A DNA stretch of 32,000 nt, from positions 150,001 to 182,000 of the forward strand of contig NZ_CP042905.2 of the NCBI RefSeq assembly GCF_008000775.2. Reading direction: 5' to 3'. Source of the DNA: Promethearchaeum syntrophicum (GTDB taxonomy: Archaea; Asgardarchaeota; Lokiarchaeia; Sigyniarchaeales; Promethearchaeaceae). Under the pieces are notes generated by a model that did no database searches, was not told where the DNA came from, and saw only the letters and a program-made list of their open reading frames with translations. This document shows positions 1-32,000 of the stretch, one piece after another. Each line of letters starts with the position of its first letter. The first letter of the stretch is position 1. The position numbers and the translations under genes are program-made.

Positions 1-1
1 G

Positions 2-973
2 TTAGTCCCTGATGCTCATATTGGAAAAGGAATGGGTAATAAATTTCTTTCTGATTTATCACCTGCAGATGTATTATTACATATTATAGATATTTCTGGA
101 AGTTTAGACGCTGAAGGGCAAGAAATTGATGAAGGATCGAGAGATCCAATAGAAGATATAAAGTTTTTAGAGAAAGAAATAAATTTTTGGTTTAGAGATA
201 TTCTTATAAGAAAAGATTGGCAGAAATTTGTACGGAAAATTGAACAAGAAAAATTAAGCTTTGTTGATGTGTTTTATGAACGAATGGCAGGGATTTCTGT
301 AAAAAAAGACCATATCTATTTAGCAATGAAGGAGTCTAATTTAGATTTTGAACATTTAACAGTTTGGAGTGATGAAGATATTTTACATTTTGCAACGAAA
401 CTTCGTGAAATTTCAAAACCAATTATTATTATAGCAAATAAAGTTGATAAACCGAAAGGTGAAGAACTTTTAAAAAAGATCTCAAAGATTTATAAAAATA
501 CTATCCCATGTAGTGCTTTAGCAGAACTTTGGCTAAGAAAATTTGCTGAAAAAGGAATGATTGAATATATGCCCGGGGACTCACATTTCAAGATTATTGA
601 TAAGAACGGGTTATCTTCCCAAGAAATAGGTGCCCTAAAGAATATTGAAGATAAAATATTAAATAAATTTGGGAGTTCTGGTATTCAAGAAATAATAAAT
701 TATGCAGTATTTAATGTTTTAAAACAAATAGTGGTCTATCCTGTATATGATCTTAATACATATTCTGATAAAGATGGAAATGTGTTACCAGATGCGCATC
801 TTATTGAGAGTGGTACTAAATTAAAAGATTTTGTTGATGAAAAAATTCATTCTGATTTAGCAAAAAACTTTATTTATGGAATAAATGGACGTACAAAAAT
901 GAGATTGGGTGAATCATATATTTTACAAAATCATGATATAGTTAGAATTGTGTCAGCTTCAAAAGGAAAATAG
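2..973 (+). CDS. Obg-family GTPase (Ygr210/YchF/DRG-like) with C-terminal TGS-like domain; 5' end lies outside the window
   Basis: The frame is open from position 2 (LVPDAHIGKGMGNKFLSDL, an Obg-family switch segment), so the ATG at 32 is internal. It has an NKVD G4 motif (IIIANKVDK) and a C-terminal beta-grasp/TGS-like tail (GESYILQNHDIVRIVS). Confidence 0.75.
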   Translation, partial: LVPDAHIGKGMGNKFLSDLSPADVLLHIIDISGSLDAEGQEIDEGSRDPIEDIKFLEKEINFWFRDILIRKDWQKFVRKIEQEKLSFVDVFYERMAGISVKKDHIYLAMKESNLDFEHLTVWSDEDILHFATKLREISKPIIIIANKVDKPKGEELLKKISKIYKNTIPCSALAELWLRKFAEKGMIEYMPGDSHFKIIDKNGLSSQEIGALKNIEDKILNKFGSSGIQEIINYAVFNVLKQIVVYPVYDLNTYSDKDGNVLPDAHLIESGTKLKDFVDEKIHSDLAKNFIYGINGRTKMRLGESYILQNHDIVRIVSASKGK

Positions 974-1239
974 AAAACCAGAGAATTTGATTTTATATCC
1001 ATTTATTCATTATCACGTGATGATAAAGCAATATAAACCAGCAAAATAGCAATTAAACCTATGCTAAATAATTGTAATATTAATTTATACTGATCCATAT
1101 CCCAATCAGATATTTTAAGTGGAAAAAACATATTAATTCTAAAAACCCTCTTAAATAATTAAAAAATTTTGGTACATATTTTCTAGTACTCATTAACCTA
1201 TTTTTTATTAGGATATTAATTATATTTTACAATTTTAAA

Positions 1240-1312
1240 TGGACCCAGGGGAATTTGAATCCCCGACCCCCTGAGTGCAAGTCAGGTGCTCTACCAACTG
1301 AGCCATGGGCCC
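1240..1312 (-). tRNA. tRNA-Ala (anticodon UGC)
   Basis: The reverse complement reads GGGCCCATGGCTCAGTTGGTAGAGCACCTGACTTGCACTCAGGGGGTCGGGGATTCAAATTCCCCTGGGTCCA. The acceptor stem is 7 bp and includes the G3:U70 alanine identity pair. The anticodon loop is CUUGCAC and the T-loop is TTCAAAT. No CCA is encoded. It lies about 120 nt downstream of the 16S 3' end on the same strand. Confidence 0.93.
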
Positions 1313-1434
1313 TCTAAATCAAAAATTATTTGTAATTAAAAAATATTACAAAATTATTTACATTTAATATTATATCAAAAAGAACTTAAAAAAGAAAAAG
1401 AAGATCTATGGGCAAATGCCCATAGAAATGTTGT

Positions 1435-2930
<1,496 letters not shown>

Positions 2931-3564
2931 ATTGTATCGAATCCTTCCATTATTATCCGCTCACTATAGAAAAAATTATTAGAATTGACAAGTTCATTAT
3001 ATATTTGATGAAACTTGCCCGTGTTCATAACTACTTCAGTCCTATTATACCATAGGACTTCATTTTGTTTCCCAAATCTTTGGAAAGGAGTATTTCATAT
3101 CAATGGCATTTGCCGTGATCGATACTCACGCCGTTTAAGAGATGAGTAATTTGAGTCGGTAAAGACTCAAAGTATAGAATGAAAAAGAAAATATAAACAT
3201 ATCGAAACTTAGAGTGGAAAAGTCAATGCGTTTTCTTCCTACTTAAATTTTGATATTTCAATTGAAAAGTAAATAAAATTATTGGAACACAATCTTATTT
3301 AAATTTTTAGAAATATATTAGCAAACTGAAGGAACTAGAAGCATAAAATTTATTAATGTTGAAATTTGAAATGATATATAGTTTCTTTAAACTAAATTTT
3401 AAGTCTAAATTTTTAATTTATAGTTAATAAGTATTCAAATTTTTAAATCCAGGAGTAAAATATCTGCAATTTTCAACCTAATTTAGAATTTTTGTTTTTT
3501 TTTAGGTGTTTAAATATAATTATAGAGATTTTAAACCAATTGATCGGGTAGGTGATTTATAATC

Positions 3565-4560
3565 ATGCTCCAAGATGAAATAAAGAGAAATCTTGAGAAA
3601 ATTAAAGCAACAAGAGGTGTTGAAAATGTAGTTTTAACACAAAGAGATGGAAATCCAATTCATTATACTGGAATTTGGTTTTCAAAAGAAGAGATTTTTA
3701 GCATATCTGCAGCTACTTCTGCTATTTATAATTGTGGGATTGAACTTCATAAGGATAATTTGAAATATATTTTAATTGAGGGCAATAAAGCAAAAATTTT
3801 ATTATTTCCACTTAAGAATTACGGAAGTACAACTCTAAATAAAATAATCCGAGCACAAGATTTACAAGGAAACGATAACGATTTTTTTGTTGCGATAACT
3901 GCTCAAAATATGATCAATCTAGGAGGTATATTTCTCAAAACTCGTAATAGTTTAATTGAAATCAAAAAATCTCTCATTCTTTCTGGAGAATCATTCAAAC
4001 CTCCTTTAAGACATTTTTCAAAAAAAAATATTGATGAAATTATTGGATCTTCAAATGTTAGAGATGATATAAAAATTAGTGAAAATGTGCAATTATATTC
4101 CCTAAATATCCCTGAAATGATATATAAAGAATTAGATAATATTTTACGGGATCTTGGGAATCAGACCCTTGATCTCGTAAAATCATATATTGCCATTGAA
4201 GGAGGGTTTATTGTTTCTAGTTATCCCAAATTAAAAATTGATCAACATAAATTGGATTCTGAAGCTACTATGGGATATTCGCTTTTTAAAACAGCAGATA
4301 AATGTGCGTGGTTATTAAAAAAAATGCGAGTAAACTCAATTTTATTAGAATGTGTTGATAAATTTCAATTTATTAATAAAGTAGATTCAAATATTTTTTC
4401 CATTGAAATTGGTAAAGGGAGACAGAAACTAGGATTACTTCGATTAATTATACCAAGATATTGTAAAAAAATCACATCCATATTGGAAGAAGCTCGAAAA
4501 TACGAGATAAAACCTGTAAATCTAAATTTAGAAAAAATGTTTACAGAGTTAATTTTTTAA
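3565..4560 (+). CDS. Tandem Roadblock/LC7 (MglB-like) domain protein, 331 aa
   Basis: There are two Roadblock-like modules. The N-terminal one reads LEKIKATRGVENVVLTQRDGNPIHYTG...ISAATSAIYNCG...LKYILIEGNKAKILLFPL. The C-terminal one reads DLVKSYIAIEGGFIVSSYP...EATMGYSLFKTADKCAWLLK...SILLECVDKFQFINKV. An SD-like AGGTGAT lies 10 nt upstream of the ATG. This is the first gene of an operon that ends in an MglA-type GTPase. Confidence 0.7.
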   Translation: MLQDEIKRNLEKIKATRGVENVVLTQRDGNPIHYTGIWFSKEEIFSISAATSAIYNCGIELHKDNLKYILIEGNKAKILLFPLKNYGSTTLNKIIRAQDLQGNDNDFFVAITAQNMINLGGIFLKTRNSLIEIKKSLILSGESFKPPLRHFSKKNIDEIIGSSNVRDDIKISENVQLYSLNIPEMIYKELDNILRDLGNQTLDLVKSYIAIEGGFIVSSYPKLKIDQHKLDSEATMGYSLFKTADKCAWLLKKMRVNSILLECVDKFQFINKVDSNIFSIEIGKGRQKLGLLRLIIPRYCKKITSILEEARKYEIKPVNLNLEKMFTELIF

Positions 4561-4576
4561 AAAAGGAGATAATTTT

Positions 4577-5476
4577 ATGAATCTTATTGAATTATTTACA
4601 AACTCAAAAAATGAAGACATAGCATTAATCCTACATTGTCTTTTAGATAGAATTCCAATAGTAATTATTAGTTCAAATGAAGAAGAGGTTGAAAATATGA
4701 TGAATGGATTAACTAATTTGATATCTTTTCGCAATATCATGATATTTTATACAGATTTTGTTAATCTTGATGACTATAACAATTTATTAGAATCAGAAGA
4801 ATATGACATGGAAGTTCAAAGAAATATTTTTCTCTGTTATCCATTTGCTCTTGAAAAAGCTATTGAAATTTTTGAAGTTTTTAATTTTTGGATTATTGGC
4901 TGTACAAATACTGTTGAAAACAGGCCATGCTTAAACGCATTATTCAATAGATTAACTAAAAAAAATTCTCAATTTCTTCTAATAAATATACTTGAAGATT
5001 CCTTAGAAACTAGAATTGAAGGGATTAAAGGTGATAAAATAGATATTTCATTTGAAAAATCCTTATATCAGAATGCAATTAATCACACCGAAGTTGCAAT
5101 TGAAAAAATGAAAAGAATTATCTCTAAAAGGATTAACTCAAAAAAAATTTTGATTGAGGAATATGAAAATATCATGAATTTCTATTTTGAAGAGATGGAA
5201 TTAAAGGAAAACATTATAAAGAAAGAAATTACAGATTTTTATTTAGGTTCTAAAAGAACTTTGAATATTTTAACTCGTATAAAGAATTTAGAACATTTAG
5301 GATATTCAACAAGCATTTCTAGTAAGACTTTATTTTCAACTATTGCATATAATCAATCCTCGATCGAAAGAATTCTTAATTTTATAATGCAAGAGTGGAA
5401 TATGAATTATTATGCTTTATTGAATTCAAAAAAATCATCAAATTTTACAGATACATTTGAAAGTCTATGGGGTTAA
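4577..5476 (+). CDS. Hypothetical 299-aa protein between the MglB-like and MglA-like genes; the N-terminal segment resembles a core-DENN signature (weak)
   Basis: It is a long ORF in stop-rich AT DNA. AGGAG lies 8 nt upstream of the ATG. There is a 16-nt gap to the roadblock gene, and the 3' end overlaps the GTPase ORF. LFTNSKNEDIALILHCLLDRIPIVIISS...NLDDY resembles the DENN pattern LF..LS..NIL.L..ALLLERRII..SS...LLDY. The C-terminal half looks helical or coiled. Confidence 0.6.
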   Translation: MNLIELFTNSKNEDIALILHCLLDRIPIVIISSNEEEVENMMNGLTNLISFRNIMIFYTDFVNLDDYNNLLESEEYDMEVQRNIFLCYPFALEKAIEIFEVFNFWIIGCTNTVENRPCLNALFNRLTKKNSQFLLINILEDSLETRIEGIKGDKIDISFEKSLYQNAINHTEVAIEKMKRIISKRINSKKILIEEYENIMNFYFEEMELKENIIKKEITDFYLGSKRTLNILTRIKNLEHLGYSTSISSKTLFSTIAYNQSSIERILNFIMQEWNMNYYALLNSKKSSNFTDTFESLWG

Positions 5477-5480
5477 AAAA

Positions 5481-6053
5481 ATGATTGTAAATTATAAATC
5501 AAAATTGATTCAAATTAAAATTGTATATTACGGTTGTGCATTATCAGGGAAAACAACTAGTTTAAAAAGCTTATTTAATAAATTTGGAAAAAATAGAGAA
5601 CTTACATCCATTGAAACAACAACTGGAAGAACACTATTTTTTGATTTCGGGACATTGCAGATGGTTGGTGGGGATTGGATGGTAAAAATTTTAATGTATT
5701 CTGCAACTGGGCAGGATTTTTATTCATCTACAAGACCAGCAACATTATCTGGAACTGATGGGATTGTTTTTGTTATTGATTCCCAAAGAAAATATTTTGA
5801 CGATAATTATCAATCGTGGAAAGAACTACATTATTATTTTGAAGAAAATATTTTCAAAATTCCTATTGTTTTATCTTTAAATAAACGAGATTTGCCTGAT
5901 GTTATTGAAATTGATGATGTAATAACCAAATATGAATTAAATAAATTTAAAACTACCCAGATAATAGAAACTATTGCACTTTCAGGGGAAGGTGTGACAA
6001 AAACGTTCAAAAGTATAATGTCTTTGATATTTCCTTCAATTAATATTAGGTAG
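5481..6053 (+). CDS. mglA: MglA-family small Ras-like GTPase
   Basis: MIVNYKSKLIQIKIVYYGCALSGKTTSL...TTGRTLFFDF...YSATGQDFY...TDGIVFVIDSQ...NKRDLP is near-collinear with Myxococcus MglA ([26 protein letters not shown] / DRTLFFDF / TVPGQ / NKRDLP). The ORF is open from an ATG at 5457. I prefer 5481 because it aligns with the MglA N-terminus. Confidence 0.88.
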   Translation: MIVNYKSKLIQIKIVYYGCALSGKTTSLKSLFNKFGKNRELTSIETTTGRTLFFDFGTLQMVGGDWMVKILMYSATGQDFYSSTRPATLSGTDGIVFVIDSQRKYFDDNYQSWKELHYYFEENIFKIPIVLSLNKRDLPDVIEIDDVITKYELNKFKTTQIIETIALSGEGVTKTFKSIMSLIFPSINIR

Positions 6054-6059
6054 ATTAAA

Positions 6060-6434
6060 TTGGCACAAAATATTGAATTTTTATCAATTTTTTTTTTTGA
6101 AATTGATAGAAAAGTCATTTTAATCGCATTCATTTTTCTAATTTTGATAGTTTTAAGTTTTTTTCTTCTAATACTACCTGATTTTCTGCCAAAATTGATG
6201 ATTTTAACAATAGAAATAGGATTTATTTTTATAATTTTTCAAACTAGTAAAGATGTTTCATATAGAACAAGTTTCTTTTTAGATTTAATGCAAAATCTCC
6301 AAGGAATTACTGAAATCTCTTTAGAATATCTTGATTTAATCATAAGATTCGAAATTCAAATAAAAGCATTTAAATCATTGAGTTTCATGTTATTAGCAAT
6401 AAATTTTTTTTTTACATTGTTAGAGCTATTTTAA
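6060..6434 (+). CDS. Small hydrophobic (about 3 TM) protein, hypothetical
   Basis: The TTG start lies 6 nt after the GTPase stop, on the same strand. The protein has strongly hydrophobic segments (ILIAFIFLILIVLSFFLLIL, LMILTIEIGFIFIIF, LSFMLLAINFFFTLL). No family was recognised. Confidence 0.35.
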   Translation: MAQNIEFLSIFFFEIDRKVILIAFIFLILIVLSFFLLILPDFLPKLMILTIEIGFIFIIFQTSKDVSYRTSFFLDLMQNLQGITEISLEYLDLIIRFEIQIKAFKSLSFMLLAINFFFTLLELF

Positions 6435-6443
6435 AATATATAA

Positions 6444-6926
6444 CTATAATTTAATTTTCTGTATCAGAAATTCGCAATATTGATTCTCTTTGTTATTATT
6501 AGAGCATTTGATTTCTGATATCTTTACATTCTTCATGATATATTCTCCAAAACCATTTAAAATTCCAAGAACGTAGGTACAAATAAATTTTTTCTCTCGT
6601 TTTTCAAATTTTGAAATATTATAATATAATTTAATCGATATTTCTTCATCACTAAAAATTCCTAAAGTAAATTTTCCCCAACCGGTTAAACTTGTCATTT
6701 TTAGAAAATTATTTGAAAATCTTTTTAGATCTTTAGTTTCATATTGAGAATCACATTTTTCAGCAAGAAATCTACCGAATTTCTTTCCTAAATATTGAAA
6801 AATAGATTTTGAGCCAGTATTAAAAATTGAACCAAGAGAAGAAATAATATCCACCGGAACTAGTGAAACTTTTTCCTCACAAAAGAATAAACCATCTTCT
6901 TTATTAATAAGCTCTTTCATCTTCAT
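6444..6926 (-). CDS. V4R-domain protein (COG1719-like; Bet3/TRAPP-related fold)
   Basis: The pattern GKKFGRFLAEK...TGWGKFTL...ISIKLYYN...FICTYVLGILNGFGEYIMKNVKISEIKCSNNNKENQYCEFLIQ matches the V4R layout (G-x-G core, C-x3-G-x2-G, E-x-KC, YCEF). It overlaps the upstream gene by 4 nt (ATGA). Confidence 0.7.
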   Translation of the reverse strand: MKMKELINKEDGLFFCEEKVSLVPVDIISSLGSIFNTGSKSIFQYLGKKFGRFLAEKCDSQYETKDLKRFSNNFLKMTSLTGWGKFTLGIFSDEEISIKLYYNISKFEKREKKFICTYVLGILNGFGEYIMKNVKISEIKCSNNNKENQYCEFLIQKIKL

Positions 6927-7405
6927 TCCTCGTTTAATTGAAAAATTAATTTAAGCGTTTTCTTCTCATGATTTATATTATATTCTTCCTTTCCAAATAT
7001 TCTATTTTCTTTAAAAAAACTTAGAAAAAGTCCAAAATAAAGTTCGGCTATTGATTTCAATGAAAACAATTGAGGATAATTATCCCAAATAATTGATGAA
7101 TTAATCGAAATTTTAATTAACCTTTTTTTTTTAGTATAAAGCAATTTTCCATAACCCATTTGATATAATAAATCTAAAAGATATTTCATCTGTGAATCAA
7201 TTTTCTTCTTTTTCAATTTCGGATTTAAAGAAGTCCAAAGAGAGTCTCCAATAACATTCCCAATTTTATATAGTGATTCTTCGATATTTGTTTGTAATAA
7301 CATATGGAATTCAAATAGATCAGAAGGTCGCAAAATTACCAAGGGAAGATTTGAAGTTTTTATTTTTATATGGGATTTAATTGGATCAATTTCGATATTT
7401 TTCAT
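6923..7405 (-). CDS. Divergent V4R-like protein (cysteine-less paralogue of the downstream gene)
   Basis: It has the same length (160 aa) and the same architecture pattern (LVILRPSDLFEFHMLL...LYKIGNVIGDSL...MGYGKLLY...IKISINSS...ELYFGLFLSFF...LKLIFQL), but the conserved Cys residues are replaced. It is translationally coupled to 6444..6926. Confidence 0.5.
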   Translation of the reverse strand: MKNIEIDPIKSHIKIKTSNLPLVILRPSDLFEFHMLLQTNIEESLYKIGNVIGDSLWTSLNPKLKKKKIDSQMKYLLDLLYQMGYGKLLYTKKKRLIKISINSSIIWDNYPQLFSLKSIAELYFGLFLSFFKENRIFGKEEYNINHEKKTLKLIFQLNEE

Positions 7406-7479
7406 GAATGATATCTACATGGAAAATATTTGTATTAAAATTTTATTAGTATATTCCTAAAAAAAGCTAAAAGATAAAT

Positions 7480-7800
7480 GATCAACTCCTCAGATCTAAT
7501 TATCAAACAACTTCAATTATTTTGGGTCTCAACACCCAACAAATTGTGCATGAATTAGTGAACTTACGGTTGCTCCATCCCTGGCCTAGCCGATTTTGTC
7601 CTCTAAGTTAATTACTTTTTCTCTACAGGAAAAGCTTTAACCTAATCCATCTCAAAAAGCGAATGCTTCATAGACTAGTAAAATAATTTCTTTTATTTAA
7701 TTCATAAATTTTTAAAGTTTTTTCAGTCCATTATAGGCATGGCTCCACCCATTATAGGGTTTCAAGGAATTGCCTAAATCCCCACGATCATTTTTAGAAA
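7480..7800 (-). ncRNA. Signal recognition particle RNA (7S/SRP RNA); ends approximate
   Basis: This is a GC-richer island with no ORF. The minus strand contains GGCUAGGCCAGGGAUGGAGCAACCGUAAG, which fits the helix-8 pattern 5' loop AGG / CCA-GGGA(GNRA)-UGG / 3' loop AGCA (SRP54-binding motif). It also contains an Alu-domain-like GGGUGGAGCCAUGCCUAUAAUGGAC (compare eukaryotic GGUGGCGCGUGCCUGUAAUCCCAGC). The span of about 300 nt is typical for archaeal SRP RNA. Confidence 0.62.
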
Positions 7801-7870
7801 TTCTTGGAAGTTTTTATTCTTTATTATAAAAAAAATAAATACTAAGAAATAAATAACTCCATTTTTTTCA

Positions 7871-9034
7871 TCAAAAACTAGCTAAAAGAAAATTTTTATG
7901 CTGATTTAAAAGAATTCTAAATAATTCTAGATTATCTTTAGAAAAAAGATTAATTCTTTTCAACTTCTTTATGTTAGTATAAAGCATTAAAGCTTTAAGT
8001 TCTACTTTATTCGAAAAAATTAAGATTGTTTCATATTTTAAATAGCCTTGATTTTTAAAATAATATAATAACAAATTGAAATTATTTTCTATAATTAAAA
8101 TTCTTATTTTATAAGCATTAATTAAAATATCAGATTTTGAGTTAAGTGTAAATTCAATTAACATTTCATTTAAAATCGAAGTGATTTTCTTTAAGAGAGA
8201 ATTATTCTCTTTTTCTTCTAGAAATTTAATTTTGATATCTTGGTCAATTTTCCTGTCAAGATTAAAATTTTTTATTAGATTATAAAAATCCACTTTTTCT
8301 ATTAAAACTGAGTTTGAAAGTTGTTTTTTTTTTATGAAATTAACAAAATCTATTTTGGAAATTTCTACTAATTTTAAATGGGGAATCAGTGGTAATGAAT
8401 TATTAAAATTTAGAAAATTTATTAATTTTTCATAAGATTGGGTTATTATGATGAAAGAAATTTTAAAAAAATTCTCATTTTTATGAGAAAATAAGAAATA
8501 ACCTTTAATTTTCATGGTTTGAAAAAATAATATTAATTGCTTTATTTGATTTTCTCTAAAAAAGGAATCTCCGAATTCAAATTTAAAAATATATTTTTCA
8601 TTTGCAATTTTATCGTCGATTAAAGAGATAAATTTTTCGTTTTTATTAATTGAAATATGAACATTTTTCATTTGACTAAATTCAACAAAATAAAAAAAAG
8701 AGTTTTCCAATTCTTTATTCATTTGCAATTCATAAATTATCTTTTTTTTTATAGTTGATAAACATAACAAAATGTCATTTTCAATATTGAAAATTGTTTT
8801 TAGAGATTTATTCTTGATTTTAATAAATAAAAAGGTGTTTTCTCCGCATATATCAATCACACCGAAGATTTTTTCGTTAAATAAGGCTTTTTTTAAGGTT
8901 TTAATTAATAAATCTACTATATTGGTATCATATATGCGAATAGAATAAAATCCTAAATAATACTTGGGAAACTTATAGAATAAAAGATAATTTTTAATTT
9001 GAAAATCTAATATAGATGGTCTTTTTTGAACCAT
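7871..9034 (-). CDS. Hypothetical protein, 387 aa, no recognisable domain
   Basis: A 387-codon ORF in DNA this AT-rich is very unlikely by chance, because stop codons are AT-rich. The composition is rich in K, N, I, F and L. I recognised no motifs. Confidence 0.55.
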   Translation of the reverse strand: MVQKRPSILDFQIKNYLLFYKFPKYYLGFYSIRIYDTNIVDLLIKTLKKALFNEKIFGVIDICGENTFLFIKIKNKSLKTIFNIENDILLCLSTIKKKIIYELQMNKELENSFFYFVEFSQMKNVHISINKNEKFISLIDDKIANEKYIFKFEFGDSFFRENQIKQLILFFQTMKIKGYFLFSHKNENFFKISFIIITQSYEKLINFLNFNNSLPLIPHLKLVEISKIDFVNFIKKKQLSNSVLIEKVDFYNLIKNFNLDRKIDQDIKIKFLEEKENNSLLKKITSILNEMLIEFTLNSKSDILINAYKIRILIIENNFNLLLYYFKNQGYLKYETILIFSNKVELKALMLYTNIKKLKRINLFSKDNLELFRILLNQHKNFLLASF

Positions 9035-9230
9035 TATTTGAATTTTTCAATTTAAATTATTAAAATATCTATATTTTGAAGGGGATCTAATAAATTCTAT
9101 TTTCAGTTACCTCTCCAAGATGAAGGTTAACATGTTCAATAAAAGAGACTTAAAATATTATTGATAAGCATTTGAATTCTGAAAATTCAATTTAATATTG
9201 ATTGTATATTGAAATCTAAAGTGATTATCT

Positions 9231-10259
9231 TTGTTCCAATCCCAATATATTATTAATCAGAACGATTCAAACATTTGTCCAGAATGTGAGTCAAAATTGA
9301 TTCAAAATGGACATGAAAATGTTTGTGAAAATTGTGGTCTAGTAATTGATTCTGTTTTATTTGTTGATAGCTTTCAATTCAATGATACTATTAATTCAGA
9401 TTTATCTACAGGAGATCAATTTGTATCTGTTGGAAAAACTATCGATAATATCTGTACTTTAGGAAGTCATATCGATTTTTTCTCAACAAAAGTATTTTGT
9501 GATTATAAACGAAAAACTATTTCTTCAAATCTTCAAAAGAAATTCAGAAAATTAAAATCGTACACTTTTCCTATAAAAATAAAAAACCATGAAACAGATT
9601 ATAGAGTTTTAAGGATATTAAATAGTATTATTAAATATTTAGGGTTGTCTTCAATAGTAAAGAATCGCGCTGCCTATTATTATCAATCAATAAAACGTCG
9701 ATCTCCATCGATTCGAAATCATATTTCGTTAATTGGTTTTTGTATTTTTTACGCTTCGAGAGAGTTTTGCTCAAATGCTCCAGTTAGTATTCGTGAAATT
9801 TGTAATATATTTAACATAAAAGGTCATAGGGTTAGTCCCAGATTAATTATAAGAGATAGTATTGATTATCAAAAATACCTAAATAAAAAAAATCATCCAC
9901 ATAGAAGTGAAGATTATATCTCAAGATTTATCAATTCAATTGTAAGCTCACCTGAAGTTGTAAATAGAATGAAGAAAAAACAATCTATTTGGACAAGAGC
10001 AATTTATAAAAACCTTTTAACAAATAAATGTAATTTTATAATTGAAAGCATTAATAAAGGGAGAAAGCGGTCATGGAACCCTTTTATTCTTGCTGGTGCA
10101 ACAGTTTATTGTGCAGATAAATTGCTTGCAAAAGAATATGATACAAAATCAATATTAACTCAAAAAATTGCTTCAAATGCAATGAATATTGCAGAATATT
10201 CAATCCGAGACCATTATGTTAAAATTCTAAAACCACTATTTGATTCTATAAACCTATAA
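9231..10259 (+). CDS. tfb: Transcription factor B (TFIIB homologue), divergent paralogue
   Basis: It has an N-terminal Zn ribbon (CPECESKLIQNGHENVCENCGLVID) followed by about 200 aa with cyclin-fold-like repeats (RAAYYYQSI...LIGFCIFYASRE; ILAGATVYCADKL...IASNAMNIAEYSIRDHY). The start is TTG, with an SD-like AGTGAT 6 nt upstream. There is no in-frame ATG near the N-terminus. Confidence 0.75.
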   Translation: MFQSQYIINQNDSNICPECESKLIQNGHENVCENCGLVIDSVLFVDSFQFNDTINSDLSTGDQFVSVGKTIDNICTLGSHIDFFSTKVFCDYKRKTISSNLQKKFRKLKSYTFPIKIKNHETDYRVLRILNSIIKYLGLSSIVKNRAAYYYQSIKRRSPSIRNHISLIGFCIFYASREFCSNAPVSIREICNIFNIKGHRVSPRLIIRDSIDYQKYLNKKNHPHRSEDYISRFINSIVSSPEVVNRMKKKQSIWTRAIYKNLLTNKCNFIIESINKGRKRSWNPFILAGATVYCADKLLAKEYDTKSILTQKIASNAMNIAEYSIRDHYVKILKPLFDSINL

Positions 10260-11532
10260 GTGAATGATTTAAATACCCAGTTATTTTAGTATTCTTATTT
10301 TGTCCAACAACTGCGTTTTTATTCAAAACTGGTATATAATATAAATTTCTTCCCATATACGAAAATTGCGCATTCTCTCGAAATTCATTATAAAACACCA
10401 TGCCTTCCCATCCTTCCCATTGTTTATTAAAATTATCTGAGTAATCAGAAAAAATTATTGACAATTTCTTAGATCTCTCCTTTATTATTTGGGAATTCAA
10501 CTGTTTATATTTTTTTGCCTCTGTATTTGGTCTAACAGTAAATTTTGAGATATTTAGAATATTAGGTTTCCATTTTTTTATGAATTTTTCAGTTAGAGCA
10601 TAATCATCATCTGATTCACTAGGAAATCCAATAATAACATCAGTTCCAATTCCAAAAAGTTCATCAAATTTCTTCAATTTTAAAAAAATTGTTTCCACGT
10701 CTTCAATAATATAATGCCTTTTCATTTTTTTTAATATTTTATTACTTCCAGATTGAATTGGAATATGAAGAAATCGATAAAAGCGTTTATCATTAAATAT
10801 TTCTTGGAATTCAGAATAAAATTTTTTTAAATAATCAGGATTTATCATTCCCAATCGAAAATGAAGATTACCATCTAAATTAGATATTTCTTTAAGTAAA
10901 TGATGCAATTTTTTACCTTCGAAATCATAATTCCCAAGATCTTGACTAGTAATATGAAATTCTTTAATTCCTTTTGATATTAAAATTTCAAATTGTCTTA
11001 TAATTAATTTCGAATCAAAAGAATGTAATTTTCCACGAGCATTTGTAGTACAACAATATGAGCAGTTGTTATTGCACCCTTCAGAAATTTGAATAATAGA
11101 TATTGGTGATTTGCGATTAATATGAGGAATAATTATTGATTTTTCTTTATAATCCGGAAGCTTTTGGTTGAAAGTTTCATTTTTGAAAAGAATATTTAAT
11201 AAATTTGGAATATCTTGAATATTTAGAATGAATCCCTTCTTAGAGATCATACTTTCAATTTTATTGAAGATTTTTTTATCTATTTGTGGGAGACAACCAG
11301 TAATAATATAATATTTTGAGGGGAATTTCTGAACTAAATTTGAGATATAATAAAGAATTTTAGATTCAGTGGAAAGTTTGACTGCACAAGTATTTATAAC
11401 CACAATATCAGCTGATATTAATTTTTTTTTTTTGATACCATAGTCTTCAAAAATTTTTTCAATTTTTAGAGAATCCCCTTGATTAAAAGTACATCCATAA
11501 GTAATTATAAAATAACTTCTCAGATTGATCAT
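10246..11532 (-). CDS. Radical-SAM methylthiotransferase, MiaB/MtaB family (archaeal e-MtaB/CDKAL1-like)
   Basis: The N-terminal MTTase cysteines are present (TYGCTFNQGDS, INTCAVK, ITGCLPQ). The radical-SAM motif is EGCNNNCSYCC (CxxxCxxC). There is a C-terminal TRAM-like tail. The 3' end overlaps the convergent tfb gene by 14 nt. Confidence 0.85.
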   Translation of the reverse strand: MINLRSYFIITYGCTFNQGDSLKIEKIFEDYGIKKKKLISADIVVINTCAVKLSTESKILYYISNLVQKFPSKYYIITGCLPQIDKKIFNKIESMISKKGFILNIQDIPNLLNILFKNETFNQKLPDYKEKSIIIPHINRKSPISIIQISEGCNNNCSYCCTTNARGKLHSFDSKLIIRQFEILISKGIKEFHITSQDLGNYDFEGKKLHHLLKEISNLDGNLHFRLGMINPDYLKKFYSEFQEIFNDKRFYRFLHIPIQSGSNKILKKMKRHYIIEDVETIFLKLKKFDELFGIGTDVIIGFPSESDDDYALTEKFIKKWKPNILNISKFTVRPNTEAKKYKQLNSQIIKERSKKLSIIFSDYSDNFNKQWEGWEGMVFYNEFRENAQFSYMGRNLYYIPVLNKNAVVGQNKNTKITGYLNHSLIGL

Positions 11533-11584
11533 GGTTATAACTGTTTAAATTTAGTAAAATGATTATTTTTTTTATGGAAAAAAG

Positions 11585-11659
11585 TGCTTCTATCGGGATT
11601 CGAACCCGAGTCACAAGGGTGAGGGCCTCGCATGCTTGACCGAACTACACTATAGAAGC
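11585..11659 (-). tRNA. tRNA-Glu (anticodon CUC)
   Basis: The reverse complement reads GCTTCTATAGTGTAGTTCGGTCAAGCATGCGAGGCCCTCACCCTTGTGACTCGGGTTCGAATCCCGATAGAAGCA. The acceptor stem is a perfect 7 bp. The T arm is TCGGG-TTCGAAT-CCCGA and the anticodon arm is CGAGG-CCCUCAC-CCUUG. The D-loop AGUUCGGUCAA is typical of archaeal tRNA-Glu. Position 33 reads C rather than U. Confidence 0.88.
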
Positions 11660-11714
11660 GTTTTTTGAAGATAGACCGACCAATCATTTTTGAAAATCAT
11701 TTTGTTTTTTTTTT

Positions 11715-12110
11715 TTAAGAGATTTTCTTAATTTTAATGATTAAATCTAAGGTTTGACTAATATTTGAAATAATTTTTTCAATTACTAATAAATCATCAG
11801 TTTCTTCTAATTTTTTGGATAAACGTGAAACTAGATTAAAAAAAATATCATTTAATTTTAAAAGATTATTTGATATGTGTTTTTTAATTGGAATATTATT
11901 GCTTGATTCAATTTTCTCTTCAGCTATTTGCGATTTTTTATTTTCCAAATCATTATTTACGATAATTACTTCTCGATCACAGATTGGACAATAAATTTTT
12001 TCATTCTTTAAGCGAAAAAGAATATTATTACAATTTGGGCAATATTTATCCAACATGGTTGCCCCACTTCTTAACAAAGTAGCCATTTTTTTGATATTTT
12101 GCTCTACCAT
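11715..12110 (-). CDS. UPF0148 / SSSCA1 (autoantigen p27)-family zinc-ribbon protein
   Basis: LLRSGATMLDKYCPNCNNILFRLKNEKIYCPICDREV matches the family N-terminus (L.KGA.ML...CP.CG.PLF.LK.G...CP.C). The tail is helical. It starts 2 nt after the eS17 stop, so the two genes form an operon. Confidence 0.62.
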   Translation of the reverse strand: MVEQNIKKMATLLRSGATMLDKYCPNCNNILFRLKNEKIYCPICDREVIIVNNDLENKKSQIAEEKIESSNNIPIKKHISNNLLKLNDIFFNLVSRLSKKLEETDDLLVIEKIISNISQTLDLIIKIKKIS

Positions 12111-12112
12111 TC

Positions 12113-12334
12113 TTAAACATTCTTTGTTTGAAGATTCTCTTCATTTGTTTTTTGATTTTTAACTAAATGAGTAATATATCCCGCAATTCTGTTTCTTACT
12201 GGTTTTGATTGAATTATTGCATATTTTTCTAATTGCATTTTGTTTTCTTCAAAAACTGTTGTGAAAACTGTAGGATACATTTCTACTAACTCTTTTGATA
12301 CTTTCTTTATGAATACTGGACGAACTTTTCCCAT
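12113..12334 (-). CDS. rps17e: 30S ribosomal protein eS17
   Basis: MGKVRPVFIKKVSKELVEMYPTVF...IIQSKPVRNRIAGYITHLVK is collinear with eukaryotic and archaeal S17e (MGRVRTKTVKK...IPSKKLRNKIAGYVTHLMK). The ORF is open to an ATG at 12343. The conserved MGKV start is at 12334. Confidence 0.9.
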   Translation of the reverse strand: MGKVRPVFIKKVSKELVEMYPTVFTTVFEENKMQLEKYAIIQSKPVRNRIAGYITHLVKNQKTNEENLQTKNV

Positions 12335-12406
12335 ATAAATCACTCAATAGTCAAAAAATCATGAAAAAATTTTAACTTTGTGTTTTATTAAAAATACGAC
12401 TTTTAA

Positions 12407-14170
12407 ATGCTTAGATGGAAATTTTATTTGATGAAAAAACAGGCTTTATTTCTAATAATTAATTTCTTAATAATCTTTCAGTGTTTTCCGAATACAAATG
12501 CCTATTTACTATTTGAACCTTATCCAAATATTGAAACTGATAAACAGAATTACTTTTTGGATGAAAATATCTCAATTAATGCATCTTGGAATATTTATAA
12601 TTCTATAGATGAAGAAACTTATATAAATATTTTTTTCGTCGACAATGATCCTGAGATCTTAACTCCAAGTTGGGTTATAAATAATTCTCTTCATGTTATT
12701 GAATGTTCTTTTGAAAATGGAATCAATAATTTTCAAACTTCTATTCAAAGTTCCATTTTTTCTTTAAATTCCACTCAATTTCCTATTAATTTATGGGTTG
12801 TTTTAATAATTTTTAACATGCAATATGAGATATTGATAAATGACAATATTTTTTGGAATTGGACGCAAATTAGTTTAAATAAATATAATCCGATATTTTC
12901 TAATGATTTAGAAAACCAAACAAATCTGGAATATAAGGAAAATTATTTTATAAACAATTCAATAATTGCGCAACAAAATAGTTCAAAAATTTACTCGGGT
13001 GGTTCTGTTTCAGCAACTTTGAAATTAGATTCATTGTTAATTGATATAGAAGAATATATTATTTCAGACAATGGAAGTATTTTAATAGATATAAATGATT
13101 TTGATATAAGTAATATTGGTTTATATAACCTTTCTTTAATAATTTTAGAGAATGAACTATTTTTTGGTAGAGAATTACATCAGATTATAAATATTACCGA
13201 AAAAAACATTAAAATATCTGCTATGAATAATAGAAATTGTATATATAATTCTTCAGTCGACTTTTTTCTAATGGAAATTCAATTATTGGATAGAAATAAC
13301 ATCACAGTAGTTCTAGACGACCCATTTTGGATCATTGAGACAGATTTTATTCAAAAAGATTCACTTTTTTTGAATAATTGCTACTATTTTAAATTTATTT
13401 ATCCAGAACATTCAGGAAAATATTTCGTTAACATATCTGCATTCAAATATGGATATCATTTCAATTCGTCTTATTTTACATTTGAATTTAATGAATTTCC
13501 TATTGCAGATTTTTTCTCATCATCAAATGAATTAATTGTAGGGCAAACAGCTCATTTTTTTTATTCCGGAACAGAATTTGATGAAAATTTATTTTTTCTA
13601 TGGGATTTTGGAGATAAATTTGGAACTGCTAATGAAATAAACCCCTACTATATATATGAAATTCCAGGGATTTACACAGTTATTCTTTCTATTTATGATA
13701 TTAATGGAGATAGAGTAGTTGTTGAAAAGAATAATTATATCAAAGTTTTTGAAGATACTGTTCCCGAAGCGAATTTTACATTTAATACTAATTCTTTAAT
13801 TAAAAATGAAGAGATTCAATTCGTTTTTACTGGAACTTCAGGAAATGGATTAACCTCTTTTATTTGGGATTTTGGAGATAATTTTGGAATTTCTCATGAA
13901 AAGGATCCAATATATTCATACAAAGTTCCAGGAAGATATACTGTCATTTTGATAGTAATAGATCTAGATGGAGATAATAATACATTTATTCAAAATATAC
14001 GAATTTTAGAACATTCAGATAATTTAAATCTTAACGGTGTTGTTGAAAACAGGATATTTATATTAATTTTAATTTTCACTTTCTTAATTGGTTCAATTTT
14101 TATCGTATATACAAGAATTAAACAAAGAAATATTTCAAAAAAGATTCCATTAAAATCATTAACATTGTAA
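12407..14170 (+). CDS. Secreted, C-terminally membrane-anchored surface protein with two PKD domains
   Basis: It has an N-terminal signal-like segment (MKKQALFLIINFLIIFQCFPNTNA; the alternative start is at 12431). The two PKD signatures are FLWDFGDKFGTANEINPYYIYEIPGIYTVILSIYDINGD and FIWDFGDNFGISHEKDPIYSYKVPGRYTVILIVIDLDGD. The corresponding DNA repeat tgggattttggagataa[a/t]tttggaa occurs at 13601 and 13865, 264 nt (88 aa) apart. The C-terminus is a TM helix plus basic tail. Confidence 0.72.
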   Translation: MLRWKFYLMKKQALFLIINFLIIFQCFPNTNAYLLFEPYPNIETDKQNYFLDENISINASWNIYNSIDEETYINIFFVDNDPEILTPSWVINNSLHVIECSFENGINNFQTSIQSSIFSLNSTQFPINLWVVLIIFNMQYEILINDNIFWNWTQISLNKYNPIFSNDLENQTNLEYKENYFINNSIIAQQNSSKIYSGGSVSATLKLDSLLIDIEEYIISDNGSILIDINDFDISNIGLYNLSLIILENELFFGRELHQIINITEKNIKISAMNNRNCIYNSSVDFFLMEIQLLDRNNITVVLDDPFWIIETDFIQKDSLFLNNCYYFKFIYPEHSGKYFVNISAFKYGYHFNSSYFTFEFNEFPIADFFSSSNELIVGQTAHFFYSGTEFDENLFFLWDFGDKFGTANEINPYYIYEIPGIYTVILSIYDINGDRVVVEKNNYIKVFEDTVPEANFTFNTNSLIKNEEIQFVFTGTSGNGLTSFIWDFGDNFGISHEKDPIYSYKVPGRYTVILIVIDLDGDNNTFIQNIRILEHSDNLNLNGVVENRIFILILIFTFLIGSIFIVYTRIKQRNISKKIPLKSLTL

Positions 14171-14564
14171 TATTATAGATAATATTAGAGCATTTATGGA
14201 TTAAATACCCGCTTTTTTGTATGTAATCATTGAGACATCAGACTTTTCGGGATACTAAAGCGAAATCTCGACAATTTAATGCTTTTTTTCCCTTTCTTCA
14301 AGGATCTTAGTCGTTTCAATCTAGGCAAAGAAAATTTCTCATGAATTCGATTCAATCATAGATTTTTCTTAGATAGATACGTTTCTATTCTAAGGTTTGA
14401 TTTTCATCAAGATTATAATCTCCTTGGTCGAGAATAAGAAGCGAGGTTCCTCATTGTTAAAAAACAACGTAAGTCTCTTAATCCTAAATGCATATATTCT
14501 TAAAATTTGATTATAGAAAAATTTTTCGTTGTTTAAATTATTTCAAACTTAAGATTATTGAACA

Positions 14565-14771
14565 ATGTATAAAAAAAAATTCTTTCAGGAATTTCTACGT
14601 AATCTAAAGAAATTTATCAAAGATGAAGAGGGGAGTTCTACTATTGAATCTGGCCTATTGATTGCATTATCAATGATATTATTCCTATTATTAATAAGTA
14701 TTGCTCAAAATATTTATACATGGATTGAATCAACAGTTTTCGATGTATTGAATTTTGATTTTTTTAGATAA
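14565..14771 (+). CDS. Flp/Fap-type pilin-like protein (class III signal peptide), 68 aa
   Basis: FLRNLKKFIKDEEG|SSTIESGLLIALSMILFLLLISIA follows the Flp prepilin pattern (basic leader, DE.G cleavage glycine, Glu at +5, then a hydrophobic helix). It lies in a locus with a TadV/FlaK-like peptidase, a secretion ATPase and a TadC/FlaJ-like protein. Confidence 0.6.
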   Translation: MYKKKFFQEFLRNLKKFIKDEEGSSTIESGLLIALSMILFLLLISIAQNIYTWIESTVFDVLNFDFFR

Positions 14772-14861
14772 TGATAAATCAATAAATCATCAGTCCCTTG
14801 ATATTTTATTTTTATCCGACAAATTTCTTATTTAGATTTTAATTTTGGGGAGGAAAGATAA

Positions 14862-16070
14862 TTGACAATAAATTACTTGGAAGATCAATATTGTAGGAAT
14901 AGCTTATTTTTGAATGAAAAATATTTTGAGGTGAATTACCTTCCTGATCAAATAAAACATCGAGAACAAGAATTAATAATGCTCTCAAAGATATTTATTA
15001 AATTGATAGAAACACCTTTTCGAATATCAAGGAAAGTTATGATTCATGGTGATGTTGGAATTGGAAAAACTGCAATAACAAGAACATTTGGAAGAATGCT
15101 ATTGCTTTCTGCAAAAAAAAGAAATATCAAAATTAAGTATGTACATATAAATTGCAGAATAGAAAAATCTAATTTTAAAATTTTGAATCAAGTTCTAAGA
15201 AAATTAAATATCCCAGTTCCAATTCGTGGTTTTTCTCCTCAGGATTTAATAACAATGCTTCAAGATTACCTTATAAAAAATGAAATTTATTTGGTTTTAG
15301 TACTTGATGAATTAAATCATATTCAAAATTTTGATACAAATTTTGATATTATTTATTCTTTAACTCGGATGAATGACTCAGATAATGGTAAAAATTTTTT
15401 GTCTTTAATAGTTATCGTTCGAGATATTACGCTTTTGAGGAATTTAGATGAATCTACTATAAGTACTCTTCAAGGAAATATTCTAACTTTAAAAAAATAC
15501 ACTATTAATCAAATTGTAGATATTTTAAATTTCAGAATTGATAAAGGATTAAAAAAAGGGATTATTACAGAATCAAATGTACATTTAATTGCTGAAAAAA
15601 TATCAGATTCTGGAGATATAAGGAAAGGATTAAATATTATTAGAAATGCCGTTAAAATCACAGAAGCTAAAGACAAATCTCATGTATCTGGTAATGAATT
15701 ACAAATTGCTTTTAATAATTTAATACCTAGTTTACAAGACGATGCTTTAAGTATCCTTACCTATCATATGACTTTGCTTCTATACGTTATTACTGTTTTA
15801 TTGATGGAGAGAAAAGAGAAAAGGGTGATATTTTCAGAGATTCAAAAAAAATATGAAGAAATTTGTTTCTTATATCAAGAAACTCCTAAAAAGAGCACAC
15901 AAATTTGGAATAACCTCCAAAGTCTTAAGAATTATTCTTTAATTAAAATTAAGACTATTTCAAAGAAGGTAAAGGGAAGAAAATCATATTGTTCAATCAA
16001 CTCAATCCCTATTAATATTTTAAATGAAGAATTAAACCAAAAAATAAGAAATTTTCTCTCAACGAGATAG
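14862..16070 (+). CDS. cdc6: Orc1/Cdc6-family AAA+ ATPase with C-terminal winged helix
   Basis: YLPDQIKHREQEL opens the family-typical N-terminus. Walker A is HGDVGIGKT and Walker B is LVLVLDELNHI. The lid and winged-helix tail read LTYHMTLLLYVI...IFSEIQKKYEEIC...LQSLKNYSLIKIK...GRKSYCSI. The start is TTG, preceded by a strong SD (GGGGAGG) 8 nt upstream. Confidence 0.85.
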   Translation: MTINYLEDQYCRNSLFLNEKYFEVNYLPDQIKHREQELIMLSKIFIKLIETPFRISRKVMIHGDVGIGKTAITRTFGRMLLLSAKKRNIKIKYVHINCRIEKSNFKILNQVLRKLNIPVPIRGFSPQDLITMLQDYLIKNEIYLVLVLDELNHIQNFDTNFDIIYSLTRMNDSDNGKNFLSLIVIVRDITLLRNLDESTISTLQGNILTLKKYTINQIVDILNFRIDKGLKKGIITESNVHLIAEKISDSGDIRKGLNIIRNAVKITEAKDKSHVSGNELQIAFNNLIPSLQDDALSILTYHMTLLLYVITVLLMERKEKRVIFSEIQKKYEEICFLYQETPKKSTQIWNNLQSLKNYSLIKIKTISKKVKGRKSYCSINSIPINILNEELNQKIRNFLSTR

Positions 16071-16077
16071 ATCGAAA

Positions 16078-16380
16078 ATGGAAAAGACCATATTACCTTC
16101 AGAAATTGTAAATATTGAAGATATATTTTCTTCAAGGGGTAGAGCTAAAATTATTAAGTTACTCGCTTTAAGAGATGAACTAAATATTTCGAAAATTGTG
16201 GATTTAACAGGATTGAATCATTTAAGTGTAAAAACACATTTAATTTTCTTCAAAGGAATAAATTTTGTTCAAGAAAAAAAATTTGGGAGAATTAGAATAT
16301 ATAGATTTAAAACTGAAAATCTTAAAGCTAAAGCGTTAAAAAACTTAATTCAATTTTGGGAATATGAGAATGGATTATAA
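16078..16380 (+). CDS. Small ArsR-like winged-helix-turn-helix protein
   Basis: IFSSRGRAKIIKLLALRDELNISKIVDLTGLNHLSVKTHLIFFKGINFVQEKKFGRIRIYRFK has the helix-turn-helix plus wing pattern of ArsR/SmtB-type regulators. It starts 7 nt after the cdc6-like stop and overlaps the peptidase gene by 17 nt. Confidence 0.65.
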   Translation: MEKTILPSEIVNIEDIFSSRGRAKIIKLLALRDELNISKIVDLTGLNHLSVKTHLIFFKGINFVQEKKFGRIRIYRFKTENLKAKALKNLIQFWEYENGL

Positions 16381-16855
16381 AATTTCTGTAAAAATCATCA
16401 TTCTTATTATTTTTCTGGCAATCTATGCAATAAATGACATTGTGAATCAAAAAGTATCAAATTTTTTTATTTTAAGTGCATGTTCTATCAATTTATTTTT
16501 GAATTTTCTTTTTGATGATAACATTTGGGGATCTTCTTTAATATATACCCCTCTTTTTATAATTTCATTATATTATTGGAAAAAGGGATATATCGGAGGA
16601 GGAGATCTAAAATCTATTATGGTAGTTCTATATTTTATAAATTTTGAATATTCAGTATCAATTTGCTTATTAATTGATAAAAAAACACCAGATATTATTG
16701 AGCTTTTTATTTTTTTTTTCCTTTTATTAGCAATAAAAAAGCCAAATCTAATATCAATATTATTTGAAAACCCAAATATTTATAAAATTAAATCAGAAAA
16801 ATACTCAATATTACCCTATTTTTTTATTTCTTATCTATTGGCTTTAATATTTTAA
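16364..16855 (+). CDS. Prepilin/preflagellin peptidase, A24 family (short TadV/CpaA/FlaK-like form)
   Basis: This is a polytopic membrane protein with the two catalytic aspartates in their usual contexts: AINDIVNQK (D25) and GYIGGGDLKS (D81, the GxGD[V/L]K motif). Confidence 0.72.
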   Translation: MRMDYKISVKIIILIIFLAIYAINDIVNQKVSNFFILSACSINLFLNFLFDDNIWGSSLIYTPLFIISLYYWKKGYIGGGDLKSIMVVLYFINFEYSVSICLLIDKKTPDIIELFIFFFLLLAIKKPNLISILFENPNIYKIKSEKYSILPYFFISYLLALIF

Positions 16856-16892
16856 TTAGAACTTTAAAAATTTTTTTCTAAGAAAAGAAACA

Positions 16893-18965
16893 ATGCGAAA
16901 AAAAAAATTCAAACCAATAGTTATACTTGATGATGCAAAAGAAAAAAATACACTGAAAATCAATTGTAAAGATTGTGAAGGTAAAAAAAACATAGAAAAA
17001 TGCTTAACATGCATTCTATTTACACTAAATGAAATCAATCCTGTTAAATTTTCTGATATCTCATTAAATTCATCACTTTCTTTAAAAACTGAAGAAAAAC
17101 ACTTAATATCTCTCCTATATGTTCTTTATTCCAGTTTTAAAAAAAAATTTTCATTAATTTCTTGTTCAATTGATAGGGAAACTTGTCAGAAAGAGAAAAT
17201 AAATAATATTTTTTTAAAAAAATTTAATGAAAAGGGATTTATTGATATATTGGAGTTTTTTTTCAGTCAACCAATAATAGAAGGCCCATCTTCAAGCATA
17301 TCTTCACCTTGTTATCTATGTTTAAAAAGAATTACTAAAAAACTTAGATTTTTTCAAAGAATTTATAAAAATTCCCATTTCTATCAATATATTTTATCAA
17401 AATATGGTATTTTAAAAATTTCAACAGATTTCTTCCGCAATCTTTTTCCCACTTTAAAGGAGAATCGTAATCATAAACCTTTTTTAATAAATATTGAAAA
17501 ATTCGATAAGCAAGAAGAATATCAGTATTTTAATCAATTGTTTGATGTAATAATTTCTAATAAAAAAAATTGTCCAGAAAGAAGGTATTTGGTAAAATAT
17601 AATATTCCAAAAAAAATATTAGATAGTTCAGAAATGCTACTAAATTTCTTTAAAAATAAATTAAATGATTTAAATTTTACAAATTTCACGAATTTAGGAA
17701 AAAAAATTTGTTATTTAAAAGATCAAATACAATCCTTGGTTCCAAATTATATCCCTGATTTGGATTTAAATGATTCAAAAAAAGTCTCTTTCATTCTTAC
17801 GATTAAATACCTTAATATTGAGAAAATTTTTCCATTATTAACTGATCCTTTTATAGAAGAAATTTTCCAGGATTCAATTGAGAATAAAATTTATATTAAT
17901 CACAATAAATATGGTCGTTGCTTGACTCATATTCAATTGGATATTAATGAATTTGAATCTTTAAAAACTCACTTGATATTAGAAAGTAAACAGAGATTAG
18001 ATGAACAACACCCAAGTTTAGTTCATTTTATGAATAATTCTTTCTTTCATTCTCGCTTTTCAATCGATATAGCACCTTCACATTGGAAAAATATTGCTTT
18101 AGATATAAGAAAATTGAACAAAATGGTTTATACACTAAGTGATCTTATTAAACTGAGAACTTTATCAATTGAAATGGCAAGTTTCTTAGTATTTTGTATT
18201 TTATTCAGAAAAAATATTACAATCGTTGGTGAAGTTAATTCTGGTAAAACAACATTCCTAAATGCTTTGGATTTGTATGCTCCTAAAGAATTTAGGAAGA
18301 TTTACGTTGAAGAAACAATTGAAACATTAGAATTCCCTACTGATTCAGCCCATCAATTGAAATATGTAGTTGATTCCGATTATAATGATGAAAATAACAG
18401 TAAGGAAAAAGAAATTTATAAGTTATTACATAGATCTGGGGATTTAATTATTTTAGGAGAGATTTTAAATAAATTAGAAACTGTAGCTCTTTTCCATTGC
18501 CTAAGTGCAGGATTAAGGGGATTTCAAACAACCCACGCATCTTCAATCCAAGGTTTAATTAATAGATGGTTAGTCCATTTTCAAATTGATAAAACTTGCT
18601 TAAATGATCTGGACGTTATAGTTATGATGAGAAAAATTGGAAATAGAAGAGTTGTTCAATCAATTAATGAAATAACTTATAACAGTCAAAGTGAAAAAGT
18701 TGAAATCTTTTCATTATTTAAATATAATCCAGTAAATGAGGAATGGGATTTACCTTTTCAGATAAAAAAATCAAAAATACTCAAGTCAATTAATAAAATA
18801 ATTAATTTTTCTCAAGATAAATATATTCGATTAATCTCTCAATTGAACAAAATTTTTATCGATGAAATTCGCCAAGATTTCCCTGATAACCGTAAGATTT
18901 TCCTTCCTTTAAAAAAAATCTATCATAATATTAAATCCATTGATCAAAATATAGGAGGGATTTAG
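16893..18965 (+). CDS. Type II/IV secretion-family ATPase (TadA/CpaF/FlaI-like) with a long N-terminal extension, 690 aa
   Basis: LTDPFIEEIFQD...IYINHNKYG is the conserved N-domain opener. Walker A is VGEVNSGKTTFLNAL, Walker B is GDLIILGEI, and the His box is LRGFQTTHASS. About 310 aa precede the conserved part, including CKDCEGKKNIEKCLTC (CxxC-x8-CxxC). Confidence 0.82.
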   Translation: MRKKKFKPIVILDDAKEKNTLKINCKDCEGKKNIEKCLTCILFTLNEINPVKFSDISLNSSLSLKTEEKHLISLLYVLYSSFKKKFSLISCSIDRETCQKEKINNIFLKKFNEKGFIDILEFFFSQPIIEGPSSSISSPCYLCLKRITKKLRFFQRIYKNSHFYQYILSKYGILKISTDFFRNLFPTLKENRNHKPFLINIEKFDKQEEYQYFNQLFDVIISNKKNCPERRYLVKYNIPKKILDSSEMLLNFFKNKLNDLNFTNFTNLGKKICYLKDQIQSLVPNYIPDLDLNDSKKVSFILTIKYLNIEKIFPLLTDPFIEEIFQDSIENKIYINHNKYGRCLTHIQLDINEFESLKTHLILESKQRLDEQHPSLVHFMNNSFFHSRFSIDIAPSHWKNIALDIRKLNKMVYTLSDLIKLRTLSIEMASFLVFCILFRKNITIVGEVNSGKTTFLNALDLYAPKEFRKIYVEETIETLEFPTDSAHQLKYVVDSDYNDENNSKEKEIYKLLHRSGDLIILGEILNKLETVALFHCLSAGLRGFQTTHASSIQGLINRWLVHFQIDKTCLNDLDVIVMMRKIGNRRVVQSINEITYNSQSEKVEIFSLFKYNPVNEEWDLPFQIKKSKILKSINKIINFSQDKYIRLISQLNKIFIDEIRQDFPDNRKIFLPLKKIYHNIKSIDQNIGGI

Positions 18966-18998
18966 AAAATTTCAGAAATTTTAGAAAAATTATTAATA

Positions 18999-19388
18999 AT
19001 GACATTTGGATTAACGATGTTTTTAATCATTTTCCAATTTCTAAATCCTATATTTTTGATGTTTACTCCTCTATATACCGAAGATAAACAAGATTTAGAC
19101 TATATTCATTCAGATTTGGAAAATTTTGCAAATTCGATAACAGTATTTAATAATAATAATGATCAAGAAGATTTTTTCTTAAATTTTACTTATCCTGGAA
19201 AGATCTCTGTTATTACTGACCACTACAACGAAGATATAACTACTTTGCTCTTTAGATTTTCTAATAATCGAACTATTTATAAGGAATTTCAAGTTTCTAG
19301 CGAATTTAACATTGAAATCGAAAATATATTTATTAAACAATACAACATCCGATTTTTAAATAATTCGAAGTTTATAATTTTTATCTAA
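18999..19388 (+). CDS. Hypothetical N-terminally membrane-anchored protein in the pilus locus
   Basis: It has an N-terminal hydrophobic helix (MTFGLTMFLIIFQFLNPIFLMF) followed by a soluble, beta-rich-looking domain. It sits between the ATPase and the platform-like gene. No motif was recognised, and there is no clear class III signal. Confidence 0.4.
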   Translation: MTFGLTMFLIIFQFLNPIFLMFTPLYTEDKQDLDYIHSDLENFANSITVFNNNNDQEDFFLNFTYPGKISVITDHYNEDITTLLFRFSNNRTIYKEFQVSSEFNIEIENIFIKQYNIRFLNNSKFIIFI

Positions 19389-19396
19389 AGAGATTA

Positions 19397-20932
19397 GTGA
19401 ATCTAATGACTTGGAAAAGCGAATTTCTTCAAAAATTTACATTTTTATGTCAGAAATTTCATACTTCAATTGAATTCATGAAAGAGCTGGAAGAAGATAT
19501 TAGTAATTATGATGAAATAATTTTACATGAGTTTAGTTTATCTTACAATCAAAGAAGGAAAGGAGCAATTGCAATTACACTTGTTTATTTATTTTTAATT
19601 AACCTTGTATACATTATTTTTTCATTTTCTTTGTCTTTTTTTTTCATTTTCATTACTCTAGGTCTCATGATATATATATATTTACTTGATATCCATAAGA
19701 ATTTTGTCCAATTTAAAGAAAATTCTAACACTAACAAATATCATTTTTTATCATTACAAATGAATATAATTTTATTGAGTATCAAAGAAATGGAAGATAA
19801 AAACTTAATTCTAATGGAGATTTTAGAACAAGAACCCGAAATTGGAATTAATATTCGAAAAGTTTTATCTAAAATTAATTTGGGACATAATATCAAGAAC
19901 AATTTGAAAAATATAATTTTTTACTCCCCTTCATTTAACGTATATTTTAGAGATCTCCTAGAATCGAATTATAATTTTGAAATTATTGAAAATATTGATT
20001 CTTTCCAGAATTATTATGAAAACAAATTTGAGATTTTTATTAATTCATTAGACACTCGTTTAAGTCTCTTCTTTTTCTTCAACCTTTTTTTTCCAATTGG
20101 TTTTCTTTTTATGTTTTCCATTAATTCTCTAACATATGAGCAAGTCCTAATTGCAATATTCTTGTTTATTCTAATTCAAAAAATTTTTATCCGTAAAATT
20201 TTAAATGAAAAAATTCAACTTATTGGAGGGATTAATTCTCTAAAAAGTGAGGATAAAAAATTTTTAAAAAGTTTTTTAAAGTTTTTTTATCATTTTTCTA
20301 ATTATTTGTCTTGGAATCCTCCTGAACTTGCACTTTATCAATCAATTTTAAAATTGTCACCGAAAGAAAAATCAAAATTGAATCTTGATAAATATAATTT
20401 TAGTTTAGATTTCAAATCTTTAAACCAATTTCTAAAAACAATATTTCTTAATTTTCAATCATCTTCAGCTAAAATCTTTTATACCGTGATTAAGAGGATT
20501 TTTCGTTTAAATTCTTCTCAAAGTCCTAATCTTTTTAGAGATATGTCAAAAATTATTCACAAACATATGGAATTGGGTGACAAACAAGAAATTGCCTATA
20601 ATAGTTCTTACATCAAGGTTATAATCTTTAAAATTCTATTAGTTTTCATTTTAGGAATTTTAACACCTATAATTTATAGATTTCAAGAAATATCTCAATT
20701 GCTTTATAATTTTAATTATTTGGCAGAAATTATCGATAATATGTATAGTTTAGATAATTATTTCTTGACAATTTTTATATCTTTAATATTTATTTTTATT
20801 TCAATCCAATCGTTTAATGAAGTTTACAATTTTAAGGATAGTAAGAAACTGGATTATTTCTTAATTCTGATGTTTTTTATTTGTTTAATTACTTCAACCT
20901 TTTTGTGGAATTCACTAATATTTTTCTCATAA
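19397..20932 (+). CDS. Polytopic membrane protein, probable TadB/TadC/FlaJ-like pilus platform protein
   Basis: The protein is 511 aa, with hydrophobic clusters separated by two cytoplasmic helical regions, which is the bipartite layout expected of T2SS-F/FlaJ-type proteins. It lies immediately downstream of the secretion ATPase. The call rests mostly on context. The start is GTG at 19397 or ATG at 19406. Confidence 0.5.
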   Translation: MNLMTWKSEFLQKFTFLCQKFHTSIEFMKELEEDISNYDEIILHEFSLSYNQRRKGAIAITLVYLFLINLVYIIFSFSLSFFFIFITLGLMIYIYLLDIHKNFVQFKENSNTNKYHFLSLQMNIILLSIKEMEDKNLILMEILEQEPEIGINIRKVLSKINLGHNIKNNLKNIIFYSPSFNVYFRDLLESNYNFEIIENIDSFQNYYENKFEIFINSLDTRLSLFFFFNLFFPIGFLFMFSINSLTYEQVLIAIFLFILIQKIFIRKILNEKIQLIGGINSLKSEDKKFLKSFLKFFYHFSNYLSWNPPELALYQSILKLSPKEKSKLNLDKYNFSLDFKSLNQFLKTIFLNFQSSSAKIFYTVIKRIFRLNSSQSPNLFRDMSKIIHKHMELGDKQEIAYNSSYIKVIIFKILLVFILGILTPIIYRFQEISQLLYNFNYLAEIIDNMYSLDNYFLTIFISLIFIFISIQSFNEVYNFKDSKKLDYFLILMFFICLITSTFLWNSLIFFS

Positions 20933-21000
20933 ATTCTAAATATTGAAATCAATGAAAAAATGAATAAAAAAGATGAAAATTTTAACAATAAATTAAAATT

Positions 21001-21264
21001 TCAGAAGATTCCTAATTTAATTGCTAAATCTGCTGCAGAATCATTGGGGTGTAATTTAACAAGTGCCTTTTTTTCCCCACTAGGAGTAATCAGAGTGTTA
21101 ATTTTAATAATTTTTACACTATATAAATTCTCAATAGCTTGTTTAATTTGGAATTTATTGGCAGATCGTTCAACTATAAATACTAATTTATTTTGATCTT
21201 CAATTAGATCAAATGTATTTTCAGTAACTAAAGGTTTTTTAATTATTGCATAATAATTGACCAT
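21001..21264 (-). CDS. rpl23: 50S ribosomal protein uL23
   Basis: IIKKPLVTENTFDLIEDQNKLVFIVERSANKFQIKQAIENLYSVKIIKINTLITPSGEKKALVKL is collinear with archaeal L23. Confidence 0.93.
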   Translation of the reverse strand: MVNYYAIIKKPLVTENTFDLIEDQNKLVFIVERSANKFQIKQAIENLYSVKIIKINTLITPSGEKKALVKLHPNDSAADLAIKLGIF

Positions 21265-21268
21265 TTGT

Positions 21269-22057
21269 TTAGTTCACCTCAAACTTTTTTAATTGGTTAA
21301 ATGCAGATTGAGTCCATATAGTCAATCTCCCGCAATGTGTACCCGGAGCTAAAAGATTACAATTAAGGTTTTCAAATTTAATTATATCAATTCCAGGAAT
21401 ATTTCTAGCTGCTTTGTAAATTCCGAAATTATCCTTTATAACAATTAAAGGTCCTTTCCGTTTTTTATATTTTCTCCCTCGACGTTTCCCTTTACCAGCA
21501 CGAATTGACACATTATCTTTAACTCGTTTTAATTCTTCACTTAAACCAATTTTATTAAGAACATCAATGATTTGGGTAGTTTTTTTAATTGTTTGTAGTT
21601 TATCATCAATTATAATTGGTAAAACTGTTTTTTTGTCTATTCTATGTCCACGCTTAACAACAAATTCATGTTTTTCTGTAGCAGAAATTGCAGATAAAAG
21701 AGCAGAATGTTTTTCCTTTCTATTTATTCTCTTTACAGTTATTTTTTCAGCTCTAGGAGGATGAGCTAGCCGTCCACCTACAACACCTGGAGCAAATCCT
21801 GCATTTCGGGAAGTCATATATCCTGATCCTCTTAAACGAGGTACTCGAGCAGCTGCAAATCCTGTTCCCCAACCTAACGCTGTATTTTTTTTTCCTGCTA
21901 AAGGATCGCGCCCTTGTGGTTGTTTTTGAGCTGCTTGGGTTGAAATTACTGCACGTTCAATAAGATCTAATCTCGGAATAATTGAAAATACTTTTGGTAA
22001 ATCAATGCTTTCCTTTTTCTTTCCATCCAATCCAAGAACATTTACTTTCTTTGCCAT
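21269..22057 (-). CDS. rpl4: 50S ribosomal protein uL4
   Basis: The motifs are MAKKVNVLGLDGKKKESIDLPKVF, AARVPRLRGSGY, GGRLAHPP and GKGKRRGRKYKKRKGPL. It sits between uL3 and uL23. Confidence 0.93.
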   Translation of the reverse strand: MAKKVNVLGLDGKKKESIDLPKVFSIIPRLDLIERAVISTQAAQKQPQGRDPLAGKKNTALGWGTGFAAARVPRLRGSGYMTSRNAGFAPGVVGGRLAHPPRAEKITVKRINRKEKHSALLSAISATEKHEFVVKRGHRIDKKTVLPIIIDDKLQTIKKTTQIIDVLNKIGLSEELKRVKDNVSIRAGKGKRRGRKYKKRKGPLIVIKDNFGIYKAARNIPGIDIIKFENLNCNLLAPGTHCGRLTIWTQSAFNQLKKFEVN

Positions 22058-22067
22058 TTTTCACACC

Positions 22068-23084
22068 TTATTTCCCTTGTTGACTAAGTTTACTGAAATA
22101 TGTAATCTCCGGTACCGAAATAGTAAAATGATCCTTAGGACGCATACTATCACGTAATCTTACCAATCTCTTTTTTGGTCCAGGTACTGAACCTAAAAGT
22201 AAAATATAGTCAGATTTTATTAACCCATACCTAATAAATCCACCTTTTGGATTTACTTCATCTCCATCTTCTGAAACTTTCATTATACGTTTATTATACT
22301 CAATTCTTTGATGATAACCCATTTGTCCTGAGCGAGCTATCGTGTATAATAATTTTGGAGGTTTCCATGGCCCAATACAACCAACACGTCTTTTACCTTT
22401 ACGATTTTTCCTAGACATTAATTTTATTCCAAATTTCTTAACTGCTCCTTGAAAGCCTTTACCTTTTGAAACAGCTATTGTATCAGTTAAATTTCCTTCA
22501 GTTAAACAATCTCTAATACGCAATTCTTGACCTAACAAATCTTTTACGTATTTAAATTGTTCTTTGCTATTGCCGCCCGTTACTTTTATCTCAATTATAT
22601 CTGGTTTAATACGAGGAACACTAACTTTCCAGGGTTGAGTAGAGAAAAGCCCTCTAATTTCAACATCATCTCGGAGTTTATCTTCTAATGCTTTGATTTT
22701 CTCATTGAAATTATATGTTTCAGGATTTGGTAATTGAATTTTCCGGCTTAATTCGGGAATGATATTTGGTGCGATTACATCCCCTATTGGATTCATGCCA
22801 TATTCATCTCGAAGATAGATCCTTACTCCAAACAGATAAATTGGAGGGGTCTCAACAACTGTAACAGCCTTAACAAGTTCTTTTCCAAAAAAAGGACTTG
22901 ATTTTTGATCTTCGATAAATGCAATATGAGTCATTCCAGCCTTAAATCCCGCAAATCCTAAAAATTTAGGTTTTCCTTCGTATGTTGGCCAATGTCTAAT
23001 TCGACCTTTCCCATATCTTGAACGTTTTCTAGGTAAGTATGCGAGAGAGCCGTGACGTGGGGCGGATTGCCTTCGATGTCCCAT
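22068..23084 (-). CDS. rpl3: 50S ribosomal protein uL3
   Basis: The motifs are MGHRRQSAPRHGSLAYLPRKRS, FAGFKAGMTHI, SKGKGFQGAVKKFG and ARSGQMGYHQR. Confidence 0.95.
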   Translation of the reverse strand: MGHRRQSAPRHGSLAYLPRKRSRYGKGRIRHWPTYEGKPKFLGFAGFKAGMTHIAFIEDQKSSPFFGKELVKAVTVVETPPIYLFGVRIYLRDEYGMNPIGDVIAPNIIPELSRKIQLPNPETYNFNEKIKALEDKLRDDVEIRGLFSTQPWKVSVPRIKPDIIEIKVTGGNSKEQFKYVKDLLGQELRIRDCLTEGNLTDTIAVSKGKGFQGAVKKFGIKLMSRKNRKGKRRVGCIGPWKPPKLLYTIARSGQMGYHQRIEYNKRIMKVSEDGDEVNPKGGFIRYGLIKSDYILLLGSVPGPKKRLVRLRDSMRPKDHFTISVPEITYFSKLSQQGK

Positions 23085-23201
23085 TTATTTCACTTTATAT
23101 TATTATATGAATCTTTAAAGAATTCACACTTTCTTAAGAAAGTAATAATAAAAAGCCATGATTTTAGTTAAATTTTTCGAATTTAGTCGTAACTTGTTGT
23201 T

Positions 23202-25013
23202 CTAATCCTCATCTTTCGTAGGAATATAATAATATTCACCGATTTTTCTTTGATATTTGTCAAGGTTTGAATTAAATTTATTTACTCTAGGTCGTCCAGT
23301 TGATAAATCTCTTCTAAAAGTTATATTCATTAATCGCAAAAATTCATTCATTCCAGAGCGTAAATCTTGAGGAGGAGTTGTTATCCCTTTAATCCCAGGC
23401 TCCCCTTTAAACACAATTAACGAATCACATATAAAATCTTGAGTTATTATGTCATGCTCGACAACAAACGCAGCTTTCTTGATACTCTCGATAGATCTTC
23501 GAATAATCATAGCCATATTAAGTCGCATTTCAACATCTAAAAATGCAGAAGGTTCATCAATTAAATAAATATCGGCTTCATTTGTTAAACAATCGGCAAT
23601 TGCTACACGTTGGAGCTCTCCTCCACTTAATTCACTGATCGATCTAGCTTCAAGTTCTTCTAATCGAAATCCTTTCAAGATCCTTTTTTTATAAGGAGAG
23701 TCAAAATATGCAGAGCCTTTTATTTTTTGAAGGATTTCATATACTGGTTTATCTGGTTCATATTCAATATACTGAGATTTTAGAGAAATTTTTAAATCTT
23801 TTAAGTTTTTAACTTCATTATCTGGTTTAATTTTACCAGCAATTAAATTTATGAAAGTAGTTTTTCCGATTCCGTTTGGTCCTAAGATCCCAATGACTTC
23901 TCCAGCATGAATTTCACCACCATAAATATCCAAATTAAAGGAGCCTAATTTTTTCTTCATATCTTTAAATTCAAAAAGAACTTTAGAACTCTCAAAGCCT
24001 GTACTTATTGCAGGTCTTTGATGAAATTTGATTGCTTCTTCACGAAATCTCATGTTTTCATCTTTAATATACCCATTTAAATAAATGTTTATACCTACAC
24101 GAACTCCTTGAACATTTGAAATAATTCCATAAGCACTAGGTTGACCATATAATAAGCAAATTTGATCACTTAAATAATCTAAAATTGCTAGATCATGTTC
24201 AATAACTACCACTCTTTTTTCATCTCCAGGAAGATTTCTAATCAATTTTGCCATTTTTAAACGTTGACTTACATCTAAATATGAAGAAGGTTCATCAATT
24301 AAATAACAATCACCCTCTCGCAATAGAGCTGCTGCAATTGCAACTCTTTGCAGTTCACCGCCACTTAATACAGACAAATCTCTATCCAATATCGTTTCTA
24401 GCGAAAGTTCGGAAATAATATAATCCATATTTTTGGTTTTATCAATTTTTTTAAGTAAATCCTTTACTTTTCCTTTTACAAATTTTGGAATAGTTGTAAT
24501 CTCTTGAGGTTTATGAACAATCTTTAGAGTTTTTTCCTTTAAAGATTTTAAATAATCTTGTAAAATAGATCCTTTAAAATGATCAATAATTTGATCCCAA
24601 TCTGGGGTTTTATCTTCAAGTAAACCTAAATTCATTTTTTGATGACCGGATAAAATATTCATTGCTGTTGATTTTCCAATTCCATTTTGCCCAATTACTC
24701 CTAAAACTCTATCTTTACTAGGAAGAAGCATCCTGAATAATGTAAAGCTATCTTCAGCATATTTATGAGTCACTTCCGAATCAAGTTTTTCTGGAACATT
24801 GACAATAGTATAACAATGAAATGGACATTTTTTTACACAAATTCCACATCCAGAACATAATAATGGATTCAAATGAGGAAATCCATCTTCTCCTAAGACA
24901 ATCGTTTCATCTCCAGTACGAACTCTTGGGCAATATTTAATACAAGGTTTATTTGGAGAAGAAGAGCAATCAGTTGGTTTACATGTATCTCTATCAATAA
25001 CAGCAATTCTCAT
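23202..25013 (-). CDS. ABCE1: ABCE1 (RNase L inhibitor/Rli1) ribosome-recycling ATPase
   Basis: It has the N-terminal FeS domain (CKPTDCSSSPNKPCIKYCP, CSGCGICVKKCP). There are two ABC cassettes (GQNGIGKST / LSGGELQRVAIA / YLIDEPSSYLD, and GPNGIGKTT / LSGGELQRVAIA / YLIDEPSAFLD). Confidence 0.96.
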   Translation of the reverse strand: MRIAVIDRDTCKPTDCSSSPNKPCIKYCPRVRTGDETIVLGEDGFPHLNPLLCSGCGICVKKCPFHCYTIVNVPEKLDSEVTHKYAEDSFTLFRMLLPSKDRVLGVIGQNGIGKSTAMNILSGHQKMNLGLLEDKTPDWDQIIDHFKGSILQDYLKSLKEKTLKIVHKPQEITTIPKFVKGKVKDLLKKIDKTKNMDYIISELSLETILDRDLSVLSGGELQRVAIAAALLREGDCYLIDEPSSYLDVSQRLKMAKLIRNLPGDEKRVVVIEHDLAILDYLSDQICLLYGQPSAYGIISNVQGVRVGINIYLNGYIKDENMRFREEAIKFHQRPAISTGFESSKVLFEFKDMKKKLGSFNLDIYGGEIHAGEVIGILGPNGIGKTTFINLIAGKIKPDNEVKNLKDLKISLKSQYIEYEPDKPVYEILQKIKGSAYFDSPYKKRILKGFRLEELEARSISELSGGELQRVAIADCLTNEADIYLIDEPSAFLDVEMRLNMAMIIRRSIESIKKAAFVVEHDIITQDFICDSLIVFKGEPGIKGITTPPQDLRSGMNEFLRLMNITFRRDLSTGRPRVNKFNSNLDKYQRKIGEYYYIPTKDED

Positions 25014-25124
25014 TTTTAACTCATATTCTATATATTATCCATAATTCTTATCTTTTAGTATTTAATAACATCTAAATTTTTGATAAAATTCTTAATTTAT
25101 TGATTATTTCTTTCATCATTGAAT

Positions 25125-26858
25125 ATGGAAAAACCTAATCAAGAAAAAAAACCCCAAGACTATCCAATTCACTGGATTGAAACTATAAGCAATCAAATTG
25201 AAAAAAGAAATGCTGATCAAATAATTTTAGCGACTGGAAAAACACCCAGTGGTTATATTCATTTAGGTATTATGCGAGAATTATTAATTTGTGACGGATT
25301 ATATAGAATTTTTAACAATAAAGGCAAAAAAGTTAGATTCGTATTATTTATTGATGATTTGGATGCTGCAAAAAGATTTCCAAGTTATATCCCAAAGGAA
25401 TTTTCAAAAAAATACTTAGGTTATCCGTTTCTCTTTATTCCTAATCCAATTCTTGAAGATGATAGATGTTATGCAAGATATTTTGGAGATCACTTAATTT
25501 CAACATTTTCAGAAATGGGGATATCAGCAGATGTAATTTGGACTCATAATTTATACGAAACTGAGGAAATGAAAGAAATGATAAGGATAGGTTTGCGAAA
25601 AAATGATTTAGTCAAAGAAATTATTGCAAAATTCCTTACAAGTTCAATGACAGAGGACCAAAAAGAATCATATTTAAATCAACAGAAGAAATGGATGGGT
25701 GCAATGGTTATTTGTGAAAAATGTAAATGTACTCAAGAAAAATTAAGAGATGGAACAATAATCCCAAATAGAGTGTTGAGCTTTGATGAAGAAAAAGATG
25801 AATGCTCATATCATTGTCCTAAATGTGGTTTTGAAAATAATATAAAAATATCTAGTGGTCAACTTAAATTAAATTGGCGTTTAGATTGGCCAGCGAAATG
25901 GAAGATTTATAATACTTCTTGTGAACCAGCGGGTAAAGATCATTGTACTCCTGGAGGATCTTATGATACTGGATTAGAACTTTGTCAAAAAATTTATGAT
26001 TACCAAGGTCCAGTTAAGGTTGCTTATGAATGGGTGAGATTAGGAGATAAAGATATGGGTACTTCAAAAGGTGTTGTTTTTACTCCAGATAAATTCATAG
26101 AACTAGCGGACCCTGAAATTTTGAGAATGCTAATTTATCAAACAAATATTACAAAACATCTTTCAATTAGAATTGAAGAACTTGAACAGTATTATAATGA
26201 ATATGATCGATACGAGAGGATTTATTTTGGACACACACCCGCAAATTCTGAAGATGAATTAAAAGAAATTAAACTTCTATATCCATTAATGCAAGCTAAA
26301 AAATTACCAAAAAAGAGACCTGCTAGATTACCATTTAAGCTTTTGACTGTTTTGGCTCAATTAAAACCAATATTCGGTAACGAAATGATTATTAATAAGG
26401 CTAAAGAGTATTTTAAAAATGAAGGGATAGAACAAAAACTTGTTATTAAATCTTTTAATAAAAAAATAGAGAAAATAACCAATTGGTTAAATTACATGAA
26501 AGATTTAATTGAAAACGAGAAAAATCCTCAAGAAAAGAAGAAATTAAAAAATAAAGTTATTTTCTTTTCGATTCCAAAAAATATTACAAACGAAGTCAAA
26601 GCAAATATTAATGATTCTCAAAAGGAAGCTTTAAAGAAATTTTTAGAATATATGGGTAAGATCTCTGAATTGACTGAAGAAAATATTAAAGAAATTATGA
26701 TTAATTTAAGAAATGATTTAAAAATGAAACCAATGCAAATATTTCAAGCATTCTACTTGGTTATCTTAGGAGAAAAAAAAGGTCCAAGGTTAAGCCCGCT
26801 TTTAATTATGTTAGATAAAAATTGGATAGAAAAAAGAATTTCAGATTCAATTCATTAA
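25125..26858 (+). CDS. lysK: Lysyl-tRNA synthetase, class I
   Basis: GKTPSGYIHLGIMRELLICD is the HIGH-type motif of class I LysRS. The KMSKS-type motif is DKDMGTSKG. It has a Cys-rich insertion (CEKCKC...CPKCGFEN). The ORF track starts at a TTG at 25119. The first ATG is at 25125. Confidence 0.9.
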   Translation: MEKPNQEKKPQDYPIHWIETISNQIEKRNADQIILATGKTPSGYIHLGIMRELLICDGLYRIFNNKGKKVRFVLFIDDLDAAKRFPSYIPKEFSKKYLGYPFLFIPNPILEDDRCYARYFGDHLISTFSEMGISADVIWTHNLYETEEMKEMIRIGLRKNDLVKEIIAKFLTSSMTEDQKESYLNQQKKWMGAMVICEKCKCTQEKLRDGTIIPNRVLSFDEEKDECSYHCPKCGFENNIKISSGQLKLNWRLDWPAKWKIYNTSCEPAGKDHCTPGGSYDTGLELCQKIYDYQGPVKVAYEWVRLGDKDMGTSKGVVFTPDKFIELADPEILRMLIYQTNITKHLSIRIEELEQYYNEYDRYERIYFGHTPANSEDELKEIKLLYPLMQAKKLPKKRPARLPFKLLTVLAQLKPIFGNEMIINKAKEYFKNEGIEQKLVIKSFNKKIEKITNWLNYMKDLIENEKNPQEKKKLKNKVIFFSIPKNITNEVKANINDSQKEALKKFLEYMGKISELTEENIKEIMINLRNDLKMKPMQIFQAFYLVILGEKKGPRLSPLLIMLDKNWIEKRISDSIH

Positions 26859-27103
26859 TTATTTCCTAATATCGCCAAAACTACAAAAACAATAATTGCT
26901 ACACCGTATAATCCAATAAATAGAAAAGTTCTCTTTTTTTTATTTTTTTTCTGTGTTTTGAAGAATCCGGCGCATTCCGCAGAACAATATTCACCAAATT
27001 CGCCTTCTTCCTCAGGAACCATCTTTGTGCACTTAGGACAATGTTTATGTGGGAAAACTGTTGATTTACTCTTATATTGATCATATTTAGACATTAAATT
27101 CAA
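26855..27103 (-). CDS. Small Zn-ribbon protein with C-terminal TM helix (DUF2116-like)
   Basis: HKHCPKCTKMVPEEEGEFGEYCSAECAGFFK has a CxxC...CxxxC pattern. A basic stretch and the hydrophobic helix FLFIGLYGVAIIVFVVLAIL follow. Its stop overlaps the convergent lysK stop by 4 nt. Confidence 0.5.
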   Translation of the reverse strand: MNLMSKYDQYKSKSTVFPHKHCPKCTKMVPEEEGEFGEYCSAECAGFFKTQKKNKKKRTFLFIGLYGVAIIVFVVLAILGNN

Positions 27104-27140
27104 TTAAAGAAAAGTGTGATTCCATAAAAAATATTTCAAT

Positions 27141-30100
27141 TCACTTCTTCTTTCTAAAAAATTTAGGTTTTTTTTGTAATAGGACTATAATCACTGAAAT
27201 AAAACTAAAAATAAATATAATTGGATAAAAATTATCGAAATTGGGTTCTTTATTAAATGGATACAATAGAATTAGGAAATCATATTTAAACCCATCTTTA
27301 TCTTTGACTGTAATCCATAATAATAAAAAATTATTTACCAGATCGGTTTCTAAACTCTTTTCTATAAATGTTCCTTTACTAAAAAATTTTAATTTGTCAG
27401 GAATGAAAATATTTGTTTGGAAATGATTAGATGTGCTATCATAAGAAAAATCGAATGTTGGTATTTCAATAGGATATATAATATTAATAAATCCATTATA
27501 AGTGAAAATCGGAATAATAGATGCAAAAATAGATAAAGAATCAATTGAATCTTCTACATCATAGGGTGAAATATTAATCTCATAACTATCATTAAGAGAA
27601 ATAGATTGAGGATAGAACCCGTTATCAGTTTTAGTTTCAGAAAATAATCTTGAACCAAATGTTGAATCATCTAAATTAATTTCGGGGGCATTATTTCTAA
27701 CTGGAAAAATATATCTATCGGGAGTAAAATCATAATAATTTTCTGTATTATTAACTATGCTATATGTTATTAAACTTCCACTAAGAGATATATTTGATGA
27801 GTTTAATTGAAAAGTTTGATTCTCTCCAAATGTTTGAGGAAGAAATATTTCATTCAAGCTATTTTGGGATTCGTACGAATTTGAAATAACAGCAATATAC
27901 GGTTTAGCTGAAATTTGGGTTCCATTAGTATCATATTTCAATTGTATAGGATCATTTGAAAGACGAATAATTTCGTCAACATTCATAGTAATATCAGTAT
28001 AAGAGAAATCTGTCAAATTATAAAAATAGAGAAAATTTCGACTAGAATATTCAGTGAGAACAACTATGCTCAACTCATATAATAGATCTGTTGCATCTGA
28101 AGAATTATATGAGAATAATCCTAAAAATTCACCTTCATTCAATTTTGGATTTAATTCTATTGGTTTAATAGTTCCATTTCCATAAATTAGATTACAAGTA
28201 ATATTTTCAGAAGAATTGAGACCAATAATTGGAATTTGGTCTTCTGGATTGAATACATTGATGTTTAATTCTATATTTGAGGAATTTCTTACAATATTAG
28301 TTGAAATTTTGACAGGATCCGTAGAAATCATAGTTTCAACTATGTTTTTTAGCAAATTGGAATGGTTACCATAATATAAGGGATTATTATATAACTCACC
28401 AGCAAATGTGTTAAAATCTCCTAACCCTAAAACGACTCCTTTTCCTTGAGATCTTCCATTATAACTTGCTGCGAGAATTTTACCTTGAAATTCAGCTAAA
28501 ATACTTGAACTTGAATTTACACGAAAAGTATTACCCATTTTAAACAAATATTTATCTACATTAGAAAAAATGGGTGAATTATTGTTGAATTCTGTAATAA
28601 TTTTTGTATTATATGATGAGCTTAAAGCGTTTTCACTAAAATCTAACAAATTTTCATTATCAATGGAAAATCCTACTCCTAATTTGGAAAAAAGATCATT
28701 TATCGAGTTTACACACATCATTTCAAAATTTGTTCCTAAAAACAAAATAGAACCACCATAATTAAAATAATTAATAATAGCATCTATTTCATATTCTGAA
28801 TATGGTAAAATCGGTGTTTGTAAAACTAATATATCTATTTCTGAAAGTCTTTGCGGTGATATTATTTCACTATCTTTCCAAGGAGAATAATTTGAAACCC
28901 AATCTTCCATGGAATATCTCAAACTGTAATTTAATTTATACAAATCATACATTGAATGATAAAGATCGATCTGAGAAAGACCTAAGAAAGGTGGTAGTTG
29001 ATTGATATCATTTAGACCGTGATATGAATCAAACAAAATTTTTCCTTTCGGAAATGCTATTCTGATATCAATTAAAATTTCATCAAAAGGTTCTCCTGTA
29101 TTTACATCTTTAACTCTTAGGTATCCTTTTCTTGTACCAACACTTGCATTTTGTTGAATTTTAATTTTTAATGGAATTGAAATTATTTCATGATCTCCTG
29201 AATTAACAAAAATTTGATCATAAGAGAGTTGAATCCCTTCTAAATTGGGAAATTCGAGTTCTAATGAAAGCTGTTTTCCACAATAAATCGAAAGGTTCAT
29301 TTGTTGTTCATCTCCGGGAAATTTTAACAAATCATATGGAGAGTAAGGAATTTTGTTTGGGAAAACTTTAGCCTGATTATTTATATCAGATTGATTTAGA
29401 TTTTGTAGATATTTTAATGATCCAGGAATGTTTAAAATTCCTGCACCTTGAGACAATCCATACCCTTCAGGGGATGGTCTTTCTATTTCATTAGCCCCAA
29501 AAATTAATGCGTTTCTAATAGATTCAGGTGAACAACTAGGATACGCTTCCAATAATAGAGCCACAGCACCAGCTACCATTGGACACGACATACTCGTCCC
29601 TGATAATGGGATGTAAGCAAAATTTTTATCAGAATCGATATAATTGTTTTGAAAACGATTTTTATATCCTAATAGTGAATTTTTAGATTCCACCGAAAAA
29701 ATATTTACTCCAGGAGCACAAATATCTGGAATTAAGTGATTATCTGAAGTTGGTCCAATGCTACTAAAATCTATAGTATGATTATTTATATCAGTTGCAC
29801 CAATAGAAATTGAATATAAACTAGTAGCGGGAGAACCAGATGAAAAGAAATTAGGTCCATTATTTCCTGCAGAACATATAACAACAATGCCACTTTTAAC
29901 TGCTTCATTAATTGCTAAATTTTGGGGAGTTAAAACTTCAGGACTTAAACTACCAAAACTCATACTTATTATATCAACATCTTCTTGCATACACCACTCA
30001 ATTGCTGCAATTACATCATCTTCACGAATTGTTCCAGATGAATTAGAAACTTTGGCATTTATTAGAAATGCCTCTGTAGCCACACCTCTATATTTTCCAT

Positions 30101-30863
30101 CTGAAATACTTCCACTCCCAGCAGCGATACCTGCACAATGAGTTCCATGTCCATAATCATCATATGTATAATTTTCTTTGGAAATGTGATCTTCATATGT
30201 AAAATTTCGGCTTTTAATTATCCTTGGGTGTTTTGGATTACCATCAAAAAAAAAATCGGGATGTACTGTGATTCCAGTATCTAAAATTGCTAATTTTACT
30301 CCTTTTCCTGTGTATGGCACTTTATTTGCTCCGATAGTATCGATCCACCAGTTTTTTAAGCTAAATGGCCGAGACCAATTATTTAATAAAAAATTATTTT
30401 GTTCAAGAATACTCTTTTGATGATTTCTGCTTATATATTGAATTTGATCCAAAGATTCAATTTGATTTATCAATGTTTTTAATTCTTCACCAGAAATTCG
30501 TAATGATAAGCAAGGAATGATATCATAATTATAAATTATTTGGGCATTTGGGGTATAATGTGAAGTGAATTCCAAACGATTTAACTTTGAATAGCGATTA
30601 TTGAAATTAATAAGAATGTCATATATTCTTTCTTCAGAATTCTGATTTTTTATATCTTCAACAAGCTTTTGCTCTATTTTTTGGGAAGATTTTTCATCTT
30701 TTATTTCAGTTTCGATATTAACATTTCTTGGAAAATCATTTATAAAGTTCGGAACTGGCGAATTTTCAATTAATTCTGGGTTTAATATAAATGGAATTGA
30801 ATTATTAAAGAGAAACAAAAAAAAAATTACCAAGATTATTTTTTTTATTATTTTTAAGCCCAT
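27141..30863 (-). CDS. Subtilisin-like (S8) serine protease, secreted and C-terminally membrane-anchored, 1240 aa
   Basis: The signal-like N-terminus is MGLKIIKKIILVIFFLFLF. The catalytic triad contexts are VKLAILDTGI (Asp), GHGTHCAGIAAG (His) and SGTSMSCPMVAGAVALL (Ser). About 700 aa of unassigned extracellular sequence follows, then a terminal TM helix plus KKPKFFRKKK. Confidence 0.9.
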   Translation of the reverse strand: MGLKIIKKIILVIFFLFLFNNSIPFILNPELIENSPVPNFINDFPRNVNIETEIKDEKSSQKIEQKLVEDIKNQNSEERIYDILINFNNRYSKLNRLEFTSHYTPNAQIIYNYDIIPCLSLRISGEELKTLINQIESLDQIQYISRNHQKSILEQNNFLLNNWSRPFSLKNWWIDTIGANKVPYTGKGVKLAILDTGITVHPDFFFDGNPKHPRIIKSRNFTYEDHISKENYTYDDYGHGTHCAGIAAGSGSISDGKYRGVATEAFLINAKVSNSSGTIREDDVIAAIEWCMQEDVDIISMSFGSLSPEVLTPQNLAINEAVKSGIVVICSAGNNGPNFFSSGSPATSLYSISIGATDINNHTIDFSSIGPTSDNHLIPDICAPGVNIFSVESKNSLLGYKNRFQNNYIDSDKNFAYIPLSGTSMSCPMVAGAVALLLEAYPSCSPESIRNALIFGANEIERPSPEGYGLSQGAGILNIPGSLKYLQNLNQSDINNQAKVFPNKIPYSPYDLLKFPGDEQQMNLSIYCGKQLSLELEFPNLEGIQLSYDQIFVNSGDHEIISIPLKIKIQQNASVGTRKGYLRVKDVNTGEPFDEILIDIRIAFPKGKILFDSYHGLNDINQLPPFLGLSQIDLYHSMYDLYKLNYSLRYSMEDWVSNYSPWKDSEIISPQRLSEIDILVLQTPILPYSEYEIDAIINYFNYGGSILFLGTNFEMMCVNSINDLFSKLGVGFSIDNENLLDFSENALSSSYNTKIITEFNNNSPIFSNVDKYLFKMGNTFRVNSSSSILAEFQGKILAASYNGRSQGKGVVLGLGDFNTFAGELYNNPLYYGNHSNLLKNIVETMISTDPVKISTNIVRNSSNIELNINVFNPEDQIPIIGLNSSENITCNLIYGNGTIKPIELNPKLNEGEFLGLFSYNSSDATDLLYELSIVVLTEYSSRNFLYFYNLTDFSYTDITMNVDEIIRLSNDPIQLKYDTNGTQISAKPYIAVISNSYESQNSLNEIFLPQTFGENQTFQLNSSNISLSGSLITYSIVNNTENYYDFTPDRYIFPVRNNAPEINLDDSTFGSRLFSETKTDNGFYPQSISLNDSYEINISPYDVEDSIDSLSIFASIIPIFTYNGFINIIYPIEIPTFDFSYDSTSNHFQTNIFIPDKLKFFSKGTFIEKSLETDLVNNFLLLWITVKDKDGFKYDFLILLYPFNKEPNFDNFYPIIFIFSFISVIIVLLQKKPKFFRKKK

Positions 30864-30980
30864 TTCAAGTTCTCGAGTAATTTAATAGTATTTAATCTTT
30901 AATCTTAAGTCCATATATAATAAATTTTTTAATTTATGTCGATTTTCTTAAAATAATAATTAGGATATAGATGAACCACC

Positions 30981-31172
30981 GTGGGATTATATAATTTAGT
31001 TGAACAATTACTTCCTCATGAATTTTCCATTTATCAATTCATGGCAGTTTTAGACATGGATCGCGAAGACGCAAGAGAAGCACGAAATATATTAAAACAA
31101 TTTTATCTTCGTGGATATATTAATCGAATTTCAAAGAATATGTATTCGAAAACAATTTCTAACAATAAATAA
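30981..31172 (+). CDS. Small hypothetical protein, possibly winged-helix-like
   Basis: It is 63 aa with a GTG start. The helical pattern is FSIYQFMAVLDMDREDAREARNILKQFYLRGYINRI. No firm motif was recognised. Confidence 0.3.
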   Translation: MGLYNLVEQLLPHEFSIYQFMAVLDMDREDAREARNILKQFYLRGYINRISKNMYSKTISNNK

Positions 31173-31221
31173 ATATTAATAAATTTTTTATTCAATTTTT
31201 ACATAATAAATTAGATTCTTA

Positions 31222-31611
31222 ATGAAGATCTGCCTTTCATGCGGTAAATGTTGTTATAATACTGAAATGGAATTAAGCAAACAAGATATTATTAGGATTG
31301 AGGATCAAAATACATTAGGGTTAAGGAAGGATGATTTTTGCATTGAAACAGATGGATTTCTTAAATTAAAAAATATTGATAATCATTGTATTTTTTTAGA
31401 TCCAAACACAAAACATTGTAAAATTTACTTATTTAGACCAACAGGATGTAAGTTTTACCCTCTAATATTCAATCAAGAAAAAAATAAATGCGTAATCGAT
31501 GAGGATTGTCCTTATAAAAATAATTTCTATGTGCATAAACCAATATTAAAGAAAAATTGTAGAGAATTAAGAAAATGGGTTTCTAATGAATTATTTAATA
31601 TTTCGGATTAG
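31222..31611 (+). CDS. YkgJ/UPF0153-family cysteine-cluster protein (CxxCxxCC Zn/Fe-chelating domain)
   Basis: It has CLSCGKCCYN at the N-terminus, then HCIFLD...KHCKIYLFRPTGCKFYP, which is the characteristic second half of the family. Confidence 0.72.
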   Translation: MKICLSCGKCCYNTEMELSKQDIIRIEDQNTLGLRKDDFCIETDGFLKLKNIDNHCIFLDPNTKHCKIYLFRPTGCKFYPLIFNQEKNKCVIDEDCPYKNNFYVHKPILKKNCRELRKWVSNELFNISD

Positions 31612-31960
31612 TCACAAATTGATTAAAGGCATTTTTTATTTCATTTCTTATTTTTTCCATTTTTTGATTATTTATTTGTAATGATCTTCTCTCTATAACA
31701 ATTTTTAATGAATTTAATATCTCTGCAACCCAAAACTCGGTAAATTTTTCATAGTTTTTATGATTAGGGGTAATGTAGGAATTTAATCTATTTTCTACTG
31801 ATTGATAGGATAATAAGAAATAAATCATTCTGTTCAAATTATATTCATTATCTGTTTCTTCAAAAATACCAGGGTTATTATCAATGAAAGAAACCATAAG
31901 GTTAGAGATATTTCTGACAATATCACCTTCATGAATTTCTTCATAATCCACGAAAAACAA
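31595..31960 (-). CDS. Hypothetical protein; may continue beyond the right edge of the window
   Basis: The ORF track begins at a TTG at 31960, but the same frame has no stop up to position 32000, so the true N-terminus may lie outside the window. No motif was recognised. Confidence 0.4.
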   Translation of the reverse strand: MFFVDYEEIHEGDIVRNISNLMVSFIDNNPGIFEETDNEYNLNRMIYFLLSYQSVENRLNSYITPNHKNYEKFTEFWVAEILNSLKIVIERRSLQINNQKMEKIRNEIKNAFNQFVTNPKY

Positions 31961-32000
31961 ACTTTGGGATTTTGAAAAAATAAAATTTCGTAATCTTGCA

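Follow-up and report, generated by a model that had tools for sequence, protein, structure and literature searches.

A probable roadblock–DENN–small-GTPase operon in the cultured Asgard archaeon Promethearchaeum syntrophicum MK-D1

Gene content of the locus

The window is a 32,000-nucleotide stretch from the cultured species Promethearchaeum syntrophicum MK-D1. The six open reading frames of the preliminary description were all recovered in it at the same coordinates, and their products are exact matches to the proteins of genes DSAG12_00673–00678. The features are as follows.

2929–3564, between divergent transcription units: intergenic region common to the 16S rRNA gene and RB2
3565–4560, plus strand: RB2, tandem roadblock/LC7 protein, 331 aa (DSAG12_00673, WP_147661791.1)
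4577–5476, plus strand: U299, DENN-like protein by predicted fold, 299 aa (DSAG12_00674, WP_147661792.1)
5481–6053, plus strand: MglA-family small GTPase, 190 aa (WP_147661793.1)
6060–6434, plus strand: TM, small membrane protein, 124 aa (DSAG12_00676; TTG start after AGGTAG)
6444–6926, minus strand: V4Ra, V4R-domain protein (DSAG12_00677, WP_147661794.1; annotated as 158 aa from the ATG at 6920)
6923–7405, minus strand: V4Rb, probable paralogue of V4Ra (DSAG12_00678, WP_147661795.1)

The tight packing proposed for the four plus-strand genes is upheld by short gaps and by a Shine-Dalgarno-like sequence at every operon junction. RB2 and U299 are 16 nt apart, with GGAG ahead of U299, and the gap between the GTPase and TM genes is 6 nt. 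A 20-nt overlap of the U299 and GTPase reading frames, reported earlier, results from taking an upstream TTG at 5457 as the start; both the 190-aa RefSeq protein and the homologues begin at the ATG at 5481, 4 nt past the U299 stop codon. V4Rb is translationally coupled to V4Ra, with a 4-nt overlap (ATGA), or a 2-nt gap if V4Ra starts at its annotated M3 (ATG 6920).

The 16S rRNA gene is located at 1434–2928 on the minus strand (Rfam), divergent from RB2. A TATA-like TTTAAATATAA is found upstream of RB2 at 3509–3519, followed by a Shine-Dalgarno sequence, AGGTGA, at 3550–3555 ahead of the RB2 ATG.

The GTPase, the roadblock protein and the membrane protein

Assignment of the third gene to the MglA-type GTPases stands. 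In a phmmer search against the PDB, its product matches MglA at 1e-30, compared with 2.5e-8 for the best Arf. The P-loop (G18–T26) and the G4 motif (N134-K-R-D137) are present, an intrinsic arginine (R50) adjoins the G2 residue T51 (nt 5628–5633), and the G3 motif reads S74-A-T-G-Q78 (nt 5700–5714), that is, SATGQ without the Asp of the expected DxxGQ. An arginine of the R50-T51 type and SATGQ are defining features of group-1 MglA (Wuichet and Søgaard-Andersen, 2014). The motif Y[ST]ATGQ is kept in 56/57 orthologues and GRTLFFDF in 51/57.

RB2 had been described as a single-chain double roadblock, which agrees with a Pfam match to its N-domain and an AF2 model with two domains. The N-domain spans residues 1–140 (nt 3565–3984) and the C-domain residues 184–312 (nt 4114–4500), while the linker between them is disordered and contains the invariant motif SGESFKPP (residues 140–147, nt 3982–4005). 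Robl_LC7 matches residues 8–86 at 26.9 bits (cutoff 23 bits). No significant sequence similarity was found between the two domains, and the second is seen only in the AF2 model (pLDDT 80, pTM 0.76), which comprises two αββαβββα units, and in the Foldseek matches of that model to MglB, LAMTOR2 and MK-D1 Roadblock3 (target TM 0.8–0.88). The second domain and the pseudo-dimer character of RB2 are predictions of the AF2 model. That a roadblock protein regulates an MglA-type GTPase can be soundly inferred.

Bacterial MglA/MglB (Myxococcus xanthus, Thermus thermophilus; PDB 3t12, 6izw) resembles the MK-D1 pair in several respects. The GTPases belong to the same family, both have an intrinsic Arg finger and a catalytic Gln and lack the G3 Asp, and in both systems the operon includes a gene for a roadblock-fold partner. 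MglB is a homodimer of chains of about 130–160 aa, whereas RB2 carries two roadblock domains in one chain. The MK-D1 operon also differs in having a DENN-like gene between the two and a non-motile syntroph as its host, and no homologues of RomR/RomX or MglC were seen in the MK-D1 case. In M. xanthus, the role of RomRX as a GEF is now disputed (PMC13408092).

The fourth gene was correctly recognised as encoding a small membrane protein; hydropathy gives two to three hydrophobic segments (residues 7–53 and 103–121) where three transmembrane segments had been proposed. Analogues of equal size and position occur in loci L001, L003, L004, L005 and L061, and possibly L002, and none was found behind the GTPase in about 50 other loci. 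By tblastn, a TM homologue is detectable in L001 only. TM is a fourth operon gene only in close Lokiarchaeales-like relatives.

The DENN-like protein

U299, listed as an unknown in the preliminary description, is a DENN-like protein by its predicted structure. Its AF2 model (pLDDT 88.8, pTM 0.86) consists of an α/β DENN-like core (~residues 1–150) and an all-α d-DENN-like part (~residues 158–274), followed by a disordered yet conserved C-terminal tail with the last residues ...DTFESLWG (nt 5429–5473). This topology fits the definition of DENN/d-DENN as a P-loop-like α/β core lacking nucleotide motifs plus α-hairpins (Zhang et al., 2012), which supports the assignment. The best Foldseek matches are DENND1B/Rab35 (3tw8; E 2.9e-3, prob 1.00), DENND1A (6ekk) and folliculin (3v42/6nzd/8dhb). 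These scores are marginal (best E ~3e-3, TM 0.33–0.39), with P-loop ATPases close behind in the ranking; DENN modules hold the top ranks and are the only family matching across both domains. Canonical DENN modules include a longin domain, which U299 lacks, and no Pfam profile matches the protein. The U299 family is limited to Asgard archaea, with 34 clusters at 90% identity and about 100 at 50% identity.

It is unlikely that U299 is instead a degenerate P-loop-NTPase-like protein, or an unrelated α/β plus helical protein such as a GTPase adaptor or effector, in which case the operon would amount to an ordinary MglA/MglB-type pair plus an accessory protein specific to the lineage. Such a reading would accommodate the lack of any DENN link in Pfam and PDB HMM profiles, Foldseek E-values of only ~1e-3 to 1e-1 at TM <0.4, and the many P-loop ATPases (GspE, FlaI, PilT, clamp loaders) in the same Foldseek list. 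However, DENND1B, DENND1A, FLCN and the C9orf72 complex lead and recur in that list, though the PDB holds very few DENN structures, and their alignments extend over ~270–300 columns of both domains, whereas the ATPases align mainly with the α/β part. A minimal P-loop-like fold is, moreover, what the DENN core is by definition (Zhang et al., 2012), and Liu et al. independently arrived at a DENN assignment.

Among eukaryotic DENN modules, the best fold matches of U299 (DENND1B/1A, FLCN) include the DENND1B GEF for Rab35 and the folliculin–FNIP GAP for RagC on Ragulator. Like the MK-D1 operon, these systems combine longin/roadblock-type platforms, a DENN plus d-DENN unit and a small GTPase. Unlike them, U299 carries no longin within its own chain, similarity at the sequence level is not detectable, a single DENN unit stands in place of a DENN heterodimer, and the client GTPase would be MglA-type, not Rab or Rag.

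Conservation of the operon and its 16S rRNA neighbour

About 57 of 63 species-level loci have RB2, U299 and the GTPase in that order, as does the more distant member L068. Liu et al. (bioRxiv 10.1101/2020.10.19.343400; Fig. 5b) had predicted that most Asgard archaea conserve an operon of roadblock, DENN-like and GTPase genes. With U299 being DENN-like, the module has already been described, and the core trio is not the undescribed GTPase regulatory complex first suspected. As far as their text description goes, the “LAMTOR1-like Roadblock + Rab-like GTPase + DENN” operon of Liu et al. is the same as that of MK-D1: the two agree in gene content and Asgard-wide conservation, and neither GTPase belongs to the Rag family. 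In that description the GTPase is called Rab-like, whereas the MK-D1 GTPase is of the MglA family (1e-30), and the MK-D1 operon is further set apart by the tandem double domain of its roadblock protein and by the membrane gene appended in its clade.

The operon is divergent from a 16S rRNA gene in 51/60 loci, with the 16S 5′ end ~350–640 nt upstream of RB2. A functional head-to-head arrangement, with the GTPase switch co-regulated with, or feeding into, ribosome synthesis and growth control, would be the prokaryotic analogue of the way in which folliculin/Rag signals to ribosome biogenesis, but appears distinctly unlikely. The linkage spans genomes whose full-length 16S is only ~85% identical to that of MK-D1, and the flanking genes encode an Obg-like GTPase and TFB. 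Against this, the region as a whole forms a long block of conserved synteny, so that proximity may be historical, and the 16S gene is missing both from L068, which holds the trio, and from a second operon copy in one genome (L063).

The V4R gene pair

The minus-strand genes had been described as two V4R genes, a view that applies fully to V4Ra only. V4Ra itself is a weak match to Pfam V4R (E 0.004, under the cutoff), but 10/11 members of its family match that profile, making it a true V4R protein. It also matches the NCBIfam MsvR C-terminus at 9e-6, and Cys116, Cys141 and Cys151 are invariant in the family alignment. It corresponds to the “MKD1 PoxR” AF2 model, which has a V4R/TRAPPC3-like fold (Tran et al., 2024). 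V4Rb carries the UniRef name “V4R domain protein”, has no match among Pfam and PDB profiles, and lacks the Cys ligands. In hhalign it shows a weak similarity, in register, to the V4Ra family with a score of 23.1, a value reached by 0/150 column shuffles (13.3±2.6). Its homologues form 18 clusters only, all at least 67% identical and from Promethearchaeum-level relatives. V4Rb is probably a fast-evolving, weakly V4R-like paralogue of V4Ra, judging from these alignments.

Conservation of the six-gene neighbourhood had been set beforehand as a test, and the V4R genes largely fail it. Of the 54 species-level loci whose sequence continues for at least 1.5 kb past the GTPase, only L001 (84–91% identical proteins) has the V4R genes adjoining the operon, and TM is clade-limited as well; in Lokiarchaeum ossiferum, Harpocratesius and further close genera the V4R genes are missing from this position. 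Every Promethearchaeum-level relative examined (L001 and L064–L067, close metagenomic contigs included) keeps the layout. A V4Ra-like gene is found ~8 kb downstream in 37 of 44 other loci, and within 10 kb in 38 of 44, so a loose V4R association is conceivable. In this other clade the V4R gene sits behind TFB, Orc1/Cdc6 and other unrelated genes on mixed strands, an arrangement of block synteny and not an operon. Location on the opposite strand precludes co-transcription, and since adjacency is limited to the closest relatives, the pair is probably not a component of the operon, which it neighbours in the Promethearchaeum lineage only.

V4Ra shares the V4R signature and conserved Cys with the TRAPP core (Bet3/TRAPPC3-fold plus longin subunits, Rab1 GEF) and prokaryotic V4R proteins (PoxR; Thor-TRAPPC3; Tran et al., 2024), and the adjacent paralogues could heterodimerize like TRAPPC3/C6. 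The pair shows no conserved genomic link to GTPase/roadblock genes, however, and longin subunits are lacking in the MK-D1 neighbourhood; V4R/TRAPPC3 proteins are concluded to act most likely in small-ligand binding (Tran et al., 2024). A membrane-associated complex of all six gene products, in which the V4R heterodimer and the roadblock protein would act on the MglA-type GTPase as an exchange factor resembling TRAPP/Ragulator, is very improbable and not supported: the 9 nt between the convergent stop codons (6435–6443), the layout kept in close relatives, the fold of V4Ra and the V4Ra-like genes within 10 kb would fit it, but the rarity of adjacency, the block synteny elsewhere, the opposite strand, the genus-restricted V4Rb without Cys ligands and the ligand-binding role favoured by Tran et al. 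speak against it.

Discussion

Gene order, the families, folds and catalytic motifs of the proteins, and their phyletic conservation indicate that 3565–6053 (to 6434 in this clade) is probably an Asgard roadblock–DENN–small-GTPase operon encoding a self-contained GTPase switch module. The GTPase would be an MglA-type switch with its own catalytic Arg and Gln. RB2, a putative single-chain pseudo-dimer and counterpart of the MglB homodimer, would most likely bind the GTP form, serving as GAP and platform by positioning the intrinsic residues of the GTPase, by analogy with MglB. U299, predicted to be a DENN plus d-DENN module that lacks a longin of its own, would most likely join RB2 in a physical complex to complete a “split DENN module”, and may act as an exchange factor, or folliculin-like co-regulator, of the same GTPase. 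The small polytopic membrane protein encoded by the fourth gene in Lokiarchaeales-like genomes may tether the switch to the membrane or receive it there. The V4R pair would be a separate transcription unit for a Zn/ligand-binding V4R protein and its degenerate paralogue, probably a heterodimer, and only in the Promethearchaeum lineage did this unit come to adjoin the operon.

The core trio is known as a prediction for Asgard archaea and is here placed in the cultured MK-D1. The divergent arrangement of the operon and the 16S rRNA gene is a new observation.

The three-gene core and its surroundings

The archaeal window is rich in AT, with a GC content of about 25% outside the rRNA, and exact protein matches identify its source as Promethearchaeum (Prometheoarchaeum) syntrophicum MK-D1. 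All six ORFs that the preliminary description had placed between 3565 and 7405 are present there, in the following setting:

1240–1312: tRNA gene
1434–2928, minus strand: 16S rRNA gene
3565–4560, plus strand: RB2, tandem roadblock protein, 331 aa (DSAG12_00673; WP_147661791.1)
4577–5476, plus strand: U299, DENN-like protein, 299 aa (DSAG12_00674; WP_147661792.1)
5481–6053, plus strand: MglA-type GTPase, 190 aa (WP_147661793.1)
6060–6434, plus strand: TM, small membrane protein, 124 aa (DSAG12_00676)
6444–6926, minus strand: V4Ra, V4R-type protein (DSAG12_00677; WP_147661794.1)
6923–7405, minus strand: V4Rb, probable degenerate relative of V4Ra (DSAG12_00678; WP_147661795.1)
7871–9034, minus strand: U387, 387-aa protein without a family match (DSAG12_00679)
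9231–32000: ordinary housekeeping genes, among them those for TFB, a MiaB-like radical-SAM enzyme, a tRNA, a p27-type zinc ribbon, a PKD protein, Orc1/Cdc6, a prepilin peptidase, a T2SSE-type ATPase, ribosomal proteins L4 and L3, ABCE1, class-I LysRS and a 1240-aa subtilase

Successive plus-strand genes among the four lie 16, 4 and 6 nt apart, with a Shine-Dalgarno-like sequence at every junction. A 20-nt overlap between U299 and the GTPase gene, as first proposed, is an artefact of an upstream TTG; the RefSeq protein and its homologues begin at the ATG at 5481. The last stop codon of the operon and that of V4Ra converge with 9 nt between them, while the overlap between V4Rb and V4Ra is 4 nt, or a 2-nt gap separates them if the annotated start is used. 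U387 is encoded on the strand of the V4R pair, 465 nt upstream of it.

The operon core is not new as a prediction. Liu et al. (2020; bioRxiv 10.1101/2020.10.19.343400) described an Asgard operon comprising a Roadblock-superfamily protein, a small GTPase distinct from Rag, and a DENN-domain protein, for which they proposed a folliculin-like role in nucleotide exchange. As far as the text description of that operon goes, the RB2-U299-GTPase trio is the same operon, with the same three-gene content including a small non-Rag GTPase. A literature search by locus tag found no further paper beyond the survey of MK-D1 GTPases, roadblocks and V4R/TRAPPC3 proteins by Tran et al. (2024; PMC10933270), in which a small MglA-like group is noted.

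The operon GTPase is of the MglA type

In a phmmer search of all PDB chains, the best matches of the GTPase are four MglA entries (E 9e-31 to 2.5e-30), followed at a distance by Arf1 (2.5e-8) and Thor-Rab (1.4e-6). MglA differs from other Ras-superfamily GTPases in lacking the G3 aspartate while keeping the catalytic glutamine ([T/S]xxGQ), and group 1 MglA proteins carry an intrinsic arginine beside the G2 threonine (PMC4316618). Both marks are found in the window protein. Its G3 motif reads S74-A-T-G-Q78 in place of DxxGQ, with Y[ST]ATGQ in 56 of the 57 orthologues, and R50-T51 lies within GRTLFFDF, which aligns with DRTLFFDF of M. xanthus and is kept in 51/57. The protein is a single domain and is without the C-terminal roadblock domain of Rag-type GTPases. 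On its sequence, the GTPase is thus assigned to the MglA family, as initially recognised, and the label “Rab-like” used by Liu et al. is less precise.

A tandem roadblock protein precedes a DENN-like protein

Residues 8–86 of RB2 match Pfam Robl_LC7 at 26.9 bits (cutoff 23), confirming the roadblock assignment for the N-terminal domain. The C-terminal domain has no sequence match to roadblock in Pfam, in phmmer against the PDB (weak matches only, all to the N-domain) or with hhalign, and hhalign detects no significant similarity between the two domains (E 0.11). The second roadblock domain therefore rests on the AlphaFold2 (AF2) model, built on 25 homologues (pLDDT 80, pTM 0.76). In this model, DSSP assigns an αββαβββα topology to residues 2–140 that is repeated at 184–312. 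Foldseek retrieves MglB, LAMTOR2 and the crystal structures of MK-D1 and Thor roadblock proteins, with target TM-scores of 0.8–0.88 for matches not assigned to either domain. The domains are joined by a 40-residue linker, predicted to be disordered, that bears an invariant SGESFKPP (nt 3982–4005); the pTM of the model despite this linker suggests that the two-domain arrangement is fixed.

The 299-aa protein, at first taken as an unknown, is DENN-like by structure prediction. Its family is confined to Asgard archaea and forms 34 clusters at 90% identity; at 50% identity, a profile search of 1.84 billion representatives returned only about 100 clusters, all Asgard-type proteins of about 300 aa, and no link to DENN. 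Pfam DENN was not matched by the window protein, by 23 family members or by 10 distant members at any E-value up to 10, and no DENN chain is among the matches of the PDB profile search. The AF2 model (23 homologues; pLDDT 88.8, pTM 0.86) places β-α units between residues 28 and 149, forming an α/β core, followed by long helices at 158–186 and 203–240 and by shorter ones, arranged as α-hairpins; the sequence has no Walker A motif. DENN has been defined as a minimal P-loop-like α/β three-layer sandwich without nucleotide motifs plus an all-α d-DENN part with α-hairpins (PMC3521125), and the model has this topology, with the core preceding the all-α part and no nucleotide motif. The top Foldseek match in the PDB is the DENND1B/Rab35 complex (E 2.9e-3, prob 1.00, about 300 aligned columns), and DENND1A, folliculin (three entries) and the C9orf72 complex are also retrieved. 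P-loop ATPases reach similar E-values, but their coverage is mainly of the α/β part. The TM-scores are low (0.33–0.40), no sequence profile reaches DENN, and the model opens directly at the α/β core, with no N-terminal longin (u-DENN) domain; U299 is therefore termed DENN-like, and its membership in the DENN family is probable but not proven. Where a canonical DENN protein has its own longin domain, roadblock domains are here encoded by the preceding gene.

A further invariant motif, D(T/K)(F/L)(E/V)SLWG (nt 5429–5473), is found in a predicted disordered region at the extreme C-terminus of U299. Conservation of its terminal WG purely for protein function was set aside, since the codons for these two residues (TGG GGT) serve in addition as the Shine-Dalgarno-like sequence of the GTPase gene; the constraint on these codons may be dual.

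Conservation of the trio and of the membrane gene

A scan of one genome per GTDB species with a profile of the 299-aa family yielded 63 loci, which were then searched by tblastn with the window proteins. About 57 of them have RB2, U299 and the GTPase tightly spaced and in this order, so that the GTPase gene is coupled to a roadblock gene across Lokiarchaeia-level divergence. The order is also kept in a more distant locus (L068) without V4R or 16S genes, while the gene arrangement varies around other more distant DENN-like members.

The small membrane gene has a narrower distribution. Analogues of TM, located by position and hydropathy, follow the GTPase gene only in the clade nearest to MK-D1 (loci L001, L003, L004, L005 and L061) and are absent by the same measures from about 50 other loci; Lokiarchaeum ossiferum has a shorter ORF at this position. 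In tblastn searches, TM and U387 gave almost no matches beyond L001. Weak U387 homologues (26% identity) are located between the operon and TFB, at the equivalent position, in L003, L004 and L061.

In about 45 loci of a large second clade, a second small GTPase of about 217–228 aa is encoded on the opposite strand, some 0.5–0.8 kb past the operon (for example, L009:3586–4272, minus strand), in the place taken in MK-D1 by TM, the V4R pair and U387. It shares 37% identity with the operon GTPase and has GSTLYFD replacing the Arg finger and YTVAGQ as G3. In an ABR01-like clade (L050:11749–13341, minus strand; L043; L062), a 530-aa protein of coiled-coil appearance, with no Pfam match, is encoded between the operon and the second GTPase, and the V4Ra-like gene is on the plus strand. 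A variant copy of the operon, present at L063 and L047, lacks the 16S gene and has an additional gene for an MglA-like GTPase ahead of RB2; in MAG YT1_007, this variant (L063) occurs alongside a 16S-linked copy (L058).

Some source labels are doubtful. L034 (DATKTW010000036.1) and L047 (JANBVM010000002.1) are filed as “Nanopelagicaceae bacterium” and “Patescibacteria group bacterium”, yet bear the Asgard operon, and the 16S rRNA gene on L034 is also of Asgard type, with about 85% identity to that of MK-D1; both labels are probably binning errors. Several MAGs named Thor-, Odin-, Hod- and Hermodarchaeota share nearly identical RB2 proteins, and their labels thus look unreliable.

The V4R pair is a recent neighbour

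The preliminary description had assigned both convergent genes to the V4R family, which holds for V4Ra. The match of the window protein to Pfam V4R (E 0.004) falls short of the gathering score, but the profile is matched by 10 of 11 members of its family (best E 1.4e-4), and V4Ra also matches the V4R-containing C-terminus of MsvR at 9e-6. Three cysteines (C116, C141 and C151), putative Zn ligands, are invariant. The protein has been published as an AF2 model named “MKD1 PoxR” (Tran et al., 2024; PMC10933270). V4Rb has no Pfam or PDB profile matches and no Cys ligands, and neither family profile matches a V4R or TRAPP entry in the PDB. When aligned with the V4Ra family by hhalign, V4Rb shows a weak similarity (E 0.006, probability 6%) that is in register (36–89 against 37–90) and scores 23.1, compared with 13.3±2.6 in 150 column shuffles, none of which reaches it; V4Rb thus probably arose from V4Ra by tandem duplication and has degenerated.

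The six-gene neighbourhood as a whole is not conserved. Among the 54 species-level loci with enough downstream sequence, the V4R pair adjoins the operon in one (L001, with proteins 84–91% identical). The layout is kept only in relatives whose V4Rb is at least 67% identical, and downstream of the operon Lokiarchaeum ossiferum and Harpocratesius have TM or U387 homologues, then TFB, and no V4R. Only 18 clusters of V4Rb homologues were found anywhere, all at least 67% identical, and the six-gene layout is complete on contigs that carry the more divergent ones; the adjacency is thus stable within a lineage of genus level, but it is young. A single well-conserved V4Ra-like gene is found in the large second clade, at a nearly constant 8.0–9.1 kb downstream in 37 of 44 loci. 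A second GTPase, TFB, a p27-type zinc ribbon, a membrane protein, Orc1/Cdc6 and others lie in between on mixed strands, and this is long-range block synteny rather than an operon.

Linkage to the 16S rRNA gene

The operon and the 16S rRNA gene are transcribed divergently. In 51 of 60 loci, the 5′-end of the 16S gene lies some 350–640 nt ahead of RB2; the remaining loci mostly begin too close to RB2 to tell. Most metagenomic contigs break 0.2–1.4 kb upstream of RB2 because the 16S gene is there. The block Obg-like GTPase–tRNA–16S/RB2–DENN–GTPase…TFB is conserved down to about 85% 16S identity. Within the 16S–RB2 intergenic region, window positions 3022–3210 are 69–76% identical in Lokiarchaeum, Harpocratesius and related loci (L002–L005 and L061); they match no Rfam family and are probably a 16S 5′ leader or processing stem.

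This divergent arrangement is the one new pattern here, and a functional meaning for it is possible but unlikely. The trio could be wired to growth control through a bidirectional control region in common with the 16S gene, as a prokaryotic forerunner of the folliculin/Rag-type connection from a longin/roadblock-DENN GTPase switch to ribosome production; in a weaker variant, a ligand-binding V4R heterodimer would have been recruited in Promethearchaeum to give the switch a sensory input. Retention of the arrangement across Lokiarchaeia-level divergence and the place of the module in a block with an Obg-like GTPase and TFB speak for such a connection, which we nevertheless regard as improbable.

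A candidate roadblock-regulated MglA switch

The genomic data are best read as a roadblock-regulated MglA switch, in which one operon encodes an MglA-type GTPase with its own Arg and Gln, a roadblock protein of two domains and a DENN-like protein. By the MglA/MglB paradigm, RB2 would act as a single-chain MglB-like platform and GAP. By analogy with DENND1B-Rab35 and folliculin-FNIP, U299 may contribute exchange or co-regulatory activity, and U299 and the roadblock domains together may represent a DENN module split over two genes. More speculatively, the SGESFKPP linker and ESLWG tail could serve as docking peptides, and the membrane protein could anchor the switch.

The switch is the part of the preliminary description that is supported; the undescribed, membrane-associated TRAPP/Ragulator-like complex of six genes is not, given the single locus with adjoining V4R genes and the earlier prediction of the trio. 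Ragulator and TRAPP also differ in having a Rag GTPase with a C-terminal roadblock, or longin subunits, whereas this patch has a single-domain MglA-type GTPase and no protein of longin topology.

With the operon predicted since 2020, what is added here is refinement, not discovery: an MglA-type client GTPase, a tandem roadblock, a clade-specific membrane gene, a genus-limited V4R adjacency and the 16S linkage. In eukaryotes, modules of the DENN, roadblock/longin and small-GTPase types have a central part in membrane traffic and nutrient signalling. According to Tran et al. (2024; PMC10933270), GTPase genes of MK-D1 as a rule do not share operons with roadblock, longin or TRAPPC3 genes, and this operon is among the few places where an Asgard GTPase is paired genomically with candidate regulators. 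As the host is cultured, the GAP/GEF assignment is directly testable.

Follow-up and report, generated by a model that had tools for sequence, protein, structure and literature searches.

Among known prokaryotes, Asgard archaea are most closely related to eukaryotes, and we know of almost no experimental study of their replication initiation, cell-cycle control or surface structures. In Promethearchaeum syntrophicum MK-D1, genes for an Orc1/Cdc6-family ATPase and a winged helix-turn-helix (wHTH) protein are wedged between a pilin gene and a prepilin peptidase gene. Is this ATPase a chromosomal initiator whose gene merely borders a pilus locus, a regulator of that locus, or part of a system of its own that the pilus genes have joined? 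The paper reporting the isolation of MK-D1 mentions neither pili nor Cdc6. All positions given here refer to the window, the whole stretch of 32,000 nucleotides of MK-D1 DNA that was analyzed (NZ_CP042905.2:150001-182000), counted from its first letter.

Gene content of the locus

Re-reading of the open reading frames reproduced exactly all coordinates and spacings of a preliminary description of this DNA. A 68-aa Flp/Epd-like prepilin (14565-14771, + strand, stop TAA at 14769-14771) with a predicted class III signal peptide is followed, after a spacer of 90 nt, by a 402-aa AAA+ protein of the Orc1/Cdc6 family that we tentatively place in the Orc1-2 lineage (14862-16070, + strand, TTG start, stop TAG at 16068-16070; locus tag DSAG12_00687 by inference). 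The strong Shine-Dalgarno sequence attributed to this gene is read directly as GGGGAGG at 14847-14853 (+ strand), 8 nt 5' of the TTG. The gene for a 100-aa ArsR-type wHTH protein (DSAG12_00688, 16078-16380, + strand) begins after a 7-nt gap and overlaps by 17 nt, as had been claimed, the reading frame of a 163-aa short A24 class III signal (prepilin) peptidase (16364-16855, + strand); the overlap is 11 nt with the in-frame ATG at 16370 that the public gene call uses as the peptidase start. Further along the + strand lie a FlaI/TadA-type filament assembly ATPase with a Cys-rich N-terminal extension (16893-18965), a conserved 129-aa protein with an N-terminal hydrophobic segment (18999-19388) and a 511-aa polytopic membrane protein (19397-20932). 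A run of seven T inside the 37-nt gap ahead of the ATPase gene could end transcription.

The pilin is predicted to be cleaved at G|SSTIE, with Glu at +5 as in class III signal motifs, and eight orthologues share the pattern G|(G/S)S-x-(L/I)-E and the hydrophobic helix after it. Flp_Fap is the commonest Pfam match but is found in only 4/8 orthologues, below threshold in all (best E 0.023), so that calling this gene a pilin stands on the conserved motif and not on a family match. A profile built from these eight pilin sequences finds homologues at loci L060, L056, L085, L109 and L113. The peptidase matches PF01478 (32.3 bits, cut-off 26.5) and has the GGGD motif and an upstream Asp. Around its gene, an inverted repeat (16202-16232 / 17019-17049) was considered as an invertible switch and rejected, not being conserved in four relatives. 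The ATPase matches Pfam T2SSE (PF00437; 38.2 bits, cut-off 24.9), its best NCBIfam model being FlaI (E 6.8e-31).

The remaining two proteins are known by position. In Loki-type loci, the 129-aa protein always lies between the ATPase and the large membrane protein and is detected by its profile in all of them, with no family match in Pfam or NCBIfam; the 511-aa protein always lies 3' of both. The latter has no Pfam match, its eight-orthologue profile has no match in the PDB, and one of the eight orthologues gives a weak T2SSF hit (E 0.09). From gene position only, we presume that it is the platform (TadC/FlaJ-like). The minimal Flp/Epd-like locus beside the Loki pair comprises the pilin, the ATPase, the 129-aa protein and the membrane protein. 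Epd/Tad(Flp)-type pili have the same core, namely a FlaI/TadA-like ATPase, a short A24 peptidase and a tiny Flp-like pilin without a globular domain, whereas the Loki platform protein is not recognizable by sequence.

The ATPase also matches VirB11 and TrbB weakly among NCBIfam models, as it might if the locus were the remnant of an integrated plasmid or conjugative element carrying Orc1/Cdc6, a wHTH regulator and a secretion-type ATPase. Archaeal plasmids and proviruses often encode Orc1/Cdc6, and 298 plasmid records match the window protein. A plasmid origin of the Orc1 gene was nevertheless set aside, since its plasmid homologues are only haloarchaeal and ~25% identical. Genes for ribosomal proteins, RNase P RNA and tRNAs surround the locus in an arrangement syntenic across the whole class, its GC content is that of the flanking DNA, and neither an integrase nor repeats border it. 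We therefore consider a mobile-element remnant highly improbable.

Two more genes belong to the wider neighborhood. A PKD-domain surface protein with a C-terminal membrane anchor (DSAG12_00685, 12407-14170, + strand; PKD_4, E 3.5e-20) has homologues preceding the locus in L002, L003 and L007; it has been proposed as an S-layer candidate and was undetected in a proteome study (PMC11284389). By eye, its N-terminal motif recurs in the protein upstream of Orc1 in one of the Loki arrangements (type B). A divergent TFIIB-like paralogue with Zn ribbon and cyclin repeats (9231-10259, + strand) is a peripheral member. Its alignment spans the entire TFIIB model NF001658, at 43 bits against a cut-off of 384, and has weak matches to Pfam Zn_Ribbon_TF and TFIIB. 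Homologues of this paralogue lie directly beside the pilus ATPase in L060, L122, L123, L126, L127, L128 and L135, and in this the Loki locus resembles the archaeal type IV filament loci with TFIIB homologues that have already been described (PMC4858521).

The Orc1/Cdc6 protein and its wHTH partner

The window protein, 100% identical to a P. syntrophicum protein, passes TIGR02928 (217.8 bits, cut-off 181.3), the family to which the Orc1-1/Cdc6-1 initiators (Sso Orc1-1, Ape ORC1) also belong. Its Pfam Cdc6 lid and C-terminal winged-helix domains score above threshold, and Walker A (G63-T70), Walker B (D149-E150) and the sensor-2 residue R254 are invariant in an alignment of 11 orthologues, in keeping with the earlier description of these regions as intact.

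We assigned model classes by means of PDB reference proteins, which link NF001625 to class I (Sso Orc1-1, Ape ORC1), while NF001623 is best matched by Pae Cdc6 and Ape ORC2. With NF001625 the window protein scores 158.8 bits against a cut-off of 501, on a scale where Sso Orc1-1 and Ape ORC1 themselves reach 488 and 452 bits. With NF001623 ('ORC1-type DNA replication protein') it scores 250 bits, below the equivalog cut-off of 311 that its orthologues in L028 (376 bits), L060 (335 bits) and L061 (353 bits) pass. The class I clade leaves it out in 100/100 neighbor-joining bootstraps, and a clade of the window Orc1 group with Pae Cdc6 and Thermoplasmatota proteins has a support of only 37%. The recognition helix of its winged-helix domain is K343-K344-S-T346-Q (KKSTQIW) and its wing is K-G372-R373; the class I helix reads TQRRVSD (PMC9738581), and the Arg pair is absent from the window protein. 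Judged by these comparisons, the protein is not a classical Orc1-1 initiator but falls outside the class I clade, and it probably groups with the Orc1-2 side of the family (Pyrobaculum Cdc6, Aeropyrum ORC2). Nor were ORB repeats found beside its gene, a further difference from Orc1-1.

Thermoproteales have lost Orc1-1 and an Orc1-2-lineage protein is their only Orc1, which places Pyrobaculum Cdc6 in the Orc1-2 cluster (PMC3914693). The protein of PDB entry 1W5S has been called a homologue of Orc1-2 (PMC12490963). Pyrobaculum aerophilum Cdc6 (PDB 1FNN) is the best solved-structure match, at 125.5 bits for the window protein and 201.8 for the Jord orthologue, and shares with the Asgard protein the recognition-helix motif (H/S)(T/S)Q-x-W, although the two sequences are only distantly related. 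We know of no wHTH partner or pilus neighborhood for the P. aerophilum protein.

The placement has a bearing on function in two directions. That Thermoproteales make do with an Orc1-2-lineage protein, and that orthologues pass the NF001623 equivalog, would suit a chromosomal initiator. The Sulfolobales Orc1-2, in turn, has the AAA+, ISM and winged-helix plan of the window protein, which probably falls with it on the NF001623 side of the family beside Ape ORC2 and Pae Cdc6; both proteins have a basic pair and a conserved Thr in the recognition helix, where K343-K344-S-T346 resembles the RRxT of Orc1-2, and a basic-G-R wing. The Sulfolobales protein is a non-initiator and global regulator of the DNA-damage response (PMC6061795, PMC9738581, PMC12490963); the Asgard protein may be an initiator. 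After DNA damage, Sulfolobales Orc1-2 activates the promoters to which it binds, those of the type IV pilus genes upsA and upsE and of tfb3 and cedA1 (PMC6061795). Typically, this regulator is induced by DNA damage, recognizes the ANTTTC element and is dispensable for origin firing. No origin coincides with the Orc1-2 paralogue of Sulfolobus or of Haloferax (PMC3914693). The tie of Sulfolobales Orc1-2 to the ups pilus and tfb3 is regulatory and acts at a distance, whereas the Asgard tie is a shared locus. To our knowledge, orc1-2 is not encoded in the Sulfolobales ups locus, and no wHTH partner of Sulfolobales Orc1-2 has been described.

Activation of ups pili by Sulfolobales Orc1-2 makes direct control of the pilus a serious rival to the explanation we prefer, though on balance a somewhat unlikely one. 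Orc1, with or without the wHTH protein, would then be a transcription factor inside the pilus locus that it controls, the role of TFB3 would fall to the divergent TFIIB paralogue nearby, and the pilus would be an inducible structure serving, for example, cell contact or DNA exchange. The Sulfolobales precedent also qualifies the view that no association between Orc1/Cdc6 and type IV pili had been described, the precedent being a regulatory link and not a shared locus. The censuses of type IV filament loci in PMC4858521 and bioRxiv 10.64898/2026.04.22.720090 do not mention Orc1/Cdc6, and the latter does not mention HTH proteins either.

A second Orc1/Cdc6 family, much more conserved, is present among the matches listed in related Loki, Thor and Hermod genomes and could be the true initiator. 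For P. syntrophicum itself, a search of low sensitivity with the window protein gave no second named protein among the matches listed.

The wHTH protein matches the NCBIfam ArsR/SmtB model with an E-value of 1.1e-7, under that model's cut-off, and Pfam HTH_5 matches 19/21 members of its family, the window protein itself reaching 15.9 bits against a threshold of 22. Its AF2 model (pLDDT 89.5) has PagR, HlyU, CadC, CzrA and AspA as best PDB folds in Foldseek, the first four with TM values of about 0.65-0.72. The predicted structure thus indicates an ArsR-type winged-helix fold, as the preliminary description had proposed. ArsR/SmtB repressors and AspA, the ArsR-like centromere-binding protein of plasmid pNOB8, have the same fold with a C-terminal helix suited to dimerization. 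In contrast to ArsR/SmtB, the Asgard protein is encoded immediately after Orc1/Cdc6 and its 100-aa sequence contains no cysteine, so that Cys-based metal-sensing sites are absent. Haloarchaeal origin-associated Oap/Arv proteins were rejected as analogues, OapA being a small GTPase.

We found the juxtaposition of the two genes in 55 distinct Orc1-wHTH pairs, with gaps ranging from -20 to +9 nt and a 4-nt overlap in 39 of them. The pairs come from Loki, Hel, Hel-like, Heimdall, Hod, Hermod/Hod-labelled, Jord, Freya and 'Asgardarchaeia' genomes and one Bathyarchaeota MAG, and nothing in the locus is better conserved than this coupling, which all sampled Asgard lineages show. The constant gene order points to the wHTH protein as a dedicated, obligate partner of Orc1, always encoded immediately 3' of the Orc1/Cdc6 gene, and the overlaps to an ancient and widespread, translationally coupled Orc1-wHTH module. 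A dimer of the wHTH protein is probably an Orc1 cofactor or an autorepressor of the operon.

In most lineages the pair sits amid replication and translation genes, usually with no pilus genes near. Outside Loki its neighbors are DP1 and DP2; a pseudouridine synthase and RFC; or EF-2, enolase and RFC. The PolD genes DP1/DP2 adjoin the orthologue in one Asgard lineage, as in the classical Pyrococcus-type cdc6-polD origin cluster, which speaks for an initiator. No pilus genes at all accompany the pair in Hel, Hod, Jord, Freya, 'Asgardarchaeia' and Bathy genomes, which counts against a protein dedicated to direct control of the pilus. The suggestion that the Orc1/Cdc6 protein is a paralogue repurposed specifically for the pilus is thereby contradicted.

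Linkage to pilus genes in Loki archaea

The seven-gene order of the window recurs in five other species-level genomes. This recurrence and that of the Orc1-wHTH juxtaposition agree with the earlier reading of the spacing as operon-like rather than a chance adjacency. In about 41 of the 55 pairs, all of them Loki-type, the wHTH gene is followed at -29 to +138 nt by a co-directional ORF of 146-265 aa with a G-x-x-D motif, few of these peptidase-like ORFs having been checked against PF01478. Arrangement types A, B, L109 and L085/L113 all have such an ORF directly 3' of the wHTH gene, and in many genomes its start overlaps or adjoins the stop codon of that gene. A prepilin peptidase directly follows the wHTH gene only in Loki-type genomes. 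Conserved gene order thus supports a linkage of Orc1-wHTH and peptidase that is real and conserved in Loki archaea.

In at least four rearranged Loki gene orders, the genes of the ATPase and the membrane protein have remained adjacent; the L3 operon and a V4R gene shift position in these, while the ATPase module does not. In most Loki relatives, though, these genes are on the opposite strand, and Orc1-wHTH-peptidase is the only conserved co-directional unit. The proposed single unit with pilus genes accordingly holds for the peptidase but not, in most relatives, for the ATPase and membrane protein. From spacing only, we infer that Orc1-wHTH may be co-transcribed with pilus genes. Beyond Loki archaea, a Heimdall MAG (L060) has pilin-Orc1-wHTH beside the ATPase, and pilus genes are also near the pair in L135 and L056.

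Several of these observations would be expected if Orc1 directly regulated the pilus: pilus genes beside the pair in at least four Loki arrangements and in the Heimdall MAG, a peptidase within the same operon-like unit, and TFIIB-like paralogues accompanying the pilus ATPase family in many loci. Against this, the distant TFB-like pilus loci L122, L123, L126, L127 and L128 lack the pair within the available sequence.

The same gene orders could also reflect inherited synteny. The gene would then encode the chromosomal initiator, with an unrecognized origin nearby and the pilus genes as unrelated neighbors, in a slowly rearranging core block with S17e, the RNase P RNA and the L3-L4-L23 operon, and genome compaction would account for the tight spacing. 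Indeed, most Loki genomes preserve synteny from the TFB-like gene through to L23, and the unrelated genes S17e and p27 are as syntenic with Orc1 as the pilus genes are, which makes adjacency within Loki archaea weak evidence of function. This account has to contend with several breakpoints within the block, through which the pilus genes yet always stay with the pair, and with the junction of wHTH and peptidase genes, at which reading frames overlap or abut in many genomes. Together with the failure to find an origin, described below, this leads us to regard it as distinctly unlikely.

Search for an origin and for shared promoter elements

An origin beside the gene was sought in all flanking spacers. 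The sole long one, the 394-nt spacer 5' of the pilin gene, is occupied by the RNase P RNA gene on the minus strand. It is 79% conserved across three genera because it encodes this RNA, and it was discarded as an origin candidate. A repeat search found no repeat families in 14100-14900 or elsewhere in the window, where the mini-ORB consensus did not exceed chance and TTCCANNGGAAA was no more frequent than expected by chance. The regions upstream of orthologues from five other lineages yielded no ORB-like repeats, and none above chance appeared around the second Orc1 family; over seven lineages, no flanking spacer holds repeated ORB-like boxes or inverted repeats. An origin with box sequences of an unfamiliar kind may have escaped these searches. 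The results bear out the earlier failure to see ORB-like boxes or an unwinding element by Orc1, which speaks against an initiator gene beside its origin and is compatible with direct regulation of the pilus.

The pilin-Orc1 spacer contains a conserved element (14804-14827, + strand) made of T-runs at 14804-14813, which look like a TATA box or a terminator, and CCGACAAATTTC at 14816-14827. CGACAA is invariant in this spacer in 6/6 type A species, and 11 type B loci have CCGAC(A/G)WAA at 133-202 nt 5' of Orc1. TACTCTGTAT and CCGACAWAA are found upstream of Orc1 only; CCGACAA has one copy elsewhere in the window, within the 16S rRNA gene. Between the pilin and Orc1 genes, the conserved TATA-like tract and CCGACAA suggest that Orc1 has its own promoter. 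A single AAATTTC, an ANTTTC-type hexamer, lies ~35 nt upstream of Orc1 and might be taken as a sign of direct regulation, but one such hexamer is expected by chance in DNA of 25% GC. No cis motif common to the Orc1, pilin and ATPase promoters was found, contrary to what direct control of the pilus by Orc1 would predict.

Altogether, we tentatively favor, at somewhat less than even confidence, a housekeeping Orc1-wHTH module to whose operon Loki archaea have tied the expression of pilus genes. The primary job of the module is most likely that of an origin-binding initiator, a global DNA-binding regulator, or both; the lack of an origin signature beside the gene in any lineage examined weakens the initiator part. 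The link to the pilus would run through expression, with the peptidase transcribed with or downstream of Orc1-wHTH. Local inversions seem to have brought the seven genes onto one strand in the P. syntrophicum family, where the ATPase and membrane protein are probably also transcribed with or downstream of the pair. The capacity for pilin processing and assembly would follow the Orc1 operon, and Orc1 need not share in pilus assembly.

These results define an Asgard-wide two-gene module, an Orc1/Cdc6 of probable Orc1-2 lineage with an obligate wHTH partner, that goes unmentioned in one Asgard replisome study and two type IV pilus censuses. In Promethearchaeum and Lokiarchaeum, the two cultured Loki genera, the module is physically fused to the peptidase of a Flp/Epd-like system that seems to be their only one. 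A recent census reports Asgard archaea to be almost devoid of type IV filament systems (bioRxiv 10.64898/2026.04.22.720090), and our analysis flags a locus of this kind that it largely missed there. It also frames hypotheses for cultured organisms: whether Orc1 is an initiator or a regulator, whether the wHTH protein binds Orc1 or its promoter, and whether the pilus is gated by the cell cycle or DNA damage. A bolder reading, by analogy with Sulfolobales, is that the Asgard neighborhood would unite in one place three components that cooperate at a distance in the Sulfolobales response for DNA damage and DNA exchange: an Orc1-2-type DNA-binding ATPase, here with a dedicated wHTH cofactor, a divergent TFB paralogue and a type IV filament. 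We hold this to be rather improbable. If true, the role of Orc1-2 in transcription and its control of filaments would predate the TACK/Asgard split, and the Loki pilus would be an Orc1-controlled structure, possibly gated by DNA damage or the cell cycle, for cell contact or DNA exchange.

The Orc1/Cdc6 gene and its immediate neighbours

Re-reading the window sequence, we found the coordinates and spacings that the preliminary description had given around the Orc1/Cdc6 gene to be correct. A pilin-like ORF (14565-14771, plus strand, like all genes of this row) is followed after a 90-nt spacer by the Orc1/Cdc6 gene (14862-16070; TTG start, GGGGAGG 8 nt upstream) and, 7 nt further, by the ArsR-type wHTH gene (16078-16380; DSAG12_00688). 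The wHTH ORF overlaps that of an A24 peptidase by 17 nt (16364-16855), and genes for a FlaI/TadA-type ATPase (16893-18965), a 129-aa protein (p129; 18999-19388) and a 511-aa membrane protein (TM511; 19397-20932) come next. The peptidase and ATPase exceed their own Pfam thresholds. The pilin was assigned because its class-III signal motif, G|(G/S)S-x-(L/I)-E, is conserved, its Flp_Fap matches being sub-threshold, while TM511 is inferred, solely from gene position, to be the platform protein. A 31-nt inverted repeat (16202-16232 / 17019-17049; 84% complementary) with arms in the wHTH and ATPase genes brackets the peptidase gene; it shows no conservation in four relatives and probably arose by chance.

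The Orc1 protein passes TIGR02928 (217.8 bits against a cut-off of 181.3) and contains the Pfam Cdc6 lid and winged-helix domains. Its Walker A and B motifs are intact, as first described, and both are invariant along with sensor 2 in an alignment of 11 orthologues. We calibrated the NCBIfam models NF001625 and NF001623 on proteins of solved structure: the top scores on the former were 488 bits for Sso Orc1-1 and 452 bits for Ape ORC1, and on the latter 284 bits for Pae Cdc6 and 227 bits for Ape ORC2. The window protein scored 250 on NF001623 versus 159 on NF001625, and its less composition-biased orthologues from the Jord and Heimdall lineages and 'Asgardarchaeia' exceeded the NF001623 equivalog cut-off of 311 with scores of 335-376. 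A neighbour-joining analysis left the group of the window protein outside the class I clade in 100/100 bootstraps; members of that clade were Sso Orc1-1, Sso Orc1-3, Ape ORC1 and two metagenomic proteins. The window protein is thus shown to be a family member outside the class I initiator clade, and on sequence criteria it probably belongs to the Orc1-2 side of the Orc1/Cdc6 family.

Orc1-2 proteins evolve faster, and in neither Sulfolobus nor Haloferax do they coincide with origins; Orc1-1 was lost in Thermoproteales, and Pae Cdc6 thus falls in the Orc1-2 cluster (Raymann et al., PMC3914693). Because the Orc1-2 lineage is the only Orc1 of Thermoproteales, this placement does not decide function. 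PDB 1W5S has been termed an Orc1-2 homologue, and the paper that does so reports an RRxT conserved in the recognition helix (PMC12490963). The window protein reads K343-K344-S-T346-Q in its recognition helix and K-G-R in the wing and, in contrast to initiators, lacks their RR arrangement in that helix (PMC9738581). Some loci or contigs of relatives (L numbers) encode a further Orc1/Cdc6 family that shares 24% identity with the window protein (L053:2281-3465, L055:5180-6364, L066:7001-8197). At 75-80% identity across MAGs labelled Loki, Thor and Hermod it is unusually conserved, and it may be the true initiator or else an element that is widely shared. In L066 it is preceded by a gene for a tyrosine recombinase (Xer/integrase-like), and a similar-sized ORF has the same position in L055.

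The Orc1-wHTH pair across Asgard lineages

Relatives came from species-representative genomes scanned with the Orc1 alignment, from contigs of Orc1 homologues, from contigs of wHTH homologues and from a metagenome scan with the pilus ATPase, and all collected loci were screened with HMMs made from the window proteins. The wHTH gene directly follows Orc1 in 55 distinct pairs, with gaps of -20 to +9 nt and a 4-nt overlap in 39 of them. The pair occurs in Loki-type genomes and MAGs labelled Hermod and Hod, and also in Jord, Freya, Heimdallarchaeaceae, 'Asgardarchaeia', Helarchaeota and one Bathyarchaeota MAG, showing that the Orc1-wHTH module is spread across the Asgard lineages sampled. Beside the related Orc1 of Thermoplasmatota (L031-L047) we looked for a wHTH partner and found none. 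About 100 nt upstream of that Orc1 lies a divergent gene for a ~400-aa protein that by eye looks like a primase small subunit, with a putative GINS-like gene beyond it.

The wHTH protein has a predicted ArsR/SmtB-type fold (pLDDT 89.5) whose best PDB matches are PagR, HlyU, CadC, CzrA and the pNOB8 centromere binder AspA; Pfam HTH_5 is matched by 19 of 21 family members. Unlike ArsR-type sensors with Cys-based metal-sensing sites, the window wHTH lacks such sites, since its sequence contains no cysteine.

Gene orders around the pilus genes

The preliminary description had asked whether the gene order recurs in relatives, and it does. With > for plus-strand and < for minus-strand genes, the order pilin> Orc1> wHTH> peptidase> ATPase> p129> TM511> (type A) is shared by the window, L. 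ossiferum, Harpocratesius and three MAGs, while most Loki-type genomes have Orc1> wHTH> peptidase> ... V4R< TM511< p129< ATPase< L3> (type B). L109 reads Orc1> wHTH> peptidase> pilin< ATPase> p129> TM511>, and L085 and L113 follow type B except that a pilin gene takes the place of the L3 operon beside the ATPase. A same-strand peptidase-like ORF lies -29 to +138 nt after wHTH in ~41 of the 55 pairs, all Loki-type and including each of these arrangements, which shows that the Orc1-wHTH-peptidase unit is conserved in Loki-type genomes. Heimdallarchaeaceae L060, whose context otherwise differs, has two membrane protein genes< ATPase< before pilin> Orc1> wHTH>. In L135, TFB-like> ATPase> pilin> is separated from the following Orc1> wHTH> by 6.4 kb of POR, EF-2 and Lrp genes, and in L056, where no wHTH was detected, pilin< TM511< lies ~2 kb upstream of an Orc1 gene.

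Every metagenomic contig carrying the ATPase-p129-TM511 trio with enough flank (27 loci) also carries the pair, a count that is inflated as most of these contigs represent one syntenic block. This block comprises the TFB-like gene, p27, S17e, Orc1 and the pilus genes through to L3-L4-L23, and unrelated genes are therefore equally 'linked' to the pair. On one reading, the Orc1 gene is simply an initiator and its pilus adjacency neutral synteny, which we consider unlikely. Independent evidence comes from several internal breakpoints, across which the pilus genes, unlike the L3 operon and V4R gene, remain with the pair. This shows that the pilus core genes stay adjacent to the pair despite rearrangements. 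The Orc1-pilus linkage is real and conserved, and that the locus is a mobile-element remnant is highly improbable. Two observations argue against a general link: loci of Hel, Hod, Jord, Freya, 'Asgardarchaeia' and Bathyarchaeota genomes carry the pair beside PolD DP1 and DP2, RFC, EF-2 or other housekeeping genes with pilus genes absent, and several distant pilus loci with a TFB-like gene have no pair within the available flank.

That TFB-like gene is, in the window, a highly divergent TFIIB paralogue (9231-10259, plus strand) that aligns with the full-length TFIIB model. It and its homologues (L060:2184-3224, L135:8680-9720, L122, L123, L126, L127, L128) score 43-77 bits, the window protein 43, against a cut-off of 384. 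The homologues directly adjoin the pilus ATPase family in many non-Loki loci and lie ~5 kb from Orc1 in Loki genomes. Among the predicted regulators of archaeal type IV pilus loci, TFIIB homologues are known to be the most frequent (PMC4858521).

In type B loci, the stretch from the peptidase gene to that of the pilus membrane protein contains genes for a 124-aa protein and a 160-aa V4R/MsvR-like protein (L005:4459-5364, L015:12305-13201). In P. syntrophicum, a V4R homologue and a 124-aa gene, taken to be the counterpart of the type B partner, lie ~8 kb upstream (6060-6926); this displacement marks one rearrangement between the two orders. In Harpocratesius repetitus, a group II intron-type reverse transcriptase gene (RVT_N + RVT_1; L003:17650-18867, minus strand) sits as an insertion between the gene of the pilus membrane protein and the L23 operon. 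Elsewhere in the window, a Roadblock/LC7-domain protein, a 299-aa protein and an Arf-family small GTPase are encoded in a row (3565-6053, plus strand; also in L006), which is an Asgard-type small-GTPase cluster and not a haloarchaeal ArvABC/Oap operon. In the region made up of 1240-2928 (minus strand) and 32-973 (plus strand), an archaeal 16S rRNA gene is followed by tRNA-Ala without a 23S rRNA gene, the next gene being that of an Obg/YchF-like GTPase on the opposite strand, and the rRNA genes therefore appear unlinked.

Upstream sequences and the role of the module

The one long non-coding stretch near Orc1 (14171-14564) shows 79% identity across three genera, against just 53-64% for their proteins in the same comparison. 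An origin in this spacer was ruled out, as it encodes an archaeal RNase P RNA (14194-14488, minus strand; RF00373 match 1-288 of 288, E 4.7e-22), 79% conserved with L. ossiferum and Harpocratesius. Its 78.9 bits fall slightly below the gathering score of 84, so that a default Rfam scan missed the gene. Repeated ORB-like boxes, which the preliminary description had not found next to the gene, were not found across the window either; the mini-ORB consensus occurs there no more often than by chance, and no repeats precede the Orc1 orthologues of the Hel-like, 'Asgardarchaeia', Heimdall, Jord and Bathyarchaeota loci.

In all six type A spacers a T-rich tract precedes an invariant CGACAA (CCGACAAATTTC at 14816-14827 in the window), which suggests that Orc1 has a promoter or operator of its own. 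In type B loci, TACTCTGTAT lies beside a TATA box 55-71 nt upstream of Orc1, and CCGAC(A/G)WAA is also shared farther upstream; CCGACAA(A/T) precedes Orc1 in both types. Sites of these conserved non-coding motifs outside the window are at L015:9800, L018:973 and others, and at L015:9937 and others. In L015 we saw by eye a TACTCT-N4-AGAGTA palindrome upstream of Orc1, which from its sequence might be a candidate site for an ArsR-type dimer. The heptamer TACTCTG agrees with the 3' end (TACTCWS) of the damage-response consensus published for S. islandicus, a likeness that may be coincidence.

Orc1 and/or wHTH might directly regulate the pilus locus; a parallel exists in Sulfolobales, where Orc1-2 binds and activates the upsA, upsE, tfb3 and cedA1 promoters (PMC6061795). 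The TACTCTGTAT and CCGAC(A/G)WAA motifs are absent from the ATPase and pilin promoters, and we regard direct regulation as rather doubtful. We tentatively favour a module whose primary job would be pilus-independent: it would act as an initiator, a global regulator or both, its wHTH protein would serve as cofactor or autorepressor, and the Loki pilus genes would be coupled to it by shared transcription.

The association had been thought undescribed. This stands for the shared-locus arrangement, which we did not find in the literature searched, but not for the functional connection, given the regulation of ups pili by Orc1-2 (PMC6061795). The text of a type IV pilus census (PMC4858521) does not mention Orc1, Cdc6, wHTH, ArsR or replication; a 2026 preprint on the machineries of archaeal type IV filaments, according to which these filaments are nearly absent from Asgard archaea, does not mention Orc1, Cdc6 or HTH; and a 2025 study of the Asgard replisome is silent on both a wHTH partner and pili. 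The window locus is best classed as a variant of two kinds already known: Orc1-2-type proteins that have a link with type IV pili, and loci for such pili that have dedicated transcription factors. The best-supported new result reaches further than the observation that prompted the analysis: an Orc1-wHTH module across the Asgard lineages sampled.
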